Part shown: positions 1 to 64,000 of the stretch, one piece after another
Numbering within the stretch: position 1 is the first letter of the stretch
Layout of the letters: each line of letters starts with the position of its first letter
Virus record (IMG/VR): IMGVR_UViG_3300043446_003193
Coordinates: 1 to 64,000 of that record
Length of the DNA stretch: 64,000 nt
Strand: one strand, 5' to 3'
Made by a program: the position numbers and the translations under genes
The notes under the pieces: generated by a model
Databases searched by the model: none
Told to the model about the DNA's origin: nothing
What the model saw: only the letters and a program-made list of their open reading frames with translations

Positions 1-358
1 TACCATCCAATTTAGGTTGTGAGAATATTGGGTAACTAATCTTATCCTTACTATCTTCCCACTTACTCGCCAACATTGGTTCAAAGTATTGTGTTTTGTT
101 TATGTGTTTGATATTCTCAAAGTAACCACTCTCTAACTTCTTTGTTCGCTTTGCAACTGCTTCTTTCATACATTGTTCGTTATCGGTAGTTGCGTTTGCT
201 TTACCTTCATTCTTACCATACACGATCGTCCATTCATTTGTAGTTATGATACCACCAACTTGCCCACTATGTGTTCGGTATTTGTTACCCACTACTTCAA
301 TTGTCCACTCTTGTGTTGCACCTGTCTTTGTCTTTTTGTATATTGTTTCTAATTTCAT
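1..358 (-). CDS. ATP-dependent DNA ligase, N-terminal part (runs off window start)
   Basis: Manual translation from ATG 358: MKLETIYKKTKTGATQEWTIEV...FEPMLASKWEDSKDKISYPIFSQPKLDG; contains the KxDG adenylation motif. Confidence 0.85.
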   Translation of the reverse strand, partial: MKLETIYKKTKTGATQEWTIEVVGNKYRTHSGQVGGIITTNEWTIVYGKNEGKANATTDNEQCMKEAVAKRTKKLESGYFENIKHINKTQYFEPMLASKWEDSKDKISYPIFSQPKLDG

Positions 359-359
359 A

Positions 360-569
360 TTAAAAGTATATTTTTCTTATTGTAAAAAAATCGTTTGGAT
401 TGTTTTTGTAATTATAGTTAGTTAATATATCACTTTCTGCTTCACTTAGTGTTGCAAAACATTTTATATTTTGATAATTTTTTGTAGTATCACTGTCCTC
501 AATCCAATGACCACTCCAATTAAACCAACAATTCGTTCTATGATTGTATATTGCGTAATACCCTTTCAT
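360..569 (-). CDS. hypothetical protein
   Basis: 69-aa ORF tightly packed in the minus-strand run. Confidence 0.6.
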   Translation of the reverse strand: MKGYYAIYNHRTNCWFNWSGHWIEDSDTTKNYQNIKCFATLSEAESDILTNYNYKNNPNDFFTIRKIYF

Positions 570-575
570 ATTATA

Positions 576-986
576 TTATTTTACTAATTCAATTCTAATA
601 CTACCATCTTCGTTAATCCAACCTTTCAACTTGAATTTTGGGTCACTTGGATGGCCACTTGCTAAGTAACCTTCTAAGTGTGGTCTAACCCCATCCCTAT
701 CACTATGTTGATATGATTGAAATTCTAAAGTATGTCTCATTACAATATTATTACCCATACCCAATGCGTTTCCCAATGGGGTAGTATCGTTTGTAATATC
801 AGTTTGCATTTTTCTAAATCCCATTAACTTCAAATGGCCTGCTCCAATTAAATCACCTAAACAATGTTGGTATGTATCATTAGTTACACCATCAACTTTT
901 GATTTTTTGAGTTTTCTTTCACTACGCATAATACGAACTTTATTTTTCGTATATTCGTTTCGTTTAGTTCCTATAAATCTTGCCAT
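576..986 (-). CDS. hypothetical protein
   Basis: 136-aa ORF in the minus-strand run. Confidence 0.7.
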   Translation of the reverse strand: MARFIGTKRNEYTKNKVRIMRSERKLKKSKVDGVTNDTYQHCLGDLIGAGHLKLMGFRKMQTDITNDTTPLGNALGMGNNIVMRHTLEFQSYQHSDRDGVRPHLEGYLASGHPSDPKFKLKGWINEDGSIRIELVK

Positions 987-992
987 ATTGTT

Positions 993-1310
993 TTATTTAT
1001 TTGTTATTATATCCCAATCATGTATCACATCATTCAAATATGCTAATAAACAAAATGGGTCTTTTACATTATACAATTCAAAATTATATTCCAATGGTGT
1101 ACTATTTATATTATCCCATAATTTCATTTTGTATGAATTGTTGTCACTTTTATTTGGATGTCTATTCATATGAACTTTGAAAGTTGTTGAATGAATATTA
1201 TCATGCTCAAATATAAACTCGTAAAAATCAGGTTCATAATCAAATCCCATCACATTAACTTTTTGTGAAGTGATTGATAATATCTTATCTATATTTTCTA
1301 TCTTTAGCAT
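993..1310 (-). CDS. hypothetical protein (paralog family MLxIxNxxxI)
   Basis: N-terminus MLKIENIDKI resembles the two neighbouring ORFs. Confidence 0.7.
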   Translation of the reverse strand: MLKIENIDKILSITSQKVNVMGFDYEPDFYEFIFEHDNIHSTTFKVHMNRHPNKSDNNSYKMKLWDNINSTPLEYNFELYNVKDPFCLLAYLNDVIHDWDIITNK

Positions 1311-1311
1311 A

Positions 1312-1659
1312 TTATACTTTGTTTTTTAAATTTGAATTATCCCACCAGTATTTTGTCTTTCGTAAAACTTCTGATATTTCAACTAACAATGATGTCACGC
1401 ATTTTATTTCTGATATATCAACTTTACTTTCCGTTGCCATTTGTAATCCCATAGTAAATAATCGGTATGTTCCATTTTTTTCATTACGAATTAAATGAAC
1501 TTCTTGTGGTTTATTATAAAAGTTTGCATCACCTATTGCGTCAAATTCAAATACATACGAATGTTCACCTAGTTTATTTGTGTGACGACTTACATGATAA
1601 ATGTTTCTACCAAAACAAGTCATATTTATTACTTTATCTATATTTTTAATAGTCAACAT
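1312..1659 (-). CDS. hypothetical protein (paralog family MLxIxNxxxI)
   Basis: N-terminus MLTIKNIDKV. Confidence 0.7.
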   Translation of the reverse strand: MLTIKNIDKVINMTCFGRNIYHVSRHTNKLGEHSYVFEFDAIGDANFYNKPQEVHLIRNEKNGTYRLFTMGLQMATESKVDISEIKCVTSLLVEISEVLRKTKYWWDNSNLKNKV

Positions 1660-1660
1660 A

Positions 1661-1954
1661 CTATAAATCTTTTAATGCTTCATTAAATGTCCATTGAACA
1701 TTCTTAATTTTACTAAAAAAATCAACCGATATCCAATGATCGGTAAATCTACCATTATCAACTCTATATATATTTTTACCCATTTCATCATCCCATTTTG
1801 GTTGTCTAAAAATATCAATGATTGCCCAATTTGAATTGGTATCTACAAATGCAAAGGTATATCTATCACTATGTTCTTCTGCTTCCTTTAATTTATATTT
1901 ACCATCTACAAAATTCATTTCCAATATATCCGTTGGGTTTTTAATCTTTAACAT
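1661..1954 (-). CDS. hypothetical protein (paralog family MLxIxNxxxI)
   Basis: Probable start at MLKIKNPTDI (1954), abutting the previous stop. Confidence 0.65.
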   Translation of the reverse strand: MLKIKNPTDILEMNFVDGKYKLKEAEEHSDRYTFAFVDTNSNWAIIDIFRQPKWDDEMGKNIYRVDNGRFTDHWISVDFFSKIKNVQWTFNEALKDL

Positions 1955-1955
1955 A

Positions 1956-2324
1956 TTACATCTTTTTTCCCATTTTATAAAATATTTGTTTAAGACCACC
2001 TAATGAACTTATATTTTGTTTTTTAGTAATTATTTTTGCCAAAGGCAAAGGACCACTATCCGCAACTTCAACCATATTTAGATTTGCAAGTTCACCATTA
2101 GCATCAGTAGTTGGTACAAATAAAGTCACTTCAATTTTTTCTGGAACATTATAACCATGTTCTTTAACTTCACTTAATGAAATAAAATAGGTTTTACCTC
2201 CGGATGCGGCTTCTAATTCATCCACATTAGTACATACATACATTTGTTTTTCTGCATTGAATACCGGAATATTAAAATTCATATTCACTAATACTTTTGG
2301 ACCTAATTTTGTTATCTTTTTCAT
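1956..2324 (-). CDS. hypothetical protein
   Basis: 122-aa ORF, coupled to the upstream gene. Confidence 0.7.
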   Translation of the reverse strand: MKKITKLGPKVLVNMNFNIPVFNAEKQMYVCTNVDELEAASGGKTYFISLSEVKEHGYNVPEKIEVTLFVPTTDANGELANLNMVEVADSGPLPLAKIITKKQNISSLGGLKQIFYKMGKKM

Positions 2325-2845
2325 TATCTATTCAATTTTGTTATACATTCATCAATTTTATCTCTTAATCTACCACCCTGTCCAAAATCGCCATCAACTT
2401 GCACATGTCTCCATTGTGGAATACCCATCCATTTGAATTCTCTTTTAAGATTCAAATCATCAATAGCAATCCAATTGGAAATCTTATTATCTTTAACCCA
2501 CTTCTTAATTTCAGCAGCACGTTCCCAATCAATTGAAGGTCTACTCATCTTCATCCATAAGTCCTGATGTGTAGTTATATCAACCAAATTGTGTCCTGCA
2601 ATTCCGTAGTATTCAAATATTCTTTTCATTTGAATAAAACTAAAATGTTTTCTCCAATCCGAACTCAATACCATCTTAGCATTACTCTCATCCAAAATCT
2701 TTTTAAGAGCTTGGCAATCTTCTTCTACCCAAGGGTATGGCATTTTGAATGTGGATGAACCCGAACTTAGTTCAACTCTACCATCACCCCACGTTCCCCA
2801 TGCTAACGGGCCATCTACATCTATGAATATTATTTTCTTTCTCAT
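2324..2845 (-). CDS. HAD-superfamily (Swiss-army-knife RNA-repair-like) phosphatase
   Basis: IFIDVDGPL (DxD motif I), VLSSDWR, IAIDDL; probable start MRKK at 2845. Confidence 0.8.
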   Translation of the reverse strand: MRKKIIFIDVDGPLAWGTWGDGRVELSSGSSTFKMPYPWVEEDCQALKKILDESNAKMVLSSDWRKHFSFIQMKRIFEYYGIAGHNLVDITTHQDLWMKMSRPSIDWERAAEIKKWVKDNKISNWIAIDDLNLKREFKWMGIPQWRHVQVDGDFGQGGRLRDKIDECITKLNR

Positions 2846-2855
2846 AATTTTATTT

Positions 2856-3110
2856 TTATTCTTCAAATAAATGCCAAACAAACGGGCCATCCTGATAAGT
2901 TCCAATATATTTCATATTAGTATCATCAAAACTATGACCTGTTCCAATTATTACAAATTTTCTTTTTTCTAATTCATTTTCCGGATTTACTTTTACCCAA
3001 ATACACGCATTGAACATCTGTCCATTTTGAATTTGAACGGATAGTATTTCTGCTCCTTTCGGCATTTCAATTATGTTTTCTACTTTGTATTTCCAAATTT
3101 GCTTTATCAT
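2856..3110 (-). CDS. conserved phage hypothetical protein
   Basis: 84-aa ORF ending YIGTYQDGPFVWHLFE. Confidence 0.7.
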   Translation of the reverse strand: MIKQIWKYKVENIIEMPKGAEILSVQIQNGQMFNACIWVKVNPENELEKRKFVIIGTGHSFDDTNMKYIGTYQDGPFVWHLFEE

Positions 3111-3113
3111 AAC

Positions 3114-3380
3114 TTAAAATTTTTGTATTACTAACATTGCATCGGTAACATCTTCTTCTCTTAAGTAACCAACTACGTCACCTTGTGCAACTGGGTTATC
3201 ATAATGGATTTCACCATTACTATCTAATACTGCCAATTCATATAATCCATTCTTTCCACCATACGAAAATTCATGCTTCACTACCGAAGCACCAAATCCG
3301 TTATCAAACATAATACGAGAAACAATTCCATCAACGTGGAATGGATGTTTTTTAAATTCTAAATCTTTAAATGTTTTCAT
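3114..3380 (-). CDS. hypothetical protein
   Basis: 88-aa ORF (FDNGFGASVV...LYELAVL). Confidence 0.7.
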   Translation of the reverse strand: MKTFKDLEFKKHPFHVDGIVSRIMFDNGFGASVVKHEFSYGGKNGLYELAVLDSNGEIHYDNPVAQGDVVGYLREEDVTDAMLVIQKF

Positions 3381-3442
3381 TTTATTTTAATTTTAATGAG
3401 AAGATAGCAGGGGAATTGAACCCCTGTATATTCCAAACTATC

Positions 3443-4366
3443 TTATTGAATGTTCTTAAACAATGTAGGTATTTGACCATACACCGGTAACTTACCATCC
3501 CACTTATTAACATATTCCATTTGAATAAGTAATGGTGTCAATGTTTGTTGTTTCATTCTATTTGCTTCTGCTTCAGCTTTAGCAGATGTAAGTAAAGCCT
3601 GCGCGTTACCCTCTGCAGTTGCAATCTTAATCTTAGCTTGTGCTTCTGCTGTTTTCACTTCGTTCTCTGCTCTTAATGCCGCTTGAACTGCGTTGTTCTT
3701 AGCTTCAATAGATTTCTTAAAAGTTTCAGGATAAACTAAGTTAGATGTAAACTGATTGATTACAAATCCTTCTTTCAATAATGAGTTATCCAATAATCTA
3801 CGAACTTCCACTTCAAATACAGCACGATTACTAATCAATTCATCAGCCGTATATTTGTTAGTTGCTAATCTAAATGCGTCATATACTGCTGTTTTTAAGA
3901 AACCTTCTTCAATATCTTCTAACGGTCTACGATACTTGCTAAATATTGCAGGTACTTTCTCTCTTTGAACAGAGTAGTTCATAATAGGTGAAACTGCAAA
4001 TTCCGAACCATCTTTTGAGTTTACAATAAATGAATTTTCATCCTTGTACTCTTTGTGTTGAATAAAGGTAGGGAACTCATAAATCTTTGTAGTAAACGGA
4101 TTAAAGAATACCATACCCGTAACTGCTACTACATTATCAACACCTTTGTTATCACCATATTGGTTTACTTTAACACCAACATGTCCTGCGTCAATTCTTT
4201 CACAAGACATAAATAAGAAAATTAAAGTAATAAATCCTAACACCCCAGCCGTAATTGTTTTTGCCATTTTTTTAAATTTTAAATCTTGTTCTAATTTTAA
4301 TTGTTTTCTTTCTTCTTCCATTTCAGCTTGTCTTCTTTGCCAAGCATCTAAATTGTCATATGCCAT
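3443..4366 (-). CDS. SPFH/band-7/prohibitin-family membrane protein
   Basis: TM helix, then RIDAGHVGVKV...; AKNNAVQAALRAENE...AEAQAK coiled coil. Confidence 0.9.
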   Translation of the reverse strand: MAYDNLDAWQRRQAEMEEERKQLKLEQDLKFKKMAKTITAGVLGFITLIFLFMSCERIDAGHVGVKVNQYGDNKGVDNVVAVTGMVFFNPFTTKIYEFPTFIQHKEYKDENSFIVNSKDGSEFAVSPIMNYSVQREKVPAIFSKYRRPLEDIEEGFLKTAVYDAFRLATNKYTADELISNRAVFEVEVRRLLDNSLLKEGFVINQFTSNLVYPETFKKSIEAKNNAVQAALRAENEVKTAEAQAKIKIATAEGNAQALLTSAKAEAEANRMKQQTLTPLLIQMEYVNKWDGKLPVYGQIPTLFKNIQ

Positions 4367-4367
4367 A

Positions 4368-4682
4368 TTATTTTGTTTTATTTGTTTTCTTTCTTGTTTT
4401 TACAAAAGGTTTATCACTTTCAACACCATCCATTTGTTTAGGATTTGATTTCTTCATATTTTTTAAATCTTCTATAACTGCTTCTTCAATTCGGGAAGGT
4501 TGTTTAACCAATTCATATAATTCTATTCCTAACCATAGGAGTAAAACTCCCAACCCAATACCACCTACAATATTTGCAAATGTATTAGCCATTGTTAAAC
4601 ACGGAAATATTCCAAATTGTAACAATAATAAAATTGTAATAAATGTGAATATTTGTTTTTGATACTTTTTTATTTTTTGCAT
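4368..4682 (-). CDS. small membrane protein
   Basis: Two hydrophobic segments. Confidence 0.6.
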   Translation of the reverse strand: MQKIKKYQKQIFTFITILLLLQFGIFPCLTMANTFANIVGGIGLGVLLLWLGIELYELVKQPSRIEEAVIEDLKNMKKSNPKQMDGVESDKPFVKTRKKTNKTK

Positions 4683-4797
4683 TTCATTTCATTTTGAATT
4701 TTTCTTAATTTTATTTGCCACCTTCTTTCCATTCTCTTTTCCATTGGAGACATTGGGTCAAAAAGGTTTATTAAACATTCTATAAATTTTCCCATAA

Positions 4798-5391
4798 TTA
4801 AATGTTTTGTTCTTTATATAATTTCAACAATCGTTCACTCATTTCTTTATATCTCATATTGAATTTGTTACTCATCTTTGATATAATGTTTGGATTGCTG
4901 TATGGTGAATTGTCAGGTGAACTCCATTTACGACTGTGATACAAATAATTGTAAAACATTACATACGCATTTGCTTTTCTAATGTATTCATCTATGTCAA
5001 TCTTTAATCCCCACTTCTTCATTAATTGAACTGATCTCTTCTCATTATCCAATTCTAAGTCTCTAGATTTGGCAAGTGCCGATTTAATACCTCTTACATT
5101 TTTACCTTCTAACCATTCTTCTACTTTTATTAAACCATCACATCCATCTGTCCAAACTTTAACACTATCTAACCATTGAGTCATATGACAATATTCATGT
5201 ACCAATATACCCAACCAATCAGGTCTATTCATAGCTACTACCAATTCTTTACTTTCTTCATCAAAGTAACCACTACATTTAATATTACCACTTAATCTTA
5301 AATACGTCACTTTACGCAAATCACATTTAACACCATTCTCTTTACATTGTTTTTTAACCCATTGTATAAATCTTTTTTCTTTTGCTCTCAT
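4798..5391 (-). CDS. hypothetical protein with HEXXH metallopeptidase-like motif
   Basis: GYFDE...ILVHEYCH...ELDNE. Confidence 0.6.
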   Translation of the reverse strand: MRAKEKRFIQWVKKQCKENGVKCDLRKVTYLRLSGNIKCSGYFDEESKELVVAMNRPDWLGILVHEYCHMTQWLDSVKVWTDGCDGLIKVEEWLEGKNVRGIKSALAKSRDLELDNEKRSVQLMKKWGLKIDIDEYIRKANAYVMFYNYLYHSRKWSSPDNSPYSNPNIISKMSNKFNMRYKEMSERLLKLYKEQNI

Positions 5392-5476
5392 ATAATTTTT
5401 TTTGTTAGAAAATCCATATAATACGATAGGGGATAGAAATTAATCTACCCCCTTTTCGTACTCACCATTAAAACTA

Positions 5477-6751
5477 CTACCAAACGATAGTTTCTTCATC
5501 AGTTACATTGTCCTCAACCTCATTGAAAAGTTGAGTTTCTTCATCTGATTTAATATATTTTTGTAGCAATTGAGTCATAAATACTCTCTCACTATCCAAC
5601 CCACCATCATTACTGAAATAAGGTAAGATTGCGATTTGTGCAGCTTCAAACAAACTGAAACCGTCGTAAACCAATCCAGCAGCTTCTACATTCACACGAG
5701 TAGAAACGATAGTTGAAATCTTACTTGCATCAGTTTTGATTAACTGGCGAGTCGTATCGGCAATCTCTGCCAATGCGTTTAATGAATACTCATCAGCTTC
5801 AGGGAACTTAAACTTCAATAACGCAAGTTCGTTTTCCTTATCTAGCAAGTCCATTTCAATTTGAACAAAACGGTCCATCAATGCTCTATCCATTACACGA
5901 GTTGCAGTGTACTCACCACCGATATTCGCGGTTGCGATAAATGTAACACCACTTGCTACTTTAACGATTGGTGAACCTTCGGCCTCATCTAATCGTAAAT
6001 ATCTTTGACCCTGATCTAACACAGTCATTAAGATATTAGCGGCTTCTGGGTGAGCTCTACTCAATTCATCCAATAGGATAATTGCGTTTGGAGTTTTGAT
6101 TGCTTTAACGAATGCCGATTCACTAAAGAAAGTACCATTCTCTTTGTTAAAGTGAGTGTTACCGATTAAGGTTGCTCTAGCATCTTGCGTAGCACCTAAG
6201 TTAAAGTAGAAATCAGGTCGTTTCAATGATTTAACCAACGATTGAGCGGCTAATGTTTTACCACAACCGGTCGGTCCTGTCATTAAGATATTCTTACCTC
6301 TAACTGCTGAACGGAGTAAATACTTCCACTTCAATTCTTCAATGAACAATCCATTAGGTTTTAATTCTTTACCTTTTGTATGGATAAATTCTTTTAAAGC
6401 ATCGTGAGTTTCAAATGATTCACTTACACTATCACATGCTTCATCCGATATTGTAGCAGAATGTTTTTTGAACTCATCAATTTCAACTAACTTATAAGAT
6501 AGTTTACCATTTTTACTTATGTACGCTTGGATAGCTTTGTTTTCAGCTTCTGCTTGTTTCATCTTAGCTGAACTAATACCCGCAACTTTTGTTACAGGTT
6601 GATTTTGTGTTGTCAACATACCGAATGTACGTCCCAACTTAATTACTTTATAGATTTCATTTGTGAAACCTACATTAAAGTCCTTGACTTTAGTTGATTT
6701 TCTTTTTACCATAGTAGTAGTTTTACTTTTGTTACTTTGATTTCTACGCAT
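5477..6751 (-). CDS. MoxR/CbbQ/NirQ-type AAA+ ATPase
   Basis: Walker A GPTGCGKT, Walker B ILLDELSR, FIATANIG, DRALMDRF. Confidence 0.9.
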   Translation of the reverse strand: MRRNQSNKSKTTTMVKRKSTKVKDFNVGFTNEIYKVIKLGRTFGMLTTQNQPVTKVAGISSAKMKQAEAENKAIQAYISKNGKLSYKLVEIDEFKKHSATISDEACDSVSESFETHDALKEFIHTKGKELKPNGLFIEELKWKYLLRSAVRGKNILMTGPTGCGKTLAAQSLVKSLKRPDFYFNLGATQDARATLIGNTHFNKENGTFFSESAFVKAIKTPNAIILLDELSRAHPEAANILMTVLDQGQRYLRLDEAEGSPIVKVASGVTFIATANIGGEYTATRVMDRALMDRFVQIEMDLLDKENELALLKFKFPEADEYSLNALAEIADTTRQLIKTDASKISTIVSTRVNVEAAGLVYDGFSLFEAAQIAILPYFSNDGGLDSERVFMTQLLQKYIKSDEETQLFNEVEDNVTDEETIVW

Positions 6752-6779
6752 AACTTTATTGTTTATTTATTGGTGATTT

Positions 6780-6900
6780 GATACTCAAATATACGACTTT
6801 TTTTTGATACTACCAAATCTATTTATAATTGATTGATTTCTAATGACTTATAGGCATAAAAAAAGGGTAATATATAACCCTTTGATTATCAATAAGTTAT
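6780..6900. repeat. duplicated intergenic element, copy 1 (copy 2 at ~9280-9410)
   Basis: Shared AATATACGACTTTTTTTTGATACTACCAAAT, AGGCATAAAAAAAG and two TTGAnnnTCAATnAnTT motifs 49 bp apart in both copies. Confidence 0.8.
6786..6817 (-). promoter_or_regulatory. Bacteroidota sigma-A-type promoter (upstream of the MoxR gene)
   Basis: Minus strand TTTG-N20-TATATTTG matches the -33 TTTG / -7 TAnnTTTG consensus; near-identical copy at ~9283-9314. Confidence 0.75.
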
Positions 6901-6944
6901 GAAAGGGGACCAGAAAGTCCCCATTTCATTGGGGCTTTCCGAGC

Positions 6945-9236
6945 CTATTTTTTGTTTTTTGATAGGAATAACTCGTTCATAGTTTTGGCAACTTCAAACA
7001 TATTTTCCACATTCACGTACTTAGCATCATTTCCATACATTTTTTTGAAAATTTGCCAATCGGATGAATGTTCAAAATTACTACCATAATCAGTAATAAA
7101 GTAAGAAAGTACATCTATACCATTATCTTTGATTTTGGTCACTTGCTTTTTTGTGTGAACTGCTGCAGGTTCACCCGAATAATGCATATCATCACTACCT
7201 CTACTGATTGAGTAAGAAGGTTGTCCGTCAGAAAAGTTTAAGAAATAACTTTGACTATCATTTGTTGATGGAACTAAGTTTTTCAATATTGCTTCAAAAC
7301 ACAAACCTTCTGGTGTAGTATTACTTGCTTGCAATATACCCATATATTTTGCGAATTGTTTAAATGAGTCTCTACGAGAATCGTGGATAATTGCAACATA
7401 TGGTAAACAATTACCACCACTATCGGTAGAACGAATTGAAACTTGTACATTGATATTACGAGCCATTTCACATGCTTTTACAATAGCGACGGTTGATACA
7501 ATACACTTTCTTAACTTATCACCTTGCATTGAACCGGAATAGTCAATTGATATGTGTAAGTTTGCTTTCTTAAACTGGTCAACTTCATTTGTATAAAACA
7601 CGTTCTCATTATCATAACCTAATGAAGCAACCATTCTACCGTCAATCTTACCACGTTTCAATCTACTGAATATCGTTTCACGACTTTCACTACGAACTTG
7701 CAGTTTCTTACCCAATAGAGTACCTAACATTGTACCCTTACGAACTTCCTCTTCTGCCCATATCTTTGGCTCACCTGTTCTCCAATCGTTATTAGAGAAC
7801 GGAAAGTCTTCGGATTTTAATAGATTTTCTGTCAATCGTTTTACTACGATACAGTCTACACCTTTCATTTGTGTACCATATCTATCCATACCATTACCTA
7901 CACGAACCAATTCGGTATCTGATTCTTGAATGTCTTTTAGTTTTTCCAACTCGCTCTTTTGAACATTCTTCTTTTTGATATTACCATTGATGAAGTCCTT
8001 TTGCTTTTGGATTTTCTTATCCAATTGTTTTTTAGCAGTATCGGATAACTTCACTTTAGTATTACCTTGCTGACCCTGTCCATCATCAGTATTACCCAAT
8101 TTAGCAGTCGCTTGTCCACTAACATTTCCATTTCCACCGCCCATTTCACTGCCATTATCTTCACTATCACCATCTTCAATTTCAGTAATCTCTACTTCGT
8201 TCTCATCTCCATCACCACTTTGTCCTTTACCCAATCCTTTACCTTTCATCATCTCTGCGTTTTCGTAAGGAACGGTTTTAAGTATCTCAGCAAGAATGTC
8301 AATAGATAATTGGAAACTATCTTTGGTTGATGTCAAACGGCTAATATCTTTTAGGTTTACCATACGATATATGGCTCTCAAACCTTTTAACTTAGATAGG
8401 TCAGTTTTTTCGTTCATCAAGTTGATAATACGGAACATATAGGCTTCAAACGTCTCATCCGTATATTCATCACTTGCGATACCTTTGGTAACGATTTTAT
8501 CATTGAAATAGTTATCATACATTTGAGTATAATAATCTCTATAACCAGGTGCTGATTTGAAAATATACATATCAATACGTCTATCTTCTACCCAATTAGT
8601 AAGAGAACTGATGATACCGAATATTTCTTCATTCATTGAACCTTTACTACCAATCACACCGGTAGACAAATACATCTCATTGAATAGATTTTCGTATTTT
8701 GGGTATTGTTTAGTATATCCTTTGATAGTATCATCTATTTTATCAATAGTCCAACTCGGTGTTGTGATACCATTTGCAATTTCATTTGCAGTATCACTCA
8801 TAATCTTTCGTTGTAATCTTTGATAGTTACTAAACATTTCGTTCATATTAGATAACAGATCAAAGTCAGATAATAGAATGTGTGAACCTTCGTGCAATGC
8901 TAAACCAACTGAAACGTCAAATTTATCATCTACATCTGCAGAAAGGATAACTTTTTTACCATCCGTTTTACTATCACTTTTTGTAGCGAATGTAACAGGT
9001 ATATTCTTTTGTGTAACGATTTGAACGAAATTGGCAATAGCTCGTCTTACGGATGCCAACTTATAAAGGTTATTAGTTTTTTTGAAAAGGTCTAAATCCT
9101 TCTTTTGGAAACCACCATAGGTTTCTAATACATCATACGAAGTATCGTAATCATCATACCAAAATGATGATACTTTACTTTTCGCGTTGACTAGGTAATC
9201 TTTTGTACCCGTCTTAAAATTCTCATACCAACTCAT
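6945..9236 (-). CDS. vWA-domain protein with N-terminal HEXXH domain (MoxR partner, CobT-like)
   Basis: GLALHEGSH; MIDAS DYSGS, NTTPEG, FSDG. Confidence 0.85.
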   Translation of the reverse strand: MSWYENFKTGTKDYLVNAKSKVSSFWYDDYDTSYDVLETYGGFQKKDLDLFKKTNNLYKLASVRRAIANFVQIVTQKNIPVTFATKSDSKTDGKKVILSADVDDKFDVSVGLALHEGSHILLSDFDLLSNMNEMFSNYQRLQRKIMSDTANEIANGITTPSWTIDKIDDTIKGYTKQYPKYENLFNEMYLSTGVIGSKGSMNEEIFGIISSLTNWVEDRRIDMYIFKSAPGYRDYYTQMYDNYFNDKIVTKGIASDEYTDETFEAYMFRIINLMNEKTDLSKLKGLRAIYRMVNLKDISRLTSTKDSFQLSIDILAEILKTVPYENAEMMKGKGLGKGQSGDGDENEVEITEIEDGDSEDNGSEMGGGNGNVSGQATAKLGNTDDGQGQQGNTKVKLSDTAKKQLDKKIQKQKDFINGNIKKKNVQKSELEKLKDIQESDTELVRVGNGMDRYGTQMKGVDCIVVKRLTENLLKSEDFPFSNNDWRTGEPKIWAEEEVRKGTMLGTLLGKKLQVRSESRETIFSRLKRGKIDGRMVASLGYDNENVFYTNEVDQFKKANLHISIDYSGSMQGDKLRKCIVSTVAIVKACEMARNINVQVSIRSTDSGGNCLPYVAIIHDSRRDSFKQFAKYMGILQASNTTPEGLCFEAILKNLVPSTNDSQSYFLNFSDGQPSYSISRGSDDMHYSGEPAAVHTKKQVTKIKDNGIDVLSYFITDYGSNFEHSSDWQIFKKMYGNDAKYVNVENMFEVAKTMNELFLSKNKK

Positions 9237-9279
9237 AGCTCGGAAATTTATGTGTTTTGTTAATTAATTTTGTGAATAT

Positions 9280-9410
9280 ACCACAATATACGACTTTTTT
9301 TTGATACTACCAAATATTTATTAAAATTTTTTATAATATGTTGATAGTCAATGATTTAGGCATAAAAAAAGACCTATATACATAAGTCTTTGATTATCAA
9401 TCAGTTGTAA
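9280..9410. repeat. duplicated intergenic element, copy 2 (includes promoter for the vWA gene)
   Basis: Same motifs and spacing as 6780-6900. Confidence 0.8.
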
Positions 9411-9420
9411 AAATACTATA

Positions 9421-9579
9421 TTATAGGGTAAAATCGTCAGTATTTTGTAAACCTTTTGGATTTGTTTTCGGTTTGCTACCAACGACTGTAATTTTTGTAC
9501 TACTTTGTTGGTTTTCTTTTAAGAGTTCTTTTATTTCTTCTAAAAGATTCTTGATAATTGTAAATTGTTCTACGTCCAT
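9421..9579 (-). CDS. small hypothetical protein (52 aa)
   Basis: Manual translation MDVEQFTIIKNLLEEIKELLKE...QNTDDFTL*; fills the gap between genes. Confidence 0.5.
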   Translation of the reverse strand: MDVEQFTIIKNLLEEIKELLKENQQSSTKITVVGSKPKTNPKGLQNTDDFTL

Positions 9580-9580
9580 A

Positions 9581-9898
9581 TTATTCAGTTTCATTTGAAA
9601 TTATATCACCATATTGTTTTGCACCTTTTGGATTTCTTTCCAAGAAAATTTCATAAGCAATCTCATGTCTATTTAACTCAACTTTCAAAGGCCACATTTC
9701 TGTTTCCAACGAGTCAATCTTATGTTGTAATGAGTCAATCGTTTGAGCTTTAGAAATGTCACCACTACCTAAAACTTCAATCTTTTGTTCAGATCTTAAC
9801 TTACTTAATTCCTTTTGCTGTAAATAGCAAATTAACAATACGGATACTGCACCAGTTCCTACAATTGCTTTCTGATATTTTGCGATAAATTCTTTCAT
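9581..9898 (-). CDS. hypothetical protein, N-terminal TM plus coiled coil
   Basis: Probable start MKEFIAK (9898) downstream of a TATTTATA motif. Confidence 0.6.
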   Translation of the reverse strand: MKEFIAKYQKAIVGTGAVSVLLICYLQQKELSKLRSEQKIEVLGSGDISKAQTIDSLQHKIDSLETEMWPLKVELNRHEIAYEIFLERNPKGAKQYGDIISNETE

Positions 9899-9920
9899 AA
9901 CTTTTTCTTTTATATAAATA

Positions 9921-10127
9921 TTAAAAATCTCCTTCGTAATGAGCATTTTCTTCATCATACTCATCCCATAAATCCCTACCCGAAGCAGTGTGAACAAAAT
10001 CGTCACCTAAAAAATCTTCACCCTTATAATTTGGGTGATTTTCTTTCATATAATCAATTCCTCTTACCCACGACCAAGAGATAAGAGCGGTAACAATAAA
10101 CATAACTAAAAAAACAACAAACAACAT
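9921..10127 (-). CDS. small membrane protein
   Basis: Hydrophobic N-terminus, acidic tail. Confidence 0.6.
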   Translation of the reverse strand: MLFVVFLVMFIVTALISWSWVRGIDYMKENHPNYKGEDFLGDDFVHTASGRDLWDEYDEENAHYEGDF

Positions 10128-10158
10128 AAAAATATATAATAAAGGGTTAATAATCCTT

Positions 10159-10671
10159 TTAATCCCACCAGCCTCTCATTCCACGATTTTTGTTACCTTT
10201 GAAAATCTTCCACAATTCTTTCCAATTGGACTCTTCTATTTCATGTGCCCTTTTGAATACTTTTGCATTGTGTTCTCTTTCTTCTGGCGTATCATCTCTA
10301 TCCCAGTCAGTATTTTTTAACTCACCTAACTCTAATTCTGCTTGGTTTATATAATCCGCTTCTCTAAGGTTATCAATCAATTGAATTGCTCGTTTGATAT
10401 CATTTACCTTTTTCATTCTACTATCCTCAACTTCCCAACCATAAAATTCTAGAGTGTGAGCAAGTTTAGTCAAAGAACGTCTTAACATCGCCAACGAGTA
10501 TGAATAATCCCAACTACGATGCTCCCATAATTCTTTTCTAAAATACCAAATGTTCTCAAAGAAATAAGGTATTTTATATCTAAACAATTCGTAAGTTTTA
10601 TACCACCAAGTTTGGTGTCTACTCATTGTTTTTAAACTTTCCCAGAAACTATCTGCAAATTCTACTTTCAT
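10159..10671 (-). CDS. hypothetical protein
   Basis: 170-aa Trp-rich ORF. Confidence 0.7.
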   Translation of the reverse strand: MKVEFADSFWESLKTMSRHQTWWYKTYELFRYKIPYFFENIWYFRKELWEHRSWDYSYSLAMLRRSLTKLAHTLEFYGWEVEDSRMKKVNDIKRAIQLIDNLREADYINQAELELGELKNTDWDRDDTPEEREHNAKVFKRAHEIEESNWKELWKIFKGNKNRGMRGWWD

Positions 10672-10853
10672 AACTATTGAGTTTTATTTTTTTTCTTAAA
10701 TAAGTCCGAAAATTTCTTCTCTTTTTTAATCGTGACCCAGCTGCCATCAGGTTTTTGTTCTAAAAGTGGAGCTTTCCAGATTTCAAAGCACATCCATAAT
10801 GTGCTTAATGTGATTATAATTCCTATAATTGTTGTTGCTGTATACATAAAATT

Positions 10854-11333
10854 TTATTTATACTTTTTCATTAAATTCCATCTATTGTGTCTTTCTTCTT
10901 CACTTAACTCCTGTGTAAAAGTGTGTTCAATATCTACTTTGACACATACTTCTGGTAATTTACAATTTTTAAGGTAATTGTTTATATATCCAATAATATT
11001 TGCCGCTCCTATCGGATTTGCAGAATGAACATATATTGTTGGTAGTGGTATTCCACTATTCATTGATTCTGCTACTAAAAATCTTGCACAATCCATTCCT
11101 GTTTTTTCAGGTATACGATTGTAGTCCAATTCGTAGTTTTGTTTTGTGTGAGTATAGTATTCAATCAATGCTCCCTCACCCAAATCATGATCCAAACTGA
11201 TTACTTCATATGCACCCAATCCTTTTAATTTGATATGTGATACAAACTCATCATAGTTTCTTACTACTTCCCAATTATCAGTTTTTGGTATTCGGACATC
11301 ATCTAAATATAACCATATTTTATCTTTTCTCAT
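10854..11333 (-). CDS. cyclic-phosphate-processing receiver-domain-like protein
   Basis: LYLDDVR, ISLDHDLG, KTGMDCA, VHSANPIG pattern. Confidence 0.75.
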   Translation of the reverse strand: MRKDKIWLYLDDVRIPKTDNWEVVRNYDEFVSHIKLKGLGAYEVISLDHDLGEGALIEYYTHTKQNYELDYNRIPEKTGMDCARFLVAESMNSGIPLPTIYVHSANPIGAANIIGYINNYLKNCKLPEVCVKVDIEHTFTQELSEEERHNRWNLMKKYK

Positions 11334-12108
11334 TATCTATAAATTCTAATTGTCTACTAATAAAATCATAATCAAAGGTAATTGGTTCATTATATACTTC
11401 ATATCTTAAATTACAAGAGCATCCATTAAACGCATAACAATCTCCCCAACTATCTTTATAAGGTATAGTTCCATACCCATACGCTTCGTGAATATGTCCG
11501 CTGAAATGTAAGTGTGGTTTTATTTCATGTATTCTATGATACAAGTCAGCACAACCTACATTTTGGTTTGTATTTGCAGCTCTATCACAATATCCATAAA
11601 TAGGTCCGTGTGTAATTACAATATCAGTATCATCTGGTATACCATTCCACACTTCGTTTATAGCATGCCCTCTATCTTTATTGAAAGCCCAACCATACCC
11701 AAATGAAGGTGTAATTGGAGACCCCCAAATTTTAATGTTATCTAAAGTAACAAAACTATTTTCTAAATAAAAAACATTTGGATTTAAACCACTTTCTAAT
11801 AAAAGACACAACCATTCTGGTTTACCTATAACAGGTGGTTCAAAATATTGTTTTCTATCAAAGTGGACAGATTTATCTCTATACAAAACTTCGGAATCAA
11901 ATATCGTATCGTGATTTCCTGCTATGAATATTTTGTACATGTAATTATCAATATCATTAAACCATTTAATGAAATCCTTAACTTCATGTTCTCTACCTAT
12001 TGATGAAATATCTCCACTATGAATGAGAATATCACCACCTGGCAACTTTCCATTTAGTTGCTTATGTTTATTGTGTGTATCGCTAATGTGCGTTATTCTC
12101 ATTTTCAT
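11320..12108 (-). CDS. metallophosphoesterase (calcineurin-like, MPPED type)
   Basis: ISDTH, HSGD, AGNHD, ITHGP, FSGHIHE motifs. Confidence 0.9.
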   Translation of the reverse strand: MKMRITHISDTHNKHKQLNGKLPGGDILIHSGDISSIGREHEVKDFIKWFNDIDNYMYKIFIAGNHDTIFDSEVLYRDKSVHFDRKQYFEPPVIGKPEWLCLLLESGLNPNVFYLENSFVTLDNIKIWGSPITPSFGYGWAFNKDRGHAINEVWNGIPDDTDIVITHGPIYGYCDRAANTNQNVGCADLYHRIHEIKPHLHFSGHIHEAYGYGTIPYKDSWGDCYAFNGCSCNLRYEVYNEPITFDYDFISRQLEFIDNEKR

Positions 12109-12111
12109 AAC

Positions 12112-12432
12112 TTATTTTTTTAAATAATGTATTATATCTTTAATCTTATTTATATCTTTTGGATTAATAATAAACTCATCAAATGCACCATACATGCATT
12201 GATAACCAAAAATGTATTTAATTCCATATTTCAATCTTTGCCAAAATGGTCTTTTATTCAAATGAGTATGAATATAAACCATAGGGTATTTTGTACCATC
12301 TGGATATTCATCTTCGGAATAGTGAACAACCATTTGGTGTTCGGTTGAATGACAATCACATATTAAGATATCATGTGATTCATAAGGGGTTTTCTTTTCT
12401 CTAAAATTCTTTTTTTGTTTCTCTGATGACAT
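12112..12432 (-). CDS. hypothetical protein
   Basis: 106-aa ORF, CDCHSTEH. Confidence 0.65.
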   Translation of the reverse strand: MSSEKQKKNFREKKTPYESHDILICDCHSTEHQMVVHYSEDEYPDGTKYPMVYIHTHLNKRPFWQRLKYGIKYIFGYQCMYGAFDEFIINPKDINKIKDIIHYLKK

Positions 12433-12675
12433 CCGATACTGATTTTTCTGGGCTTTCTTTCATATGTCTAATAGCCCTGATTATAAACTCTGCTAATTTA
12501 TCTTTCTTTTCCAATTTTTTAATCAACTCATTTAATGTGATTAAATCTTCATAGAATTTTCCCATATAGTTGTTTTCTATTAGATATTAAAGATACGAAA
12601 AAAACCCCAAATTACCAAAACTATTTTTAGTAACATTGGGGTCAATGACTTACATATATTATTTTTTTATATATG

Positions 12676-13305
12676 TTATGCTATCTTTGGAAATAAGATA
12701 TTTTCCATAAAGTATTTAGCTCTTTCTTCGCCTAATTTTGCCTTCAATACATTATAAGTTCTTTCGTTCTTTTGTTGGTTTTCACAATATCGGTTTTGAG
12801 CTGCTATAATATATTCAGTTCTACTTGCTTTTGGTTCTGCGTTTACTAAAATATCCATATATGCTGTAAAATTCTCAATAACTACTTCACTTAATTTATC
12901 CATTTCACTATCATTTGGTATAATTGCTAATGGTGTTGGTGAAAATATAATCTTTGCCCAATCAGGTAATGGATATTCTTTTTCAAATTTATGTGTTATT
13001 CTCATACCCAAAGAATTATCAACAGGCGACCAATCTAAAAATGCTGCCAATGGTTTCTTATCGGTAGTAATAATATCAAATCCAAAAATAGGAGTTTGGT
13101 ATATTGCATCTGGGAAACATGTAAAGTGTAATACTTCTAAATTATTATCACTATATCTTTCAATATGCGCAACTCTAAATTTATTACCTACATATCTTTT
13201 ATTCTTCCACCCAAAATCATCAGTATGTATTTCTATGCCATCATTTTCTTGTATCAAGACATGTAATTGACTTGCTATATTATCCAGTATTTTTTTGTAA
13301 CTCAT
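12676..13305 (-). CDS. pcyA: ferredoxin-dependent bilin reductase (PcyA/PcyX family)
   Basis: AHIERY...LEVLHFTCFP...PIFGFDII...DWSP...LPDWA..IFSP...QNRYCENQQKNERT...MENILFP. Confidence 0.8.
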   Translation of the reverse strand: MSYKKILDNIASQLHVLIQENDGIEIHTDDFGWKNKRYVGNKFRVAHIERYSDNNLEVLHFTCFPDAIYQTPIFGFDIITTDKKPLAAFLDWSPVDNSLGMRITHKFEKEYPLPDWAKIIFSPTPLAIIPNDSEMDKLSEVVIENFTAYMDILVNAEPKASRTEYIIAAQNRYCENQQKNERTYNVLKAKLGEERAKYFMENILFPKIA

Positions 13306-13789
13306 CTAATATGTTTATAATGTAATTAAATCCCTTATTAACTTCATCAGCCCATTCATCTTTTTGAATACTTCTTATACTACCAATCAATTCCATCATA
13401 TCACCATCAAACTCATACATCTTACCACTACCTGGAACTTTTGATTTCATCATTTGTCCACCAAACATAATTGCTAAATAGTTTAAGTAGATATGCGCAT
13501 TTAATTCATTTTGATTTAAATCACCTAAATAAACAAAATAATCTGTTGTTGATTTTAATATTGGAAATTTATATCCACCCAATTCGTTTATATCTTCCTG
13601 AATTTTAGATAGTCTTTTCAAACTATCATGTGGTAAATTTCTATTTTCTATTTCTTGGAAAATGTAAGATTGTTGAATTAGATAGTTTAAGTATTCATCA
13701 TTACTCAATTTACCCGCAAACATTCTTTGATTAAAATCCATCTTTTCTGCCTTACTATGTAATTCGGCAGTTGCTTCTCTTAAATTCAT
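13280..13789 (-). CDS. ho1: heme oxygenase (biliverdin-producing)
   Basis: LREATAELHSKAE (proximal His), AHIYLNYLAIMFGGQMM distal helix; adjacent to the bilin reductase. Confidence 0.85.
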   Translation of the reverse strand: MNLREATAELHSKAEKMDFNQRMFAGKLSNDEYLNYLIQQSYIFQEIENRNLPHDSLKRLSKIQEDINELGGYKFPILKSTTDYFVYLGDLNQNELNAHIYLNYLAIMFGGQMMKSKVPGSGKMYEFDGDMMELIGSIRSIQKDEWADEVNKGFNYIINILDELQKNTG

Positions 13790-13800
13790 ATTTTTAATTT

Positions 13801-13959
13801 TGCTGAAAGGGAAGGAGTTGAACCTTCAAAGGGAGATTCGGAAAGTAACACAATGCTTGCAAGCTGGTGGTCAACCCCATATTACTTTTCTATTTCTTTA
13901 TCCCCGCCCACGAGACGAGTGGGTGTGTCTGCCGTGCTTAAGCTTTTCACCACCTTTCA
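13801..13959 (-). ncRNA. expanded tRNA-like RNA (~159 nt)
   Basis: Acceptor TGAAAGG/CCTTTCA, T-arm GAAGG-TTCAACT-CCTTC, enlarged D loop, non-canonical anticodon loop TCGTCTC, very long variable region. Confidence 0.6.
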
Positions 13960-13965
13960 ATTTTG

Positions 13966-14053
13966 CGGAGAGTCAGGGATTTGAACCCCAGATACCTTTC
14001 GGGTATGCCAATTTTCAAGATTGGTGCGATAAACCAGACTCTGCCAACTCTCC
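13966..14053 (-). tRNA. tRNA-Ser(TGA)
   Basis: CCAAT-CT-TGA-AA-ATTGG, long variable arm, TTCAAAT T-loop. Confidence 0.95.
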
Positions 14054-14058
14054 TAATA

Positions 14059-14328
14059 CTAATAGATATGTGTTTCTTCGTTTCTGAAGTCTTTCGTATC
14101 TATTTCCATTTTATTTTGTCTTATTCTAGCTTCTTCTGCTCTTTTGACCATTCTTATCCAAGTTATAGATGCGTCAACAGGTGCCAAAACCCATGCCATC
14201 ATTAATACCATAATGGCATCTAATTCAGGAGATTGCCCAGTTGGATCAGGAGAATATCGTTTCTTATAAGTTTTAAATAACTGATAAAAACAATAAATAA
14301 CACAAAGTACATAATAAGTAACTAACAT
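14059..14328 (-). CDS. small membrane protein
   Basis: Two hydrophobic segments. Confidence 0.6.
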   Translation of the reverse strand: MLVTYYVLCVIYCFYQLFKTYKKRYSPDPTGQSPELDAIMVLMMAWVLAPVDASITWIRMVKRAEEARIRQNKMEIDTKDFRNEETHIY

Positions 14329-14560
14329 AACTTTTATTTTTATTTTTAAAATGAGTTTGTGAGGAATGAATCCAATTAAAAAAGGTTATCCAAATTTCAA
14401 AGAGGTTTGAGTTTATTGAAATAGCTGACAAGAGACCCTAATATTATTGAAGTTTGTTAATAATTCATTTATCTTATTCGTTCATCCGCTTGGTTGCTCA
14501 CAAGTAGTATTGCAAGAATAAACTAATCAATCAGTTTCAAACCCCACTCACTCAATATTT

Positions 14561-14989
14561 TTATATTTGTGTGTTTGCATTGTGAATATCCAATTCGTTT
14601 TGCAACTCTTCAATTCTTTCACTTAACACATCCACTTTGTTTTGAATATCCACCACATTCAATTCCACTTCTTTTACCGAAATAACACTTCCATATCTTT
14701 CAGCCACTTTACCTTCTTCGGTTGGAACTTTCTTTAATTCCTTTACCAATCCTTTCAATTCTGCTAATTCAAATATTTTAGCATATACCGGTTGATTTGC
14801 TTTATGGATTTTTGCTTTCAACTCAACTAACTCCAATTGAATCGTTTCAATTACCGTCAATGTAACGGACATTGAATATCTACGTGGGTTTCCTTCTTCA
14901 ATTGAGTTATACTTTTTCAAAATCTCATATTGAGCTTTCAAATCAGTAACCAATTTGTTTTTTTGTTTTAATGCTTGTTTTACATTCAT
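14561..14989 (-). CDS. coiled-coil protein (DIP1984-like)
   Basis: MNVKQALKQKNKL...IEELQNELDIHNANT pattern; own promoter at ~15010-15041. Confidence 0.55.
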   Translation of the reverse strand: MNVKQALKQKNKLVTDLKAQYEILKKYNSIEEGNPRRYSMSVTLTVIETIQLELVELKAKIHKANQPVYAKIFELAELKGLVKELKKVPTEEGKVAERYGSVISVKEVELNVVDIQNKVDVLSERIEELQNELDIHNANTQI

Positions 14990-15130
14990 TTTTTTAGGTT
15001 TTAATATTTTAAATATACAAATAATTTTTCAAATTACCAAATAAAAATAAGCAGGTGTGGAGTCACCTACTTATTTTAGTGAATGAGAAACATCTGAATC
15101 TCTTTGTGGCTGTATCACCAAAGCCCATTC

Positions 15131-15239
15131 GGTGCCAGAGGAGGGTCTGGTTACCCACACGGTGTCCATTTCGGATTCACCACCCACCTAGGAAGGGAAC
15201 GTCTAATAGTTGTACACACTATCATTCCGCCACTCTGGC
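15131..15239 (-). ncRNA. degenerate tRNA-like RNA
   Basis: Acceptor GCCAGAG/CTCTGGC-A, D-arm TGGCGGAA..TAGACG with inserted hairpin, long variable arm, no TTC T-loop. Confidence 0.55.
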
Positions 15240-15244
15240 ATATG

Positions 15245-15331
15245 TGCCCCGAGCAGGATTTGAACCTGCACCCGTATTTTCGCCGGACAGCATTTTAAGT
15301 GCTGCGAGTCTACCAATTTCTCCATCGGGGC
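15245..15331 (-). tRNA. tRNA-Leu(TAA)
   Basis: CAGCA-CT-TAA-AA-TGCTG, long variable arm. Confidence 0.95.
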
Positions 15332-15336
15332 AAACT

Positions 15337-15777
15337 CTATTTTATATTTCTCGCTCTATATGTGTTAGTTTGCGAATGACAATTAGGACAAATTATTCTT
15401 AAATTTTCTAATCTATGATTTGTTCTATCACCATCAATATGGTCTAATTCAAATGAAACTGGTTTATTGTTCCATTTTAGTATACCACACACTTCACATT
15501 TTTCCTGTTTAATACTTTCTTTAATCAATCTAATTCTTAATTTATTAGTTTGATATTGTGGATGTTTTCCATCTAGTATTTCAGAAAGAGCTATTTTATC
15601 AAATCCATCTTTTTTTGGTTTTTTTATTCCTTTTCCAGATTGATTTATTTTATAACATCCCAATTTAACAGCTCTATTTTTTAGAGTATTAAAATGAATA
15701 CCAAGTTCAGCTGCAGCTTTTGCCATTGAAATTGATTTTTTACACATTTTAATTATTTCATCATCATTTACTTTCAT
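15337..15777 (-). CDS. HNH endonuclease with N-terminal HTH
   Basis: CEVCG...FELDHIDGDRTNHRLENLRIICPNCHSQT. Confidence 0.9.
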   Translation of the reverse strand: MKVNDDEIIKMCKKSISMAKAAAELGIHFNTLKNRAVKLGCYKINQSGKGIKKPKKDGFDKIALSEILDGKHPQYQTNKLRIRLIKESIKQEKCEVCGILKWNNKPVSFELDHIDGDRTNHRLENLRIICPNCHSQTNTYRARNIK

Positions 15778-15818
15778 ATTGATTTTAATAATAAGTATAT
15801 GACATGATAGAAAAACAA

Positions 15819-16403
15819 TCAATTGTGTATAACTATCTCAATTGGTTTTCCCAAATAATCAATATCACATTCAGTCCAAAGTTGTTCTGACATAGATATT
15901 GAAATTTTTGCAGAATATGGTAGATTATTATTCTTACCTACCCAACCGGTTAGTTTTCCTTTTTTAGAAAATGTTTCAATCCAATTTAATTTTGAATAAT
16001 CAATTAGTGACGAATCAAACTGAATTAAATAGTATTTTCTAATTCCTTTTTTCCACTCTCCTTTATTCCTACCCAACATTATATATGTATCACAATGTTT
16101 TTTAGAAATAAAATTTATTTTATCTTTTATAGTTTCATGTGAAGTAGTTCTATGACCACTCCAAGTTATACTACCTTTCTTATGATTTATATCCCCACTT
16201 TTGTTTTGATAATTCGTTCCATCTGCTTCCGATACAACATCCGTTCCAACATCATGTCCACCTACATTCCAATTTGAATCCATCCCATTTATACATTGGT
16301 CAAAAATATCTTCCCACAATTCCGCTTTGACAGGAAATCGGTATAACTGATGATGTAACTTTATCTTTTCTTCTATCTTCTTAACAATATCTTTCTTTAT
16401 CAT
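15819..16403 (-). CDS. hypothetical protein, possibly PD-(D/E)XK nuclease-like
   Basis: ELWEDIF...GTDV...YQNKSG spacing resembles a restriction-like fold; weak. Confidence 0.45.
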   Translation of the reverse strand: MIKKDIVKKIEEKIKLHHQLYRFPVKAELWEDIFDQCINGMDSNWNVGGHDVGTDVVSEADGTNYQNKSGDINHKKGSITWSGHRTTSHETIKDKINFISKKHCDTYIMLGRNKGEWKKGIRKYYLIQFDSSLIDYSKLNWIETFSKKGKLTGWVGKNNNLPYSAKISISMSEQLWTECDIDYLGKPIEIVIHN

Positions 16404-16417
16404 ATATAAACCGTTTG

Positions 16418-16491
16418 TGATTCGGAATGGATTCAAACCATTGACCCACAGCTTAGAAGGCTGTTGCTCTATTCAACTGAGCTACCGAACC
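16418..16491 (-). tRNA. tRNA-Arg(TCT)
   Basis: ACAGC-CT-TCT-AA-GCTGT. Confidence 0.95.
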
Positions 16492-16571
16492 TAATAAAAC
16501 ACAATCATCTCACAATCTTCAGATGCTAGCGGTTGCCGAGCTAATTGCATATACAACCGAATTGTGTTTTG

Positions 16572-16645
16572 CGGAACGTAGGGGACTTGAACCCCTGGCC
16601 TCTGCCGTGACAGGGCAGCGTTATAACCAACTTAACTAACGTTCC
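16572..16645 (-). tRNA. tRNA-Asp(GTC)
   Basis: CTGCC-CT-GTC-AC-GGCAG. Confidence 0.95.
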
Positions 16646-16704
16646 AATTTGTAGGTGGGACTAACCTACTTCGGTTTTGTACTTCAACCATTTAAGTCCT
16701 TTTG

Positions 16705-16777
16705 AGCCTCCGGTCAGACTTGAACTGACGACCTGCTGATTACAAATCAGCTGCTCTACCAACTGAGCTACAAAGGC
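16705..16777 (-). tRNA. tRNA-Thr(TGT)
   Basis: GCTGA-TT-TGT-AA-TCAGC. Confidence 0.95.
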
Positions 16778-17001
16778 ATTTAGGAAAGTAGAGGATGGGT
16801 GCGTGGACAACTACTTTTATGATTGGCTTTACTAACCGATAGTAGCGTATTAGATTTTCACTAACTCGTTTTAGCGGGCTACTTTTGTTCCCAATCAACC
16901 TATATGGTCGGTAAGAGGTAGTCACGGCTACTTCTATTCCCTCTTACCTATTCATACACTAACGGCTAAATGTAGCACGACCGAGTGTGATGTATGATGT
17001 G

Positions 17002-17073
17002 TACTCCCAACGGGATTTGAACCCGTGCTACCACTGTGAAAGAGTGGTGACCTAACCCCTAGTCCATGGGAGC
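17002..17073 (-). tRNA. tRNA-Glu(TTC)
   Basis: CCACT-CT-TTC-AC-AGTGG. Confidence 0.95.
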
Positions 17074-17085
17074 GACTGATAAATC

Positions 17086-17117
17086 AAATATACAACTAAT
17101 ATTTTACTTTACCAAAT
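17086..17117 (-). promoter_or_regulatory. internal Bacteroidota-type promoter between tRNA-Leu(TAG) and tRNA-Glu
   Basis: Minus strand TTTGGTAAAG...GTTG-TATATTTG. Confidence 0.7.
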
Positions 17118-17122
17118 ATTTG

Positions 17123-17204
17123 TACCCAAAGAGAGATTTGAACTCTCAAGCCTTTCGGCACTGGTTTCTAAGACCAGCGTGTCTGCCAGTTCCACCATTC
17201 GGGT
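17123..17204 (-). tRNA. tRNA-Leu(TAG)
   Basis: CTGGT-CT-TAG-AA-ACCAG. Confidence 0.95.
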
Positions 17205-17209
17205 TGATG

Positions 17210-17298
17210 CGGAAAGTGTAAGATTTGAACTTACGATACAATTTGATTCGTATGGCAGTTTAGCAAACTGCTGGTTTCAGCCACTCACCCAACTTTCC
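17210..17298 (-). tRNA. tRNA-Ser(GCT)
   Basis: GCAGT-TT-GCT-AA-ACTGC, long variable arm. Confidence 0.95.
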
Positions 17299-17301
17299 GA
17301 T

Positions 17302-17376
17302 TGGGGTGTTAGAACGGTACTGCCCCGTCTTATCTAGCTCCACAAACTAGCGCATCACTTTAATGCTTCAAACACC
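17302..17376 (-). tRNA. tRNA-His(GTG)
   Basis: CTAGT-TT-GTG-GA-GCTAG; atypical T-loop GGCAGTA. Confidence 0.85.
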
Positions 17377-17381
17377 ATTTG

Positions 17382-17451
17382 AGGTTAGTGTTAGAATTGA
17401 ACTAACTCCGTGAGATTTGCAGTTTCACCGGCCGCCACGACCTAACTAACC
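17382..17451 (-). tRNA. tRNA-Cys(GCA)
   Basis: Anticodon loop CT-GCA-AA, short D arm. Confidence 0.85.
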
Positions 17452-17457
17452 ATTTTG

Positions 17458-17529
17458 TAGCCCCTAAAGGATTTGAACCCTTACTAAAACATCCGTAGTG
17501 TTTCGTGCTGTCCGTTACACCAAAGAGCT
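17458..17529 (-). tRNA. tRNA-Arg(ACG)
   Basis: AAACA-CT-ACG-GA-TGTTT. Confidence 0.9.
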
Positions 17530-17534
17530 ATTTG

Positions 17535-17605
17535 CACCCATCGTAGGATTTGAACCCACATCAACGGTTTTGGAGACCGGTATGCTACCATTGCACCAGA
17601 CGGAT
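17535..17605 (-). tRNA. tRNA-Trp(CCA)
   Basis: CCGGT-CT-CCA-AA-ACCGT. Confidence 0.9.
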
Positions 17606-17666
17606 GTATTATATTTTATAGTTTCTATGTCAGTTTTAACCTTACATCATTACTATAAAACATGTG

Positions 17667-17739
17667 TAGGAATAATAGGACTTGAACCTATGACTTTTGA
17701 CGTATCAGATCAACGCTCTACCAACTGAGCTATATTCCT
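17667..17739 (-). tRNA. tRNA-Ile(GAT)
   Basis: TTGAT-CT-GAT-AC-GTCAA. Confidence 0.95.
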
Positions 17740-17744
17740 ATTTG

Positions 17745-17818
17745 TTGGGAATGCAGGATTTGAACCTACGGCCTCTTGCTCCCAAAGCAAGCGCGATACC
17801 TGACTACGCTAATTCCCA
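17745..17818 (-). tRNA. tRNA-Pro(TGG)
   Basis: CTTGC-TT-TGG-GA-GCAAG. Confidence 0.95.
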
Positions 17819-17823
17819 ATATG

Positions 17824-17894
17824 TTGCTCCTCATGGATTTGAACCACAACTAGATGCTCCAAAAACACCTGTGCTACCGTTACACCAAAGAGCA
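17824..17894 (-). tRNA. tRNA-Gln(TTG)
   Basis: GGTGT-TT-TTG-GA-GCATC. Confidence 0.9.
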
Positions 17895-17900
17895 ATTTTG

Positions 17901-17972
17901 AGCGGGTGAGAGGAATCAAACCTCCGTCTCCTACTTGGAAGGAAGGAGTAATAATCATTATACGACACCCGC
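17901..17972 (-). tRNA. tRNA-Gly(TCC)
   Basis: CCTTC-CT-TCC-AA-GTAGG. Confidence 0.9.
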
Positions 17973-17982
17973 TTATGTTTTG

Positions 17983-18054
17983 CGCTTTCCGAGAATTACG
18001 ATATCTCGCCCCCATCGTTAACAGCGATGTGCTCTGCCTCTGAGCTAGGAAAGC
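17983..18054 (-). tRNA. tRNA-Asn(GTT)
   Basis: CATCG-CT-GTT-AA-CGATG. Confidence 0.9.
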
Positions 18055-18401
18055 TTTTGTTTTTCTATTTCATCATGTATTTCCATGTGACAATTACAAC
18101 ATACTAAAATACATTTATCTAATTCTTTTTTCATTTTTTCCCAACTTATACTAGGTCTTGATAAAGAATATTCTTTTTCACTTGGTTCTAAATGATGGAA
18201 TGCTAATGCTCTATTACATTTATCATATCCACATTTTTCACATTTACCACCTTTGTATTCAATCGCTTTGATTTTCATTTTATCTCTACGATTAGATACT
18301 GAAATAGATGCACATTTTTTACATCTATACGCACCATCTACTCTTAATACAAATTCAGTTTTTCCATGTGTTTTACATTCTTTAATTTCTGTCTTATTCA
18401 T
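18045..18401 (-). CDS. HNH endonuclease
   Basis: CKTHG, CKKC, CEKCG...LAFHHLEP...CILVCCNCHMEIH. Confidence 0.85.
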   Translation of the reverse strand: MNKTEIKECKTHGKTEFVLRVDGAYRCKKCASISVSNRRDKMKIKAIEYKGGKCEKCGYDKCNRALAFHHLEPSEKEYSLSRPSISWEKMKKELDKCILVCCNCHMEIHDEIEKQKLS

Positions 18402-18461
18402 AATATTCTTTATTATAAATATATTTGATTAACATTTTAAGTTAATCATTTATAGTTTTTG

Positions 18462-18542
18462 TGGGAGCAGAAGGACTTGAACCTACGAACTCAATGAGGG
18501 CGGATTTACAGTCCGCTGCAATTGCCACTATGCGATGCTCCC
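18462..18542 (-). tRNA. tRNA-Tyr(GTA)
   Basis: GCGGA-CT-GTA-AA-TCCGC, variable arm. Confidence 0.95.
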
Positions 18543-18581
18543 AAAACAAAAAACCCCAACTTAATTAAAAGTCAGGGTTTT
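18543..18581 (-). terminator. intrinsic terminator (putative attenuator 3:4 hairpin) immediately before tRNA-Tyr
   Basis: AAAACCCTGACTT-TTAATT-AAGTTGGGGTTTT followed by TTGTTTT. Confidence 0.8.
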
Positions 18582-18613
18582 CCATAAATTATTTAAAATA
18601 GACGTTCCTAACT

Positions 18614-18682
18614 TTACATACGAATACCACCCCAAATCTGATTCGGTGTACTACAAAGTGTATGTAATGTTAAGTTTTTCAT
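18614..18682 (-). CDS. putative attenuator leader peptide MKNLTLHTLCSTPNQIWGGIRM
   Basis: Manual translation; A-rich start context; overlaps alternative hairpins and precedes the terminator and tRNA array. Confidence 0.7.
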   Translation of the reverse strand: MKNLTLHTLCSTPNQIWGGIRM

Positions 18683-18699
18683 TTTTATTTTTTTTTAAG

Positions 18700-18970
18700 T
18701 AATTCAATTTCAAAATACGCCATCCAAGTCATGCTCTGGTTATTATCAGCCTCATCAAATTACTTTGTACACAAGCAGAGTTTAGAGGGAGGCGGTAACT
18801 CTTTGTAGTGTACTGCTACTAATCCGGCAATCTTTTATCGTCTCTGATTGCATTTTTATTGTGAAAATCCTCCCTAAAACACTTATTACCAATTTTATTA
18901 TATCGTTCTATCTTTTAGGTCATTTAAACGAACCGACTGTTGAATAAGAAACAGCCAAAAGGTTGACCAC
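18700..18970 (-). ncRNA. unassigned structured RNA region
   Basis: AGGGAGG/CCTCCCT, GCAATC/GATTGC, GTACAC/GTGTAC, GGTCA/TGACC and GGCTGTT/AACAGTC complementarities; no long ORF. Confidence 0.4.
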
Positions 18971-18974
18971 GAAA

Positions 18975-19047
18975 GAGCGAATGTGGGAATTGAACCCTAT
19001 CTTCCACCCCGTTAAGAGTGGTGTGCTTCCGTTACACTATATTCACT
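18975..19047 (-). tRNA. atypical tRNA with 8-nt anticodon loop (CTTAACGG); identity undetermined
   Basis: Acceptor AGTGAAT/ATTCGCT, D-arm GTGTAACGGAAGCAC, stem CCACT/GGTGG, T-loop TTCAATT. Confidence 0.6.
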
Positions 19048-19049
19048 TA

Positions 19050-19935
19050 AAATGAGTGAGATTACCTCATTGGGAGTACCAACTTTAGAAAGATTATTTG
19101 TTTCCTTTCCTATCCACTACCTTTTGAGTAGTACCGATACAATGTGGATGATTTGAGACTATCAGTCTTTGAGTTACGTCTTACTCTCTTTATACTCCGC
19201 TTCTTCAAATCTGCCGACCTGATTAAACCTTGCGGGTTTAGAAGTTTTTCCAAAGAATCACAGACCTCTTGCGGAGGTATCGTGGCAAGGAACAGCTCCC
19301 TACTATGTACACACCTTTCGTCCGTAACTGGCAAACACTTATGCTTTTATTTAAATTGAATAATCAAATCCGCATTTGATAAAAGGGTTGGTTTGTAGAT
19401 GGGTTCAGGTAGCGGTTTGCCAACCAGCTCCCTCAACTTTTGGCCGAGAGAATACTGAACTACCCGATGTGTTATCGTCAACACCATTTTTCAAGTCATC
19501 TTCATTAATAGGGATTGGTGTCCCACATTAAAGGTTAGTAACAACACCACTTGTACACCAACATACCTTACGTCCTTTCGGATAGCTTGGTTTTAAGACC
19601 ACTCTTAAATTGAATACCGCAATAGTGTAAAGTGATTAGCCTTACATTTCTTACAGGTATTCTATGGGTTATTCTTATTGTTCTTCCGAACTCAACCGAA
19701 GTATCTACTTACCCCGGTTATTCAAACTCTTCCGATATAGTGTTACCCTTTCGTACAAAGCTCAAATAATATCCCACTTGCATACTTAAGTTATTCTCTC
19801 CTTACGGGGAGAGTAACCGCAGATTGTGTAAACCTAACAATCCACTTTATCCTACTTTCGTAGTTTATTTGACGACCATATGCGGCCGTTGTTTACTATG
19901 TAGAAAAATCTACTATGTAAAATATTTTCAATCTT
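19050..19935 (-). ncRNA. large structured ncRNA, GOLLD-like
   Basis: ~870 nt with no convincing ORF, GC richer than flanks, many GNRA-capped hairpins (CCTCC-GCAA-GAGG, AAACCC-GCAA-GGTTT, CTAC-GAAA-GTAG); size and tRNA-cluster setting fit GOLLD. Confidence 0.55.
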
Positions 19936-19956
19936 TTAAAGAACTATTCGTTTTAA

Positions 19957-20342
19957 TAAATATAACAATAATTTTTTTTATTACCAAATATTTTTAAAAC
20001 TTTTTTTGTAAACTTGATAACGAGTATCTTTCATCACCTATTGTTTCTCATTTACTTATGTAATATACGATAATTTTTTTAAACTACCAAATATATTTTC
20101 AAAAAACTTTTAAGATGTTTGGTATCCGGCTTTCTTCCCTATTGGATAGGTCACTCAATCGGTTTTATTATTTGATGGCTTCAACCAATCATCTTAAATG
20201 TAAGATACGATAATTTTTTCAAACTACCAAATCTTTTTTATTTTTTTGTTGAACATTTTCGGCTGTGTTTACTTACACCATTTAATACTTCCTACTTCTG
20301 AACAACTTTGTAAAGATACGAAAACTTTTTCAAATTTCCAAA
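19957..20342 (-). promoter_or_regulatory. four tandem Bacteroidota-type promoters separated by short hairpin-forming units
   Basis: TTTGG(T/A)A-N-TAT(A/C)TT motifs at ~19957-19988, 20060-20091, 20200-20231 and 20311-20342. Confidence 0.7.
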
Positions 20343-20351
20343 TCTTTTTTG

Positions 20352-20424
<73 letters not shown>

Positions 20425-20432
20425 ATATTATG

Positions 20433-20832
20433 TGGAGATGAGGGGATTTGAACCCCTGTCTTACAAAGAACTAATAATACCAGCATATCACACGTTTATT
20501 TCAGTTTCTACTGAAAAAATATTTAATTTAGTTAAAGTGAGTTTAAGGGTTCAAATTAAAAAATAACTCTTCATAACGGAGTCTCACTGTCCTATACTTT
20601 TAGGTGTATTAAACCTTTGTAGACACTTCTGTTACTAGGCGTATGTGTACCGGCCCTATTGTTGTGATTAGGCTGCTACAGCGTAATCAGCACCTACAAA
20701 CGCCATTAAATCGTTGTAAGTCATTGTTGACATTTCGTCATTTATTGTTTTGTACATAGTTTAAAGAGGTATAGTACATATCTCTACGTGTGGTACTACT
20801 ATTTGCATTGCAATCAATTCCATAGCATCCCC
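20433..20832 (-). ncRNA. ssrA: tmRNA
   Basis: 5' GGGGATGCTATGGAATTGA, 3' T-arm plus CATCTCCA (G3:U70); tag frame 20745-20668 INDEMSTMTYNDLMAFVGADYAVAA*. Confidence 0.9.
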
Positions 20833-20947
20833 ATTCAAAGAACTACACAATAATTATATATTTTTGTGATTTGAATATCAAATATACGACAAATATTCCA
20901 AATTACCAAATAATTTTTAAAAAAAGTTATAAATAATTGAAAATCAA

Positions 20948-21379
20948 TCACTTATATATTAACTTAAATCCTAATGCTTTTGCTACTTTTTGTGATTTTA
21001 TGTTCCAATCATCTATTTCAATCTGTATTTTACCCCTTGTATGTTCCTTTATAACCAAATACAACAAATCTATAACTCCCAGTTTTCTTAAAGATGTAGG
21101 TTTTTTAGAAAATACATTATATAGGTAATATTCAGTATTACTATCTTCCCTTAACCAACAATAACAAAATGGATTTTCGTTTTTATATCCAACAAACATT
21201 TTTTCACCTTTTTGGATTCTATTCATAGCTTCTCCAACATCAAACATCCCATCCCAAACTATTTCTGAATTAAACAAATCTATACATTTTTGTATTTCGT
21301 TTTGATCAGTTGTTTCCTTTATTTGTATATCCGTTTTTCTATCAACCAATTCCGAATGATTTAATAAAAACTCTTTCAT
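20948..21379 (-). CDS. GNAT-fold acetyltransferase-like protein
   Basis: YLYNVF...RKLGV...IDDWNIKSQKVAKALGF. Confidence 0.6.
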   Translation of the reverse strand: MKEFLLNHSELVDRKTDIQIKETTDQNEIQKCIDLFNSEIVWDGMFDVGEAMNRIQKGEKMFVGYKNENPFCYCWLREDSNTEYYLYNVFSKKPTSLRKLGVIDLLYLVIKEHTRGKIQIEIDDWNIKSQKVAKALGFKLIYK

Positions 21380-22110
21380 TATAAAAATGTTTTTACTGAT
21401 TTTGTAATATCAAACCTGTCGTAAATTTTATTGTATTTTTCAATAAAATTATCGGTTAGTTTTAAATTACATTCAAAGTGTTGACTTGAATTTATCTTTT
21501 CCAATTTAAAATCTATTCCCAATTTATCACTCACCCATTCTTCCATTTCGGACATCTTATTAAAATCAAACCATTTTATTTTAGGATTATGATTGTGATA
21601 TGCAGAATGTGGTAACAATAATACACCAAGTATTCTTTTCAAATAATCATTATCGGCTGTAAGTCCGAATCGGTTTATAAACTCCGTTACAGTTTTATCT
21701 ATTTCATCTCTATCATTAATACTATATACATCATTTGAATTATAAAATAAAATATCATTTTCATTCAATTCTTTCATAATATGGAAAGAATGTATATCAC
21801 CCGACATATACACTTCATCTAAACAATGTTTCCACATAGAAATAAATCTTTCATGTCTATTCCTGTTTACTGCAATTATATCATAGTTGTAACCAAATTT
21901 TTCTTCTAAAAATACTATGGATTCATGTCCATGCACTAACATATCGGCAATATCTTCATTATTTATATTTGGATCGTAAACAAATTCCTTATTATCCAAT
22001 CTAGGTGTTATATGGTTTATAGAAATTCCTCTTTTGATACAAGAAATTACAAATGATGTTGAAGCACATCGCGGTAAATTAATATAAATAAATTTATTAC
22101 CAACTAACAT
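21379..22110 (-). CDS. sulfotransferase-family-2-like protein
   Basis: FIYINLPRCASTSF (PAPS loop) and VNRNRHERFISMW (RdP..R..S). Confidence 0.65.
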   Translation of the reverse strand: MLVGNKFIYINLPRCASTSFVISCIKRGISINHITPRLDNKEFVYDPNINNEDIADMLVHGHESIVFLEEKFGYNYDIIAVNRNRHERFISMWKHCLDEVYMSGDIHSFHIMKELNENDILFYNSNDVYSINDRDEIDKTVTEFINRFGLTADNDYLKRILGVLLLPHSAYHNHNPKIKWFDFNKMSEMEEWVSDKLGIDFKLEKINSSQHFECNLKLTDNFIEKYNKIYDRFDITKSVKTFL

Positions 22111-22128
22111 ATAACCTTTTTTTAACTA

Positions 22129-22209
22129 TTAAGAATTTGCAGAAACTATCAAAGCTCCAATGTTTGCCATTGTTTGATTAATTAAATTCTTTTCATTTAT
22201 TTCTATCAT
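22129..22209 (-). CDS. 26-aa peptide MIEINEKNLINQTMANIGALIVSANS
   Basis: Manual translation; fills the gap between the Hint protein and the sulfotransferase. Confidence 0.45.
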   Translation of the reverse strand: MIEINEKNLINQTMANIGALIVSANS

Positions 22210-22218
22210 AAAATAATT

Positions 22219-23742
22219 TTAACGAAGTGGACATTGTGGACCACATCCTGATTTACAAAGTCCTTCTGGTTCGCAACAATATGGGTATGATTTTGTGCAA
22301 GAGAAGCTTGAATAACAACTTCCATAATAACTATACGCACATCCAGGTAGGACGTTATGTTCAATTGCTACAAAAGAGGTACTATCTTCTGCAGAACCTC
22401 TGGTTAAAAATAAGTGTTCTCTTTCCACCGTTATTTCCCATCCACCAAAAAATTCTTGTACATTTTCTATACTTTGAACCTCTTTTTGAATAAAGGACGG
22501 AGTTTCGGAATTTGATGTGTCTAATAGGATAACACTATCACCCACTTTTAATCCCGTTTCTTCTGGTGATGGTGATTTAATTGTTAAAAATCTAACCTCT
22601 CCATTTTTAATACAAAGATATTTTGAATTTTCAGTATCTAACCAATCCGTACCATCTGTAAAAATTATCTTTGTAACATTACACCACATATCAACTCTTT
22701 CTTTATTCAAAACCGTGTTTGTTGAATATGTAGTACCCGCTTCTAACTCAGAAAAATTTATTTTATAATTTGCAAGTTCTACATCATTGTTTACTTCAAA
22801 TGGATTTGGTATATCAATCGTTTTAATAACATCACCCACTTCTAATTCTTGAGCAGTTTTTAAACTACCATCCCCCATTACCACATAATCACTATCCTGT
22901 AATTTAGGAATTTTTATGGAATCATCAGATGTTAGATATTTTCTTCTACCTTCAATCAATTCAAAAGTGGTTGGGTCATAAGTTGGAAGCGTTTCTAGGG
23001 AATCATTACAAAAAACCGTATAACCTCCTATTGATATTGATTCTAAATTTGGTGGAAATAATATATTTAGACTTCTTTTTAATTGTAAGTGTCCATTATA
23101 TAACTTATCTGGATTATACAAAAACTCCATTAAAAAATAATCTTCTGTTACATTTTGTAAAATAGTATCCAGTTCATCGCGAGTTGTTACTTTATAAAAT
23201 TTTGGATACTCCGCTTTGTTATAATCAGGGTATCTATATTTTAGAATAAAGTTTGGATGTCCACCATTATCATTGATATTTGTAATATTGTGTAATAGGA
23301 CACCAACTTGGTTTCTATAAGCAAATTGACACGCATATTCCTGATTTTGTATCAATTTCATATATCCAACCTTATCTCTACAATATTCATCATCCACCAC
23401 TGCACTCATATCATAAGCACTTCTAATGATTAGGATATCATCACTATCTTCAATGAAAGGGATTGTTGTAGCACCTAAATCAATACGAACAAATTCATAT
23501 TCTAATCCTAAATCATCGGTCAATATTCTAAGTTCATTATCTAAATAAGTAAAAGAACCGAGATATGTGATTTTATTAAAACACTTTTGAATGACAAATT
23601 CTTTCAAATCCGTTAAATCCAAAGAAGAATCGTTACTTTCTAATTTATATCTATGCCACCCAATACCAGTGTTGATTTCAATGGGTCTTAATCCTCCATC
23701 TTTATCGTACATAAAATCCGATCCAACTAATACGGTTCTCAT
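22219..23742 (-). CDS. ATP-grasp-like / Hint-domain / Cys-rich C-terminal fusion protein
   Basis: IEIN motif near the N-terminus; Hint-like VVMGDGSLKTAQELEVGD...EITVEREHLFL...IEHN; then a 44-aa tail with 8 Cys. Confidence 0.65.
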   Translation of the reverse strand: MRTVLVGSDFMYDKDGGLRPIEINTGIGWHRYKLESNDSSLDLTDLKEFVIQKCFNKITYLGSFTYLDNELRILTDDLGLEYEFVRIDLGATTIPFIEDSDDILIIRSAYDMSAVVDDEYCRDKVGYMKLIQNQEYACQFAYRNQVGVLLHNITNINDNGGHPNFILKYRYPDYNKAEYPKFYKVTTRDELDTILQNVTEDYFLMEFLYNPDKLYNGHLQLKRSLNILFPPNLESISIGGYTVFCNDSLETLPTYDPTTFELIEGRRKYLTSDDSIKIPKLQDSDYVVMGDGSLKTAQELEVGDVIKTIDIPNPFEVNNDVELANYKINFSELEAGTTYSTNTVLNKERVDMWCNVTKIIFTDGTDWLDTENSKYLCIKNGEVRFLTIKSPSPEETGLKVGDSVILLDTSNSETPSFIQKEVQSIENVQEFFGGWEITVEREHLFLTRGSAEDSTSFVAIEHNVLPGCAYSYYGSCYSSFSCTKSYPYCCEPEGLCKSGCGPQCPLR

Positions 23743-23743
23743 C

Positions 23744-24007
23744 TTATATTAAAGATTTTTTCTTTTTTAAATTAAGGAACTTTTCATCTACCGAATCCCA
23801 TTTACCTTTAGGACATGCACCCGTTACTGGTGAAAACACTTTTGCCTTTAGAGCACATCCACAAACGGTACACTTATTAAATGGTTTTGATTCTTTAAAC
23901 TCACAACCATTACAAATTTGGATTCTTTCAGATGCAAGTTCGGCTTGAGAATCATTAGGGTTAAATGAAATTCCCCAAGCAGTAAATATTTCTACTATCT
24001 TATTCAT
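23744..24007 (-). CDS. small Cys-rich metal-binding protein (DUF6171-like)
   Basis: RIQICNGC...CTVCGC...ACPKGKW. Confidence 0.7.
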   Translation of the reverse strand: MNKIVEIFTAWGISFNPNDSQAELASERIQICNGCEFKESKPFNKCTVCGCALKAKVFSPVTGACPKGKWDSVDEKFLNLKKKKSLI

Positions 24008-24047
24008 ATTATATAACTATTTGTATTTATAAATATACGGAAAATAA

Positions 24048-24569
24048 TTAAGATTTCCAATGTTTATTAGGTCGTTCCCACCAAAAGGTCAAGTCCTCAT
24101 TCGTAGCATCATAATAATCACCTACAAAATCAGATTTAAAACGAGAGTGGATGTTTTCGTATAGAGCAAGTGTAATCAACTTCTTAGATGGTTCTAATCT
24201 TTTTCTAACCCAATCTATAATGTGTGAATAGTTTCCACCTCTAATCACCCCAGCTTCAACAAATATAATGGATTTAAATTGAAAGTATTTTGCATGTAAT
24301 TTAAAATTCTCATACATTTCATCCATATACTTTTTATTCCAAACTTCATCCGGATATGGAACTTCAATACCAAATCCATCACATACTTCACCATCCCACG
24401 ATAAATGGTGTCTTAACCACATACCCACATGGGCAGAATAATCGGTAGATACGGTAACTATAACCGAATTAGATGCATTGAAGCCGGCAGCCAATAATTC
24501 ATCCCCTAACTTATTTGTTAGTGATATCTCATTCTCAATCGTAATTAATTTTTCTGGAAGCACTATCAA
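24048..24569 (-). CDS. phosphoribosyltransferase-like protein
   Basis: IIFVEAGVIRGGNY resembles a degenerate PRPP loop; LTFWWE C-terminus. Confidence 0.55.
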   Translation of the reverse strand: MIVLPEKLITIENEISLTNKLGDELLAAGFNASNSVIVTVSTDYSAHVGMWLRHHLSWDGEVCDGFGIEVPYPDEVWNKKYMDEMYENFKLHAKYFQFKSIIFVEAGVIRGGNYSHIIDWVRKRLEPSKKLITLALYENIHSRFKSDFVGDYYDATNEDLTFWWERPNKHWKS

Positions 24570-24604
24570 AAATTTTTAGGTTTACGACTATTTTACCCCA
24601 GCCC

Positions 24605-25240
24605 CTATTTAAATTTTAATCCTGTAAGTTTTTCTATATCCTCTCTCAAAACTTCATGCGATTTCAATCCTGATGGTTTGTCTGCCACATTATCAAATGA
24701 AAAGAAAAACCATTCACCTGTTTTTTTAATATGTACAACTTTCCAACACTCTTTTGGAACTGCTACTTTACCTATTCTTTTAATCTCACCAACATTCCCC
24801 GCCCAAATGTGAACTGAATCATCTTTGACTGCCCATTCTCTTGTTGCAGTTTCCAATGATTTCCAATCTCCTGCATTTAATGAATGATATTGAGCTGCCA
24901 TATTACTCATATAGAAACATTCAATTTGAACGTCTGCAGTTTGACATTGATTAGATGCCGCAGGAGACATATGTCCTCTATCAAATCCACTTCCTACATA
25001 ATCTGCTTTAATATCAGTTAATTCAACCGCTTGTGGGTCTGGTTGGAATGCATCTTTTCTTGGTAATGGATTTGGACAACCAACTTTTGCTTTGGTTTCC
25101 CACCACTCTACCATTACTGGATATCTTTTTGATTTACTGAAATGTGATGTGTAGTTTGTATGTTTTAATACTACGATGTCTTGAGAGAATGTAACTACAA
25201 ATAAAAATAACAATGTAGTCAATAACAATAATTTTTTCAT
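24605..25240 (-). CDS. secreted DNA/RNA non-specific endonuclease (NucA/EndG family)
   Basis: Signal peptide; DRGHMSPAA, FYMSNMAAQ..LNAGDWKSLE. Confidence 0.9.
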   Translation of the reverse strand: MKKLLLLTTLLFLFVVTFSQDIVVLKHTNYTSHFSKSKRYPVMVEWWETKAKVGCPNPLPRKDAFQPDPQAVELTDIKADYVGSGFDRGHMSPAASNQCQTADVQIECFYMSNMAAQYHSLNAGDWKSLETATREWAVKDDSVHIWAGNVGEIKRIGKVAVPKECWKVVHIKKTGEWFFFSFDNVADKPSGLKSHEVLREDIEKLTGLKFK

Positions 25241-25244
25241 AAAT

Positions 25245-25661
25245 TTAGAAGATTATAATTACACCCAATAGGATTGCAATTTTGATTAATAATGATGTAT
25301 ATTCGGGTTTAATATGTATAATTTTTGCCACTTTTCTAATAAATAAATCAGTACCTGCTGTCATTCCAACCGATAACCAATCTCTTTTCAATACAATTTT
25401 ATTTACAAACAAATCAAATGCAGCCCAAAATAAAACTGCAAATATCATCATCCATTTAAAACCAAATCCAAAATATAAAAACCCATAAACGGTTAAGTGA
25501 TTTATACCTTTCCATTTGTGCCATCCTTTATTGTGTATATGATATGCTGTTTGTGGATCAGAATTAACTAAATCTCTTTCTAAGAATTGATGTTTTTGAT
25601 AAACTACCCAAGATATTAAATGAACAATCATCAATACAACTAAAGCAATGGATGTTAGCAT
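25245..25661 (-). CDS. membrane protein
   Basis: About four hydrophobic helices. Confidence 0.65.
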   Translation of the reverse strand: MLTSIALVVLMIVHLISWVVYQKHQFLERDLVNSDPQTAYHIHNKGWHKWKGINHLTVYGFLYFGFGFKWMMIFAVLFWAAFDLFVNKIVLKRDWLSVGMTAGTDLFIRKVAKIIHIKPEYTSLLIKIAILLGVIIIF

Positions 25662-25697
25662 GGTAATTAATTTAAGAATAAATATATCAAAATTATA

Positions 25698-27182
25698 TTA
25701 TAATACCATTCTACTACCTATAAGGAAATTATGTAAAATTGGTGTACCAGGTTGTGTGTTTACACTTGCTCTATAATTGAAACTAAATCCAAATCTTTTA
25801 CTAATTTTATAATCAAACGAACTACCCAACATAAACCCATAATGTCGTGTAACTAATGTATTTCCAGTTTTTGCATTATATGATATTGGTGAGTTCATTC
25901 CAAATACCTGTGGTGATATTGTAAGTTTTCTACTATATTGATAAGGTTTAGTCCAAAACGCCACAACAGAAGTCATTAAGTTGTAATTATACTTACCATC
26001 TGCATCTTTCATCAATAGGTTTATTAATCCCACATTATAACCATAAGTTCCTCTTTTCATATCAGGTTTAATCCAAGTATAACCCAACATATTCATATAA
26101 GTTCCTTTGAGGTATGCAAATGTAGTTCCGTATGAATGTATTGCTTTTAATTGTCCTTCTTCAAATTCCATTTTAGTATATCCACCACTTAATGCGTATT
26201 GGTCCAAAGAACTCCATATCATTCCGTTTACTGATACACTACTTTCTCCGGTCATACTTGCTCTACTCCAACCCAATCCTAATATTGCGTTATATTTTCT
26301 ATCTGGTCCTTCCGATGTTGTTAAATCCGATGAAACTAATTGTGGGTTAAGATTGATTTTCTTTTCTTTTTTCTTTTCATCTTTTTTATCATCCTTCTTT
26401 TCTTCTTTTTTGTCCTCTTTCTTATCTTCCTTTTTTTCTTCTTTCTTTTCATCGGACTTTTTCTCTTCCTTTTTTTCCTCACTCTTACTTTCGGATTTCT
26501 TTTCTTCAGTTTTGCTCTCCGATTTACTCTCACTCTTTGACTCAGATGATGAAGAACTACCCTCACTCTTTGTTTCGGTTTTACTCTCCGAAGATGAAGA
26601 TGAAGAACTGCTTGAGCTTGAAGATGATGAACTACTACTGCTACTACTTCCAGATGATGATGAACTACTACTTGCAGGTGGTGTAGAAGATGTTGATGAT
26701 GTAGATGCGGTTGCTCCACTACTTGCCGCAGAACTACTTGCCGTAGATGCCGATGAACTTGCTGCCGAACTTGCACTACTACTTGCTGCGGTTGATGCCG
26801 ATGAACTCGCTGCGGAAGAAGCTGCTGAACTTGCCGCGGATGATGCAGCTGCTGCGGCTGCTGTTGATGCTGCTTGATTTACTGTCGTTTGGACTGTTTG
26901 TGTTACTACTTGATTTGTAGGACACCCCATTGTTTGATACTTTGTATAAGTTGCGTTTAACCACAACTGGGTTGCGCCTGATTGAACTTCAAATGGTGTG
27001 AATGTCTTTACCTCATTGTAGAAAGAAACGGTGGCATTTCCGTTTATAATCGTTGTAGTCGCTATTTTTGCTTCACCGGTACACTTATCTATAAAAGTTT
27101 GAGTATAAATCTGCCCTTCGGCTTTATTTGCCGTTAGGATTGTAACAATTAATATCGTAAGAGTAACAATCCATTTTTTCAT
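25698..27182 (-). CDS. secreted protein: small N-domain, Ala/Ser-rich and Lys/Glu-rich linker, C-terminal beta-barrel-like domain
   Basis: Signal peptide, low-complexity linker, amphipathic strands with aromatic girdle. Confidence 0.7.
   Translation of the reverse strand: MKKWIVTLTILIVTILTANKAEGQIYTQTFIDKCTGEAKIATTTIINGNATVSFYNEVKTFTPFEVQSGATQLWLNATYTKYQTMGCPTNQVVTQTVQTTVNQAASTAAAAAASSAASSAASSAASSSASTAASSSASSAASSSASTASSSAASSGATASTSSTSSTPPASSSSSSSGSSSSSSSSSSSSSSSSSSSSESKTETKSEGSSSSSESKSESKSESKTEEKKSESKSEEKKEEKKSDEKKEEKKEDKKEDKKEEKKDDKKDEKKKEKKINLNPQLVSSDLTTSEGPDRKYNAILGLGWSRASMTGESSVSVNGMIWSSLDQYALSGGYTKMEFEEGQLKAIHSYGTTFAYLKGTYMNMLGYTWIKPDMKRGTYGYNVGLINLLMKDADGKYNYNLMTSVVAFWTKPYQYSRKLTISPQVFGMNSPISYNAKTGNTLVTRHYGFMLGSSFDYKISKRFGFSFNYRASVNTQPGTPILHNFLIGSRMVL
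26340..26880 (-). repeat. low-complexity coding repeats (ASSAASS, poly-Ser, KKEEK)
   Basis: Imperfect tandem codon repeats inside CDS 25698-27182. Confidence 0.8.
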
Positions 27183-27184
27183 TT

Positions 27185-27481
27185 TTAACGTCTGCCTCCT
27201 CTTGGCATGTATTTAGGCATTGGTCTTGGTGATGGTTGAATACGAACAGGAGGTGTAGGTCTAATAGGAACTACAATTCTAGGTGAATAGTTAAATCTAT
27301 AATATGGAGAACCCCAATAGTTAAAATATAAAGGTGTGTGTAAATATGTATCATCATAAATTACTCTCTTTCTAATTTCTACTAATTTTGTAGAGTCTTT
27401 AGGGTCAATCATTACATATCTAACTGGAGTACAACTTGCTATTCCCAATAACAACATTGCTGCTAATAATAAATTTTTCAT
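27185..27481 (-). CDS. small Pro-rich lipoprotein
   Basis: Lipobox LGIASC. Confidence 0.65.
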   Translation of the reverse strand: MKNLLLAAMLLLGIASCTPVRYVMIDPKDSTKLVEIRKRVIYDDTYLHTPLYFNYWGSPYYRFNYSPRIVVPIRPTPPVRIQPSPRPMPKYMPRGGRR

Positions 27482-27483
27482 AA

Positions 27484-27843
27484 TTACTTTAATTCGTTAT
27501 GTTTAATAATTAATTCACCTAAAACTTCAATTAAACCAACAAGTTCTTGAAATCCTATTTGGTCCATTTTTACTTTTCCTCCACATAATTCTTCCATATA
27601 TCCTCTTAATTCTTTTTTTGCAGAGTCTATATCAAACTCACCATTTTTTGCCTTTTCGTAATATGGTAATTTAACTTTAAAATGATGATATGTAAGAATT
27701 GCATCACCACCTTTTTCTTTTGCATCTTTTGTAATTTTAGTTGCACCTTCCCATCTATTTCCTGCAAAATCTAAAAATGGATCAAACTCACCACCATCAC
27801 TTTCTTCTTCTTTTAATAAATCTTTTAACTTTAACATTGGCAC
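27484..27843 (-). CDS. hypothetical protein with LKLKDLLKE N-terminal motif
   Basis: MPMLKLKDLLKEE. Confidence 0.65.
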   Translation of the reverse strand: MPMLKLKDLLKEEESDGGEFDPFLDFAGNRWEGATKITKDAKEKGGDAILTYHHFKVKLPYYEKAKNGEFDIDSAKKELRGYMEELCGGKVKMDQIGFQELVGLIEVLGELIIKHNELK

Positions 27844-28034
27844 ATTTTTAAAAATTCATCTTTATCAAATATAACATCTTCATTTCTGAATTTTGCCATC
27901 ATTGCAACTGCTATATCTTTTCTATTGTCTAAATCTTTTACCATTTTAATTATTTCCGCAACACCTACTACCATATCTCTATCGTTTGAATGGTCTGGAC
28001 TTGCTTCCTTAATTAACTTACTTAACTTTACCAC
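27831..28034 (-). CDS. hypothetical protein with KLSKLIKE N-terminal motif
   Basis: MVKLSKLIKEA. Confidence 0.6.
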   Translation of the reverse strand: MVKLSKLIKEASPDHSNDRDMVVGVAEIIKMVKDLDNRKDIAVAMMAKFRNEDVIFDKDEFLKMCQC

Positions 28035-28140
28035 TTTCTAATTTTTTTAAGATTGCTAAATTTGCATCTACTAATTTTTTCTTCTTTACGCCACTTCTTC
28101 TACTTCTCATTGCTCTTGGTTTTTTTGCTGCACTTCCCAT
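28018..28140 (-). CDS. 40-aa highly basic protein
   Basis: Manual translation MGSAAKKPRAMRSRRSGVKKKKLVDANLAILKKLESGKVK. Confidence 0.55.
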   Translation of the reverse strand: MGSAAKKPRAMRSRRSGVKKKKLVDANLAILKKLESGKVK

Positions 28141-28143
28141 AAT

Positions 28144-28866
28144 CTATTTAGTGAATACACCTTTTTTAATCATTTTATCTAATATATTTGCACATGCAAT
28201 ATCTAATGCCTTTTTAGTTGAGATACTAATTGTAGATTGATTGAATTTAATCGGGTCTATTGATGCATCAGAAACTAATGTTAATTGTCTATTTGTTTTA
28301 GCTTCACCTAAACCAGATGCTGCGATAATAGTTCCGTTCTCTGCATTTGTGAATCTAACTTGTAAACCTAAACGAGTTACTAAGTTATCTTTGATACCAT
28401 CTTTTAAATTAATTGTTTCATCTTCTGATACTGAATAATCATATACTTCAATTTCAACAAAGTAATGTGCTAATTTAATCTTTCCTCTACCATCTAATTT
28501 GTTTTCGGAAATTCCAGCTGCTGATGCCTGATATTGCTTTACCATTCTATTCTTAATCTCAGTCTTATCTTCGGTAAATTCAAATCTATTAAGGTTGTCC
28601 AAATATTCTAATACGATATTTGCAACACCCAATCCAACTCTCTTTTCTTTTAATTCAGGGTACATTTCGTACACTTCCTCACCAATACCACATTTTAAGA
28701 TTTGGATGTTCTTTTTAGGTCCATCATAATCCATAAAAGCGGATATATCTTTTTTCTTTTCAAAATCTGCTTTAAACTCTTCTGTTTTTGTTACTCCTAT
28801 TGTTTGTGCAACACCCACAACACTGCTTAACAAAAAGAAACCTAATAATACTAATAAATTTTTCAT
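28144..28866 (-). CDS. CsgG/HfaB-family envelope protein
   Basis: Signal peptide; GLGVANIVLEYL..LNRFEFTE, GLQVRFTNAENGTIIAASG. Confidence 0.65.
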   Translation of the reverse strand: MKNLLVLLGFFLLSSVVGVAQTIGVTKTEEFKADFEKKKDISAFMDYDGPKKNIQILKCGIGEEVYEMYPELKEKRVGLGVANIVLEYLDNLNRFEFTEDKTEIKNRMVKQYQASAAGISENKLDGRGKIKLAHYFVEIEVYDYSVSEDETINLKDGIKDNLVTRLGLQVRFTNAENGTIIAASGLGEAKTNRQLTLVSDASIDPIKFNQSTISISTKKALDIACANILDKMIKKGVFTK

Positions 28867-28890
28867 ACATAAATGTTTTCTTATAAATAT

Positions 28891-28920
28891 AAAAAAAGGG
28901 AGTAAAACTCCCTTTCTTTT
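28891..28920 (-). terminator. intrinsic terminator
   Basis: AAAGGGAGT-loop-ACTCCCTTT with U-tract; near-identical to 39712-39742. Confidence 0.75.
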
Positions 28921-30123
28921 TTAATTACCTTTTGATGGAAATCTAGTCCATCCATTAGACCATATTGGTTTGGATAGTGTTTCCATTTCAGCTTTTGTAT
29001 AAGATACCTCTTTGTTACCTTGTGATAAAGCTTTTGTTTTCATATCTGCTGCAGTAAATACAGTAGAAGTAGATTTGAAGTTTAACAATGGGTCAAATGC
29101 CTGAATTTCATTGTTTTCAAATTTAGAAACCCCATCTTTGTAAGCTTGTGCAGTTTCGTTACTTTCAATTGAAAACCCACCTTTTTGATAACCAATGATT
29201 TTTGAGTTAGTCATTGTAAATTGAGTTGCACGTCTCCATCTTAAACCTAAATTATGGTTTGCTAAAGAAGCTGCATCAAATGGTCCAACTAAAATCATAT
29301 TATCCAATTTAGGATGTGTGAATGGCTGTGCGGTTGTACCTGTTCCATCATTATCACACTCCACACCATTTCCAGCATCACCAGCATCTACGAATTGTGG
29401 GTCTCTCTTTGATACTGAATAAGATACCGAACCTCTATATCCAAAATCAAAATCGTAATCATCATCAGCAGTTGCGTATGCGTATAAGTTTTTAGCGTTT
29501 ACAGTTCCACCAAAGAATTCAAATGCATCATCGTTAGCGTAAACAGTTTGGATATACTCTAAAGTTGTTCCACTACCTACACCACCTAATGTTAATCCAT
29601 TGATTTCAGAGTTTGGCATTGCTGCAATTCCTGCATATTCAATTCTAACATATTTTAGGATACCACTATTATCCAAATCGTTAGTTCCACCATAAGGTCT
29701 ACCAATACCACCTTCAATTGTTGGTTCAGAAGTTCTATTGGTAGTTGCTCTACCTAATATAACTACACCACCCCAATCACCAGGCAATCTTTCACCAACA
29801 GCTTTACCAGATGTAAATACGATTGGTTTTGCTGCAGTTCCTTCTGCGATTATTTGTGCACCTCTTTCAATAATTAATGCACCTTTCTCAGCGATATCGG
29901 ATACGATTGTTGTACCTGGCTGAATGATAAGTTTTGCACCATCAATTACATAAACATATCCTTTTAAGGTCCATGTTTTATCTGATGTTAAAGTTGTTGT
30001 TGTGTTAATGTTACCACTCAAAATTGTTGATGATGGTACATTTACAGGAATATCAGTTCCACCTAATTCTTTTTTGCAACTGAATAATCCCAATACTAAA
30101 ATAATTCCTAATAGTTTTTTCAT
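28921..30123 (-). CDS. Bacteroidota-type beta-helix lipoprotein (TBDT-associated)
   Basis: Lipobox LFSC; PGDWGGVVILG, SGILKYVRIEYAG, DDAFEFFGG repeats. Confidence 0.75.
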   Translation of the reverse strand: MKKLLGIILVLGLFSCKKELGGTDIPVNVPSSTILSGNINTTTTLTSDKTWTLKGYVYVIDGAKLIIQPGTTIVSDIAEKGALIIERGAQIIAEGTAAKPIVFTSGKAVGERLPGDWGGVVILGRATTNRTSEPTIEGGIGRPYGGTNDLDNSGILKYVRIEYAGIAAMPNSEINGLTLGGVGSGTTLEYIQTVYANDDAFEFFGGTVNAKNLYAYATADDDYDFDFGYRGSVSYSVSKRDPQFVDAGDAGNGVECDNDGTGTTAQPFTHPKLDNMILVGPFDAASLANHNLGLRWRRATQFTMTNSKIIGYQKGGFSIESNETAQAYKDGVSKFENNEIQAFDPLLNFKSTSTVFTAADMKTKALSQGNKEVSYTKAEMETLSKPIWSNGWTRFPSKGN

Positions 30124-32372
30124 AAATTCAAATTTAATGTTAATGAAATTGTTTGTTCGTTGTTTGTTTTTATAAGATTTCTCTTTGTTTGTAACTTTTG
30201 ATAATAGATTGATGGTTGCGCAAATACATCGCCTATTGCCAATTTTATTTCCCCTTTATTTAATTTATGTAAAAGAGTTATATCCAATACATCTCTGCTG
30301 TTTTCAAAAATGTCTGGATAACCCTGAAATCCTATTGCTGATATTCTATCACCTACTCTATTGTAAGTTATGTTAATTGTATTTTTCTTTTTGTGAATAT
30401 TAAATCCACTATTTAATACATAATTTGATTGTCCCTGTAATTGTCTTTTAACTCCTTTAACATTTACTTCAGAATTCATCACAGAAGCGTTTGTGTAAAC
30501 ATCAAACCAATCATTTAATTTTTTACGAAATTCCAATTCAACACCATAAAGATATGCGTTATTGGGATTTGAATAAGTTAATAATAGATTAGATGGAACT
30601 GAACCATCTGCTACTATTTGCTCAATTGGTTTTATAAAGTTTTTACCAAAAAAAGATACTGAAATATTTTCTCCCGCGTTTGGATATAATTCCCATTTCA
30701 AATCTAAATTGTATATGTCAGATTTTTCCAATTTAGGATTACCCAATAATTGTGCATTTCTTACAAAATCATAATAAGCAAAATTAGCTACTTCTCTAAA
30801 CTCAGGTCTTGCTAATGTTTTACTTAATGAAAATCTATATTTTGTTTTTTCTAAATTGTAAGAAAGATTTAGTGATGGTAATACATCCAAATATTCTCTA
30901 TTAACTTTAACTTTACTTCCACTAAAATCTGCAGTAGATACATCAAATAGATTATATTCAGTTCTAACGCCTGTATTTAATTTCCATAAACCAAATTCTT
31001 TGTCCAACATTACATACCCACTACCTAAATCAAAATCAGCAGTATATTTGTCTGTGTTGTTTGTTATCTCATCTAACATATCAGTTGAAAGATAACGAAA
31101 TATTCTTGCATTAAATCCTCTAATCTTTTTTAAGTATCCACCACCAATCTTAATATCACCAAACGATTTATTAACATTACCATTAAAACTATTTTCATCC
31201 ATTACACTCCAAAAACGATATGTATCTCTCCATGCAGTTGTATATGGTTCGTTTACTCCTAATGATTTTGTAATTGGATTAACTCTATAATCAGGTTGTT
31301 CTCTGAATATAAAATTGTATCCTAAATTAAAATCCCAAGTTTTAAGTTTACCATCAAATTGAGAATTAACTACAACATTGTTTATATGGTTAGATGAATT
31401 ACTATGAACATTTTGAACATTATCATAGTTTTCACCATTTCTATTCATATAAGAATCATCGGCTTGATAGTTCACCAATGTTTTCCAACTATATCGGTTC
31501 TCACCTAAATAAGTTAAATTCAATAAACCATTTGCGGAAAATCTTTTTGAGAATAAAGTATCTCTATAATCGTATGCTAATTCAGTTGAAGATTGATAAT
31601 CTATTCTATCTATATAATTCAGTCCATAAGAATTTCTAATTGTTGAACTGAATAAAGCGTTGAATTTGTTTTTCTTTACACCAAATGATAGGCCACCATT
31701 TAAGTTTGGAGATGATGTAAACCCTTCTATGATTGGATTACTTAATTGTTTTGTGTATAACCTCTTATCACCATTACTACTAATACGATATCCGTAAGTA
31801 GATGGGAATGTGGAAGGGAATTCAGTAGCTTGAACTAACTTAAAATCTTTAAGAGATGAAACTGAGCCCCAACCACTTCCCAATGAGATATTAAAAAAGT
31901 TATCGGATACTTCTTTTGTTGAAACTTGCACCAATCCACCACTCCAATCGCCAGGTAGATTTGCCGATGCCGATTTAGATACTATAATATTATCAATTAA
32001 TGCCGTTGGAATTAAATCAAAAGAAAATGCTCTCTTATCAGGTTCAGTTGATGGTAGAAGGGTTTTGTTTAACATAGCAGAATTATAACGGTCTGCTAAT
32101 CCTCTTACTAATACAAACTTATCGTTTTGTATAGTAACACCACTTACTCTTTTAAGTGCATCCCCAACATTTCTATCAGGTGTTTTTTTAATAAAATCAA
32201 TGGATACACCATCCGAAACTACTGATGCGTTACGAATGGTTGATATTACAGCTACTTCAGTAGATTTTTTACCTGCTGAACGGACTGTAACCGTTGATAA
32301 TTGTTTGGAAAATAATGTGTCTTGGGAATATGTTACAAATGGAAGTAACAATAACAATAAAAAAATCCTCAT
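30120..32372 (-). CDS. TonB-dependent outer-membrane receptor
   Basis: Plug ALKRVSGVTIQ..VLVRGLADRY..SKSASANLPGDWSGG; barrel strands RPEFRE, GNPKL.KS. Confidence 0.9.
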   Translation of the reverse strand: MRIFLLLLLLPFVTYSQDTLFSKQLSTVTVRSAGKKSTEVAVISTIRNASVVSDGVSIDFIKKTPDRNVGDALKRVSGVTIQNDKFVLVRGLADRYNSAMLNKTLLPSTEPDKRAFSFDLIPTALIDNIIVSKSASANLPGDWSGGLVQVSTKEVSDNFFNISLGSGWGSVSSLKDFKLVQATEFPSTFPSTYGYRISSNGDKRLYTKQLSNPIIEGFTSSPNLNGGLSFGVKKNKFNALFSSTIRNSYGLNYIDRIDYQSSTELAYDYRDTLFSKRFSANGLLNLTYLGENRYSWKTLVNYQADDSYMNRNGENYDNVQNVHSNSSNHINNVVVNSQFDGKLKTWDFNLGYNFIFREQPDYRVNPITKSLGVNEPYTTAWRDTYRFWSVMDENSFNGNVNKSFGDIKIGGGYLKKIRGFNARIFRYLSTDMLDEITNNTDKYTADFDLGSGYVMLDKEFGLWKLNTGVRTEYNLFDVSTADFSGSKVKVNREYLDVLPSLNLSYNLEKTKYRFSLSKTLARPEFREVANFAYYDFVRNAQLLGNPKLEKSDIYNLDLKWELYPNAGENISVSFFGKNFIKPIEQIVADGSVPSNLLLTYSNPNNAYLYGVELEFRKKLNDWFDVYTNASVMNSEVNVKGVKRQLQGQSNYVLNSGFNIHKKKNTINITYNRVGDRISAIGFQGYPDIFENSRDVLDITLLHKLNKGEIKLAIGDVFAQPSIYYQKLQTKRNLIKTNNEQTISLTLNLNL

Positions 32373-32453
32373 AAATTATTTAAGTTAGTTCCCAAATAAT
32401 TATGAGGATTTTTTACAATATTTACCGATTTAATATTATCAAATCGTTATCTA

Positions 32454-32723
32454 TTATCCTTCTTGTTCAGCGTCTAATTTAGCCGCATCATGTTCTGCTT
32501 TTCTATTGATGTACTTATCAACCGAAGCAATACCAAATGAACCCAAAGTGATTACCAAAAATCCGTTAAAGATATACTCATTAATCAATAATGGTTTACC
32601 CATCCAACCTGTGATAAGGTCAACTGCTAATGCAATTACCATACAACCGAATGATAAGAAACCAACTACTGATTTTTCGTTGATGTCGTTGTTGTCTTTA
32701 AATAATTCTTTAAAAAATCCCAT
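32454..32723 (-). CDS. small membrane protein (holin-like candidate)
   Basis: Two TM helices, charged ends. Confidence 0.55.
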   Translation of the reverse strand: MGFFKELFKDNNDINEKSVVGFLSFGCMVIALAVDLITGWMGKPLLINEYIFNGFLVITLGSFGIASVDKYINRKAEHDAAKLDAEQEG

Positions 32724-32762
32724 AGTTTTAAATTTTAAATGTGAATAACTATGTAACCGATT

Positions 32763-33335
32763 TTATCCTTTGTACTCTTCTTGTAAAAGTCCACAATTTT
32801 GACACTCCATATGTCCATCACCATCAGCATCTCCCCATACATGTTCACATTGTCTATGTGCATGGTGTTCAAATTCTAACTTCTCCATTTCTTGATCATG
32901 TTCTTGTTGGTCTTTTGCCAATTCAAAGTTTTGTAGGTTTTCTACTACTGCTAATTTGCTAGCTGCAGCAGCTCCTTGAACAAATGCATCTGGAATAATT
33001 GGAGTTGGAATTGCGTTAGTTTCCTTCATATCATTTGTATGTGAAAGTGTAACACCATCTTCTTCATCCATTTTCTGAACTAACATCTTATCCTTATCGG
33101 TATCACTAAACCAATAGTCAATGATTTTACCATAAGAACCAATGAAAGCACCTAACAACAACATTAATAATTCTTTCCATGCTGCCGCCATTGGGGTTTG
33201 TAAACTAATTGCAGTAAAGATACCTGCAATAATTACCATAAACCCACCTAATACCATAGCGGTAATATACCATCTACGGCTCATCATTTTATTTAACAGG
33301 TCTCTAAACCCGCTTGGTGGTTGTTGATTACTCAT
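32763..33335 (-). CDS. membrane protein
   Basis: Two TM helices, LGAFIGSYGKIIDYWFSD, C-terminal C..H/C..C. Confidence 0.6.
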   Translation of the reverse strand: MSNQQPPSGFRDLLNKMMSRRWYITAMVLGGFMVIIAGIFTAISLQTPMAAAWKELLMLLLGAFIGSYGKIIDYWFSDTDKDKMLVQKMDEEDGVTLSHTNDMKETNAIPTPIIPDAFVQGAAAASKLAVVENLQNFELAKDQQEHDQEMEKLEFEHHAHRQCEHVWGDADGDGHMECQNCGLLQEEYKG

Positions 33336-33435
33336 TTTCTTTTTCTTTTTTAATTCTTTCGTTATTTGCGTGGTTCATAGCCCACAAAAAGAAAGCTATG
33401 AAAACTAATGTAACTCCTATTTTGTATCCCATATA

Positions 33436-33741
33436 TTACCAAGCTGCTGGCTTCTCTTTGAATTCATCACCTTCTTTTTTCTTAACTGGAGCTGCTGGTT
33501 TAGCTGCTTCACCACCTTTATTGATGATTACAGTTTTACCGCCACCTGCTTGTTGAGTTTGGTTGTTCTGAATGTTGATTACAGGAGCCGCTTGTTGAGT
33601 TGGTGTTGCTTCTTTTTCATCACCACCTGTTAATTTTGTTGTTACCCATCCACCTACACCTAAAGTGATTGTAGATACGAAACCGATGATTACATTCTTA
33701 ATAGATGAACCACCACCTTGTTGTTCTTGTTCTTCTGCCAT
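33436..33741 (-). CDS. hypothetical membrane-anchored protein
   Basis: One TM, Q/G/P-rich tail. Confidence 0.6.
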   Translation of the reverse strand: MAEEQEQQGGGSSIKNVIIGFVSTITLGVGGWVTTKLTGGDEKEATPTQQAAPVINIQNNQTQQAGGGKTVIINKGGEAAKPAAPVKKKEGDEFKEKPAAW

Positions 33742-33752
33742 ATACTTAATTT

Positions 33753-34121
33753 TTATAATTTGTTAAAATCTGTTATACCTAATTGTTTTCCGTTTACGTC
33801 ATATAAACCAATTCTATATGCTGATGATGGAAGTGCTGATGTATATACTTTTAAGATATTATCACCACTATTTACCCATGCTGTTTCTTTTGATACTACT
33901 CTGTTTGCAATATCAAATATCTTTATTGTCACATTTTGCCCTGCTTCAACTTTTACATTCATTGCTACTTCTGTTGTCACAAATGGTGATTGTAATTTAA
34001 TACCAACGGATTGTGTAATTGTAAGACCGTTGTCAACCGCAACTGGTGGGGTTACAAATGGGTCTTTTCTACATCCTGCTATAACCATAATTCCGAATAA
34101 TACGAATAATAGTTTTTTCAT
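33753..34121 (-). CDS. lipoprotein with T9SS-CTD-like Ig fold
   Basis: Lipobox IAGC; IKIFDIANRVV...LPSSAYRI. Confidence 0.6.
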   Translation of the reverse strand: MKKLLFVLFGIMVIAGCRKDPFVTPPVAVDNGLTITQSVGIKLQSPFVTTEVAMNVKVEAGQNVTIKIFDIANRVVSKETAWVNSGDNILKVYTSALPSSAYRIGLYDVNGKQLGITDFNKL

Positions 34122-34122
34122 C

Positions 34123-34467
34123 TTAATTTATTGTTATTTTAGTTTTTCCAATTTCTTTGTTACTCTCGTCCGTTAGGTATAAATATAAACTTTTTTGTGA
34201 TAATGATTTAGTATATATTTTTTTTGTGTTATCTCCCACAATTCCAGTAAATTTTTCCTTTGTTATTACCTGCGTTTGTGTTGAATCCATTAAAGTAAGT
34301 ATATATTTACCTGCTGATGTAAGTTTAATTTGTATATCTTGTCCGTCTTTAACCACTACTTCCGATTTTGAAAATATATCGGTTGTTGTTGGTTGTGGTG
34401 TTGGTATAACTTCTACTTTTCTACAAGCTACCAAACTTAAAAATAATATGAATAGTAATTTTTTCAT
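34123..34467 (-). CDS. lipoprotein, paralog of 33753-34121
   Basis: Lipobox LVAC; FTGIVGDNTKKIYTKSL vs NSGDNILKVYTSAL. Confidence 0.6.
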   Translation of the reverse strand: MKKLLFILFLSLVACRKVEVIPTPQPTTTDIFSKSEVVVKDGQDIQIKLTSAGKYILTLMDSTQTQVITKEKFTGIVGDNTKKIYTKSLSQKSLYLYLTDESNKEIGKTKITIN

Positions 34468-37127
34468 TATTGTATTTTTACTCCTAATGATTTTCCATCT
34501 TTATTAACTGCTTCCGAGTTACCCATGCTCACCAATCCCAATCCACCATTCAATTTTTGTGTAGTAGTGAATAGAACTTTATAAGTTGCTGATGTAATTT
34601 GTGAACCATCGGTATTTAAAGAACCCACATTAATAAAAGTTCCTTTGTTTGCGGAATAGTTAGTTGGTGAACCATTTACGATATATTCCGTTTTATTATA
34701 TTTTAACAAAGAGTTATCATAGTTTAATTGGAATTGAGTTCCTACTATGTTGTTATCTCCTGGGTTAAATACGATTTCTACATATACACTATCACCACTC
34801 AATTCAGTCATTATACTTGCATTCATTGGAATACTTACACTTGTGGATTTTATTCTTTCACCAAAGTTTGCTGACATATTTGTTATACCATTTGCCGGCG
34901 GTGTTGCTGAATGTGATAAGTTTACATCACCTTTCCAAGTTACTGCTAAATTGTATGAATAGTTTGTTTTTCCTTCTAATAAACTAAAACTATATTCCTT
35001 TCCTAAATAAGATGGGAATTGTTGCCAATTAGATTTTCCAATAGTTCCGTATGTAGAGTCCAACACAATTTTCATAGTGCTATCCAAAACATACTTATTT
35101 ACTAAATCTCTTGCACCAGTTAGATATTGTAACAATCTAAAGCAATCTCTTTCATCAAATACATTATTACCATCTACGTCTGCGTTTTTGAATTGAATAC
35201 CATATCCAAATTGTGTTCCACTTCCACCACCAAACAAACCACCTGCTTCTGAATATTCTTTGAATGCTAAATAAACATCCGATACAGTCACAATACTATT
35301 ATAAAGTGTTTTAAGTTGTGTAGAGTCATAGTCTTGGAATACAAATTTGTGTTGTTTGTATGTACCTTGTTGTGTAAGTGTAATTGTACTTTGGAAAGCG
35401 TAATCCGTATTCCAATTATTTACATTTCTAATGTATGAATTTGATGCTGAAGTTCCATCTGTTATTTTTGTTAGTGGTGATGGGACTGTGTATATTGCCC
35501 AACCATTTGCATCATGTGAAGTATATGTCATAGGGCCATCATATGCATCAAATATTTTTGTATGTGTGATTTTGGTAGGGTCAATACTACCAACTTGTCT
35601 CATATCAATTAATAATCTACTTTTACCACTACCCAACCAACTTGCGTTTGGATTTGTATAAGACCATTCAACTTGACCCGGTGTAATTGTTGCTTTATAT
35701 GCAGTTGGATTGGCAACAAATTGATAACTCAATCCCCACGCACCCCACACATCCGATGTTACTCCGTTTTGTGTTGTTGATGGATAATCGTTTTGCCCTT
35801 CAACTATTTTAATGTAAACTTCTTTTGTTTGTCCGGCAGTTACTATTCCTGCATGCACCGCTGCTTTTGGAATATATGAGTCGTTAGTGTATATGTTTGT
35901 TCCCCAAATTGCACCACCACCAGTGTTACCTGTTATGGTCATTTTATATATCTTACCAATATCACTTTCACTATATTGAGTCATATCATTTGCTGCTGCT
36001 ATTGATATTGCAGATGAAAATACCTTTGCCGTATCTAATTGAGTTGATAGAGTTACCCTTCCCACTCCATTTAATGCCACATTTGAATTTGCAGTCCAAG
36101 CTGATGTTGCATCATTTCTTTTATGTAATGCTGCTGAAAATTTAGTTTCATCAATATTACCACCAAAGTTAATTGTAAATTGTGATTTTAAATTATTGTT
36201 TACACCATTATAATGCACCACACTATTATTATAAAAATCAGTAAAAGTTTGGTCATCAGGATTACTCCAAGTTCCAAACTCAATTACATATCCACCCAAT
36301 CCACCAGGGAACGCCGTTGCTTCGGGTCCAAAATCATTCCATTGTGAACCATTCCATTTTGTTACAACATAATCCTCACCAGGTCCCCAGTTGTTTGGTT
36401 CACCACTTGCCCAGTTATTATATTGCCCTGTTTGATTTGTTGAATTTATTCTTACGACAGTTCCATTTTCAGGTCCTGCATCAATTACAAATCTACCTTC
36501 GGTTACATTATCCGTAAGTGCGAATATAATATTATTCCCAGGTACATTGTTTACAACAAAGTTATCTTCATCCGATGATGTGATTGTCATTAAATAACCC
36601 GTTTGTCCTTTGAATGATTGTTGAGTACAATAGGTTTTAAGATTATTATATGCAGTTACAGAAGTTCCACTAAATGCGGTTACCCCGGTAAACCCACTCA
36701 TAGGTCTATAAAAGTGTCCGTTTGTTGGTAAGTAATAATATCCCGTTGGGTTGACAGTTGCTGATACTGAAATACTAATATCACCCGCTGTTCCCGTTGT
36801 GTTTATTTTCATTGATGCTAATACATTGTTAATATTAGCCATTGTTCCGGTGAATGAAATACGAGTTTTATTACCACTCATTGTGTAACCGGTTGATGCA
36901 GTTACGCCGGATGTTGTTGAGAAATAAAATGTAGTTCCGCTTGGTGCTGTGGGTAAACCAATTGCACAAAGTAAAGTTGCAGTAGAGTTGAACCCACTCA
37001 ATGTAAATCCACTTGCATCTTGTCCTGATGTATTGACAGTAAATTCTTTAGGGTCTGGTGCATTTACCTGCTGACCAAACCCTAAAAATGATATAAATAA
37101 GAATAGTGTAACTAATAATTTTTTCAT
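34467..37127 (-). CDS. large secreted adhesin-like protein: C-type-lectin-like, LCCL, dockerin-like and cohesin-like domains
   Basis: WASGEPNN..EDY...WND (CTL); IWGTNIYTNDSYIPKAAVHAG (LCCL); DVDGNNVFDERD (dockerin/EF loop); GTQFQLNYDNSLLKY (cohesin). Confidence 0.7.
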   Translation of the reverse strand: MKKLLVTLFLFISFLGFGQQVNAPDPKEFTVNTSGQDASGFTLSGFNSTATLLCAIGLPTAPSGTTFYFSTTSGVTASTGYTMSGNKTRISFTGTMANINNVLASMKINTTGTAGDISISVSATVNPTGYYYLPTNGHFYRPMSGFTGVTAFSGTSVTAYNNLKTYCTQQSFKGQTGYLMTITSSDEDNFVVNNVPGNNIIFALTDNVTEGRFVIDAGPENGTVVRINSTNQTGQYNNWASGEPNNWGPGEDYVVTKWNGSQWNDFGPEATAFPGGLGGYVIEFGTWSNPDDQTFTDFYNNSVVHYNGVNNNLKSQFTINFGGNIDETKFSAALHKRNDATSAWTANSNVALNGVGRVTLSTQLDTAKVFSSAISIAAANDMTQYSESDIGKIYKMTITGNTGGGAIWGTNIYTNDSYIPKAAVHAGIVTAGQTKEVYIKIVEGQNDYPSTTQNGVTSDVWGAWGLSYQFVANPTAYKATITPGQVEWSYTNPNASWLGSGKSRLLIDMRQVGSIDPTKITHTKIFDAYDGPMTYTSHDANGWAIYTVPSPLTKITDGTSASNSYIRNVNNWNTDYAFQSTITLTQQGTYKQHKFVFQDYDSTQLKTLYNSIVTVSDVYLAFKEYSEAGGLFGGGSGTQFGYGIQFKNADVDGNNVFDERDCFRLLQYLTGARDLVNKYVLDSTMKIVLDSTYGTIGKSNWQQFPSYLGKEYSFSLLEGKTNYSYNLAVTWKGDVNLSHSATPPANGITNMSANFGERIKSTSVSIPMNASIMTELSGDSVYVEIVFNPGDNNIVGTQFQLNYDNSLLKYNKTEYIVNGSPTNYSANKGTFINVGSLNTDGSQITSATYKVLFTTTQKLNGGLGLVSMGNSEAVNKDGKSLGVKIQ

Positions 37128-37130
37128 TTA

Positions 37131-38780
37131 TTATTCTATGTTTAGATTTAGTTTGTTTCCGTTTCCGTCAACTGCATCTGCTAATACGAAATAGAATAAA
37201 CCTGCTGTATTTTGTAATGTCTCTTTTGGAGTAAATATCAATTTGTATGGAGTTCCAACTTTTATTCTTGCAGTTTTTAATTGGTCAATAGAACCAAATG
37301 TTAATCTACCATCTGCTTTTGTTGAGAAGTTAGTCATTGTTGAACCCGTATTGAATATTACATTATCTAAAGTTAATTTTGTGCTATCGTATTGCATTAT
37401 CACTTGTAAACCTGCTAAACCTTCTTTTGTTAAGTTAGTATAAATTACAACTTTACCACCTTCCAATTTAGAAGTTACACCCAATGATATACTTTCAATT
37501 GTTGGTGCTGAATAAGCCATAGAACTTACTGCCATTGAACGGATGCCATCTACTTTTAATCCGTTTGTTGCATTTGTATAAACACCTGCAGTTATTCTTG
37601 CTGCGATTGTATCAGGGAAAGATGAATGTGACCAGTCTAAATCACCACCCCATGCAAATACTGCTTCTGCTGTTTGTTGAGGTGCGGTTACATACACTCT
37701 ATTTGTAGGTGTTCCGTTTAACCAACTTTGATTTAATAAACCACTATGCCATCTCCACGAAGTTGAAGTTTGTGTTGGAATATATGCATTTGCGGAAACA
37801 TCTTGTCCCATTACATAAGCAAATAAGTTATATGCATCTGCTTCTGTAAAGTCCATATCGTTTTTAGTTACATTACCAATTCTTTTTTCTAATGCAGGTC
37901 TTTGAAAATATGTTGGAGTTCCTGCTAAATCAGTTTGAGTAATACCCAAAAATGCTTTATATGCATCAGAGACTGTTATTACATTATTCATCCAAGCTTT
38001 TGATGATGCGTTTGAAACAAATACACCAATACTATCACCGACTTTGATACCAGATGTGAATAGAGCTTCACCACTTGCATCTAATGCTTTTTGTGCTATT
38101 GGTTGTTTTGTCCAATCTATACCACCACTACCATCAGTTTTTAAATACATTAATTGAACATTGTGGTCAGTAATTGAATATCCTGATGGATATAATACTC
38201 TTACTTTAAAATAAGATGTGTTACCCGTTACACCAGTTATTGATAAAGGACCTGATGTTGTTTTGATGTATGGGATGTATGCACCACTTGCACTATCCGT
38301 TGCGTATGAAAGGTCTAATTTGTGGAAGTTTTCGTATGCGTTTTGGTCTTTGATAACATACTTTTGAGTTGCTAATACGCCATCTATACTTTTATCTGCT
38401 CTTTGAACTGCTAATTGTCCAACATTCCAATCCGCATTCGCTGCATATCCCCAAGGTGTAGAACCATATTGTGCATATAAAGAAGTATCTGCTATATTTG
38501 CGTTTGGAGTGAATTTATAGCTTGACCAACCTGTATAGTATGTTTGTGATGAACTACCTTGTGAGAATGTAGTTGAAAGATAAGTTAACGCCTTATTGTT
38601 ATATTGATATCTTAACCAAAAATAACGAGGTTTGGTTTCACCTTTATTGACAGTATATGTTATTGTTATTGTATCGCCAACCTTGTATGGTCCAGATGAT
38701 ACCGATTGATTAACAACAATTTGTCCAAATGATAATATAGTTACAAACAAAGCTGCAACTAACAAAGATAGTTTTTTCAT
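37131..38780 (-). CDS. secreted protein with cohesin-like domains and a degenerate dockerin
   Basis: Signal peptide; GDTITITY..LRYQYNNKALTY; GNVTKNDMDFTEADAY; LAGLQVIMQYDSTKL. Confidence 0.6.
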   Translation of the reverse strand: MKKLSLLVAALFVTILSFGQIVVNQSVSSGPYKVGDTITITYTVNKGETKPRYFWLRYQYNNKALTYLSTTFSQGSSSQTYYTGWSSYKFTPNANIADTSLYAQYGSTPWGYAANADWNVGQLAVQRADKSIDGVLATQKYVIKDQNAYENFHKLDLSYATDSASGAYIPYIKTTSGPLSITGVTGNTSYFKVRVLYPSGYSITDHNVQLMYLKTDGSGGIDWTKQPIAQKALDASGEALFTSGIKVGDSIGVFVSNASSKAWMNNVITVSDAYKAFLGITQTDLAGTPTYFQRPALEKRIGNVTKNDMDFTEADAYNLFAYVMGQDVSANAYIPTQTSTSWRWHSGLLNQSWLNGTPTNRVYVTAPQQTAEAVFAWGGDLDWSHSSFPDTIAARITAGVYTNATNGLKVDGIRSMAVSSMAYSAPTIESISLGVTSKLEGGKVVIYTNLTKEGLAGLQVIMQYDSTKLTLDNVIFNTGSTMTNFSTKADGRLTFGSIDQLKTARIKVGTPYKLIFTPKETLQNTAGLFYFVLADAVDGNGNKLNLNIE

Positions 38781-38782
38781 AT

Positions 38783-39430
38783 TTACTCAAATAGTTTGGT
38801 GATAAGTTTAATAGAACCTTTCTTCAATGCATTACTCAATGAAGTTTGGTTAAACTTACCACCCTCATCTACTATGAGAGTTGACATTGAGATTTCTGCT
38901 GAACTTTCTTCTACAATAACCTCTTTGTCTTTTTTGCCATCTTTGTAAAGTGTTCCTCTAAGGCGAATGACTACCTCTTCTTCTCCTTTGTGAAATACGG
39001 AGATATTTGATTTTGTTGTTAAAACATCTAAATAGATAATTTCAACTTTTAATTTTTGTGTTGCTGATGGTGCTAAATCCAATCCTTTTTCTTGTAATGC
39101 TTCTTCCAAAACATTTTTAACACCAAATGCTAAATTTCTGTTTCCAGCTAATTTACCAACTTTAACTTTATTTTCTACACTTTCTACCCAAATGTGTTCT
39201 TCGGCATTGTACCAAATATTTTCTGGTGAGTTTTTGAATGTACCATCAAATTTCCAACTAAACCAATTTGCAATGTTTGTTTCTAATTCAGTTTTACCTG
39301 CAAAATGTATACCAACCATTGTAAGTTGAAATAATAATGCAAATACAATCCATATACCTACTAAAGTTAAAAACCCTCTAAATAGATAATCTCCTAAATT
39401 TTGTTTTAAATGTAATAACTTTGCTTTCAT
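38783..39430 (-). CDS. membrane-anchored hypothetical protein
   Basis: N-terminal TM; periplasmic alpha/beta domain. Confidence 0.6.
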   Translation of the reverse strand: MKAKLLHLKQNLGDYLFRGFLTLVGIWIVFALLFQLTMVGIHFAGKTELETNIANWFSWKFDGTFKNSPENIWYNAEEHIWVESVENKVKVGKLAGNRNLAFGVKNVLEEALQEKGLDLAPSATQKLKVEIIYLDVLTTKSNISVFHKGEEEVVIRLRGTLYKDGKKDKEVIVEESSAEISMSTLIVDEGGKFNQTSLSNALKKGSIKLITKLFE

Positions 39431-39485
39431 AATATATCCGTTTTACTTTACGGATATAAATATAATAAAATGATTATAACCATCT

Positions 39486-39674
39486 TTAATCTAAGTTATC
39501 TTTTTCAAAACTACCTAAAAAGTGATGAATAGGTGTCCAAAGGCAATATATACCAACTGCTTCTAAAAAAGATAGTTTTGGTAATACTGTTATTAATTGA
39601 GTTAAATACGATATTGCCAATCCTATAACACAAGTTACAACTATTACATTTAATGTTATTTTAATTTTTTCCAT
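39486..39674 (-). CDS. small membrane protein
   Basis: Hydrophobic 62 aa; own Bacteroidota-type promoter at ~39680-39711. Confidence 0.55.
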   Translation of the reverse strand: MEKIKITLNVIVVTCVIGLAISYLTQLITVLPKLSFLEAVGIYCLWTPIHHFLGSFEKDNLD

Positions 39675-39711
39675 AAAACTAATATACGAATTAATTTTGA
39701 AAATACAAAAT

Positions 39712-39742
39712 AAAAAAGGGAGTATTTAACTCCCTTTCTTTT
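39712..39742 (-). terminator. intrinsic terminator after the endolysin
   Basis: AAAGGGAGT-TAAAT-ACTCCCTTT plus U-tract. Confidence 0.75.
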
Positions 39743-40578
39743 TATGCTAATAAAGAATAATATTCTTTAAAATGCTTAATTCTATCTGGCAATCCAATTG
39801 TACCACCATTTACTCTTTTAGTAATTGATGTTACAACTGCATCGGTTGCACCACCATCTGCCATTTTGTGTAAACCATTCTTATTAAAGAACCATGCTGC
39901 TGATAATAATGCATATTTTTCAGCTACTACTTGTGGATTTGCTGTTACATCTTCACCAATTGATTTACCAAATGCAGTGTAGTTATCTCTACCTGTTAAT
40001 TGGATAAAACCACGACCACAAAACTTTGCACCATCACCACTACTTTCAGGTCCATTACCCATTCTACCACCATATACTTTGTTTGCAATCTTTTCAGGTT
40101 GTCTAGCATATTGATTTGCCAATGCTTCTGTTGGGAAATACTTTTTGAATATACCCATCAAACCTTTTGCTGAATAATTTAAGTTTTCTTTTGTAAGTCT
40201 AAATCCACCACTTTCATGTCCACATTGTGCTAAAAAGTGTGCTAATCTCAATGCAGAGTCAATTTGAAACTTTTGTGCTACTGCAGGAATCATTGCGATT
40301 ACTGAATCTGGAATATGTCCTTTTAATTTATCTAATTTTAAACCAGTTGAATTAGCTACTGCTACTGCTTGTTGTTTTACTTCTGGATGTTCTTCTTCAC
40401 CCATAATCATTGCCCAAGTCTTGTCACCTACAATGCCATCTGCGGTTAAACCATGAGCTGCTTGCCATAATTTTACTGCTTCTTCGGTTTTCGGTCCAAA
40501 GTTACCAACTGGCTCTAAGTGTAATTTCTTTTGTAATAATTTTACGTTTTCGTTATTATCGCCTTTTCTTAACAACAT
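39742..40578 (-). CDS. endolysin: peptidoglycan-binding domain plus GH19 muramidase
   Basis: LRKGD..VKLLQ...GLTADGIVG; HFLAQCGHESGGF, GRGFIQLTGRDNY, VNGG.IGL.DR. Confidence 0.92.
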   Translation of the reverse strand: MLLRKGDNNENVKLLQKKLHLEPVGNFGPKTEEAVKLWQAAHGLTADGIVGDKTWAMIMGEEEHPEVKQQAVAVANSTGLKLDKLKGHIPDSVIAMIPAVAQKFQIDSALRLAHFLAQCGHESGGFRLTKENLNYSAKGLMGIFKKYFPTEALANQYARQPEKIANKVYGGRMGNGPESSGDGAKFCGRGFIQLTGRDNYTAFGKSIGEDVTANPQVVAEKYALLSAAWFFNKNGLHKMADGGATDAVVTSITKRVNGGTIGLPDRIKHFKEYYSLLA

Positions 40579-40610
40579 AATTTATAGTTTTATTTTCTAT
40601 AAATATAAAA

Positions 40611-41618
40611 CTATTTAGTAATCGGTTGAGGACCACCCGATGCTCCTGTATCTGCTTTTTTAGCTTTAATACCCATTGCTTCAGCGAATGCGTTTGAACG
40701 TTTTACTAATGGAACAATTGGTTCATCAATTACTCTAACATTCATTGGGATTTGATTATTTGGATTTGCTGCATTATGTGCCACGATTGCGGCCCATCTA
40801 TGATGTCCATCCAACACATATCCATCATTTGAAACATATATAGGTGCAGTGATTTTTTCATATGCCGGATGATTTGGGTCATCTAATACTTTGCTCATTC
40901 CTGCAACTTTAACACCAACAAGTTCACTTTGTGTTGCTTTTAAACGATCCGCGGGAACTGCTGTTGGTTCTGAAACTTTGATACCTTGCTTATTCAGCAT
41001 TTCTTTAAAAAATTCTTCGGTATCTGCTTCACCATTTTCATCCTTTGGAAGTTTGTCTGCAGGTGATCCTGGTTCAGGTGTTCCTTTAAATTGTGGCATA
41101 TCTTCTCTTGGAATGCCTTTGTTTCCATCACAATATAAGTTGGTACCTGGAACAGTTACTTGACATAGATTAAAGTTAGGTGCTTTTTCACCTTTCTCTT
41201 TTGCTTGCTTACCTAATTCGGCAAGTTTATCTATAATTGTGGAAATCTGCTGTCTTTCAATTGGTTCAACAGCTGATAAAGGTTTTCTGTCAAAATTTGC
41301 ATTTGGCATCAAATCCTTTAATTTAGGAATATCTGATTTTGTATTTGTTGACTTTTCTGCTGATGATTTAAAATCAGTACCACCTAATTTTTGTCCTTTT
41401 TGTGGTTGTTCTTGTCCTCCTTGCGGTTGTGGTTGTGGTTTTGATGGTTGTTCACCTTTTGGAATCTGACCTCCGTTTGCTGCTTTAGTTTTTTCAATTT
41501 CAGCAGGGGTTGGTTTATCATGTTTAGAAGGGTCAAATTGTTTTACAACATAGACATTACCTGTCTTTTTGTTTTTAACAATATCTTCTTCTTTTAAAAG
41601 GTCTTTTAACTTTATCAT
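40611..41618 (-). CDS. ParB/Srx-fold domain protein with IKLKDLLKE N-terminus
   Basis: LKATQSEL...PIYVSNDGYVLDGHHRWAA; probable start MIKLKDLLKEE at 41618. Confidence 0.7.
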   Translation of the reverse strand: MIKLKDLLKEEDIVKNKKTGNVYVVKQFDPSKHDKPTPAEIEKTKAANGGQIPKGEQPSKPQPQPQGGQEQPQKGQKLGGTDFKSSAEKSTNTKSDIPKLKDLMPNANFDRKPLSAVEPIERQQISTIIDKLAELGKQAKEKGEKAPNFNLCQVTVPGTNLYCDGNKGIPREDMPQFKGTPEPGSPADKLPKDENGEADTEEFFKEMLNKQGIKVSEPTAVPADRLKATQSELVGVKVAGMSKVLDDPNHPAYEKITAPIYVSNDGYVLDGHHRWAAIVAHNAANPNNQIPMNVRVIDEPIVPLVKRSNAFAEAMGIKAKKADTGASGGPQPITK

Positions 41619-41619
41619 A

Positions 41620-41751
41620 TTATCTACCTTGTCCGCGGTATTTTTTTGGTCTTGGAGTATGTTTGTTATAACTCTTTGTACCAGAACCTGGGCCAGTTTT
41701 TCTCTTACCAAATGATACTTTGGCAGCACTAGCTGATTTTCCTTTTGCCAT
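41620..41751 (-). CDS. 43-aa basic protein ending YRGQGR
   Basis: Manual translation MAKGKSASAAKVSFGKRKTGPGSGTKSYNKHTPRPKKYRGQGR. Confidence 0.6.
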   Translation of the reverse strand: MAKGKSASAAKVSFGKRKTGPGSGTKSYNKHTPRPKKYRGQGR

Positions 41752-41785
41752 TATTTTGGTTATTTTCCGATTTACTTTACTTTAC

Positions 41786-42055
41786 TTACTTTTTTGTTGC
41801 TTTAGTTGTTGCTTTTTTAGTTGCTGGTTTTTTTACTTTCTCAGCTACTTTTACAACATCTGCTACAACAGCTTTAGTTTTTTCAACTTTAGCCTTTGCT
41901 TTTTTAACTACAACTTTCACTTCTTCTACTTTCTCTTCAATAGCATCAGGAATGTTGTTGTTGTTTGCATCTTGGATTTTACCTTTTTTCATTAAAAGGA
42001 AAGTTACTCCACTAGCTACAGCCAATAAAATAACTACAATTGCGAATGTGCTCAT
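41786..42055 (-). CDS. membrane-anchored protein with Lys/Ala-rich tail
   Basis: N-terminal TM, DANNNNIPD, KKPATKKATTK. Confidence 0.65.
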   Translation of the reverse strand: MSTFAIVVILLAVASGVTFLLMKKGKIQDANNNNIPDAIEEKVEEVKVVVKKAKAKVEKTKAVVADVVKVAEKVKKPATKKATTKATKK

Positions 42056-42108
42056 GTTTTTTGTTTTTGTTTAGAATTAAATATAAATATAAAAAATTTT
42101 TAGTTAAA

Positions 42109-42357
42109 TTAATCTTCTCCGTATAAAGAAAATCTTTTCACAGGCACTTCTACTTCTTCTTCTCTTATAATTTCAACTGTTCCTTTCCTAGCTTCAATAT
42201 AAAAATTAGTATCACCATTGTATTGATACCAAGCTTCTAAAGCATCCGTAAGAGATGGATAAATATTTTTTTGACTACCTTCTGCAAATACCCATCTATC
42301 TCCTGGCGGAACTCTTTTAAGGACAAGTTCTTTTTGTTCTTTTATTTCCTTTTCCAT
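42109..42357 (-). CDS. hypothetical protein
   Basis: 82-aa ORF. Confidence 0.65.
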   Translation of the reverse strand: MEKEIKEQKELVLKRVPPGDRWVFAEGSQKNIYPSLTDALEAWYQYNGDTNFYIEARKGTVEIIREEEVEVPVKRFSLYGED

Positions 42358-42359
42358 AA

Positions 42360-42566
42360 TTAAAATACTTCAATAATATTTGTTTCTGATACTTTAATTA
42401 CTTCGTATTCTAACTTAACAGCTTCAGCGGTAAATTTGTTTACCAACTTTGTTTCTGCTTCCGTAACTGATAAAGCATCTACTAAATAATTCTCTTTTTG
42501 TTTTTTGATTTTACCTTTTGCATCTTCTACTTCAATTGCAACGGTTACTGAATAAAACTTTGCCAT
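42360..42566 (-). CDS. DUF4494-like protein (Bacteroidota family)
   Basis: KGKIKKQKENYLVDALSVTEAE. Confidence 0.65.
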   Translation of the reverse strand: MAKFYSVTVAIEVEDAKGKIKKQKENYLVDALSVTEAETKLVNKFTAEAVKLEYEVIKVSETNIIEVF

Positions 42567-42626
42567 AATTTTTGTTTTTTGTTTGTTAATACTCTAATAT
42601 ACGAAAAATATTTTAATCTACCAAAT

Positions 42627-42658
42627 AAAAAAATCCCCCACTTTTAAGGTGAGGGATT
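42627..42658 (-). terminator. intrinsic terminator after the TBDT
   Basis: AATCCCTCAC...GTGGGGGATT plus U-tract. Confidence 0.7.
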
Positions 42659-42685
42659 AAATTAGAGCTTATTTGACTGCGTATA

Positions 42686-45600
42686 TTATTTACCGAAAAT
42701 GTATCTGATACCAAATTGTGCTGTCCACACATCAAATACTGATGAGTTTTTGCTATAAGTATCTTTCAACAATACAGTTGAGCCATCTAACAATCTTTGT
42801 GTTGCAAATTTGTAAACTGGCTCGTTATTAACTACTGATGAATAAGTTAAAATTGCCGGATTTGTAAATCTTTGAGATACACCCCAATCTTCATTAACCA
42901 TATTACCAAAGTTAAGAATATCAAAACGTAATTGAATTGTGTTTCTATCGCCCTTAACATTTACATAGAAATCTTGAACTACTGAAAGGTCAAATCTATG
43001 TAACCAAGGTAAGAATGAACCATTACGTTCTGCGTACTGTCCTTTACGAGTTGATAGGTAATCATCTTGATTAATGTAATTCCAAAATGCTGCTTGTTGT
43101 TCAGCTTCGGTGTAAGTTTTTGTACCTACAACCAATGGTGCGAATTTAACTTCTGTCATTGATTTTGGAACATATATTAATTCATTATTATTAACTCTAT
43201 CTCCGTTCAAATCACCTGCAACAAAGTAAGATGTACTACCACTTCTTTGTCCAACATATCCTATTGTTACTGAAGTTGCTGCACCGTATCCTTTCTTACC
43301 ATATTCAATTCTATATCCCAATAAACCTACTGCTCTATCAGGAACTACGAAATCTGAATTTGAAAGAATTGGGTTGTTGTTACCATTGATACTTCTAATT
43401 GATTGCCATGTTCCACTTGCGATAGAACCTGCACTCATAAAGTCTTCAGCGTTTGATTTAGTGTAAGCAATACTACCGAAGAAACCTTTTGAATATGGTT
43501 TTTCTAATTTAACTGAAAGTGCATTGTAGAATGACTCATCGTTATTAGTTAAAACCGCACCCATAGATACATTATCGTTTACTCTTACACCAGCATCAGT
43601 TCTTGCATACAATGCTCTTTGGTCTGCTCCACTAAATTTACCAATTGGTGCATCCAAGTTTGCGTTGTAGTAATGAACTGCATTAAGTGTTTTGTTGTAT
43701 AAATACTCTACACTACCTACTAAACCTAATGGTAATTTTTGGTCTACTGCTAAATTAGTTTTCCAAACTTGTGGAAACTTATAGTTAGGGTCAGTAAATG
43801 CTAAATCAAATGTTGAAGGAAGGGTTGGAGTAGAAGGGATGAAATATTTTTCAGGGTTAGCAGTAAAACCATATTGAGATGCTGCTGCACCACTTACATC
43901 AATAAATCCTGTCAATACACCATTGTTACCAACTTGGTTAGATACGAATACATACGGAGGTCTACCGGTGAATACACCTGTACCACCTCTAACTTGTGTT
44001 TTCTTATCGTTCTTAACATCCCAGTTGAAACCAAATCTTGGTTCCCACAATAATTGTGTTTTAGGTAAAGTTGCTGTATTGAATTTCTCACCACCTGCAA
44101 ATGTCATAGCAGTTACTGCTTTATTTTCCAATGCTGTGTTTTCAAATCCAATAATAGCAGTTCTTAAACCAAATGTTAATTTTAAGTTTTGAAGTGCTTG
44201 GTATTCATCTTGTCCGTATAAATCCAATCTTTGAGTTTTCAACACTTGCATTGGGTCAACTGCCCCAGGTAATGCTGAATATCTGTATTGAAATCTATAT
44301 GGTGCCGTTGTAGATGGTTTACCACCATTTGCCAAACTCTCATTTGCTGCTTTATAGAAGTCAGCCAAAGAGTTGAAAATATAAACACCATTTGATGCAG
44401 GATAGAATAAGTTGTTAGATTGGTATTTCTCATAATTGAAACCTAATGTGAAAGTGTGCTTATCTGCATACTTTGTTAAGTTATCGGTAATGTGGAAAGT
44501 ATTGTAATCTAATTTATTTCCTGGAGTGAATGGGTCAAAACCTGTTGAAATATAGTTTACTCTTGCAGAAGTTCCATCAGCAATATCAATTGTTGGGAAC
44601 ACACCTGTCATATATGCTCTATCTTCAATTTGTTTATCATAACCAACGATTAAGTTGTTATGTAATGTGTTTGAAAATTTAGAGTTTAATTCAACAACTG
44701 CTGAACGAGTATTATCCATAATGATATAACCACTATTCTTATAACTCATAGAATTAAAGATAGTAGTTCTATTACCTGCACCTGCTGATTGAGAGTTAGA
44801 AATGTTAATCTCTGCATCAGAATTGTGGTGAACATAACGAGCAGTTAATTTATGCTTATCGTTGATGTTCCAGTCTACTCTTACTAAGAATTTCTTACTT
44901 GCATTTGTATTAGAATATCCTTCCCATGGGCCAGTTACATAATTGAATTTATCTTTCATAAAATCAGAAAGAGTTTTCAAATCATCATACTTAACTCTTG
45001 TTGGTTGAGCACCACCCAACGGAGAACCTGCAGATGTCCAAGTTGTACCTGGCTCTGTTTTCTCTAATTGTTCGTAGTTACCAAAAATGAATAATTTGTT
45101 TTTGATAATTGGTGCACCTAAACGGAAACCAGTAACTTTCTCATCAAATTTAGATGCGGTTACAGGAACTCCTGCTGCTGAATTACCAACATAACGAGAA
45201 CTATTATCTCTTTGTGTTTGATAATAAGAACCTTCAACTTTGTTTGTACCTGAACGTGTAACTGCATTGATACCTGCGCCAGTAAACCCACTCTGACGAA
45301 TATCAAATGGAGCAACATTCACTTGTAATTGTTCAATCGCATCTAATGATATTGCAGATGAACCTGTTCTACCACCAGCTTGTGCCGAACTACCCAATCC
45401 AAAATTGTTATTGAATTGAGAACCATCAATTGTGAAGTTATTCAAACGAGAGTCTTGTGCTCCGAATGAAGAACCATCACCCAATGGATTGTACTTTGTA
45501 ATTCCGTTGATTGTTCTTGCTCCTGTAATAGGAATAGAAGTCAATTCTCTTCTACTAAATACTTGTGCAGCACCAGTTCTATCCTTAGAGAATAGATTGT

Positions 45601-45967
45601 TTTTGGTTCCTGTCACAACTACATCTTTCAAAGAAGTTGCTTCACTTAATAACTTAAAGTCTACGTTTGATGTAACACCTAATTGAGTGTTTACATCTTT
45701 CTCTTCTCCTTTTCTAAATCCTACAAACGAAGCATGGATTGTATATGGTCCACCTACTCTTACGGCAGGTAAAACATAAACACCATTTTTGTTTGTAACC
45801 GATTTGTACTCTGTACCTGTCGGTGTATGTGTAGCGTGAATTGTTGCACCTACTAACACCTCATTTTTTTCGTTCTTAACAACACCAGAAATAGTAGAAG
45901 TGGTAACTTGACCAAATCCAATTAAAACTGATACTGAAAGGAACAACGATAGAATCGCTTTTTTCAT
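42686..45967 (-). CDS. Oar-like TonB-dependent transporter (carboxypeptidase-regulatory-like N-domain, plug, barrel)
   Basis: Signal peptide; LVGATIHATHTPTG; NNFTIDG; DAIEQLQV..APFD.RQSGFTGAGINAVTRSGTN; ends QFGIRYIF. Confidence 0.92.
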   Translation of the reverse strand: MKKAILSLFLSVSVLIGFGQVTTSTISGVVKNEKNEVLVGATIHATHTPTGTEYKSVTNKNGVYVLPAVRVGGPYTIHASFVGFRKGEEKDVNTQLGVTSNVDFKLLSEATSLKDVVVTGTKNNLFSKDRTGAAQVFSRRELTSIPITGARTINGITKYNPLGDGSSFGAQDSRLNNFTIDGSQFNNNFGLGSSAQAGGRTGSSAISLDAIEQLQVNVAPFDIRQSGFTGAGINAVTRSGTNKVEGSYYQTQRDNSSRYVGNSAAGVPVTASKFDEKVTGFRLGAPIIKNKLFIFGNYEQLEKTEPGTTWTSAGSPLGGAQPTRVKYDDLKTLSDFMKDKFNYVTGPWEGYSNTNASKKFLVRVDWNINDKHKLTARYVHHNSDAEINISNSQSAGAGNRTTIFNSMSYKNSGYIIMDNTRSAVVELNSKFSNTLHNNLIVGYDKQIEDRAYMTGVFPTIDIADGTSARVNYISTGFDPFTPGNKLDYNTFHITDNLTKYADKHTFTLGFNYEKYQSNNLFYPASNGVYIFNSLADFYKAANESLANGGKPSTTAPYRFQYRYSALPGAVDPMQVLKTQRLDLYGQDEYQALQNLKLTFGLRTAIIGFENTALENKAVTAMTFAGGEKFNTATLPKTQLLWEPRFGFNWDVKNDKKTQVRGGTGVFTGRPPYVFVSNQVGNNGVLTGFIDVSGAAASQYGFTANPEKYFIPSTPTLPSTFDLAFTDPNYKFPQVWKTNLAVDQKLPLGLVGSVEYLYNKTLNAVHYYNANLDAPIGKFSGADQRALYARTDAGVRVNDNVSMGAVLTNNDESFYNALSVKLEKPYSKGFFGSIAYTKSNAEDFMSAGSIASGTWQSIRSINGNNNPILSNSDFVVPDRAVGLLGYRIEYGKKGYGAATSVTIGYVGQRSGSTSYFVAGDLNGDRVNNNELIYVPKSMTEVKFAPLVVGTKTYTEAEQQAAFWNYINQDDYLSTRKGQYAERNGSFLPWLHRFDLSVVQDFYVNVKGDRNTIQLRFDILNFGNMVNEDWGVSQRFTNPAILTYSSVVNNEPVYKFATQRLLDGSTVLLKDTYSKNSSVFDVWTAQFGIRYIFGK

Positions 45968-45984
45968 GTTTGTTTGTTTTTGTT

Positions 45985-46021
45985 AAAAAATAAAAGGGGT
46001 GGAGATATTACTTTCCACCCC
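45985..46021 (-). terminator. hairpin/terminator between the Hc1-like gene and the TBDT
   Basis: GGGGTGGA...TCCACCCC plus U-tract. Confidence 0.6.
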
Positions 46022-46028
46022 ATTGGGT

Positions 46029-46211
46029 TTATTGACTGCTTTTAGTTTCTTCTACTGAGGCCTGGCGATAATCCGTCACAACTTTTTTCAAGTCGCCGAT
46101 TAAAGTACGGGCGTTTTTTTGTGATACTTTTGTTGTCTTGTTGTGTTCTACTTCAAATTGTTCCCACAATTGTTTCATTGTTTGGAATAATTGTTCTTTT
46201 TTACTAGCCAT
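46029..46211 (-). CDS. histone-H1-like (Hc1-type) small protein
   Basis: FEVEHNKTTKVSQKNARTLIGDLKKVVTDYRQASV. Confidence 0.55.
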   Translation of the reverse strand: MASKKEQLFQTMKQLWEQFEVEHNKTTKVSQKNARTLIGDLKKVVTDYRQASVEETKSSQ

Positions 46212-46267
46212 AATTGCTGTTTTTTGTTTGTTAACTAAATATACGGAAAATATTTGATATTACCAAA

Positions 46268-46468
46268 TTATCTTCCTCTTCTTCTACGAAGTTCTACTTC
46301 TTTTAGATATGATGATTTCCACTTATATTCAACCGAAACGGGCCCATTTGGGAATTTGTTTAAATCATATTTCCAAATTGAAGTACTTTCTTCATCTTCA
46401 AATATGTATTCAAATTTTGTTGGTTTTTCCGTTTTACTTAAGTTTTCTTTAGAAGGTTTTAGACCCAT
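46268..46468 (-). CDS. hypothetical protein
   Basis: 66-aa ORF. Confidence 0.6.
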   Translation of the reverse strand: MGLKPSKENLSKTEKPTKFEYIFEDEESTSIWKYDLNKFPNGPVSVEYKWKSSYLKEVELRRRRGR

Positions 46469-46472
46469 AACT

Positions 46473-47033
46473 TTAACTTACTTTATAATCTTCTTTTAGT
46501 TTTTCTAAAAATAATTCAATTCCTTTATTATGATTTTCTGTCCAATCTTTATGATTACCACTATCACTTATATATTTGTATGCTGTAAAATCAAATCCGT
46601 AAATTTTACATACTTTTGCAATTGAGTATGCCTCCATATCACATATTCTATTTGGTGATTTTTCAAATTTGTCCTGTGTGTGACAAGTATAATATCCTAA
46701 TCCGTTAAAATCAATAGATTCATTTACTAAATTTAATTTATTCCAAACAATTTCATCAAATGGTGTAATTGTTTTTTTAGCAAATGGCCTTGCATCCATA
46801 TCTCTTTGAACAAAAGTCTTACACTTAAATAATTTATTAAACATAGTACTGTGCCCACCTGCCGAACCATAGTTAATAACGATTGTATCTGCTGGTGATA
46901 AATCTTTAAGAACCTCAGTAGCTTTTATAGCTGAATTAATTTTACCAACTCCCGTATAGATAATATCAACCCCTAAAGGTGCTTTTTCTTTTGGAAACTC
47001 ACTTGGTAATGCTACAAATAATTTTATTCTCAT
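46473..47033 (-). CDS. MTA/SAH nucleosidase / PNP_UDP_1-family protein
   Basis: YTGVGKINSA, INYGSAG, TQDKF, CDMEAYSIAKVC, KYISD. Confidence 0.85.
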   Translation of the reverse strand: MRIKLFVALPSEFPKEKAPLGVDIIYTGVGKINSAIKATEVLKDLSPADTIVINYGSAGGHSTMFNKLFKCKTFVQRDMDARPFAKKTITPFDEIVWNKLNLVNESIDFNGLGYYTCHTQDKFEKSPNRICDMEAYSIAKVCKIYGFDFTAYKYISDSGNHKDWTENHNKGIELFLEKLKEDYKVS

Positions 47034-47362
47034 AATGCAAAACTTTCTCCACAACCACAAGTTCTACTTGCGTTGGGATTTACCCATTGAAAACCTTTAC
47101 CATTTAAACCATCCGAATATTGTAATTCAGTTCCATATAGGTACAACATTGATTTTCTATCTATTACCACTTTTAATCCACCTTCAAATTCAAACCAATC
47201 ATCCATTTCGGTAATCTTATCATCAAAGTCCATTGTATAAGTAAGACCGGAGCAACCACCACCTTTTACACCAACTCTTAAGTTATGAGTATCTGGTGTA
47301 ATATCACTTTCTACCATTAATTGTAGAATATGATTTAGTGCTTTTTCGTTTACTTCTATCAT
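47030..47362 (-). CDS. iscA: A-type Fe-S carrier IscA/SufA
   Basis: LRVGVKGGGCSGLTY...NPNASRTCGCGESF. Confidence 0.95.
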   Translation of the reverse strand: MIEVNEKALNHILQLMVESDITPDTHNLRVGVKGGGCSGLTYTMDFDDKITEMDDWFEFEGGLKVVIDRKSMLYLYGTELQYSDGLNGKGFQWVNPNASRTCGCGESFAL

Positions 47363-47769
47363 ATGTGTGATTCTTCAAAAATTAATTCTTCTAATCCTTG
47401 TTTCTTTCTATAATCGTTGATTGCTGATTTGATTGCATCTTCTGCCAAAACTGAACAATGGATTTTTACTGGAGGTAAATTTAATTCCTCTACTAAATCC
47501 ATATTATCAATGGTAACGGCTTCATCCAAACTCTTTCCTTTTAACCATTCAGTTGCCAAAGAACTAGCTGCGATTGCCGAACCACATCCAAAGGTTTTGA
47601 ACTTAGCATCAGTTATGATACCATCGTTCACTTCAATTTGTAATCTCATTACATCACCACACTCTGGAGCACCTACTAATCCCGTTCCCACATTATTTTT
47701 AGATTTGTCCAAAGTTCCTACATTTTTAGGATTTGAATAGTGGTCTAAAACTTTATCACTATATGCCAT
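47359..47769 (-). CDS. iscU: Fe-S scaffold IscU
   Basis: YSDKVLDHYSNPKNVG, GAPECGDVM, FKTFGCGSAIA, LPPVKIHCSVLAEDA. Confidence 0.97.
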   Translation of the reverse strand: MAYSDKVLDHYSNPKNVGTLDKSKNNVGTGLVGAPECGDVMRLQIEVNDGIITDAKFKTFGCGSAIAASSLATEWLKGKSLDEAVTIDNMDLVEELNLPPVKIHCSVLAEDAIKSAINDYRKKQGLEELIFEESHI

Positions 47770-47820
47770 AATACTTCATTTACTCTTATAAATATAAATA
47801 AAAAACTTCAGTTTTCCAAA

Positions 47821-48366
47821 TTAATTTACATTCTTTCTTATAATCTTAAGTCTTACATCACCAACTAAAAGGAAATAACAATTATAACAAAGACTTCTGA
47901 TATTGTCTATTTTTCTATTTGTAGGGTCACCATCTATGAAATCAATTAATATAGGTGATTTGTTATCTGATATTCTTTTTTCTTCAAATCCACAACAAGA
48001 ACATGCTTCAGGAATTTGCCCACTATCAAATATTTTCTTTTTATATTTCCAAAGCGGATAATCAATATATTTGCCATCCAACAAATCTTCCAAATTGTAT
48101 TTACGATTGCGAATACCACCACCTTTATTAATACCAATTCCTTTTGGATTTTTTAGGTCTTCAAAAATACCATAAAGTTTTGCCCACTTTTTATAAGTGT
48201 TATATGATATACCTAATGTTCTCGCTGCTTCAAATGCAGAACGAGATGCAGCTTGAGCCGCTTTAATTTGTGATTCTAAAATAGGACGAGCTCCTAACCC
48301 TCTTTTTGTTATTTTCTCTCCAGCTTCTAAATTGGGAAAGAAACTTTCATTTTCTTCATTTTCCAT
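47821..48366 (-). CDS. HTH plus HNH-like endonuclease
   Basis: AARTLGISYNTY; CSCCG...DFIDGDPTNRKIDNIRSLCYNC (first His replaced by Phe). Confidence 0.7.
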   Translation of the reverse strand: MENEENESFFPNLEAGEKITKRGLGARPILESQIKAAQAASRSAFEAARTLGISYNTYKKWAKLYGIFEDLKNPKGIGINKGGGIRNRKYNLEDLLDGKYIDYPLWKYKKKIFDSGQIPEACSCCGFEEKRISDNKSPILIDFIDGDPTNRKIDNIRSLCYNCYFLLVGDVRLKIIRKNVN

Positions 48367-48399
48367 ATTAATAACTATTTTTTGTTACTAATAAGTATA

Positions 48400-48846
48400 T
48401 CAAATTAAAATTTTTATTAATTTTTTGAAAGTTTCATCTGGAGATTCTGATGTATCTAAATCTAAATAATATTTAACCGGTGGTTCATAATCTTCTACAA
48501 AAAATTGTTCTCTACCTCTCATTTTTTTAGTATGACAGTATATTTCTTGTACTTTACATTCTTCTTTAAACTTTTCTCTTAATTCTCTATAAGGTGATAC
48601 TAATGATACAACAACATCATGTCCAGTTGAATCCAAATATTTAGCAATATCCATTGCTTTTTGAATATTTTTTTCTCTACCTACTTTTGAATAATCTGTA
48701 TTTGGGAATAATTCTCTTAGTTGGTCACCGTCTATATGAAATACGGTTTTTCTCCAATTTTTTTTATCCGTTTGTAACCACATTTGTAACTTCTTAGCCA
48801 AAGTAGTTTTACCACTACCCGGTTGTCCAGTAAACCAATAAATCAT
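48400..48846 (-). CDS. cysC: adenylylsulfate (APS) kinase
   Basis: WFTGQPGSGKTT, IDGDQLR, DYSKVGREKNI, VSLVSPYRELR, YEPP. Confidence 0.9.
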   Translation of the reverse strand: MIYWFTGQPGSGKTTLAKKLQMWLQTDKKNWRKTVFHIDGDQLRELFPNTDYSKVGREKNIQKAMDIAKYLDSTGHDVVVSLVSPYRELREKFKEECKVQEIYCHTKKMRGREQFFVEDYEPPVKYYLDLDTSESPDETFKKLIKILI

Positions 48847-48849
48847 AAC

Positions 48850-49695
48850 TTATTTATTTTTTAATGCGAACTGTGCCGCTTTATATGCTTTTGTATCTTT
48901 ATCGTATGCAAGTGCTGTTTTTATTTTAACCATATTACCTGTTTCTGGATTTTTAATTTTCTTATCCATATCTTTTGGTAACAATGATTTTAAACGCATA
49001 TCATTACCTTTTGGTGTTTCCTTTTTACTCACTTCTTTTTCTTTTTGAGTGTGATTGAATTTCTTTTCAGGAGCCTTTGGTATATCATGTTTTACATGAT
49101 TAACCTTCATTTTAATATTAGGATATTTTTCTTTTAATTTAGAAACTGCTGCTACATTTTTATGAGAATCGTCTATAAAAAATACATCATTGTATCCCTT
49201 CTTAATTTTATCTTCAATCCAATCTGCTTTCTTTTGTGGGTCAGAATCACCCAATGCAACTACATACATTCCTTCTAAACCAATATCGTGTAAATAATCT
49301 TTAACTGGTTTGTATGCACTTCTTGCTGTAAGAATTACAACCTTTCTTTCACCTTCTGCTCTTGCAATAGTTTTTAATAATTTTGTAACACCTTTAATTT
49401 CTTGTGGTTGATTTACTTTTTCAAAATCAGAGAAATCAAATTGATCATCTGATTTAGGTTCATATACTGCGTATTCACCAGGAGTTAATTTAGATTCTTT
49501 ACCATCACCATGCTTAACATAGATATGTGATTTTGTTTTAACTAATGTATCATCAAAATCAAATACTCTTAATTTTTTATTTGTATCCGCTTCATTCACA
49601 GGATTAAATGCAAATGCATTTAAATTTGAATATACTTTACCAAATTCAACCTTTAGGCCATTCCACATTCCTTCTATGAATCCGTTTTTACCCAT
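48850..49695 (-). CDS. HAD-superfamily phosphatase with basic C-terminal extension
   Basis: VFDFDDTL, ILTARS, FFIDDSHKN. Confidence 0.75.
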   Translation of the reverse strand: MGKNGFIEGMWNGLKVEFGKVYSNLNAFAFNPVNEADTNKKLRVFDFDDTLVKTKSHIYVKHGDGKESKLTPGEYAVYEPKSDDQFDFSDFEKVNQPQEIKGVTKLLKTIARAEGERKVVILTARSAYKPVKDYLHDIGLEGMYVVALGDSDPQKKADWIEDKIKKGYNDVFFIDDSHKNVAAVSKLKEKYPNIKMKVNHVKHDIPKAPEKKFNHTQKEKEVSKKETPKGNDMRLKSLLPKDMDKKIKNPETGNMVKIKTALAYDKDTKAYKAAQFALKNK

Positions 49696-50002
49696 TCAAT
49701 AAAGTCTTTTTTGTTTTATTCTTTTTAGAAAGTTCTTCGTTTTCTTTTGTAAGATACTCTACCTTAACCGTCAATGCTGCTACTTGCTTTGTTAAATCTA
49801 AAATCATATTTCTCATTTCATCTTTTTCTTTAGATGACTGAGCCAATAAAGCTTCTAATTTTGCAATACGGTCTTTGCAATCGTGTCTGATAAATTCATC
49901 ATCTCTCTCCTTTCTCATTGCTCTCTTTTCATAGAAACGAAATGCAGTTGTACCACCTAATACTGTGATTGCTGTAATAATTACTGAATATATGTTTTCC
50001 AT
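49688..50002 (-). CDS. TM plus coiled-coil protein
   Basis: N-terminal TM, long heptad repeat. Confidence 0.65.
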   Translation of the reverse strand: MENIYSVIITAITVLGGTTAFRFYEKRAMRKERDDEFIRHDCKDRIAKLEALLAQSSKEKDEMRNMILDLTKQVAALTVKVEYLTKENEELSKKNKTKKTLLNG

Positions 50003-50382
50003 TATGCTTCTTTATCACCTAATTCATGATAGCCGGTGTTAGCTTGATTGATAAATTGCATTGCCTGTGAGATATGGTCTTGTATCCAACCTGGTAAATT
50101 CATTTCTTGTTCTCCGATTTTACCTTTAAGTTCGGTTGCATTTTTAATAATATCATCCAATTGACCTCCTGCCATAGATACTTCGTGATCATTGGTTTCT
50201 GGGCCTTCACTTATTTTATGTTTAAGTAATTCTGTCATTTTATTGAACACTTGTTCACCACCATTTTCACCTAAACGATATGCTCCACCTAATTTTTCGT
50301 AAATCTGAATTTTATTTTTCATTGGAATATCCTTTTCAGCAAGTTTATTCCAAATTTTTGGATGAGTTACTTCAAACTTCAT
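50002..50382 (-). CDS. hypothetical protein
   Basis: DHEVSMA...LPGWIQDHI motif. Confidence 0.65.
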   Translation of the reverse strand: MKFEVTHPKIWNKLAEKDIPMKNKIQIYEKLGGAYRLGENGGEQVFNKMTELLKHKISEGPETNDHEVSMAGGQLDDIIKNATELKGKIGEQEMNLPGWIQDHISQAMQFINQANTGYHELGDKEA

Positions 50383-50419
50383 ATTATTTTGTTTTGTATA
50401 TACTCATATAAATATACTC

Positions 50420-51508
50420 TTATTTAAGTTTAATTAAATCCGATTGATATTCTTTCAAAGATTTTATGTTTATCTTAAAAATATCATATTCCATTTCACC
50501 AATTTCTCCACTTTCTTTTATTATTAACGGCAGTTGTAATAAAAAGTTTATATTTTGATTATTTAATTTATTGCAATCAAATTCTACAATTATATCATTA
50601 TTCAATTCAATACTATTATCAATTGAAATATCTGAACAATATGGCTCTAATATATTATAAACATCTTCTCTATTATTTATCAAATTAAATCCAATATTAT
50701 ATTTTGGTGCAGGTGTTGGTGTGTGGTTATAATCAAAAATTGGGTCTGTACCAAATTTCTTAACATAAATTCTTCTAGTCTTTTCCATCTGTTCTCTATA
50801 TCCATCATTTTCAATTCCAACTCCCTTTGTCCACTTATGTCCTCGTTGTGTAAAATGGTAAACCAATGCATCTCTACTCTGAATAAAGTTAAATCCAGCC
50901 AATGCCATTCTGGTAAACAAATCACTATCTTCATAACCATAAGGTGCGTATATAGGGTCGTGGCCACCAATCTTATCAAAGTATTCATCTTTCAATAAAA
51001 ACCAAGGTGCAAATATTCCATTGGTAGTTTTATCTTCAGATTGATATCTCATTTCGTATACAAAGTTATCAAATGAATCTTTTTTAAAATCTTCTGGATA
51101 CATTCCAAAATCTTCAATAATCTTTTCTCCACCTGGTGGGTGTAGTGGTGGCTCAATACATGTACCACATACTATATTTCCCATTCTAAGGTGTTTTAAG
51201 ATGTTTTCAAAGAAGTTTGAACCAACTACCATATCAGCATGTAAAATACCGATAATCTTCCCCGTTGCCTCTTTAAATCCCCTATCATAAAGAATAGTAT
51301 GCCCTACTCTTTCTTGTAAGATATGAATTATTAGATTTTTATCTTTTAAAGATAATAACCATTCTTTTGTACCATCATTACTACCATCTGAAAATATAAT
51401 TAATTCTACTTCATCCGATAAAACTCTTATTGAGGAGTATACCAATTTTAAGTATTCTAAATTATTATAGCTTGGTATTACTACTGATATATCTTTTAAT
51501 TCGTACAT
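50420..51508 (-). CDS. glycosyltransferase family 2
   Basis: SVVIPSYN, SDGSNDGT, LHAD, YEDSDLF. Confidence 0.9.
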   Translation of the reverse strand: MYELKDISVVIPSYNNLEYLKLVYSSIRVLSDEVELIIFSDGSNDGTKEWLLSLKDKNLIIHILQERVGHTILYDRGFKEATGKIIGILHADMVVGSNFFENILKHLRMGNIVCGTCIEPPLHPPGGEKIIEDFGMYPEDFKKDSFDNFVYEMRYQSEDKTTNGIFAPWFLLKDEYFDKIGGHDPIYAPYGYEDSDLFTRMALAGFNFIQSRDALVYHFTQRGHKWTKGVGIENDGYREQMEKTRRIYVKKFGTDPIFDYNHTPTPAPKYNIGFNLINNREDVYNILEPYCSDISIDNSIELNNDIIVEFDCNKLNNQNINFLLQLPLIIKESGEIGEMEYDIFKINIKSLKEYQSDLIKLK

Positions 51509-51509
51509 A

Positions 51510-52199
51510 TTATTCTCCATTTATTCCGTGAATGATGTGTCTATCCCAACCGATATGTTCAATGTATGAGTCTAGAAATCTCATAGCTATTCTACCTCTT
51601 TTTGCATATTCAACAGATATATCACATTCCAATGTAACACCACCACTTTTTTCTGCAGGAGTTATTCTTTCACACCCATCATATCCATTTGGTAATTCTT
51701 TCCAATCACTTAATCTTTTTAATCCAGGATTTAAACTAAATCCATTCCATATTCCAGTATATTTAACCAATACCATTTTTAAATTACCTAATTCATATAC
51801 ACCATCTTCCCAAGGGTGTGGTAATGTTTTATCATCTATGCCTCTCAACCATACCTGTAAAATATTGTCATCTGCTTCTAATACTTGAAGTGATGCTTCT
51901 ATGAATCCAGGTTTCAAAAATAACCAATCTTCTTCCATGTGAAAAATGTATTCAGTATCTACCATTGAATACGCTGCATCTATTGATTTTATTTGAAACA
52001 ATTTTGGGTCATTATATATTAATTCAATTGGAAATTCATATTTTGTTTTTACAAAATCATTGCACCCAAAATTCATACCATCATCTATGATAATAAATCT
52101 TTTAATTGGATATGTGTTCATTTCAAAAAAACTATCCAATGTTTTTTCTAATAAATCTGCTCTATTACAAGCCGTTAGTACTACCGTAACTTCTTTCAT
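51510..52199 (-). CDS. glycosyltransferase family 2
   Basis: VVLTACNR.DLL, IIDD, FHMEEDW. Confidence 0.85.
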   Translation of the reverse strand: MKEVTVVLTACNRADLLEKTLDSFFEMNTYPIKRFIIIDDGMNFGCNDFVKTKYEFPIELIYNDPKLFQIKSIDAAYSMVDTEYIFHMEEDWLFLKPGFIEASLQVLEADDNILQVWLRGIDDKTLPHPWEDGVYELGNLKMVLVKYTGIWNGFSLNPGLKRLSDWKELPNGYDGCERITPAEKSGGVTLECDISVEYAKRGRIAMRFLDSYIEHIGWDRHIIHGINGE

Positions 52200-53076
52200 A
52201 AAAATTTTTTAATTCGTTTGGAAAATTATCCGTTGCTATTTTTGTAAACTCTTGCTTTTTGCTTTTACTTGCTATGTATTTTTTAATAGTTTGGTTTGCT
52301 CTATTAATATAACTTTCTCCTATTATTAAATTTTCTAATACAAATTGAGAAACATTATCACCTTTTGATTTCATTATTTTAGAACATTCCGAAATAAAAG
52401 TATCCTCTAAACCATAATGACCTAAACTATCTGGTATACCCATTCTATCCAATAAAGTTTTTGGTAGTAATGTAAACCATCCTCCTGCAAATTTTATTGT
52501 TTCAATTTCTTTAACATTTACTTCCTGTATTTGTGGTAATCCATCTTTGTAAACATTTGATGATTCATGATAATTCAATGGATATGATAAATAATTTTCA
52601 TTTACTACAACATCCCAACTCGTATCCCATTGTTTTACAAATTGTGGAGTTACTATAAAATTATTTATTCCATTTTCGTTAATCATTTGATAAGCAGAAG
52701 TGATATAATATAAAGTTGTATCTTTGAATATAAAATCACAATCTAACCAAATAAAAAAATTGGCATCTGGATTATTATTTAAACTATATCTTCTTTGTGA
52801 TACACAACCTAATATTTCATTGGTATCATGTATTATTTCCCATTCACACCAATCTAAATATTTTTCACACAATTCAATTGAACGCTCTTTAATATATTCT
52901 TTTGGTAATTTAGAATTTTCCCAATCGGTTAATTCTTCTGATGTGCACAATGTAATTTCTACTTTGTACTTAACTGATGTATCAACAAATGCCGAATTTC
53001 TTTTCAACATATTTAAAGTTAATGCTAAATCTTCTAATTCTTGCGGCATTGCAAATATTGTTATAACTCCTTTCAT
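52165..53076 (-). CDS. GT-A-fold glycosyltransferase-like protein
   Basis: IWLDCD, FAGGWF, YGLEDTF. Confidence 0.6.
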   Translation of the reverse strand: MKGVITIFAMPQELEDLALTLNMLKRNSAFVDTSVKYKVEITLCTSEELTDWENSKLPKEYIKERSIELCEKYLDWCEWEIIHDTNEILGCVSQRRYSLNNNPDANFFIWLDCDFIFKDTTLYYITSAYQMINENGINNFIVTPQFVKQWDTSWDVVVNENYLSYPLNYHESSNVYKDGLPQIQEVNVKEIETIKFAGGWFTLLPKTLLDRMGIPDSLGHYGLEDTFISECSKIMKSKGDNVSQFVLENLIIGESYINRANQTIKKYIASKSKKQEFTKIATDNFPNELKNFYERSYGSTNGL

Positions 53077-53804
53077 TATCTTATAATTTGTCCGTCAGCA
53101 TGTTGCATTTCGGTGTTATGAATTTCTACATCTACATTAGATTGAGTTAAATGCCATCTTAACAAATATTCATTTCTCAAACCACTATCTTGTCCTGGCC
53201 AACCTCCACTTAAGAATTTTGGATAATCTCTATCGTAGTTTAGATACCAATCTATTTTTGAATAAACTGACGAATATATTCCCATATTAGTTTTGTTACC
53301 AATAGCAAATACATCATAGTACCCTCTATGCTTAACTCTTTCATCCGTATCCCAATTCCATACATGCAATTTATTTGGGTCTAATTTTTCCAAATCTAAA
53401 GTTGAATTTTCGTATCGTATATCAAAACGACTTCTAATATAAAAATCATATTCTCCATCTACTAGATTATATGCTTCTGAAATTGAATACCACATTGATT
53501 TAGAGTTTTGAAGTGGTTGCCTCCACATTGGGTCAACAATACCTTTATCATCAAATACAATTGGTTCTTCAAATTTATGTTGTGCAGGTTTAAACATCTG
53601 CTCAATATCGTTTAAATACGATTCACTATATTTGTAAATTTGTTTTGGCCTATCATAGAAAAATTGAGTGGCTTCAAAGTTACCACCTTTCCAAGTATGT
53701 AGATAAACATTGCAATCATATTTATCCAAATACGATTTTTTTAATTCATCATATCCTAAATAATAATTTCTAGGTTGTCCCGATAATAATATTGCTACTT
53801 TCAT
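53076..53804 (-). CDS. glycan-locus protein (SGQPR...RSRFD family)
   Basis: VAILLSGQPR, YLHTW, YIRSRFD, DVFAIG. Confidence 0.6.
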   Translation of the reverse strand: MKVAILLSGQPRNYYLGYDELKKSYLDKYDCNVYLHTWKGGNFEATQFFYDRPKQIYKYSESYLNDIEQMFKPAQHKFEEPIVFDDKGIVDPMWRQPLQNSKSMWYSISEAYNLVDGEYDFYIRSRFDIRYENSTLDLEKLDPNKLHVWNWDTDERVKHRGYYDVFAIGNKTNMGIYSSVYSKIDWYLNYDRDYPKFLSGGWPGQDSGLRNEYLLRWHLTQSNVDVEIHNTEMQHADGQIIR

Positions 53805-54232
53805 TTAAATCTTTTTATATAATCTGAACAAATACCTTTACATAGAAGTACATTATCGTTTTCCAATTCAGGCATAACTGCTATACTATCTTTTATTGGT
53901 TGTTTACCGGGATATGCCCAAACATAATTTTTAGATGTAAGAGTTACAGTGTCAGTTTCGTGCCAAAAATAATGCAATTTAGTTTCTCTAACCCAATACA
54001 ATGCTTCTATATTTTTACAATGTACCCATAATTTATCAACCTTATCTTTAAAATATTCCCAAGTTATTTCGTATTGAGGTTCATCATGACCTAAATACAA
54101 TTTATCATCTACAACCCACAAATCAATCTCAACTTCGTATCCCAACTCCAATGCGGCTTCTATATAATTTGGATTGTTTTCGTATTCAGGTATTTTACCA
54201 TCAATATTTCCTCTATGTGATATCAGTATCAT
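53801..54232 (-). CDS. glycerophosphodiester-phosphodiesterase-like protein
   Basis: LISHRGN, VEIDLW, LGHD, ICSD. Confidence 0.8.
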   Translation of the reverse strand: MILISHRGNIDGKIPEYENNPNYIEAALELGYEVEIDLWVVDDKLYLGHDEPQYEITWEYFKDKVDKLWVHCKNIEALYWVRETKLHYFWHETDTVTLTSKNYVWAYPGKQPIKDSIAVMPELENDNVLLCKGICSDYIKRFK

Positions 54233-54233
54233 A

Positions 54234-55103
54234 TTAATATTCTTCTCCTTCTATAATTTTTCTAGCATCGCCTCTTTCGTGATTATGATTTTTTGATTTA
54301 ATTGAATGGTACATATGTACACCAAATGCTCCTATTTCAGTTGATCTATTTACCTTTCCTTGATTAAAAGAAACATTAAATAAATCATGTGCACCTCCCC
54401 ATGTTGCATTTGGGTTTAATACCATACCAACTATCTGATTACAAAGAGTAAGTATGTCGTTTGTAAATACATGCAGATTATAATCATTTTGTATATTGTG
54501 TGATACAAACCTAATTGATGGGTCAGTATCTGGCTTTCCATTAAATGAAGATTCTATATATGGCTCTTCTAATGTACCAGGTGTTATTGGGTGATTGTTT
54601 CCACCTCTATAATATGTGTGTTCGGGTGTAACTTCAAATTTTTCCATTTTACACAATTCGTCTATTTCTGATTGCGGTACTTTTGATTTTGCATTATAAA
54701 TTGGTAAACTCCAAATGGTATTTACTTCTGTTTGTTTTTTAAATACTTTATTAAAGTTTATAGAAACACAATAATCAGATTTTAATAAAAGTGTTTTTCC
54801 AGGTTCATTCAATCCGTTTTCAATTAACATTGAAAATTGATTAATTAAGTCCTGTGTTAATGTTTTTGGACACTCAATTTCATCATATGGGAATATTGCC
54901 AAATTTTTAATATACCCATTTATATCCAATTCTCTTATTTTTGCATCTAACCAATCATTATCAATTGTTTCCGAATGAGTATTATAAATTATAAACCAAT
55001 CCCATATAATATCTTCCGATTGATTTATTAATAAAGAACGAAGTGAGTTTTCAGCATGTTCTTTTGTAAGTGTTGCATGTGTTGTAAATATACAATTATT
55101 CAT
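54234..55103 (-). CDS. hypothetical glycan-locus protein
   Basis: 289-aa ORF within the GT cluster; LLKSD, HMYH. Confidence 0.55.
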   Translation of the reverse strand: MNNCIFTTHATLTKEHAENSLRSLLINQSEDIIWDWFIIYNTHSETIDNDWLDAKIRELDINGYIKNLAIFPYDEIECPKTLTQDLINQFSMLIENGLNEPGKTLLLKSDYCVSINFNKVFKKQTEVNTIWSLPIYNAKSKVPQSEIDELCKMEKFEVTPEHTYYRGGNNHPITPGTLEEPYIESSFNGKPDTDPSIRFVSHNIQNDYNLHVFTNDILTLCNQIVGMVLNPNATWGGAHDLFNVSFNQGKVNRSTEIGAFGVHMYHSIKSKNHNHERGDARKIIEGEEY

Positions 55104-55704
55104 ATAAATAAAATTCGTTAGTAGTTAATATGTTTAATAATTCTTTTCTATTTTTTTCCAAAAACTCATATTCTAAATTATCTGGAATTTCTAACTTTAA
55201 TTCTTTTCCTTTTTCATTTTTTATTACACCCAATCCTTCATCCGCATCTATAACAAATATTTTGTATTTTAAATAAGAATTGTTTTTTCTAAATTTTACA
55301 ACTGATTTCCAAACATCTCCATTCCATCCATGTTCCCATATATCAAAATCAGCAGGTACTCTCTGTCTCATTTCGTTAATTGGATTGCAATCGTGTAGGA
55401 TAATAACACCATCGTCTTCCAAATATTTTAGAGAGTTTTGAATATCCTTATCTACTTGTTCGGTATGATGTAAACCATCTATAAAAATAACATCATATTT
55501 GTAATCTAAATTTGGTGCTATATTTTCAAAAAAGTCATCAGATGTTAAATGATATGTTGCCGGTGTTTTCTCATCCGGGTCTACCGAATCTTTTATAGCA
55601 GCCTTTACACCATCGTAACTATGACCCTTATAAACACCTATTTCAAGATATTTTTTAAAATCTTTCTTAGAAAGATAATGATTTATTAGTTCTATTCTAT
55701 TCAT
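55096..55704 (-). CDS. class I SAM-dependent methyltransferase (Methyltransf_24-like)
   Basis: YLEIGV, DVIFIDGLH, ILHDCNP. Confidence 0.85.
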   Translation of the reverse strand: MNRIELINHYLSKKDFKKYLEIGVYKGHSYDGVKAAIKDSVDPDEKTPATYHLTSDDFFENIAPNLDYKYDVIFIDGLHHTEQVDKDIQNSLKYLEDDGVIILHDCNPINEMRQRVPADFDIWEHGWNGDVWKSVVKFRKNNSYLKYKIFVIDADEGLGVIKNEKGKELKLEIPDNLEYEFLEKNRKELLNILTTNEFYLYE

Positions 55705-56482
55705 TTAAGTAAATTTTTGAAAAATATTCTTTAATAGAACCTTTCATTTTTTCATTTAAATCATGCGGTTTACTATCTACAAAGTGAAATATTTTTACAT
55801 TGGAAACATTTTCTAATTTTAAATTATTAACCGCATCTACATCAAATAGTAAATAGTTATAATCTGAACTTAAATAGGTAACTATAATTGTGTTAGAACC
55901 AACAAAGTAATCTAATGCAGGTGTATCACTATTAAACCTTTTAATTTGCTTAGATGCTTCTCTAAAAAGAGAACTAATATTTTGGTCAAGATATTCGGAT
56001 ATATTGATTATTTGAAATCCTGCATTTGGAGAATGTTTATCAAATGGTTCATACCATTCAGGAGCTTCTGCTATTGATATAGCTAAATCACTCTCCAATT
56101 CTAATAAATCAAAATGAGAATTACATAATATATCCCCATCACACTTTATTGCGTAATCGTAATTTGATTTTAAATATTCCGGACCATCACAATACCAATA
56201 CATAGCATCTGGCCATCTACCTTTTTCTCCTTTTTCAGTAAATTGTATATCAGTATATTGGTTATAATTTTTTTTACAATCTCCTGTAATTAATTTAATT
56301 CCATTATCTTTACAAAGTTTTTCAACTTCTTTTAAATTTTGTTCATTTATATCAGTAAAATATACATAATCTAATTCATTACCAAAATGTTTTTGAAACG
56401 ATTTTAGCATTTTAATTGGTTCTCTATTTTCTGATAAAATGTATTCCGAATTACCTGCACAATATACTACCCACTTACCCAT
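55697..56482 (-). CDS. glycosyltransferase family 8-like
   Basis: KCDGD, NAGFQII, SDTPALD, IFHFVDSKP. Confidence 0.7.
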   Translation of the reverse strand: MGKWVVYCAGNSEYILSENREPIKMLKSFQKHFGNELDYVYFTDINEQNLKEVEKLCKDNGIKLITGDCKKNYNQYTDIQFTEKGEKGRWPDAMYWYCDGPEYLKSNYDYAIKCDGDILCNSHFDLLELESDLAISIAEAPEWYEPFDKHSPNAGFQIINISEYLDQNISSLFREASKQIKRFNSDTPALDYFVGSNTIIVTYLSSDYNYLLFDVDAVNNLKLENVSNVKIFHFVDSKPHDLNEKMKGSIKEYFSKIYLNE

Positions 56483-57852
56483 TATTTCTTATAATTTTCT
56501 AAATAATGTTTTAAATCCTCAGGCGTACCTAATCCCCACATATTTTCAGCAGGTATATGATAGTTGTATATTTTTTTACCATTTAATATCGCTTCATTGT
56601 ATACAGGACAAACATAAAATTCATTATTTGTTCTAATATTTTTTTCAATCATTTGTTCAGCAGATGCTACAAAATCAGAACCATGTTTAAAATAATAAAC
56701 ACCAGCAGTAGCTTGATTTGAAATTGGATTTTTTTCTGCAACTTCGGTAATTAACCCATCTTCATTTGTTTTAGCAAATGACCATTTTGGATGAGTTGAT
56801 TCAAAACACATTATTGCACCATCAAAATCTTTTTCATTCATTTGATACATAAATTCAGTAGAATCCCATTGAATAAATTGGTCAGAATTTGTTAATATTA
56901 ATTGATTTTCATTATTAATATGTTCCTTTGCCAATAAGACCGTACATGCTGCTCCCTGCGTCATTCCATCAACTTCTACAATTTTACAATTAGGAGTGAT
57001 TAAGTTTAATAGAGTATCTAAATTGTATTTTTCTCTATGAGATTTTTGAACAATATAAATAAATGTAGCCTCAATGTTCATACTTTCAACTACAACCTGT
57101 ATCATAGGTTTACCATTAACATCAATTAGTGGTTTAGGAAATGTATATCCTGCTTTTTCAAATCGGCTTCCGGCTCCTGCCATTGGGATAACTACATTTA
57201 ATTTTTCATCATGCCATTTATTCATAATATTTTGTTTTGTGTTATGTAACTTACTAAAAATTTTTGAATATTCCAAATCTTTTGAATTTTTAACTCTAAG
57301 TACGATTGCCTTAGAACGATGTGCCGATAACAAACCTTGTGGAGAATCTTCTATAATTAAAGTTTCTTCTGGTAAACAACTCATCATTGACATTGCTTTC
57401 CAATAAATTTCAGGATGCGGCTTTGGGTTTTTAATATCATCATTTGTAACTATCACATCCAAATATTCAATTACACCCGTTTTTGCTAATGCAACTAATG
57501 CTGTTCTTCGTATACAATTTGTACAACATCCAAGCATATAACCCTCTTGTTTTAATTTTTTAAATATACTTAAAATATTATCATCCGGTGTTATATGTGC
57601 AAACTCTTCTAATGTTAGTTTTTGTTTTTTATCATATATTTGTTTATGGGATGTGGTTGGAAGTCCTTTATCTTGCGTAAGCATATTTAATTTTGTAATG
57701 GTTTTTAATCCATCATATCTAGTAACATGCTCATGCTCTGTAATTATGTACTTAGGGTCTATTTCTGAAATAGCATTATTTAATGTTCTATAATGTATTT
57801 CTTTCGTATCGGTTATTACACCATCTAAATCAAATAGTATTAATTTCGTCAT
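56482..57852 (-). CDS. HAD phosphatase fused to sugar-phosphate nucleotidyltransferase
   Basis: LFDLDG...KPHPEIY...IEDS; IPMAGAGSRF...PKPLI. Confidence 0.88.
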   Translation of the reverse strand: MTKLILFDLDGVITDTKEIHYRTLNNAISEIDPKYIITEHEHVTRYDGLKTITKLNMLTQDKGLPTTSHKQIYDKKQKLTLEEFAHITPDDNILSIFKKLKQEGYMLGCCTNCIRRTALVALAKTGVIEYLDVIVTNDDIKNPKPHPEIYWKAMSMMSCLPEETLIIEDSPQGLLSAHRSKAIVLRVKNSKDLEYSKIFSKLHNTKQNIMNKWHDEKLNVVIPMAGAGSRFEKAGYTFPKPLIDVNGKPMIQVVVESMNIEATFIYIVQKSHREKYNLDTLLNLITPNCKIVEVDGMTQGAACTVLLAKEHINNENQLILTNSDQFIQWDSTEFMYQMNEKDFDGAIMCFESTHPKWSFAKTNEDGLITEVAEKNPISNQATAGVYYFKHGSDFVASAEQMIEKNIRTNNEFYVCPVYNEAILNGKKIYNYHIPAENMWGLGTPEDLKHYLENYKK

Positions 57853-58462
57853 AGTAACTGTTTTGTTTTTCTTGTCTTTGAATTGTTTTAGGATGTTTTA
57901 TGCAGTATACTTCTTCAAATGGAAAATTTGTATAAGATTCAAATCCACCTATTCTTTCATGAACTTTACCAGCCCACCCTATTGTTTCTTTATTTTTATA
58001 TATTCTAGTTTGAACATCTGGAAAATTTACCCAACCTTTTTCATCTACTTTCCAACCCCACTTTTGTATGTGTGCTTCTGTTAATCCTTCAACCGTATTT
58101 ATACGAGGAACTAATATAAGGTCTTTACCATCATTATTTGATAATATATCTTCTAAATTATAAATTAAATCATTTTCTAAAAATTCGTCTGCATCTAATT
58201 GAAAAATCCATTCACCATTACAATGTGAATTTAAAAAGTTTTTCCATTGTGCAAAATCTCCTGCAAATTCGGATTCTATAAGATGTATGTAATCTTCCTT
58301 TGCTTGAATTTCTAAATATTCAATTAATTCGGTTGGTGCTTTTGGAGTATCTAAAAGAACTACAATTTCAGAATTTTCTCCTTTATAGTTTAATAGTTGT
58401 GTAACCAATCTTATTGTTTCTTCTACCTCATTACAGGCAGTAATTGCGTAACTTATTTTCAT
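57830..58462 (-). CDS. glycosyltransferase family 2
   Basis: SYAITACNE, FAQWKN, IFQLDADE. Confidence 0.85.
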   Translation of the reverse strand: MKISYAITACNEVEETIRLVTQLLNYKGENSEIVVLLDTPKAPTELIEYLEIQAKEDYIHLIESEFAGDFAQWKNFLNSHCNGEWIFQLDADEFLENDLIYNLEDILSNNDGKDLILVPRINTVEGLTEAHIQKWGWKVDEKGWVNFPDVQTRIYKNKETIGWAGKVHERIGGFESYTNFPFEEVYCIKHPKTIQRQEKQNSYYDEINTI

Positions 58463-58875
58463 TATAATATTTTATCGTTAGATGTTGTATAACTCCAAGC
58501 AGAACCACTTGGGTATCCGTATGTAGTTGATGATGGATTATACGAACCACTACTAAATGATACTATATTTGGATTGGCAATTGTAATAAATCCGGTAGTT
58601 CCAGGTGTTGTTGTAACTTGAAATCCAGGTGATGTTGTTCCTGGTGTGCAAGTTATTTTGTATGGATTATATGGGTCTGTCGGTGGTGGTGTAATATGTG
58701 GTGAACCATTTGGTATTCCCCATCCACCTACCCCAATTGGAGTTCCTATCGTTGGTTCATCACTAACTTCTGCCAATTTTTCTTTTAAGTAATCCCATTG
58801 TTTTGGAGTTACATTAAATTCATGTACTCCATCTGTAAATCCTTTTAACCAAATAACAAATTCTTTTGATGTCAT
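58462..58875 (-). CDS. hypothetical protein (Pro/Thr/Gly-rich tail)
   Basis: FVIWLKGF...QWDYLKEKL. Confidence 0.65.
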   Translation of the reverse strand: MTSKEFVIWLKGFTDGVHEFNVTPKQWDYLKEKLAEVSDEPTIGTPIGVGGWGIPNGSPHITPPPTDPYNPYKITCTPGTTSPGFQVTTTPGTTGFITIANPNIVSFSSGSYNPSSTTYGYPSGSAWSYTTSNDKIL

Positions 58876-58877
58876 AA

Positions 58878-59348
58878 TTATCTATTTTTTAATTGAGACC
58901 TTTTATCTATACCAGTTACAGTTACACTTTTTGGAGTAATTTCATTTACATCCATTGTTAATTCAATCACTTGTTGTAATCCGCTCATTTTATAAGTTCT
59001 ATATGCTTCATTTGTAATTATTGGTACTTTTGAAACAACTTTTGAATAAAAATTCTTTGCAGAACCTCTCATTTGTAAGCTCTCAGTATCTTCATTTACA
59101 AATTTTCCAAAAAATCTTTTAATAAGATTTGGATTTACATCTGATACTTTTACACAATGTATTATATCTTTTGCTTTAGATACAAATAGTGTAAATATAA
59201 TTGGTGCAGTTGTTTCTGTAAATCTTCCTTTTGTACCATCAATATATTCGTATTTTTTTATTAGATAAAAATTTCCTCTTGTCATTTTTGCAGGAGTTAT
59301 TTGATTTCTATCATCAATAAATTTACGATATATTGGATTGTAATTCAT
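58878..59348 (-). CDS. hypothetical protein
   Basis: 156-aa ORF. Confidence 0.65.
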   Translation of the reverse strand: MNYNPIYRKFIDDRNQITPAKMTRGNFYLIKKYEYIDGTKGRFTETTAPIIFTLFVSKAKDIIHCVKVSDVNPNLIKRFFGKFVNEDTESLQMRGSAKNFYSKVVSKVPIITNEAYRTYKMSGLQQVIELTMDVNEITPKSVTVTGIDKRSQLKNR

Positions 59349-59349
59349 A

Positions 59350-60621
59350 TTATTTACTTACCATTTTTAATTTAGGTAATTGCATTGGTTGAAACTTAGG
59401 TTGTTTCTTATTATAAATACCATATTGGTTTAAAATAACATCAAACAATTTAGTCATTTTTTGTAATCCAAAATTTTGTTTATTTTGTTTTCCTAATTGA
59501 AATGCAGATGTTTTGTATTTGTTGTAATTTTTATAAACATCTTTTATTATACCTAATGCTTTTGAAATATTTACATTAAACCATTTTGCTTCTTTTAGTA
59601 AGAAATCATCAGCTGCTGATTCATGTACTTCTTTCAATTCACCTTCTAATAATACTGCTCCTTCTTTTAAGAAATCTAAATGTCCTGACCAATTAGATAC
59701 AATTACAGGTTTTCCTGTCAAACTAAATTCTAATAATGGTCTACCATAACCTTCACCTTTCGTAAAGTTCAACATTGCTTTTACTTTTGGATGTTCGTAT
59801 AACCCATTCATTTGAGCAGGTGTTAAATCACCATGCAATAAGTAAACAGGAACTTTGCCATAATCCTTACCTAATGCTGATTTAATTTTTTTAACAATCG
59901 CTTCTCTATCTCTTACAGAAAATCCTGCAGATGATGTTTTTAGAATCAATGCTGGTTTTACTTTTTCTCCTTTGAATGCCATTCCAAAAGTTTTAATCAT
60001 CATTCCTACATTCTTTCTATCCTCACCTAAATCACCTTTTAACCAATGTCCTACAAATAAGAATGCGAAATCTTCTTTGATTTGGTCTAATTCAGTTATA
60101 TGTGCAACATACTCTGTTCCAAAATCTTCTTCATTGAATCCTTCAAACAAAACTTCAACCGGTTTTTCAATTCTGATTTGCCTAATAACCTGTCCATTTT
60201 GTTTATTTGTTTCATTATAAACTGTACCAATTAAACTCAATTTTGAATGTTCAGATGGTGCTATAATTAAATCCATTCGGTTACACCCTTCAATCCAATT
60301 CATAGGACAAGCAGTTGTTTCAATCGCTGCAGTAATTCCAATATTATAATGTCCAATTGGTTGAAATTCATTTGGAACTGTTACCTGAATATACACATCT
60401 GGTTTTTCTGTAATTTGTGGTATGATACTATCTACAATCCATTTATGAAATTCATTATCATAATTCAATGCATCCATCGGAGTTGCTCCCCAACGGGTAC
60501 TAATTACTTTGATTTCAAACTTATCTAAATCGTATAAAGATTTTAAAAGGTCTCTTGCGTGGTCACCGTATCCACTTCTAGTTGATACAGGTGCCTGAAA
60601 TATTAATGTTGGTTTGCTCAT
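59350..60621 (-). CDS. GT-B glycosyltransferase (GT4-like)
   Basis: SGYGDHAR, RKNVG, GEGYGRPLLE..LTGKPVI. Confidence 0.88.
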   Translation of the reverse strand: MSKPTLIFQAPVSTRSGYGDHARDLLKSLYDLDKFEIKVISTRWGATPMDALNYDNEFHKWIVDSIIPQITEKPDVYIQVTVPNEFQPIGHYNIGITAAIETTACPMNWIEGCNRMDLIIAPSEHSKLSLIGTVYNETNKQNGQVIRQIRIEKPVEVLFEGFNEEDFGTEYVAHITELDQIKEDFAFLFVGHWLKGDLGEDRKNVGMMIKTFGMAFKGEKVKPALILKTSSAGFSVRDREAIVKKIKSALGKDYGKVPVYLLHGDLTPAQMNGLYEHPKVKAMLNFTKGEGYGRPLLEFSLTGKPVIVSNWSGHLDFLKEGAVLLEGELKEVHESAADDFLLKEAKWFNVNISKALGIIKDVYKNYNKYKTSAFQLGKQNKQNFGLQKMTKLFDVILNQYGIYNKKQPKFQPMQLPKLKMVSK

Positions 60622-60622
60622 A

Positions 60623-62005
60623 CTATAACTCTATTAATTTAAATTTTTGTCTTGGTTTCCAATTTTCAAATGCTCCTTCCATACCATCTACCAATGCTTC
60701 ACACATTGCTTCTCTACTTAACTTACCATCTCCTAAAAAGAATTTTCTACCTTTTAATCCTGCTGCTTCCCTATCTTCTTTTGGTGTTTTATACCAATCC
60801 ATAATCAAAGGTGTTACATCTTCAAAATCAACTCTATCATCAAAGATATATGGAGTAGGAACTGAACCCGTTGTTGAACGAACTGGCCAAATTGGTTTAA
60901 CCCAATCACCCCAAACTACACCTGCTTTTTTATGTCTATCATGTAAAGAACCAATCTCAACATAATCTTCTGCAGTTAATAATTTACCACTTCCTCTTTC
61001 TCTAAATCCACATTGGTCCTGTAAACCACCGGTAACTGTTACAATAATTGGTGTTCCCGCCATTACTGATTCTGCAGTTGCTAATCCAAATCCTTCATTA
61101 GATGCAATGTTGATTGTCACATCTGCCATATTATATAACCAATTCAATTGTTCTTCGGAATATCTATTTGAAGCAAACACTACATTTGTTTCTGGAGAAC
61201 AACAATGTTCAATAGTAGTATATAAATCAGTTCCATGTTCTTCAACAGGATTTGTATGCATTAATAAACAAACTTTTTCTCTTTCCTCTGGTCTCAATGC
61301 TTCTACAAATGCATTAAAAGCCAAAATAACATCTATTGGTTGTTTTCTACGAATGTTTCTATTATTCCAATAAAGAACAAAATCATATTCTTTATCACCG
61401 AATATACTTTGTTTAAAGTCTTCGGGTACATCAACTGGTTTGTACAATTCGGAATTGATACCATGCGGTACATAACTTATTTGCCAATCTTTTGCAGTGT
61501 TCCAATGTTTTTCTTTATCCCACCCATATACTCTTTTGGTAATACCATATGTTTGTTTTGAAATACATCCAATCCAATCACAACTTTCGTAATAATCTCT
61601 ATTGTATTTTGGGTCTGGCAAATCATCCCAAATATGATAAAAGAAAAGGGGTACTGATTGGCGAATTTCATGCTCAATATCATATAACCAAATCCAATAA
61701 CGAGGGTCGGTAAAGTGTAGAATTGCATCTGGTTTTTCAATCATTAATAATTGACGAATCACATCTGGATTACCATATCCATCATACGGATATATTTTTA
61801 CACATGCATCAGCAACACCTGTTCTTGATCTAACATCATCATTTAAATCAAATACTTTTCCAGCTTCTGGATGTTTGATTGCAGCTCCTAATTGTACCCA
61901 ATCATACTTATCAACTGTCCCTAGTACTAATTGTTTGGAAACATTGGCTATACCACTAGCCATTCGTAAGTCATCTGAAAGTAACAGAATCTTCTTTTTT
62001 GCCAT
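60623..62005 (-). CDS. GT-B glycosyltransferase (GT4-like)
   Basis: YVPHGI, RNIRRK, SNEGFGLATAESVMAGTPII. Confidence 0.9.
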   Translation of the reverse strand: MAKKKILLLSDDLRMASGIANVSKQLVLGTVDKYDWVQLGAAIKHPEAGKVFDLNDDVRSRTGVADACVKIYPYDGYGNPDVIRQLLMIEKPDAILHFTDPRYWIWLYDIEHEIRQSVPLFFYHIWDDLPDPKYNRDYYESCDWIGCISKQTYGITKRVYGWDKEKHWNTAKDWQISYVPHGINSELYKPVDVPEDFKQSIFGDKEYDFVLYWNNRNIRRKQPIDVILAFNAFVEALRPEEREKVCLLMHTNPVEEHGTDLYTTIEHCCSPETNVVFASNRYSEEQLNWLYNMADVTINIASNEGFGLATAESVMAGTPIIVTVTGGLQDQCGFRERGSGKLLTAEDYVEIGSLHDRHKKAGVVWGDWVKPIWPVRSTTGSVPTPYIFDDRVDFEDVTPLIMDWYKTPKEDREAAGLKGRKFFLGDGKLSREAMCEALVDGMEGAFENWKPRQKFKLIEL

Positions 62006-62022
62006 AACTTATTATTCTTTTA

Positions 62023-62220
62023 TTAAAATTGTGAACCACTTACTTGTAGTACCGTGTATTCGTTTAATTGTTTTCTAAATTCTTTGTTTTTTGTGTAAAG
62101 GTCTAATGTTCTATTTACTAATTTTTGAAAATTTATACCACCCTGTATTGATGTTATTTTAAAATCTTCATCATATAACTTTTGTATAACCTTAACAGTT
62201 GTTAATTTTAATTCTGCCAT
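62023..62220 (-). CDS. small hypothetical protein (possible ribbon-helix-helix)
   Basis: Start MAELKLTTVKV; downstream of an AT-rich ATATATGTATATA motif. Confidence 0.55.
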   Translation of the reverse strand: MAELKLTTVKVIQKLYDEDFKITSIQGGINFQKLVNRTLDLYTKNKEFRKQLNEYTVLQVSGSQF

Positions 62221-62260
62221 AATTGTTGATAATTTATATATACATATATATGATATAAAA

Positions 62261-63127
62261 TTATTTTCCATTACAATATTTTCCGTAGAACTCACACCAT
62301 CCACATAATTTTGACGGTTTTGTTATATATTCAATATCCGTTCTATAATTACCATCTTTATCAAACACAGTTTCTACAAATTCAGTAAATCCTTTCCATG
62401 CTTTGTTTATAGACGGTTTACCATTGGCAGGAACATGTCTACTCATTCTATGTGTTGGTATATCTTCAACTACTTCAACTTTTCTTTTTAAGATAATAAA
62501 TTCAACATCAATCATATCTTCAGAAATACCAATTAATTCTGCATAAAATTTCTTATACAAAAGTATTTGTGAATTTTTAACAGCATCCGATTTTTGATAT
62601 TTACTCCAACCTCTTGTAGATGTTTTAAAATCTATAATTTTATACTTTCCGGTAAATGTATCTCTAATAATTAAATCTATAAAACCCATAAAGTTTACAT
62701 TCTCTGCAATCTTTGTGTTTATAGGTTGTTCAATCGCTACTAATTCATCGTGCTTTAACGAAAAGAATTTATTAAAGTTTTTAGGTTTTTGAAACCAATC
62801 TAATAGAACATTTCCATCTTCTAAAAACTCTACCATTTCTTCTTTTGTACAAATTGTAGTGTTTCCAATTTCTCCGCCGGATTCTTTTAAGTATGCATCT
62901 CTCATTCTTTCTTTTAGATATACTTTTAAGTCAATCATTTTATCCGCTTGGGATTTTGATATTCTTAAACATTTCTCTAAATAGTTTTGTAGAGTTTCGT
63001 GCATTGCTGTTCCGAAAATACTATGGATGTTTGAACTAGATTCGGATAATCCATCTATATAACTTAATTTGTATTGTTGTGGACATGTATGCCACATACT
63101 ATATTGTGAAAATGATACTCTTGCCAT
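62261..63127 (-). CDS. PD-(D/E)XK exonuclease (RecB/Cas4-like)
   Basis: SFSQY..W..CP, FGTAMH, GFIDLI, IIDFKTS, QILLY, LCGWCEF. Confidence 0.9.
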   Translation of the reverse strand: MARVSFSQYSMWHTCPQQYKLSYIDGLSESSSNIHSIFGTAMHETLQNYLEKCLRISKSQADKMIDLKVYLKERMRDAYLKESGGEIGNTTICTKEEMVEFLEDGNVLLDWFQKPKNFNKFFSLKHDELVAIEQPINTKIAENVNFMGFIDLIIRDTFTGKYKIIDFKTSTRGWSKYQKSDAVKNSQILLYKKFYAELIGISEDMIDVEFIILKRKVEVVEDIPTHRMSRHVPANGKPSINKAWKGFTEFVETVFDKDGNYRTDIEYITKPSKLCGWCEFYGKYCNGK

Positions 63128-63163
63128 AGATGTAATATAACTAAATTATTTGGATTTACCAAA

Positions 63164-63616
63164 TTATATCTTAAGTTTTAATTTAGTTACTTGCTTCTTA
63201 TCTACTGCATATTTTTCACAAACATATTTGATATATTCTCTACCTTCTCTGGTTGAATAAAGAATTTCTATATAATCGTTTGCTTGAACTTCCGAACAAT
63301 CGTATTCCTTTTTAATTAAATCAACTAAAAAAGATTCATACTTATCTTCTGATTTTCCTTTAATATATTTTAAATAATATTTACCTTTTGGTATGACACT
63401 AATATACAACTTATACATTTCCTTTGGTTGTAGTGTTTGCGTTAAAGGAAGTAAAGTTGCAATCAGTTCAACCCATTCAGGTTTCATAGAAAGAAAACGA
63501 TTAATCATAAAATTACTCCATGATTTTAAATCTTCTTCCGTTAGTTTATCAAAGTACTTTGGGTCTTGTTCGGTTGTTACTGCATTAATATGGTCAAATA
63601 ACTTTTTGGCTGCCAT
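63164..63616 (-). CDS. clamp-loader small subunit (T4 gp62-like)
   Basis: SNFMINRFLSM, KYYLKYIK; directly downstream of the RFC-like gene. Confidence 0.65.
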   Translation of the reverse strand: MAAKKLFDHINAVTTEQDPKYFDKLTEEDLKSWSNFMINRFLSMKPEWVELIATLLPLTQTLQPKEMYKLYISVIPKGKYYLKYIKGKSEDKYESFLVDLIKKEYDCSEVQANDYIEILYSTREGREYIKYVCEKYAVDKKQVTKLKLKI

Positions 63617-63858
63617 TATTCAATGATTTTTGTTTCTTGTAATTCTTGTGGTAATAACTCATTTAAAGGTTTACCACAACTCGCACAAAGATATAATTCA
63701 ATTGGCATTACTGAATCTTTTGCTCCACCTGTCAATAGACGTGATATTTTTTTAAATCTATATCCTGGCATAAATACTTTTCCACCACAATCACATTCCA
63801 TGTCTCTTGCATCATTTAAGTTAAAATTAGGTGGTAATTGGTTCATTTGCTCTTGCAT
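63616..63858 (-). CDS. small Zn-finger-like protein
   Basis: CDCGG...CASCG. Confidence 0.65.
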   Translation of the reverse strand: MQEQMNQLPPNFNLNDARDMECDCGGKVFMPGYRFKKISRLLTGGAKDSVMPIELYLCASCGKPLNELLPQELQETKIIE

Positions 63859-63864
63859 AATTTT

Positions 63865-64000
63865 TTATTTTATAATGTTTAATATTTGTATAATTGTTGA
63901 AGTGAATACGATTTCTTTATCCACCACTAATGCATCTTTTGATAATCCTTCTGCAATTGTAACTATCACATTTGCTGTATTTCCACTTGCATAATCATCA
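63865..64000 (-). CDS. clamp-loader large subunit (RFC/gp44-like), C-terminal fragment
   Basis: Manual translation DDYASGNTANVIVTIAEGLSKDALVVDKEIVFTSTIIQILNIIK*. Confidence 0.7.
   Translation of the reverse strand, partial: DDYASGNTANVIVTIAEGLSKDALVVDKEIVFTSTIIQILNIIK

What the first reader, a model, noticed from the sequence alone, without database searches (positions are those of the whole stretch)
12676..13789. Heme oxygenase plus PcyA-type bilin reductase in a phage with Bacteroidota-type promoters
Seen: an overlapping ho-FDBR pair. The reductase keeps residues aligning to PcyA Glu76 (HIE), His88 (LHF) and Asp105 (FGFD). Established: such cassettes are known from cyanophages (ho1-pcyA/pebS) and from uncultured phages (hemO-pcyX). 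No photosynthesis or phycobiliprotein genes occur in this window, and the promoters point to a non-cyanobacterial host. Inference: bilin production for an unknown acceptor (phytochrome or signalling), or iron release and heme detoxification.
Basis: partly seen in the sequence, partly recalled or inferred. Interest (0 to 1): 0.65.

Follow-up and report, generated by a model that had tools for sequence, protein, structure and literature searches.

The report
Phage heme-to-phycocyanobilin gene pair
A 209-kb freshwater T4-like phage, probably infecting a Bacteroidota bacterium rather than a cyanobacterium, carries two overlapping genes predicted to turn heme into the blue pigment phycocyanobilin; such cassettes are already known in other phages, so this adds a lineage and a likely host, not a new kind of system.

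Summary
On the minus strand, a 169-aa heme oxygenase (13280-13789) overlaps a 209-aa ferredoxin-dependent bilin reductase (12676-13305) by 26 nt. Both score well above the Pfam cut-offs and fold with high confidence (pLDDT 94.8) onto HO and PcyA structures. Both are under purifying selection.

The reductase carries Glu49/His60/Asp77/Glu181. This matches the signature of PCB-making PcyA from Bradyrhizobium and from freshwater phage CB_2. It differs from the Asp/His/Asp/Pro signature of PEB-making phage PcyX.

The complete genome has no ferredoxin, flavodoxin, psbA, phycobiliprotein, GAF, CpeT or AlaS gene.

The "Bacteroidota-type promoter" argument does not hold. Strict TAnnTTTG is not enriched, and the real promoter, TTGGTA-N17-TATATT, fits an ordinary sigma-70 pattern equally well.

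A Bacteroidota host is still likely, on other evidence. Genes lack Shine-Dalgarno sites and have an adenine peak at -14 to -11, as in Flavobacterium johnsoniae and Flavobacterium phage immuto. Microcystis, Synechococcus and SAR11 phages do not show this.

Verdict: a new, abundant freshwater clade of a known phage hemO-pcyA cassette. Its physiological role is still open.

The parts
13280..13789 (-). Compact heme oxygenase gene (169 aa). It has proximal His11 and distal-helix Gly110-Gly111. Ile107 sits where human HO-1 has Asp140.
   Evidence: Pfam PF01126 E 8e-14. AF2 pLDDT 94.8, and the fold matches HmuO/HO-1 at TMq 0.81-0.86. H11, G110 and G111 are invariant in 40 homologues. 1,266 homologues were found; the 120 listed are mostly 163-177 aa. 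dN/dS 0.10-0.30.
12676..13305 (-). Compact ferredoxin-dependent bilin reductase gene of PcyA type (209 aa), with Glu49, His60, Asp77 and Glu181.
   Evidence: Pfam PF05996 E 3e-28. PDB sequence hits: PcyX 5OWG at 6e-23 and PcyA 2D1E at 8e-17. AF2 pLDDT 94.8, and the fold matches PcyA 2G18 at TMq 0.88. The clade signature is E-H-D-(E/Q/D), against D-H-D-P in 48 PcyX-like sequences. dN/dS 0.10-0.42.
13280..13305 (-). 26-nt overlap of the HO stop with the FDBR start. The ATG lies inside GATGAG of the HO frame. Translational coupling is inferred.
   Evidence: Sequence read. An overlap of 23-41 nt is kept in all 12 related loci, and most PcyX-type viral loci also overlap.
15012..15040 (-). Putative operon promoter TTGGTA-N17-TATATT. 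It is one of 13 copies of the repeated early-type promoter TTTGG(T/A)A...TATATT. No terminator-like site lies on the minus strand between it and the cassette.
   Evidence: Co-transcription with the cassette is inferred, not shown.
15044..15077 (-). Terminator-like hairpin just upstream of that promoter, marking the likely start of the transcription unit.

Best explanation
This is a self-contained two-gene auxiliary metabolic module of a complete 209-kb freshwater T4-like myovirus.

Gene 1 encodes a compact canonical heme oxygenase. It opens host heme b to biliverdin IX-alpha and releases Fe2+ and CO.

Gene 2 overlaps gene 1 by 26 nt and is probably translationally coupled to it. It encodes a compact ferredoxin-dependent bilin reductase with the full PcyA catalytic set (Glu49, His60, Asp77, plus Glu181). 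Its predicted reaction is the four-electron reduction of biliverdin to phycocyanobilin (PCB), not to phycoerythrobilin as in phage PcyX.

The phage encodes no ferredoxin, flavodoxin, lyase, phytochrome or phycobiliprotein. Electrons and any bilin acceptor must therefore come from the host.

The pair appears to be transcribed from a host-RNA-polymerase-type (early) promoter.

The host is most likely a freshwater member of the Bacteroidota (about 0.7). The phage and all its cassette-bearing relatives use the Shine-Dalgarno-less, adenine-rich translation start typical of that phylum.

Shown: gene identity, fold, catalytic residues, conservation, purifying selection, absence of partner genes, and the translation-signal pattern.

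Inferred: enzymatic activity, PCB as the product, early co-transcription, and the host.

My commitment on the physiological role is weak, about 0.45. I think the reduced bilin itself is the selected product and acts on a host-encoded acceptor. Iron release or heme removal is the main alternative, at about 0.35.
For: Family and fold:
- establish the families and folds.

Catalytic signature:
- E49/H60/D77/E181 align to PcyA Glu76/His88/Asp105/Asp220.
- Table 2 of PMC13446030 gives PcyA BRADO1265 as Glu/His/Asp/Glu and PcyX as Asp/His/Asp/Pro.
- The FDBR of phage CB_2, shown to make PCB, is 207 aa and reads AHVE, VVH, GFD and QNEHT, the same E-H-D-E pattern.
- The active CB_2 HemO is 174 aa and also lacks the distal Asp, reading LGYMYGGQ.

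Module conservation:
- HO and FDBR are the only genes shared by all 12 related loci.
- The overlap is conserved, and dN/dS is 0.1-0.4.

No phage partner genes in the whole genome:
- Fer2, Photo_RC, Phycobilisome, GAF, AlaS-type aminotransferase, CpeT, flavodoxin, ferrochelatase and Fer4 are all absent.

Host:
- Genes with an SD-like 4-mer upstream: 10% in this phage and 3% in 12 related loci. The controls are 6% for Flavobacterium phage immuto, 37% for Microcystis phage Mel-JY01, 29% for Synechococcus phage S-CRM01, 57% for Pelagibacter phage Mosig, and 61% for 67 PcyX-type loci of equal GC content.
- The adenine peak at -14 to -11 matches F. johnsoniae (PMC6847099).
- 60 proteins are shared with immuto.

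Habitat:
- The window's DNA (nearly all sampled words) is held only by two runs of one freshwater sample, probably its source. Partial matches (17-29% of words), i.e. relatives, occur in runs of 12 further studies, mostly freshwater metagenomes and five labelled fungus metagenome.
Against: - No enzyme assay was done, and product prediction from catalytic residues has failed before in FDBRs. PMC13446030 notes that single substitutions can switch the product.
- By sequence, the best PDB hit is PcyX rather than PcyA.
- The HO lacks the distal Asp that is essential in human HO-1. The active CB_2 HemO lacks it too.
- The closest cultured relative by DNA polymerase (48.7% identity) infects Microcystis. 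This phage group therefore spans host phyla, and the host here is inferred from a translation signal only. No CRISPR, prophage or co-occurrence link was obtained.
- No RNA run holds the locus, so expression is unshown.
- No PCB acceptor is known to me in Bacteroidota (own knowledge).
Confidence: 0.62

Rival explanations
1. The enzymes work as stated, but the benefit to the phage is heme breakdown itself. That could mean iron release for phage iron enzymes, or removal of heme or CO signalling. On this view the reductase only clears biliverdin so the oxygenase can turn over, and the identity of the bilin does not matter.
For: - No bilin acceptor, lyase or photoreceptor is encoded anywhere in the genome.
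- No third gene travels with the pair.
- Iron supply is the role discussed in the literature for phages of non-photosynthetic hosts (PMC11480375).
- The phage encodes a ribonucleotide reductase. Whether it uses iron was not tested.
Against: - The product-determining residue is fixed differently in the two phage clades: Glu in 21 of 21 sequences and Asp in 48 of 48.
- The reductase is under purifying selection.
- Heme oxygenase alone would release the iron, yet the reductase is kept next to it in nearly every locus.
Confidence: 0.35
2. The reductase is functionally a PcyX-like or other non-PcyA enzyme and makes phycoerythrobilin, phytochromobilin or a dihydrobiliverdin.
For: - The best PDB sequence match is PcyX 5OWG, at 6e-23 against 8e-17 for PcyA.
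- With midpoint rooting the clade sits nearer PcyX than cyanophage PcyA.
- FDBR products are hard to predict from sequence (PMC13446030).
Against: - All four signature positions match PCB-making PcyA of Bradyrhizobium and phage CB_2.
- None matches the PcyX-specific Asp or Pro.
- The fold is closest to PcyA, at TMq 0.88 against 0.70 for PcyX.
Confidence: 0.2
3. The host is a cyanobacterium, as for the relative Mel-JY01, and the cassette tops up phycobilisome chromophores as in cyanophages.
For: - Microcystis phage Mel-JY01 is the closest cultured relative: DNA polymerase 48.7%, tail sheath 45.9%, and 62 shared proteins.
- PCB is the main cyanobacterial chromophore.
Against: - The complete genome has no psbA, phycobiliprotein or CpeT gene.
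- Mel-JY01 itself has no FDBR.
- Mel-JY01 and S-CRM01 use Shine-Dalgarno sites (37% and 29%, with a G peak), whereas this phage does not (10%, with an A peak).
Confidence: 0.07
4. The host is another freshwater heterotroph, for example an alphaproteobacterium such as LD12/SAR11 or a methanotroph, as for Mosig and CB_2.
For: - All previously described non-cyanophage carriers of the cassette infect or are predicted to infect Alphaproteobacteria.
- The low GC content (31.8%) would fit LD12.
Against: - Mosig and 67 PcyX-type loci of the same GC content use Shine-Dalgarno sites (57-61%), unlike this clade (3-10%).
- Only 15 proteins are shared with Mosig.
- The phage tmRNA matches the one-piece model, whereas Alphaproteobacteria have two-piece tmRNA. 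This is own knowledge and weak evidence.
Confidence: 0.15

Closest known systems
vHemO and vPcyA of freshwater phage CB_2 (Chen et al. 2020; Wegner et al. 2024, PMC11480375)
   Same: - It is a freshwater large phage of a non-cyanobacterial host.
- It has a compact HemO (174 aa against 169 aa here) without the distal Asp.
- It has a compact FDBR (207 aa against 209 aa here) with the same Glu/His/Asp/Glu signature.
- The two proteins are collinear by eye with the window's proteins.
- Both CB_2 enzymes were shown to be active, and the product is PCB.
   Different: - The CB_2 genes are one gene apart and come with alaS and pmoC. Here the two genes overlap, and no AlaS-type gene was found in the genome. 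pmoC was not searched.
- The predicted CB_2 host is Methylocystis.
- Clade-specific 5-mers of the window protein are absent from that paper's sequence files.
- Identity and tree position relative to CB_2 were not computed, because the sequence exists only as supplement text.
hemO-pcyX cassette of marine pelagimyophages (PcyX EBK42635, PDB 5OWG; Pelagibacter phage Mosig)
   Same: The gene order is the same, HO then FDBR, usually overlapping, in T4-like myoviruses of non-photosynthetic hosts. PcyX is the best PDB sequence hit.
   Different: - Identity is 33-36%.
- PcyX proteins are 225-245 aa.
- The signature is Asp/His/Asp/Pro in 48 of 48 sequences, and the product is PEB.
- The linked HO keeps the distal Asp (LGDLSGGQ).
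- The carrier phages use Shine-Dalgarno sites.
Cyanophage pcyA and ho1 (P-SSM4, P-RSM4, S-TIM4 and others)
   Same: These are also PcyA-type reductases carried as phage auxiliary genes.
   Different: Identity is 25-34%. They fall in a separate clade. In the two cyanophage loci read here (P-RSM4, P-SSM3), no annotated HO lies next to pcyA. Cyanomyophages commonly also carry psbA (own knowledge).
PcyA of Bradyrhizobium sp. ORS278 (BRADO1265) in the hemO-pcyA-alaS-bphP island
   Same: The four-residue signature Glu/His/Asp/Glu is identical, and the enzyme makes PCB in a bacterium without phycobilisomes.
   Different: It is a cellular protein and much longer. It sits beside a phytochrome that uses the PCB, and no such acceptor is present here.
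Pre-PcyA clusters of heterotrophic bacteria with BBAG globins (Rockwell et al. 2023, PMC10151467)
   Same: These are FDBRs of the PcyA/PcyX lineage in non-photosynthetic bacteria, often next to an HO.
   Different: Pre-PcyAs lack the Glu76 and His88 equivalents, which the window protein has. No globin/phycobilisome-type protein was found here; Fe-S (Fer2, Fer4) searches were also blank. V4R was not searched.

Membership tests
Ferredoxin-dependent bilin reductase (Pfam PF05996) | Profile match above the curated cut-off | tested here: met
   99.5 bits against a cut-off of 31, E 3e-28; 97 bits in the genome search.
Ferredoxin-dependent bilin reductase (Pfam PF05996) | The alpha/beta/alpha sandwich fold of FDBRs | tested here: met
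   AF2 pLDDT 94.8 and pTM 0.91. Foldseek gives PcyA 2G18 at TMq 0.88, E 2e-15, followed by PcyX, PebB, PebA, HY2 and PebS.
PcyA (phycocyanobilin:ferredoxin oxidoreductase) | Catalytic triad Glu76, His88, Asp105 (Synechocystis numbering) | tested here: met
   E49, H60 and D77 by HMMER alignment to 2D1E. H60 and D77 are invariant, and E49 is conserved in all 21 clade members.
PcyA (phycocyanobilin:ferredoxin oxidoreductase) | [quoted passage not shown] | not testable with these tools
   This needs an enzyme assay. The CB_2 enzyme with the same signature makes PCB (PMC11480375).
PcyA (phycocyanobilin:ferredoxin oxidoreductase) | Phylogenetic placement with characterised PcyA (cyanobacterial, alphaproteobacterial or CB_2) | tested here: inconclusive
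   The tree contains only phage sequences. The window clade is a third clade, separate from cyanophage PcyA and PcyX. Cellular PcyA and CB_2 could not be added by reference.
PcyX (phage PEB synthase) | Asp at the Glu76 position and Pro at the Asp220 position | tested here: not met
   The window has Glu49 and Glu181. All 48 PcyX-like viral sequences have Asp and Pro (Table 2 of PMC13446030).
Pre-PcyA | Absence of the Glu76 and His88 equivalents | tested here: not met
   Both residues are present (definitions).
Canonical heme oxygenase (Pfam PF01126) | Profile match, helical HO fold, proximal His and distal Gly-Gly | tested here: met
   52.3 bits against a cut-off of 23. TMq 0.81-0.86 to HmuO, HO-1 and Synechocystis HO-1. 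H11, G110 and G111 are invariant.
Canonical heme oxygenase (Pfam PF01126) | Distal-helix Asp (human HO-1 Asp140, HmuO Asp136) | tested here: not met
   Ile107 (LAIMFGGQ) in the window and I/L in its clade. The experimentally active CB_2 vHemO also lacks it (LGYMYGGQ), so this does not argue against activity.
Phage hemO-FDBR auxiliary cassette | HO immediately upstream of the FDBR on one strand, in a phage genome | tested here: met
   26-nt overlap. The genome is a T4-like myovirus with DNA polymerase, tail sheath and fibres. The same layout occurs in the 12 related loci and in most of the roughly 60 PcyX-type loci where both genes were found; five have them 463-2,217 nt apart.
Phage of a Bacteroidota host | Translation starts without Shine-Dalgarno sites, with an adenine peak at -14 to -11 | tested here: met
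   10% of genes have an SD-like 4-mer. A frequency is 0.54-0.74 at -14 to -11, almost identical to Flavobacterium phage immuto. Four phages of other hosts and the PcyX-type loci behave differently. Reference pattern: PMC6847099.
Phage of a Bacteroidota host | Bacteroidota sigma-A promoter consensus TTTG (-33) and TAnnTTTG (-7) | tested here: inconclusive
   Strict TAnnTTTG is not enriched and shows no strand bias. The 13 TTTGG(T/A)A...TATATT promoter matches (11 are the TTTGGTA form) fit TTGnnA-N17-TATAnT equally well, and the final G is present in only 3 of the 12 I read (own reading).
Phage of a Bacteroidota host | Direct host link (CRISPR spacer, prophage or culture) | not tested
Relatives cannot be drawn for a virus record.

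The most novel reading that the evidence does not exclude
Phycocyanobilin made by the phage in a non-photosynthetic Bacteroidota cell is the chromophore or ligand of a host-encoded, or unrecognised phage-encoded, bilin-binding protein. This would make infection by this abundant freshwater phage lineage light-responsive or redox-responsive. It would be a bilin signalling function outside phototrophs, and it could be tested in culturable Flavobacterium systems.
Probability: 0.15. Interest if true: 0.8.

Novelty: new member of a known kind. Interest (0 to 1): 0.42.

Why it matters
Why phages of non-photosynthetic bacteria keep a heme-to-bilin pathway is an open question. The known carriers infect SAR11 or are predicted to infect methanotrophs, and both host groups are hard to work with.

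This clade is large. More than 400 reductase homologues and more than 1,200 oxygenase homologues were found, and its Atlas cluster has 1,434 members. It is found mainly in freshwater and appears tied to Bacteroidota-type hosts. Flavobacterium phage-host pairs are readily cultured, which could make the question experimentally approachable.

The clade also supplies two very compact enzymes, 169 and 209 aa, for making PCB in heterologous hosts.

Tried and rejected
- **Strict Bacteroidota -7 motif test.** TAnnTTTG is not enriched and shows no strand bias. I rejected it as host evidence.
- **TATATTTATA motif.** It occurs 50 times on the coding strand and 6 on the other. It is shared with immuto and Mel-JY01, whose hosts belong to different phyla, so it marks the phage lineage and not the host.
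- **Scan of 185,579 species genomes for the FDBR.** It returned one 2.9-kb contig labelled Anaerolineales. That contig is a PcyX-type HO-FDBR fragment nearly identical to an IMG/VR viral contig, so it is probably mis-binned. The degenerate patterns were narrow, so this blank says little about cellular relatives.
- **T9SS sorting domain as a Bacteroidota marker.** It gave only a sub-threshold hit of 14 bits, which I disregarded.
- **Expression.** No RNA run holds the locus.
- **Conserved RNA upstream of HO.** No consensus structure was found across 10 loci.
- **A conserved third gene next to the pair.** None was found.
- **Literature.** No paper links bilin reductase, phage and Flavobacteria or Bacteroidota.
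- **Large representative protein search and complex prediction.** Neither was used. The family scans and the word search left neither protein open, and I make no binding claim.
- **Alignment with the CB_2 and Bradyrhizobium proteins.** I left it out because those sequences exist only as text in a paper supplement and have no reference. They were compared by eye only.
Full report
**What is there.** The window is the first 64 kb of a single 209,443-bp contig. It is an IMG/VR virus record that CheckV rates 100% complete, with 31.8% GC. Of 201 ORFs, 200 lie on the minus strand. PHROG hits to a T4-type family-B DNA polymerase, a DnaB-like helicase, ribonucleotide reductase, tail sheath and long tail fibres identify it as a T4-like myovirus.

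On the minus strand, ORF 13280-13789 (169 aa) matches Pfam Heme_oxygenase at E 8e-14. ORF 12676-13305 (209 aa) matches Fe_bilin_red at E 3e-28. The two overlap by 26 nt. The reductase ATG lies inside the GATGAG of the oxygenase frame.

**The reductase.** By sequence, the best solved relatives are phage PcyX 5OWG (E 6e-23) and Synechocystis PcyA 2D1E (E 8e-17). It also puts E181 on Asp220.

Table 2 of PMC13446030 lists these four positions:

| Enzyme | Position 1 | Position 2 | Position 3 | Position 4 |
|---|---|---|---|---|
| Cyanobacterial PcyA | Glu | His | Asp | Asp |
| Bradyrhizobium PcyA | Glu | His | Asp | Glu |
| PcyX | Asp | His | Asp | Pro |
| Pre-PcyAs | no Glu | no His | varies | varies |

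I collected 72 distinct phage FDBRs. All 21 members of the window's clade read E-H-D-(E/Q/D). All 48 PcyX-like sequences, including Pelagibacter phage Mosig, read D-H-D-P. A quick IQ-TREE run gives three well-separated clades: the window clade, PcyX and cyanophage PcyA. Identity falls from at least 55% inside the clade to at most 37% outside it.

The AlphaFold model is confident (pLDDT 94.8, pTM 0.91). It superposes best on PcyA, at TMq 0.88 against 0.70 for PcyX. The 209-aa protein is thus a complete, compact FDBR and not a fragment.

**The oxygenase.** The protein is short. All of its 1,266 homologues fall within the search's 93-296 aa length window, and the 120 listed are mostly 163-177 aa (a few 191-201). 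The model (pLDDT 94.8) covers the whole HO fold, at TMq 0.81-0.86 to HmuO, HO-1 and Synechocystis HO-1.

The proximal His11 and the distal Gly110-Gly111 are invariant. One difference stands out. Where human HO-1 has Gly139-Asp140, this clade has Ala-Ile/Leu (LAIMFGGQ). The oxygenases linked to PcyX keep LGDLSGGQ.

**Precedent.** The literature already contains the closest analogue. Freshwater large phages from Chen et al. 2020 carry ho1 plus a "pcyX-like" gene. For phage CB_2, whose predicted host is Methylocystis, Wegner et al. 2024 showed that vHemO makes biliverdin IX-alpha. They also showed that the FDBR is a true PcyA that makes PCB and can load a phytochrome.

The sequences printed in their supplement show the following:
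- CB_2 vPcyA is 207 aa and reads AHVE, VVH, GFD and QNEHT. This is the same E-H-D-E signature, and the protein is in the same compact length class as the window protein.
- CB_2 vHemO is 174 aa and reads LGYMYGGQ. An active phage oxygenase can therefore lack the distal Asp.

I compared these by eye only. They have no reference, so I did not type them into a tool. Five-residue words specific to the window clade do not occur in that paper's sequence files, so this clade was apparently not part of their data set.

**Is it maintained?** Among 12 related loci, the oxygenase and the reductase are the only genes shared by all. The overlap of 23-41 nt is kept. Pairwise dN/dS is 0.10-0.42 for the reductase and 0.10-0.30 for the oxygenase. 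The pair therefore behaves as a selected, self-contained module.

**What the phage does not have.** Whole-genome profile searches found none of the following:
- 2Fe-2S or 4Fe-4S ferredoxin
- flavodoxin
- photosystem reaction-centre protein
- phycobiliprotein or BBAG-type globin
- GAF domain
- CpeT lyase
- ferrochelatase
- AlaS-type aminotransferase

Positive controls fired in each search. Electrons and any bilin acceptor must therefore come from the host.

**Transcription.** Two promoter classes stand out. The motif TATATTTATA occurs 50 times on the coding strand and 6 on the other, mostly 5-60 nt upstream of start codons. It is shared with immuto and Mel-JY01 but not Mosig, which has the T4 late motif TATAAATA. 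It is therefore a marker of the phage lineage.

Thirteen copies of TTTGG(T/A)A-N17-TATATT form the second class. One copy sits at 15012-15040, just after a terminator-like hairpin. No terminator-like site follows on the minus strand down to the cassette. From this I infer, but have not shown, early co-transcription of the pair with a tRNA-Ser and neighbouring ORFs.

**Host.** Strict TAnnTTTG is found 15 times against 7.6 expected, and 14 times on the wrong strand. The second promoter class reads equally well as an ordinary sigma-70 -35/-10 pair. The closest cultured relative by polymerase and sheath is in fact a Microcystis phage, Mel-JY01, with 62 shared proteins. Flavobacterium phage immuto is almost as close, with 60 shared proteins, while Mosig shares 15.

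The translation signal does discriminate between hosts:

| Phage or locus set | Host | Genes with an SD-like 4-mer upstream | Upstream base peak |
|---|---|---|---|
| This phage | unknown | 10% | A 0.54-0.74 at -14 to -11 |
| 12 related cassette loci | unknown | 3% | A peak |
| immuto | Flavobacterium | 6% | same A peak |
| Mel-JY01 | Microcystis | 37% | G peak |
| S-CRM01 | Synechococcus | 29% | G peak |
| Mosig | SAR11 | 57% | G peak |
| 67 PcyX-type loci | mostly unknown | 61% | G peak |

GC content is the same in the two locus sets, 31.9% and 31.8%. Absence of Shine-Dalgarno sites with adenines at -14 to -11 is the published pattern of F. johnsoniae and the Bacteroidetes (PMC6847099).

The window's own DNA is held essentially only by two runs of one freshwater sample, probably its source. 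Runs from 12 further studies, mostly freshwater and five labelled fungus metagenome, hold 17-29% of its sampled words, i.e. relatives or conserved parts. I put a Bacteroidota host at about 0.7, a cyanobacterium at about 0.07, and other hosts at the remainder. No direct link such as a spacer, prophage or culture was obtained.

**How it most likely works.** Host heme is opened by the oxygenase to biliverdin IX-alpha, Fe2+ and CO. The coupled reductase uses host ferredoxin to reduce biliverdin by four electrons to PCB. The enzyme identities rest on tool results. The activity and the product are inferred from the catalytic signature and the CB_2 precedent.

What PCB does in a Bacteroidota cell is unknown. 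The product-determining residue is fixed differently in the two phage clades, and the reductase is always kept beside the oxygenase. For those reasons I lean, at about 0.45, to the bilin itself being the selected product for a host-encoded acceptor. The main alternative, at about 0.35, is iron release or heme removal, with the reductase merely clearing biliverdin.

**Verdict.** The finding is real and correctly read at the gene level. It is not a new kind of system. It is a new, large, mainly freshwater clade of the known phage hemO-pcyA cassette. Its catalytic signature and compact size match the characterised CB_2 pair (compared by eye). It probably sits in phages of Bacteroidota, a host phylum not reported for this cassette in the papers I could search.

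**Limits.** There was no enzyme assay, no expression data and no direct host link. The tree lacks cellular PcyA and CB_2. ORF starts in the translation-signal analysis are longest-ATG calls, applied identically to all my own ORF calls. For S-CRM01 the annotated starts were used instead.

Noticed in passing
window 19053-19467 (-): A full-length GOLLD RNA (Rfam RF02032, 267 bits against a gathering score of 150, model positions 1-416 of 416). It sits inside the phage tRNA array, next to an odd tRNA call at 18975-19046.
   Followed up: no
window 13965-20832 (-): An array of 19 tRNA genes plus a phage-encoded one-piece tmRNA (20430-20832, RF00023, 79.6 bits). An HNH endonuclease ORF (15337-15822) lies among the tRNAs. 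The cassette sits directly downstream of this array.
   Followed up: partly
window 13790-13964 (-): The 175-nt GC-rich spacer between tRNA-Ser and the HO start folds at -40 kcal/mol into a tRNA-like shape. It has a 7-bp acceptor stem (TGAAAGG/CCTTTCA), a T-arm (GAAGG-TTCAACT-CCTTC) and an insert of about 100 nt. By my reading of the alignment, the homologous element in L012 has compensatory changes in the acceptor stem (TGTATCG/CGATACA); RNAalifold reported no pairs. ARAGORN and Rfam do not call it. In L053 and L054 what looks by eye like an ordinary tRNA (GGTTCGAATCC T-loop) occupies this place.
   Followed up: partly
window 10854-12108 (-): A calcineurin-like metallophosphoesterase (11320-12108) is followed by a cREC_REC 'cyclic-phosphate processing receiver' protein (10854-11333, PF20274, E 4e-20). 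The pair is conserved downstream of the cassette in the closest relatives (L012-L017, L053, L054). It could process cyclic nucleotides or RNA ends.
   Followed up: no
window 5477-9236 (-): A CobS-like AAA ATPase (5477-6751, AAA_5 plus CbbQ_C) lies next to a 763-aa protein with a weak hit to phage 'cobalamin biosynthesis protein' (phrog_5298). They are 3.4 kb downstream of the reductase and syntenic in L012-L014. Together with the cassette this makes a second tetrapyrrole-linked gene pair in the same region.
   Followed up: partly
whole genome G000:C1; window examples at 50415, 47795, 42090, 40606, 39463: The motif TATATTTATA occurs 50 times on the coding strand against 6 on the other, mostly 5-60 nt before start codons. 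It is shared with Flavobacterium phage immuto and Microcystis phage Mel-JY01. The T4 late motif TATAAATA is used by Mosig instead. It is probably a lineage-specific middle or late promoter.
   Followed up: partly
G000:C1, 1-209443: 200 of 201 ORFs lie on one strand, and cumulative GC skew falls monotonically across the window. The immuto genome is similarly one-stranded (208 of 212).
   Followed up: no
L021 (DBHI01000039.1, 'Anaerolineales bacterium UBA832', 2,883 bp): This MAG contig carries an overlapping HO-FDBR pair with the PcyX signature D-H-D-P and is almost identical to IMG/VR contig L114. It is most likely a pelagiphage-type fragment binned into a bacterial MAG, not a Chloroflexota gene.
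   Followed up: partly
PP395634.1 (Microcystis phage Mel-JY01), loci L026-L035: Mel-JY01 has 34.4% GC. It shares about as many proteins with Flavobacterium phage immuto (52) as with this phage (62), yet it uses Shine-Dalgarno sites. This phage group therefore seems to have crossed between Bacteroidota and cyanobacterial hosts, and its translation signals follow the host.
   Followed up: partly
window 3443-4366 (-) and 24605-25240 (-): An SPFH/Band-7 protein (E 3e-21) and a DNA/RNA non-specific endonuclease (E 4e-33) are encoded in the window. A Band_7 gene also lies near the cassette in the 148-kb relative L010.
   Followed up: no

Follow-up and report, generated by a model that had tools for sequence, protein, structure and literature searches.

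The window analysed here is a stretch of 64,000 nucleotides, positions 1 to 64,000 of the IMG/VR virus record IMGVR_UViG_3300043446_003193, and all features discussed below lie on its minus strand. Eleven copies of a promoter-like motif (TTGGTA-N17-TATATT) occur in the window, all on the minus strand, against 0.13 expected. Two exact copies (20090-20062 and 19987-19959) are the nearest upstream of a GOLLD RNA, and a one-mismatch copy lies at 20233-20205. The GOLLD core (19467-19053) matches Rfam model RF02032 in full, at positions 1-416 of 416 (267 bits, gathering score 150, E = 4e-75). It lies downstream of tRNA-Met and is followed, 6 nt further, by a tRNA-like element (19046-18975) to which ARAGORN assigns an odd 2-base anticodon and which scores 31.6 bits against the Rfam tRNA model. 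The same GOLLD-then-tRNA order occurs in the unrelated phage LR756502.1.

Further downstream, a conserved stem domain of about 67 nt (18764-18698), of unknown function, consists of an 11-bp closing stem around an almost invariant core of about 47 nt. Five of its stem pairs show compensatory changes and it matches no Rfam family. An A-rich, unstructured linker without a Shine-Dalgarno (SD) motif (18697-18683) separates it from a leader ORF of 22 codons plus stop, MKNLTLHTLCSTPNQIWGGIRM, with its ATG at 18682 and its TAA at 18616-18614. Segment 1 (18674-18660) spans codons 3-8 of this ORF and can pair with segment 2 (18621-18607), which overlaps the stop codon. Segment 2 can alternatively pair, at 9 of 9 positions, with segment 3 (18581-18569). 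Segment 3 is the 5' arm of a 13-bp terminator hairpin with two G-U pairs, a loop at 18568-18563, a 3' arm at 18562-18550 (segment 4) and the U-tail TTGTTTT (18549-18543). The minimum-free-energy structure given by RNAfold is exactly 1:2 plus 3:4 (-42.2 kcal/mol, z = -5.6), and 0 of 200 shuffles fold as well.

tRNA-Tyr(GTA) (18542-18461) starts right after the U-tail. It is followed by an HNH homing-endonuclease ORF (18401-18045; phrog_2255, 1.9e-28), which is absent at this place in most relatives and is preceded by a sigma-70-like site at 18440-18412, and then by the array Asn, Gly, Gln, Pro, Ile, Trp, Arg(ACG), Cys, His, Ser(GCT) and Leu(TAG) (18054-17122). The earlier note, made from the sequence alone, had described the leader ORF, the three pairings, the terminator and a list of twelve tRNAs ahead of the next promoter, and it is correct at every coordinate. 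The tRNA list is also right: although ARAGORN and Rfam miss tRNA-His, a degenerate homologue with anticodon GTG lies at about 17377-17303. The next copy of the promoter-like motif (17115-17087) follows tRNA-Leu(TAG), as the note had claimed, and the same arrangement occurs in relatives. No copy lies between 19959 and 17115.

Conservation and covariation of the leader unit

A search with a pattern derived from the core of the adjacent stem domain retrieved 32 viral and 98 metagenomic stretches, and the unit was found in about 125 related contigs of uncultured freshwater phages. An exact 30-mer search returned only the window's own contig, and of 38 loci sharing the neighbouring 507-aa protein only one has the tRNA region. 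The domain pattern has no match in bacterial and archaeal genomes, the neighbouring protein has none among GenBank phages, and DNA comparison with GenBank phages revealed only tRNA and GOLLD similarities. The host could therefore not be named. A Bacteroidota host is only inferred, from the A-rich start contexts lacking SD motifs: only 3 of 56 long ORFs of the phage have an SD-like motif, and A peaks at -11 to -13, a context which the leader start resembles.

All but one of the homologous loci keep an ORF in this frame, in 62 distinct peptide versions and 13 different lengths ranging from 22 to 52 codons. The single locus lacking the ORF also has an array reduced to one tRNA. The leader frame has no stops in 77 of 77 distinct sequences, whereas the other two frames average 3.6 and 2.5 stops and are never open. 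However, variable sites by codon position are 81/95/96, with no third-position excess, and it thus appears that translation is selected and not the peptide. The linker varies from 14 to 51 nt, but the distance from stop codon to U-tract is 44-58 nt whatever the ORF length. Segment 1 lies at ORF nt 7-19, while segment 2 lies 23-25 nt before the stop in long forms and right after it in short forms.

The four segments covary between lineages. In a swap test on 56 distinct classes, own partners paired better than permuted ones for 1:2 (-9.64 against -7.22 +/- 0.23 kcal/mol), for 2:3 and for 3:4 (-15.65 against -12.77 +/- 0.26 kcal/mol), with 0 of 20000 permutations reaching the observed value in each case. 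The sequences are related, so that permutation P-values overstate independence. In an alignment of 41 relatives, 87.6% of cells in helix 2:3 are paired and 6 of 10 pairs show changes on both sides; the covariation score is 0.249, against 0.139 +/- 0.013 in shuffles (0 of 500) and at most 0.10 when the segments are slid. For example, segment 2 GUUAGAGG occurs with segment 3 CCUCUAAC, GUUAAGGG with CCCUUAAC, and GUCAGGG with CCCUGAC, and segment 1 changes in step.

The first tRNA starts 5-12 nt after the first T-run in 100 of 107 loci, which leaves no room for a promoter, and none of 61 loci has the promoter-like motif between the conserved domain and the terminator. A TATATWTAT string lies 5-10 nt before the ATG in many relatives but is absent from the window and stays unexplained.

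Leader content and the tRNA array

In the window, codons of the leader cover 11 of the 12 tRNA codon boxes of the first tRNA block (block 1). Random 21-codon stretches of the phage's own ORFs cover 5.3 on average, and none of 200,000 draws reached 11 (P < 5e-6). Across the family, 412 of 458 boxes (90%) are covered against 54% expected, and every block-1 tRNA amino acid is represented in the leader in 29 of 42 combinations. Leader content is moreover associated with array content for Tyr (OR 19, p = 4e-5), Phe (p = 2e-5) and Cys (p = 8e-4), an association which survives within-clade permutation (0 of 20000). In several leader families, including both a short-leader and a 30-codon group, leaders without Gln and Pro codons sit before arrays without tRNA-Gln and tRNA-Pro. 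The earlier note's proposal that the leader samples many tRNAs at once is therefore supported, with coverage far better than chance in most lineages, although mismatches exist. The window has tRNA-Tyr but no Tyr codon, and some arrays that lost tRNAs keep the corresponding codons. The isoacceptor-box match which the note had claimed holds for Arg (CGT with Arg-ACG) in the window, but not in most relatives, whose leaders have no CGN codon for Arg-ACG. Most arrays are contiguous where the HNH ORF is inserted in the window; among gaps of 55-125 nt in the arrays, only a few contain missed His or Asn genes and most have no tRNA similarity.

A possible ribosome-mediated attenuator and its alternatives

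The sequence comparisons are best explained by a ribosome-mediated (leader-peptide) transcription attenuator in front of the first tRNA block, a reading to which we assign a probability of about 0.7 in the absence of experimental or transcript data. Transcription would enter from upstream, most likely from the repeated promoter-like motifs before the GOLLD RNA, although the promoter is not identified and a weak hairpin at 18958-18933 could stop part of the upstream transcripts. A ribosome loading on the A-rich start and reading the leader without delay would reach the end of the ORF while RNA polymerase is making segments 3 and 4. With segment 2 covered or just unwound, the 3:4 hairpin would form and transcription would stop 1 nt before tRNA-Tyr. 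If instead the ribosome lagged anywhere in the first roughly two thirds of the leader, segment 2 would be free to pair with segment 3 as it emerges, the terminator could not form and polymerase would run into the tRNA genes. In the window, the promoter-like site at 18440-18412, carried by the HNH insertion, could bypass the attenuator for Asn through Leu.

Folding with ribosome footprints is consistent with such a switch before segment 4 exists. Over 48 representatives, the median predicted probability that segment 3 is sequestered is 0.86 for the best stall site inside the ORF and 0.10 for a ribosome at the stop. However, without any ribosome, 2:3 often outcompetes 1:2 in this truncated transcript (median 0.63): termination in the absence of translation, and hence the role of segment 1, is not robustly predicted. 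Moreover, with segment 4 present, equilibrium folding keeps the terminator at P about 0.95 for nearly all ribosome positions in most sequences, and only three sequences switch. Antitermination must therefore be kinetic, as in trp, which cannot be shown in silico. In support of host plausibility, leader-peptide attenuation signals are reported in Flavobacterium, which also lacks SD-based initiation (PMC9723704).

Since the leader holds about one codon for almost every tRNA in the block, it would work as a checklist of decoding capacity. Shortage of any one charged tRNA, whether from starvation, host tRNA decay during infection or anticodon nucleases, would turn the array on, and accumulated phage tRNAs would turn it off again, as in a tRNA homeostat. 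That translation speed sets read-through, and the nature of the physiological trigger, are inferred.

Two alternatives seem unlikely, to a similar degree. The hairpin and U-tract could simply be the constitutive, leaky terminator of the upstream GOLLD/tRNA-like RNA, with tRNAs made by fixed read-through followed by RNase P cutting and the small ORF a passenger. Indeed, the GOLLD unit of LR756502.1 ends with a tRNA and then a terminator, and equilibrium folding favours the terminator regardless of ribosome position in most sequences. This does not explain, however, why a coding segment covaries with the 5' arm of the terminator and segment 1 with segment 2, why the stop-to-terminator spacing is fixed, or why leader content tracks the array. 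Alternatively, the pairings could be real but governed by a factor or ligand binding the stem domain, in a riboswitch-like or protein-dependent manner, with translation secondary. The domain is the most conserved element of the locus, always sits just upstream of the leader and, with its covarying closing stem around an almost invariant core, resembles an aptamer or protein site. Yet the linker separating it from segment 1 is variable in length and sequence, no complementarity to segments 1-4 was seen, no known riboswitch or T-box model matches, and neither frame conservation nor codon-tRNA coupling is accounted for; the two mechanisms could nevertheless coexist, for example if the domain controls ribosome loading. 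Least likely is a functional micro-protein whose mRNA is merely ended by the terminator: Trp is present in every complete leader, His and Gly in almost all, and the C-terminal motif LEDTDVG shows only synonymous variation at its Asp and Thr codons within one large clade, but there is no overall third-position excess, lengths vary, C-termini are interchangeable, the whole C-terminal half is missing in the window's clade, amino-acid changes follow RNA pairing needs (for example Glu to Arg where segment 3 changes) and content tracks the tRNA array.

Relation to known systems

Literature searches for any described attenuator before phage tRNA genes found nothing, and tRNA genes are thought to be controlled at promoters (growth-rate and stringent control), not by attenuation. 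The question of why and when phages express their tRNA arrays is tied to host tRNA decay and anticodon-nuclease defences. It is about as likely as not that phage tRNA arrays can be autoregulated in the full sense, by an ORF selected to hold one codon per downstream tRNA. This would be the first ribosome-mediated attenuator known to control tRNA genes and the first built as a multi-amino-acid sensor, a direct supply-and-demand circuit responding to host tRNA depletion or anticodon-nuclease defence. It would also physically link a translated leader to the 3' side of a GOLLD transcript. The unit gives a handle on the biology around GOLLD, an RNA of unknown function. Being about 140 nt long and modular, the element could also serve as an engineered sensor of tRNA availability.

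The classical attenuators of amino-acid biosynthetic operons (trpL, hisL, leuL, thrL, ilvL, pheL) share with this unit a short ORF overlapping segment 1, mutually exclusive 1:2, 2:3 and 3:4 hairpins, an intrinsic terminator directly before the downstream genes, and antitermination that is kinetic (here by inference), because 3:4 is more stable than 2:3. In short forms, as in the window, the stop codon is likewise placed so that a terminating ribosome would mask segment 2; in long forms the ORF runs through segment 2 and stops about 15 nt beyond it. Here, however, a tandem run of one regulatory codon is replaced by about one codon for each of 10-15 amino acids, the genes presumably regulated are tRNAs and not enzymes, and the unit lies in a phage, downstream of a large non-coding RNA rather than at a 5' end next to a promoter. 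In drug-responsive leader-ORF attenuators (erm, cat, vmlR/msrD type), ribosome stalling in a short upstream ORF frees an antiterminator, as proposed here, and acts as a general sensor of elongation problems, but these depend on specific arrest peptides plus an antibiotic, whereas here the peptide sequence is not conserved as such and its content matches the downstream tRNAs.

GOLLD RNA is known to sit next to tRNA genes in phages (Weinberg et al. 2009; Kretsch et al., bioRxiv 10.1101/2024.12.08.627333), and no leader or attenuator is mentioned in the GOLLD papers consulted. A 3' extension of GOLLD was rejected, since the model is matched in full upstream, ending at 19053, and the unrelated locus of LR756502.1 ends in a tRNA plus terminator without this unit. 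In T-box riboswitches, tRNA status sets the choice between terminator and antiterminator upstream of translation-related genes, as proposed here, but uncharged tRNA is bound directly, without a ribosome. No T-box hit was found in 18440-20300 at the gathering score or at E up to 10, and over 18543-18700 the Rfam scan found only sub-threshold chance hits, with no riboswitch or known leader. The one T-box-like string in the window (GGGUGGUA) is a Trp-x-Gly coding stretch that varies as codons do in relatives.

Genomic context of the leader and the first tRNA block

All features are on the minus strand. The 22-codon ORF runs from ATG at 18682 to TAA at 18616-18614, with segment 1 at 18674-18660 and segment 2 at 18621-18607. 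The terminator is composed of a 5' arm (18581-18569), a loop (18568-18563), a 3' arm (18562-18550) and a U-tail extending to 18543, and tRNA-Tyr begins at 18542. The minimum-free-energy structure given by RNAfold is 1:2 plus 3:4, at -42.2 kcal/mol (z = -5.6), and none of 200 shuffled sequences folded as well. The coordinates and the three alternative pairings proposed in the earlier note, which interpreted the region as a leader-peptide attenuator of a phage tRNA operon, are correct. The tRNA-His included in that note's list of twelve tRNAs is missed by both ARAGORN and Rfam, but is present as a degenerate homologue with anticodon GTG at about 17377-17303. Its anticodon stem-loop is conserved, although the T-loop reads GGGGCAGUACC instead of GGUUCGAUACC and the gene may be non-functional.

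The window is part of a 209-kb IMG/VR contig with 32% G+C. In transcription order, the leader is preceded by a phage tmRNA and tRNA-Met, several copies of a phage-specific promoter-like motif, a GOLLD RNA (19467-19053; Rfam, 267 bits), a tRNA-like element (19046-18975), a strongly conserved stem domain (18764-18698) and an A-rich linker. The tmRNA (20832-20432) has a 23-residue tag (DEMSTMTYNDLMAFVGADYAVAA), and near-identical tags occur in the relatives L007, L041 and L043. The promoter-like motif, TTGGTA-N16-18-TATATT, lies within a longer conserved string and occurs 11 times in the window, always on the minus strand, against 0.13 copies expected (for example at 20090-20062, 19987-19959, 17115-17087 and 15040-15012). 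It does not match the canonical Bacteroidota TAnnTTTG box. The next copy after the leader, at 17115-17087, follows tRNA-Leu(TAG), and the twelve tRNAs therefore have no such promoter of their own. An HNH homing endonuclease ORF (18401-18045) is inserted between tRNA-Tyr and tRNA-Asn in this genome, is absent at this place in most relatives and is preceded by a sigma-70-like site, the possible bypass promoter flagged in the earlier note. A second HNH ORF (15822-15337) lies inside the tRNA region, and gaps of 260-1100 nt in the arrays of relatives may be similar insertions.

Only 3 of 56 long ORFs have a Shine-Dalgarno-like motif and the start regions are A-rich. This fits a Bacteroidota-type host, and the start of the leader looks like a real start. 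No related isolate or prophage was found in searches of GenBank phages and of bacterial genomes.

Conservation of the leader frame and of the alternative pairings

A syntenic contig (L007) first showed that the non-coding block 20240-18632 is 81% identical between the two phages, while the neighbouring protein is only 51% identical. A pattern derived from the invariant core of the stem domain then retrieved 32 viral and 98 metagenomic stretches, mostly from lakes. This domain, which has no Rfam match and always lies just upstream of the leader, has an 11-bp covarying closing stem surrounding an almost invariant core of about 47 nt (GAGGCU..UAACC.GAGCAUGACUUG..UGGCGUAUUUUGAA). The 123 loci parsed include 62 distinct peptides of 22 to 52 codons, and the loci missed in this parsing also have the ORF. 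The single exception (locus L079, 3067-3149 region and downstream) has lost the ORF: the stem domain is followed directly by the terminator, a single tRNA-His and then the promoter motif, providing a natural 'leaderless' control. Most homologues carry a TATATWTAT string 5-10 nt upstream of the leader ATG (e.g. L040 9770-9806 and L042, minus strand, around 13330-13350), which could be a promoter element, a translation signal, or neither. The 14-nt linker of the window lacks it.

The frame of the leader has no stop in any of 77 distinct sequences, whereas the other two frames have 3.6 and 2.5 stops on average and are never open. Although there are 13 different ORF lengths, the distance from the stop codon to the U-tract stays at 44-58 nt, apart from two sequences at 67 nt. 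Variable sites are spread evenly over the three codon positions (81/95/96). Open frame and placement, rather than the sequence of the peptide, appear to be selected, as expected of a leader peptide and not of a functional small protein.

In long-leader relatives, segment 1 lies at ORF nt 7-19 and segment 2 lies 23-25 nt before the stop, whereas in short forms such as that of the window segment 2 directly follows the stop. The four segments change together between lineages: segments 2 and 3 appear as GUUAGAGG with CCUCUAAC, GUUAAGGG with CCCUUAAC, GUCAGGG with CCCUGAC, and UGUUAGG with CCUAACA, and segments 1 and 4 follow, even where this changes the encoded amino acids. In a swap test on 56 distinct classes, own partners paired better than permuted partners for each helix: -9.64 against -7.22 +/- 0.23 kcal/mol for 1:2, -12.13 against -10.06 +/- 0.28 for 2:3 and -15.65 against -12.77 +/- 0.26 for 3:4, with 0 of 20000 permutations reaching the own value in each case. 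On an alignment of 41 long forms, the antiterminator 2:3 has 87.6% of cells paired, and 6 of 10 pairs have changes on both sides. Its covariation score is 0.249 against 0.139 +/- 0.013 in shuffles (0 of 500), and at most 0.10 when the partner is slid. The terminator is 89% paired, despite a one-column misalignment in some rows.

With the whole transcript at equilibrium, the terminator wins in most sequences whatever the position of the ribosome. Any antitermination must therefore be kinetic, as in trp. In the relevant snapshot, in which the transcript ends at segment 3, the predicted probability that segment 3 is sequestered by upstream RNA (medians over 48 representatives) is 0.86 for a ribosome at the best stall site inside the ORF, 0.10 for a ribosome at the stop codon and 0.63 without a ribosome. 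The robust prediction is that a ribosome finishing on time leads to termination and a lagging ribosome to read-through. That an absence of translation also gives termination is not secured, because 2:3 is intrinsically stronger than 1:2.

The first tRNA starts 5-12 nt after the first T-run in 100 of 107 loci, and none of 61 loci has the promoter motif between the stem domain and the terminator. In many loci the motif reappears after tRNA-Leu(TAG), as in the window.

Correspondence between leader codons and the tRNA array

In the window, the leader covers 11 of the 12 tRNA codon boxes, whereas random 21-codon stretches of the phage's own ORFs cover 5.3 on average and never reached 11 in 200,000 draws. 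Across the family, every amino acid with a tRNA in the first block is represented in the leader in 29 of 42 distinct leader-array combinations. At the codon-box level, 412 of 458 tRNAs (90%) have a cognate codon, against 54% expected, and the main systematic miss is Arg-ACG. Presence of an amino acid in the leader goes with presence of its tRNA downstream for Tyr (OR 19, p = 4e-5), Phe (p = 2e-5), Cys (p = 8e-4) and Val (p = 0.006). The overall association survives permutation within clades (0 of 20000), although the sequences are not independent. The pattern is asymmetric: a tRNA present without its codon almost never occurs, except for Tyr, Met, Arg and Glu. The coupling is imperfect: some arrays that lost tRNAs keep the codons. 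Leaders without Gln and Pro codons (the MKNLTLHTADCLTIRIW group and loci L075, L082 and L107) all precede arrays without tRNA-Gln and tRNA-Pro, and leaders without Gly (L144, L146 and L158) precede arrays without tRNA-Gly. The one leader with Gln in place of the near-invariant His (L078) precedes an array in which Cys is directly followed by Ser, with no tRNA-His. Recurrent spacers of 60-95 nt inside the otherwise tightly packed arrays (17665-17606 in the window; between Gly and Gln and between Ile and Trp in relatives) show no similarity to any called tRNA.

A possible attenuator of tRNA transcription

The simplest account of these observations is a ribosome-mediated attenuator that gates transcription of the first tRNA block according to how quickly a leader holding one codon per tRNA is read. 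It would switch the array on when any of these charged tRNAs is limiting and off when supply is restored. The interpretation proposed in the earlier note is thus supported by comparative evidence, and we assign this mechanism a probability of about 0.7. On this reading, the element is a leader-peptide attenuator with a new target, tRNA genes, and a new sensor design, a multi-codon checklist. Leader-peptide attenuation and SD-less initiation are reported for Flavobacterium (PMC9723704). No description of an attenuator located before tRNA genes was found, in phages or bacteria, and the GOLLD literature examined mentions only proximity to tRNA islands.

The alternatives seem unlikely, since each leaves most of the comparative evidence unexplained. 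A switch set by a factor bound to the invariant stem domain could nevertheless coexist with the main model. A constitutive leaky terminator is equally doubtful. A functional micro-protein is the least likely, given the even spread of variable sites over codon positions.

Other features of the region may be noted. ARAGORN reports a 2-base anticodon for the tRNA-like element, which begins 6 nt after the GOLLD RNA, and the same order of GOLLD, tRNA and terminator occurs in the unrelated 642-kb phage LR756502.1 (locus L169: 3389-3795, 3805-3877 and 3882-3902). Between the tRNA-like element and the stem domain lies an optional block of about 160 nt (18955-18775), which is over 90% identical to the relatives L040 and L044 but absent from L042-type relatives. 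It contains complementary GGGAGG and CCUCCC strings and a hairpin at 18958-18933 with a weak U-tail. Finally, a heme oxygenase (Pfam, 8e-14) and a ferredoxin-dependent bilin reductase (3e-28) lie side by side at 13789-12676, a phage bilin-synthesis pair in a non-cyanophage-looking, SD-less genome.

Follow-up and report, generated by a model that had tools for sequence, protein, structure and literature searches.

The window, i.e. the whole 64,000-nucleotide stretch of DNA analysed here, comes from a freshwater T4-like phage with a genome of 209 kb. On its minus strand, where all features described below are located, positions 22219..23742 form an open reading frame for a protein of 507 amino acids that is composed of three parts, in the order permuted ATP-grasp domain, Hint domain and Cys-rich tail. 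The AF2 model of the complete protein (pLDDT 88.4, pTM 0.86) is compact and two-domain, with the tail modelled at low confidence. The precursor has no signal peptide. Used as a single query, the protein found no match in Pfam, PHROG or PDB sequences, nor by tblastn in GenBank phage records, and it passed neither the Hint nor the ATP-grasp models of Pfam. The ligase–Hint–peptide architecture is new and was not described previously; the parts themselves are known.

Hundreds of uncultured phages encode proteins of this design. The layout of ligase, Hint and tail was found in at least 662 proteins at 90% clustering. At 50% identity the family splits into at least 254 clusters, with all members being phage or metagenomic. 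The fusion of ligase, Hint and cargo is constant in 254/254 clusters. No stand-alone N-terminal domain was found among these clusters or when 185,579 species genomes were scanned by pattern, and the same scan returned no cellular relatives. Column identity across the family is 0.68 in the N-terminal domain and 0.66 in Hint, compared with 0.28 at non-Cys positions of the tail. Conservation counts given below as fractions of 96 refer to 96 diverged relatives, with identity down to 22%.

Directly upstream lies a gene for an 87-aa protein (23744..24007), whose stop codon is 1 nt ahead of the ATG of the 507-aa gene. We refer to it as the partner. It resembles a Zn-ribbon of DUF6171 type (CxxC...CxxCGC...CP) and corresponds to PHROG 13558. 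The window copy does not match DUF6171 (PF19668) at E<=1; its homolog in locus L090, which aligns to the partner profile with 99.8% probability, passes the model with 31.8 bits (cut-off 27). Searches against PDB gave weak Zn-finger matches. The C-terminus of the partner is conserved and Lys-rich/hydrophobic. A partner homolog is present on the same strand in 78/80 viral loci, and such homologs adjoin distant relatives with long cargo as well; the partner gene is near-obligate for genes of the 507-aa type. A TATAAATA box (24024..24031), 17 nt upstream of the partner ATG, matches the T4 late promoter at the level of consensus only; TATAAATA is just mildly enriched and the window is AT-rich. Downstream, the gene is directly followed by a sulfotransferase-like gene of 243 aa (21379..22110) and then by a loosely associated GNAT-like gene of 143 aa (20948..21379).

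The Hint domain and its terminal His-Asn

Residues 277-463 (22354..22914) were expected from the original prediction to form a Hint domain, and this fold is now predicted with high confidence, pLDDT being about 90 across residues 277-460. Foldseek returned 51 PDB matches at E<=1e-3, nearly all of them Hint domains. The best one is BIL2 (6y75; E 1.8e-8, TMt 0.73); over 40 inteins and Hedgehog (1at0) come after it, and structural matches in AFDB include PT-HINT and RHS proteins. The family profile searched against PDB sequences likewise matched a solved intein, KlbA (2jmz, E 3.4e-8), together with BIL2, other inteins and Hedgehog. The Pretoxin-HINT model (PF07591) gave no match at E<=1 for the window protein, and a sub-threshold PT-HINT match over the Hint region of the relative P0177 (21.3 bits, cut-off 27.7).

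Blocks F and G of the domain are kept, whereas the N-terminal nucleophile and block-B His are lost. The segment begins around P279-K280-L281 (PKLQDSDYVVMGDG), without Cys, Ser or Thr at intein position 1, and ends with I460-E461-H462-N463. The missing Cys/Ser nucleophile and the terminal His-Asn, both noticed earlier in the single sequence, turned out to be properties of the whole family. Position A:1 is occupied by P/Y/V/L/A/F, with Cys or Ser in 0/96 relatives, while 96/96 have Asn G:7 (N463) and 95/96 have His G:6 (H462). At position B:10, Ser is found in 69/96 and His in 0/96; F:13 holds His or Asp in 75/96; F:4 is not conserved and block F holds no conserved Cys among the 96 relatives. 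The +1 residue is A/V/P/L/Y and others, with Cys found in a single case (1/96); the first Cys follows at +2 to +5 in 79/96.

The conservation of this pair, together with the functions that PMC4031507 gives for Asn G:7 and His G:6, marks the H462-N463 codons (22354..22359) as a predicted asparagine-lyase site with N463|V464 as the scissile bond. Since the +1 nucleophile is missing, the domain is expected to cleave and not to splice (PMC4031507), and since both N-terminal Cys and block-B His are absent, only the Asn-lyase half-reaction would be available. Judging from these sequence features, we consider self-cleavage after N463 likely.

The domain belongs neither to the intein classes nor to type A BIL domains. 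The Cys/Ser at A:1 and block-B Thr-x-x-His of class 1 inteins are not found in the family. In view of the missing Cys+1 and the missing Cys at F:4, the mechanisms of classes 2 and 3 were rejected as well. The best profile match, the Mja KlbA intein 2jmz, belongs to class 2 and also lacks Cys/Ser at position 1, but splicing in this class needs Cys+1, Thr B:7, His B:10 and Asp F:4 (PMC4031507), whereas in our family Cys+1 occurs in 1/96, His B:10 never and F:4 is variable. Closest in structure are type A BIL domains and BIL2 of Tetrahymena BUBL (6y75/6tmm), which share with the window Hint the C-terminal His-Asn and the absence of a +1 nucleophile. BILs, however, have N-terminal Cys and block-B His, so that thioester formation is possible, and they are not fused to a ligase; the window Hint has neither residue. 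One argument against cleavage is that certain inteins cut at their C-terminus only in strict coupling with the earlier steps (PMC4031507), and those steps are not possible for the window Hint.

The loss of N-terminal nucleophile, block-B His and F:4, together with the compact two-domain AF2 model, could also be understood if Hint had degenerated to a structural or docking role and the enzyme carried the tail as a permanent module for binding zinc or iron. We give little credence to this explanation, as a decayed Hint is unlikely to retain its final Asn (96/96 relatives) and His (95/96) right beside a hypervariable region. The composition of the tails bears on it as well and is discussed below.

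The predicted permuted ATP-grasp domain

For residues 1-276 (22915..23742), the domain model has pLDDT 95.4 and shows an ATP-grasp fold in circular permutation, similar to acid-amine ligases. The best Foldseek matches in PDB are YjfC, glutathione synthetases, GspS and Cp1B (E 6e-6 to 1e-3), and the Swiss-Prot part of AFDB returned the same set. In a VIA search, all of the top 10 matches are permuted ATP-grasps covering residues 1-276 (Z 7.1-8.3). Canonical ATP-grasps align to the domain only from approximately residue 55 on (about 55-276); its full-length structural matches are exclusively acid-amine ligases (YgiC/YjfC, GspS, eukaryotic glutathione synthetase).

The extreme N-terminus carries a putative Mg2+/ATP-binding hairpin, D9-x12-E22-x-N24 (23671..23718), the three named residues of which are invariant in 96/96 relatives. 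R107, D117 and R223 are invariant likewise, and K168 is present in 95/96. When the profile of the domain was compared with PDB sequences, 6/6 sub-threshold matches were ATP-grasp enzymes aligned at this very hairpin. The register obtained by hhalign places D9/E22/N24 on D102/E115/N117 of YgiC, with hairpins of biotin carboxylase and Ddl aligning too, and structural superposition gives the same register. In the predicted structure the hairpin sits ahead of the N- and central subdomains, as in the permuted branch.

Significant sequence-profile membership of the ATP-grasp superfamily was not found with Pfam or with hhalign against YgiC. Pfam searches with the 96 members gave RimK matches in 5/96 and ATPgrasp_ST matches in 3/96, all at E>=0.012, and alignment to the E. 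coli YgiC family profile, a shallow one whose homologs are all at least 77% identical, was confined to the 23-residue Mg hairpin (E 0.14 and 0.08). Because no Pfam model was passed and the YgiC profile aligns over 23 residues only, the ligase assignment rests on predicted structure. The ATP-grasp assignment, originally called weak, can nevertheless be upgraded: the domain is predicted to be a minimal circularly permuted ATP-grasp of the glutathione-synthetase/GspS type, at the level of fold and Mg-binding motif only. It has in common with the permuted ligases (eukaryotic glutathione synthetase, GspS/trypanothione synthetase, E. coli YgiC/YjfC, fungal Cp1B) a D/E...E-x-N hairpin that precedes the remaining fold. 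These enzymes are longer (370-600 aa compared with 276 aa), the TM-scores are modest (0.4-0.5 by query), and none of them is fused to Hint. The ligase is linked to the tail by the fusion alone.

Cys-rich tails and other cargo

The peptide of eight cysteines that was originally noticed behind IEHN comprises residues 464-507 (22222..22353) and has the pattern C-x7-C-x5-C-x6-CC-x5-C-x3-C-x3-C. This predicted released peptide is 44 aa long with a calculated mass of 4759 Da, and it contains 8 Cys per 44 residues as opposed to 6 per 463 in the remaining protein (Fisher p = 3.5e-6). The suggestion that homologs would carry a hypervariable tail behind a conserved HN proved correct: 175/178 short tails are unique in sequence while positions of Cys are fixed. 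Even in one phage with two paralogs the tails differ. The number of Cys is even in 174/178 short tails, mostly 6 or 8 (58/178 belong to the 6-Cys class), and in 78/78 tails from IMG/VR, where His accounts for 0.3% of tail residues. Asp, Glu and Lys are depleted too, which makes side-chain cross-linking of the graspetide type unlikely.

No Cys-rich family of Pfam or PDB was matched by the tails. When 67 of them were scanned singly against known families (knottins, defensins, EGF, hevein etc.), only single insignificant matches appeared; the best PDB match of the tail profile has E 0.13, and ESM Atlas look-ups with the tail and with a 539-aa cargo gave low-score leads only. We find a disulfide knot somewhat more plausible than a metal site. 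As the precursor lacks a signal peptide, any such knot must wait for lysis.

Returning to the possibility of a non-cleaving Hint with a metal-binding tail, it is true that some tails contain CxxC pairs, that in a distant clade the spacing is CxxC...CxxC, which would suit zinc, and that the tail would remain reduced in the cytoplasm. On the other hand, tails with 6 or 8 Cys have essentially no His, and the 6-Cys class cannot be divided into sites of four ligands. Nor would a cofactor-binding module be expected to give way to stubs of 7 aa or to unrelated cargo of 700-1240 aa. Such replacements do occur. The usual cargo is a Cys-rich peptide of 30-55 aa, and overall its length runs from 7 aa to 1240 aa, the folds being unrelated; further members have cargo of 70-1240 aa behind the same HN, and for relatives of 600-1667 aa the match to the query stops precisely at HN.

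This diversity of cargo raises a different question, namely whether the ligase touches the cargo at all. Hint might be a self-cutting linker between a variable effector and a free small-molecule ligase, making for example a thiol peptide or a polyamine conjugate. The layout is like that of PT-HINT proteins, with conserved N-terminal part, Hint and variable C-terminal modules; structural relatives of the N-terminal domain act on small molecules; and a single ligase recognising all of the unrelated cargo folds is hard to reconcile with their range. Yet the invariant fusion over 254 clusters, with no stand-alone N-terminal domain found, argues for functional coupling, and the partner gene is kept with every type of cargo. 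We regard simple polyprotein release as unlikely.

The long cargo deserves separate attention. BACON domains, a putative glycan-binding module, are present in the cargo of P0177 and P0185, and genes for two long-cargo relatives (P0185 and P0149) are located immediately upstream of tail sheath genes. Cargo of 700-1240 aa that bears BACON and is encoded beside tail sheath genes fits better with the role of a virion protein than with that of a diffusible peptide. One might imagine that the cargo, be it a Cys knot, BACON-bearing or another module, is a surface or adhesin module of the phage particle, that Hint exposes its amine, and that the ATP-grasp domain joins it to a carboxylate of a virion protein or of the DUF6171 partner. 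The even Cys parity would suit extracellular stability and the box of T4 late type upstream of the operon agrees with such a function, but in the window and most T4-like relatives the gene lies among tRNAs, nuclease, sulfation and oxygenase genes and not among structural ones. Virion attachment seems improbable to us.

Several relatives contain a second Hint. This double-Hint layout at first sight speaks for excision of a peptide at both ends, but as a proof it is weakened by the fact that Hint2 is a canonical mini-Hint located 2-6 residues before the end of an ordinary tail. From this position, Hint2 may be an intein/BIL-like insertion. Substitution of the second Hint for the DUF6171 partner was rejected, as the partner is present in 3/5 such loci.

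A possible model of precursor self-processing

We suggest that the 507-aa protein is a self-processing precursor, in which Hint releases the Cys-rich peptide and the tethered ligase acts on the cargo or on the partner; among the explanations considered this is the best one, and we incline towards it slightly. The Hint domain, being incapable of forming the N-terminal thioester and still possessing its C-terminal His-Asn, would work as a single-turnover asparagine lyase. Asn463 would cyclise to succinimide, the N463-V464 bond would be broken and the eight-cysteine peptide of 44 residues would be freed with a new alpha-amino group. Having 6 or 8 Cys and almost no His, Asp, Glu or Lys, the released peptides would probably fold into knots with three or four disulfides once outside the reducing cytoplasm, e.g. 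at lysis, and their sequence would be free to differ between phages. The whole design gives the impression of a production line for small knotted peptides, with their release built in.

The N-terminal domain, with its Mg/ATP triad intact, might perform one ATP-dependent amide ligation. Because it is tethered to Hint and cargo, its most likely target would be the cargo or the DUF6171 Zn-ribbon partner. By analogy with its structural relatives, the ligase would activate a C-terminal carboxylate of a peptide. Taken by itself, action of the ligase on cargo or partner is a tentative proposal which we would not expect to hold on balance. The partner gene and, in most relatives, the sulfotransferase-like enzyme would belong to the same module.

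The model can be taken further, to a ligation device free of ubiquitin-type enzymes. Here, Hint would unmask the alpha-amine of the cargo beside a tethered single-use ligase, which would either close the peptide head-to-tail into a cyclic cystine knot or attach the cargo to the DUF6171 partner at the conserved C-terminus of the latter. The tails would then be phage-specific extracellular ligands, serving e.g. in signalling, receptor blocking or virion decoration. We think this extension of the model improbable.

Two known systems are instructive for comparison with the proposed precursor. In polymorphic toxins, Pretoxin-HINT (PF07591) similarly stands directly before a highly variable C-terminal cargo that is presumed to be released. 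In our case, however, the N-terminal part is an enzyme and not a secretion or repeat scaffold, the protein is phage-encoded, and its cargo is usually a Cys-rich peptide of 30-55 aa, not an enzymatic toxin. In borosin precursors (OphMA), the modifying enzyme, a methyltransferase, and the C-terminal core peptide form one polypeptide, and release depends on a separate protease. Here, by contrast, the release device would be built in, in the form of Hint.

If the cleavage is real, a large unannotated family of lytic phages' proteins employs Hint as a built-in, cofactor-free device for release of hypervariable Cys-rich peptides, within the same polypeptide as an ATP-dependent ligase. Cargo release mediated by Hint would then apply not only to bacterial polymorphic toxins but also to viruses and products of peptide size, and a minimal permuted ATP-grasp ligase would be added to the known set. 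Knotted peptides made by phages, possibly sulfated or otherwise tailored, would represent an extracellular or virion-associated class in freshwater phage-host systems of Bacteroidota type. Useful tools for protein engineering could be a C-cleaving Hint that lacks chemistry at the N-terminus, and a peptide scaffold already diversified by nature.

Genes around the proposed precursor bear on its possible tailoring. Enzymes neighbouring the gene in relatives are sulfotransferase-like proteins, 2OG oxygenases and radical SAM proteins, and both the architecture and these neighbours are compatible with a RiPP precursor carrying a fused enzyme. Tail class shows no correlation with the accessory enzymes. 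Radical SAM, 2OG oxygenases and carbamoyltransferase were rejected as obligatory tailoring partners in this phage, being absent from its whole 209-kb genome and untied to tail class. For the GNAT-like protein, assigned from a weak Acetyltransf_3 match, homologs were seen in the neighbourhood of the gene at 12/80 loci as well as L002. The sulfotransferase-like family is present in 63/80 loci. Its assignment is at motif level: the sole PDB matches of the 243-aa protein are to heparan-sulfate 2-O-sulfotransferase (E 0.15, motif-level only), in an alignment that places PRCASTS on the 5'-PSB loop, pairs HxH and places RD...S on the 3'-PB motif. These motifs coincide with the invariant H60, H62, R83 and S91 of the family, and a homolog has a faint match to Sulfotransfer_2. 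A gene for APS kinase (48400..48846), located 25 kb away in the window and adjacent in 35/80 related loci, could be the source of PAPS for this enzyme.

A Hint domain probably reduced to asparagine cyclisation

The gene at 22219-23742 (-) encodes the 507-aa protein of the original prediction, together with its IEHN motif and 44-aa tail of eight cysteines. AlphaFold2, supplied with an alignment of 96 family sequences (identities down to 22%), gave a model with pLDDT 88.4 and pTM 0.86, in which only residues 465-507 are poorly predicted. The segment previously described as Hint-like is predicted to adopt a Hint fold. Residues ~276-461 match Hint domains in a Foldseek search against PDB, with Tetrahymena BUBL BIL2 on top (6y75, E 1.8e-8, TMt 0.73), followed by dozens of inteins and the Hedgehog autoprocessing domain; matching AFDB clusters include many "Hint domain-containing", PT-HINT and RHS proteins. 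The same follows without structure prediction, as the best sequence match of the family profile is the M. jannaschii KlbA intein (E 3.4e-8), with BIL2, other inteins, a BIL domain and Hedgehog after it.

Catalytic positions taken from an intein review (PMC4031507) were mapped onto the 96 sequences. The cyclising Asn (G:7) is present in 96/96 and the penultimate His (G:6) in 95/96, and the position of the assisting His (F:13) is occupied by His in 49/96 and Asp in 26/96. Position F:4, usually Asp in inteins, is variable. Whereas inteins carry a Cys or Ser nucleophile at A:1 and His at B:10, the family has P, Y, V, L, A or F at the former, never Cys or Ser, and never His at the latter (Ser in 69/96). 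Similarly, the +1 nucleophile of inteins (Cys/Ser/Thr) is replaced by any residue, with Cys in 1/96; the cargo has its first Cys between +2 and +5 in 79/96. The missing N-terminal nucleophile and retained His-Asn, originally read from a single protein, are thus features of the whole family. Because of the losses at A:1, B:10, +1 and F:4, the domain cannot perform class 1, 2 or 3 splicing or form an N-terminal thioester. The residues it keeps are exactly those serving Asn cyclisation.

A hypervariable cysteine-rich cargo

The tail (calculated mass 4759 Da) holds 8 cysteines in 44 residues, compared to 6 in the 463 residues of the remaining protein (p = 3.5e-6). Among close homologs, mean column identity is 0.68 in the N-domain, 0.66 in the Hint domain and 0.28 at non-Cys tail positions. 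We surveyed the cargo of 218 full-length family members; in 178 of them the tail is short (5-68 aa, median 40.5). The hypervariable tail behind a conserved HN, sought since the original prediction, is evident here, as 175 of the 178 sequences are unique. Near-perfect conservation of HN beside the most variable region would be hard to explain unless the predicted scissile bond is chemically used.

Alternatively, the Hint domain may be inactive and the tail may represent a fixed metal site. The 178 short tails contain 8 (110 tails), 6 (58), 10 (4), 12 (1) or 4 (1) cysteines; the count is even in 174, odd in 2, and 2 are without Cys. In tails from IMG/VR loci it is even in 78/78, and His makes up 0.3% of tail residues. 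Due to this parity, the 6-Cys class and the scarcity of His, we favour disulfide pairing over four-ligand metal sites in the clade of the window, as far as sequences can indicate. Tails of one distant clade have CxxC...CxxC spacing and could bind zinc. The most frequent spacings are C-x4-C-x5-C-x6-CC-x3-C and C-x5-C-x5-C-x6-CC-x5-C-x3-C-x2-C. Cys, Gly, Tyr and Pro are enriched, Asp, Glu and Lys depleted, and no Cys-rich family in Pfam or PDB matches the tails.

The other 40 of the 218 members carry longer cargo (71-1242 aa) behind the same HN. This cargo contains BACON domains in P0177 and P0185, and distant members with 540-1240 aa (L089 150-5153, L090 6001-8994), belonging to another type of myovirus, lie directly upstream of Phage_sheath_1 tail sheath genes. 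Both observations would suit a cargo that is a virion surface module, ligated on, and the cargo may be of this kind.

In six relatives (L005/L006, L091-L094; P0200, P0176, P0193, P0225, P0235), interspersed with single-Hint relatives from their own clade, a Cys-rich stretch of 27-35 aa is followed by a second Hint domain. This Hint2 is canonical (Cys1, TxxH in 5/6, terminal HN, 134-152 aa, recognised by Pfam) and its +1 nucleophile is absent. Joined together, the peptide and the 2-6-residue remnant behind Hint2 recover an ordinary tail of the clade's single-Hint members. Our preferred reading of Hint2 is therefore an intein/BIL-like insertion close to the tail's C-terminus, and the layout does not prove two-sided peptide excision. 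Hint2 could be a mobile BIL/intein-like element within the sequence coding for the peptide, or it could serve as another device for processing. A conserved 37-46-aa ORF ending in K-x-KHL directly follows the gene in 5/5 double-Hint loci (L005, L091-L094).

A tethered ligase-like domain and its conserved neighbours

Modelled alone with an alignment of 96 sequences, the N-domain reached pLDDT 95.4. Foldseek against PDB and Swiss-Prot AFDB returned circularly permuted ATP-grasp acid-amine ligases only (E 6e-6 to 1e-3): E. coli YjfC and YgiC, eukaryotic (homo)glutathione synthetases, glutathionylspermidine and trypanothione synthetases, Rv2411c-type proteins and Cp1B, a ligase of the E-64 pathway (PMC12568646). 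The ten best matches of a VIA search, independent of Foldseek, all belong to this ligase set (Z 7.1-8.3) and cover the model from residue 1 to 276; canonical ATP-grasps (TTLL, TTL, LysX/ArgX, RimK, DcsG, Ddl, PurK) superpose only from about residue 55. In the model, these extents are the signature of a permutation that puts the Mg-binding hairpin at the N-terminus. D9, E22 and N24 are invariant, as are R107, D117 and R223, and K168 occurs in 95/96. Sub-threshold PDB matches of the N-domain profile are ATP-grasp enzymes in 6/6 cases, aligned at the Mg hairpin; hhalign places D9/E22/N24 on YgiC D102/E115/N117, and the VIA superposition (model residue 1 on chain residue 94) implies the same register. 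The ATP-grasp assignment, initially graded weak, has therefore been strengthened. Because structural scores are moderate (Z ~8, TM 0.4-0.5), no Pfam ATP-grasp model is passed and profile-profile alignment fails outside the hairpin, we limit the label to a modelled permuted ATP-grasp fold with intact metal triad and do not claim GSP_synth membership as proven.

Genes recurring within ~6 kb of the family gene were counted at 80 IMG/VR loci. The most constant is an 87-aa CxxC protein (23744-24007 (-)), found in 78/80 in the same orientation and in most cases as the next gene downstream. The window copy directly precedes the 507-aa gene, whose ATG is 1 nt from the partner's stop codon. It also stands alongside the distant long-cargo relatives P0149 and P0185, following the gene at L089 and L090. 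Its cysteines are invariant (CxxC...CxxCGC...CP), its conserved C-terminus reads K-x-K-T-[LI]-[LI], it has weak Zn-finger matches in PDB, and its L090 homolog suggests that it belongs to Pfam DUF6171. A TATAAATA box 17 nt upstream of its ATG is a T4 late-promoter match at the level of consensus only. Next in frequency are 2OG-Fe(II) oxygenases (69/80, Pfam above cut-off) and a 243-aa sulfotransferase-like protein (63/80; 21379-22110 (-)), which is recognised at motif level only: its sole PDB matches are to heparan-sulfate 2-O-sulfotransferase (E 0.15), and PAPS-binding motifs fall on invariant residues of its family. A 26-aa mini-ORF (22129-22209 (-)) fills the gap between this gene and the Hint gene. 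Further neighbours are a radical SAM enzyme (42/80, Pfam just under cut-off), a second sulfotransferase-like family (38/80, weak), APS kinase (35/80, Pfam above cut-off), SGNH hydrolase (33/80, weak) and carbamoyltransferase (32/80, Pfam above cut-off).

The whole genome of the window phage is without 2OG oxygenases, radical SAM enzyme, carbamoyltransferase and SGNH genes, leaving the partner, the sulfotransferase-like gene and a distant APS kinase, and tail class correlates with none of the accessory enzymes. The minimal module therefore comprises the three-part protein and its DUF6171-type partner, in most cases joined by the sulfotransferase-like enzyme, and the wider island counts as accessory. 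Just upstream of the partner lie genes for a 173-aa PHROG 29004 protein (24048-24569 (-)) and an Endonuclease_NS non-specific DNA/RNA endonuclease with N-terminal signal-like segment (24605-25240 (-), E 4e-33), neither kept beside the module in relatives. In 36/80 relatives, genes for an HxGH nucleotidyltransferase-like protein and a DUF2061 membrane protein adjoin the module. The window phage has them at the opposite end of the linear record (203889-204456 (-)), a distance of ~27 kb should its genome be circularly permuted.

We propose that the precursor folds inside the infected cell, where Hint would work once as asparagine lyase at N463|V464 and free the tail with a new alpha-amine. Upon reaching an oxidising environment, the tail would turn into a disulfide knot. 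The tethered ligase might perform one ATP-dependent amide ligation on cargo or partner. By analogy with relatives of the N-domain, whose small thiol-peptide substrates are activated at their C-terminal carboxylate, the likeliest acyl donor would be a peptide C-terminus. What the analysis itself documents are folds, conserved residues, variable cargo and linked genes; cleavage, the ligase's substrate and the tail's redox state are inferred. The idea that Hint releases variable cargo already exists for polymorphic toxins and BIL domains, and, following PT-HINT logic, Hint may do no more than split an effector from a small-molecule ligase that works independently.

Distribution and source phage

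Single-sequence searches with the 507-aa protein found no match in Pfam, PHROGs, PDB sequences or GenBank phages, and neither Pfam nor PHROG has a model for the three-part family. A word-indexed search yielded at least 662 full-length unnamed homologs (490-520 aa), and an exhaustive HMMER search 254 clusters (50% identity), including 90 with E <= 1e-30, on contigs up to 335 kb. No cellular relatives emerged from a pattern scan covering 185,579 species-representative genomes of bacteria and archaea, and on present evidence the family belongs to phages. One 211-kb phage contig (IMGVR_UViG_3300042892_005961; L011, L066) carries two paralogs, 46% identical and ~38 kb apart, one with an 8-Cys and the other with a 6-Cys tail. 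Every constituent part is a familiar kind of domain. The permuted ATP-grasp ligase fusion, a predicted Cys-knot cargo of peptide size and the near-obligate DUF6171-type partner with exclusively phage distribution appear undescribed; full-text literature searches on Hint with ATP-grasp and phage, Hint with RiPP precursors, and intein-like cysteine-rich bacteriophage proteins returned no such architecture.

The parent record is a complete virus of 209,443 bp from freshwater metagenomes, with a T4-type major capsid gene (Gp23, E 9e-78), GC ~31% and all genes on a single strand; the window is its first 64 kb. Its outer-membrane proteins, a 1093-aa SusC/RagA-like TonB-dependent transporter (42686-45967 (-), CarboxypepD_reg + OMP_b-brl_4, E 9e-62), a 750-aa Plug + beta-barrel receptor (30120-32372 (-)) and a 494-aa protein with signal-peptide-like start, long Ser/Lys/Glu low-complexity stretch and beta-rich C-terminus (25698-27182 (-)), suggest a Bacteroidota host and remodelling of its envelope. 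Other genes encode an 886-aa protein with LCCL and C-type-lectin-like domains (34467-37127 (-)), a 549-aa protein with a weak cohesin-like match (37131-38780 (-)) and an endolysin-like PG_binding_1 + GH19 protein (39742-40578 (-)). Just downstream of the module, a block at 13965-20832 (-) holds 19 tRNA genes, one odd tRNA-like call and a tmRNA-like gene (20432-20832 (-)) whose predicted tag is unusually long. A CobS/CobT-like (AAA+ / cobalamin-biosynthesis-type) gene pair (5477-6751 and 6945-9236, both (-)) is also a feature of marine T4-like phages.
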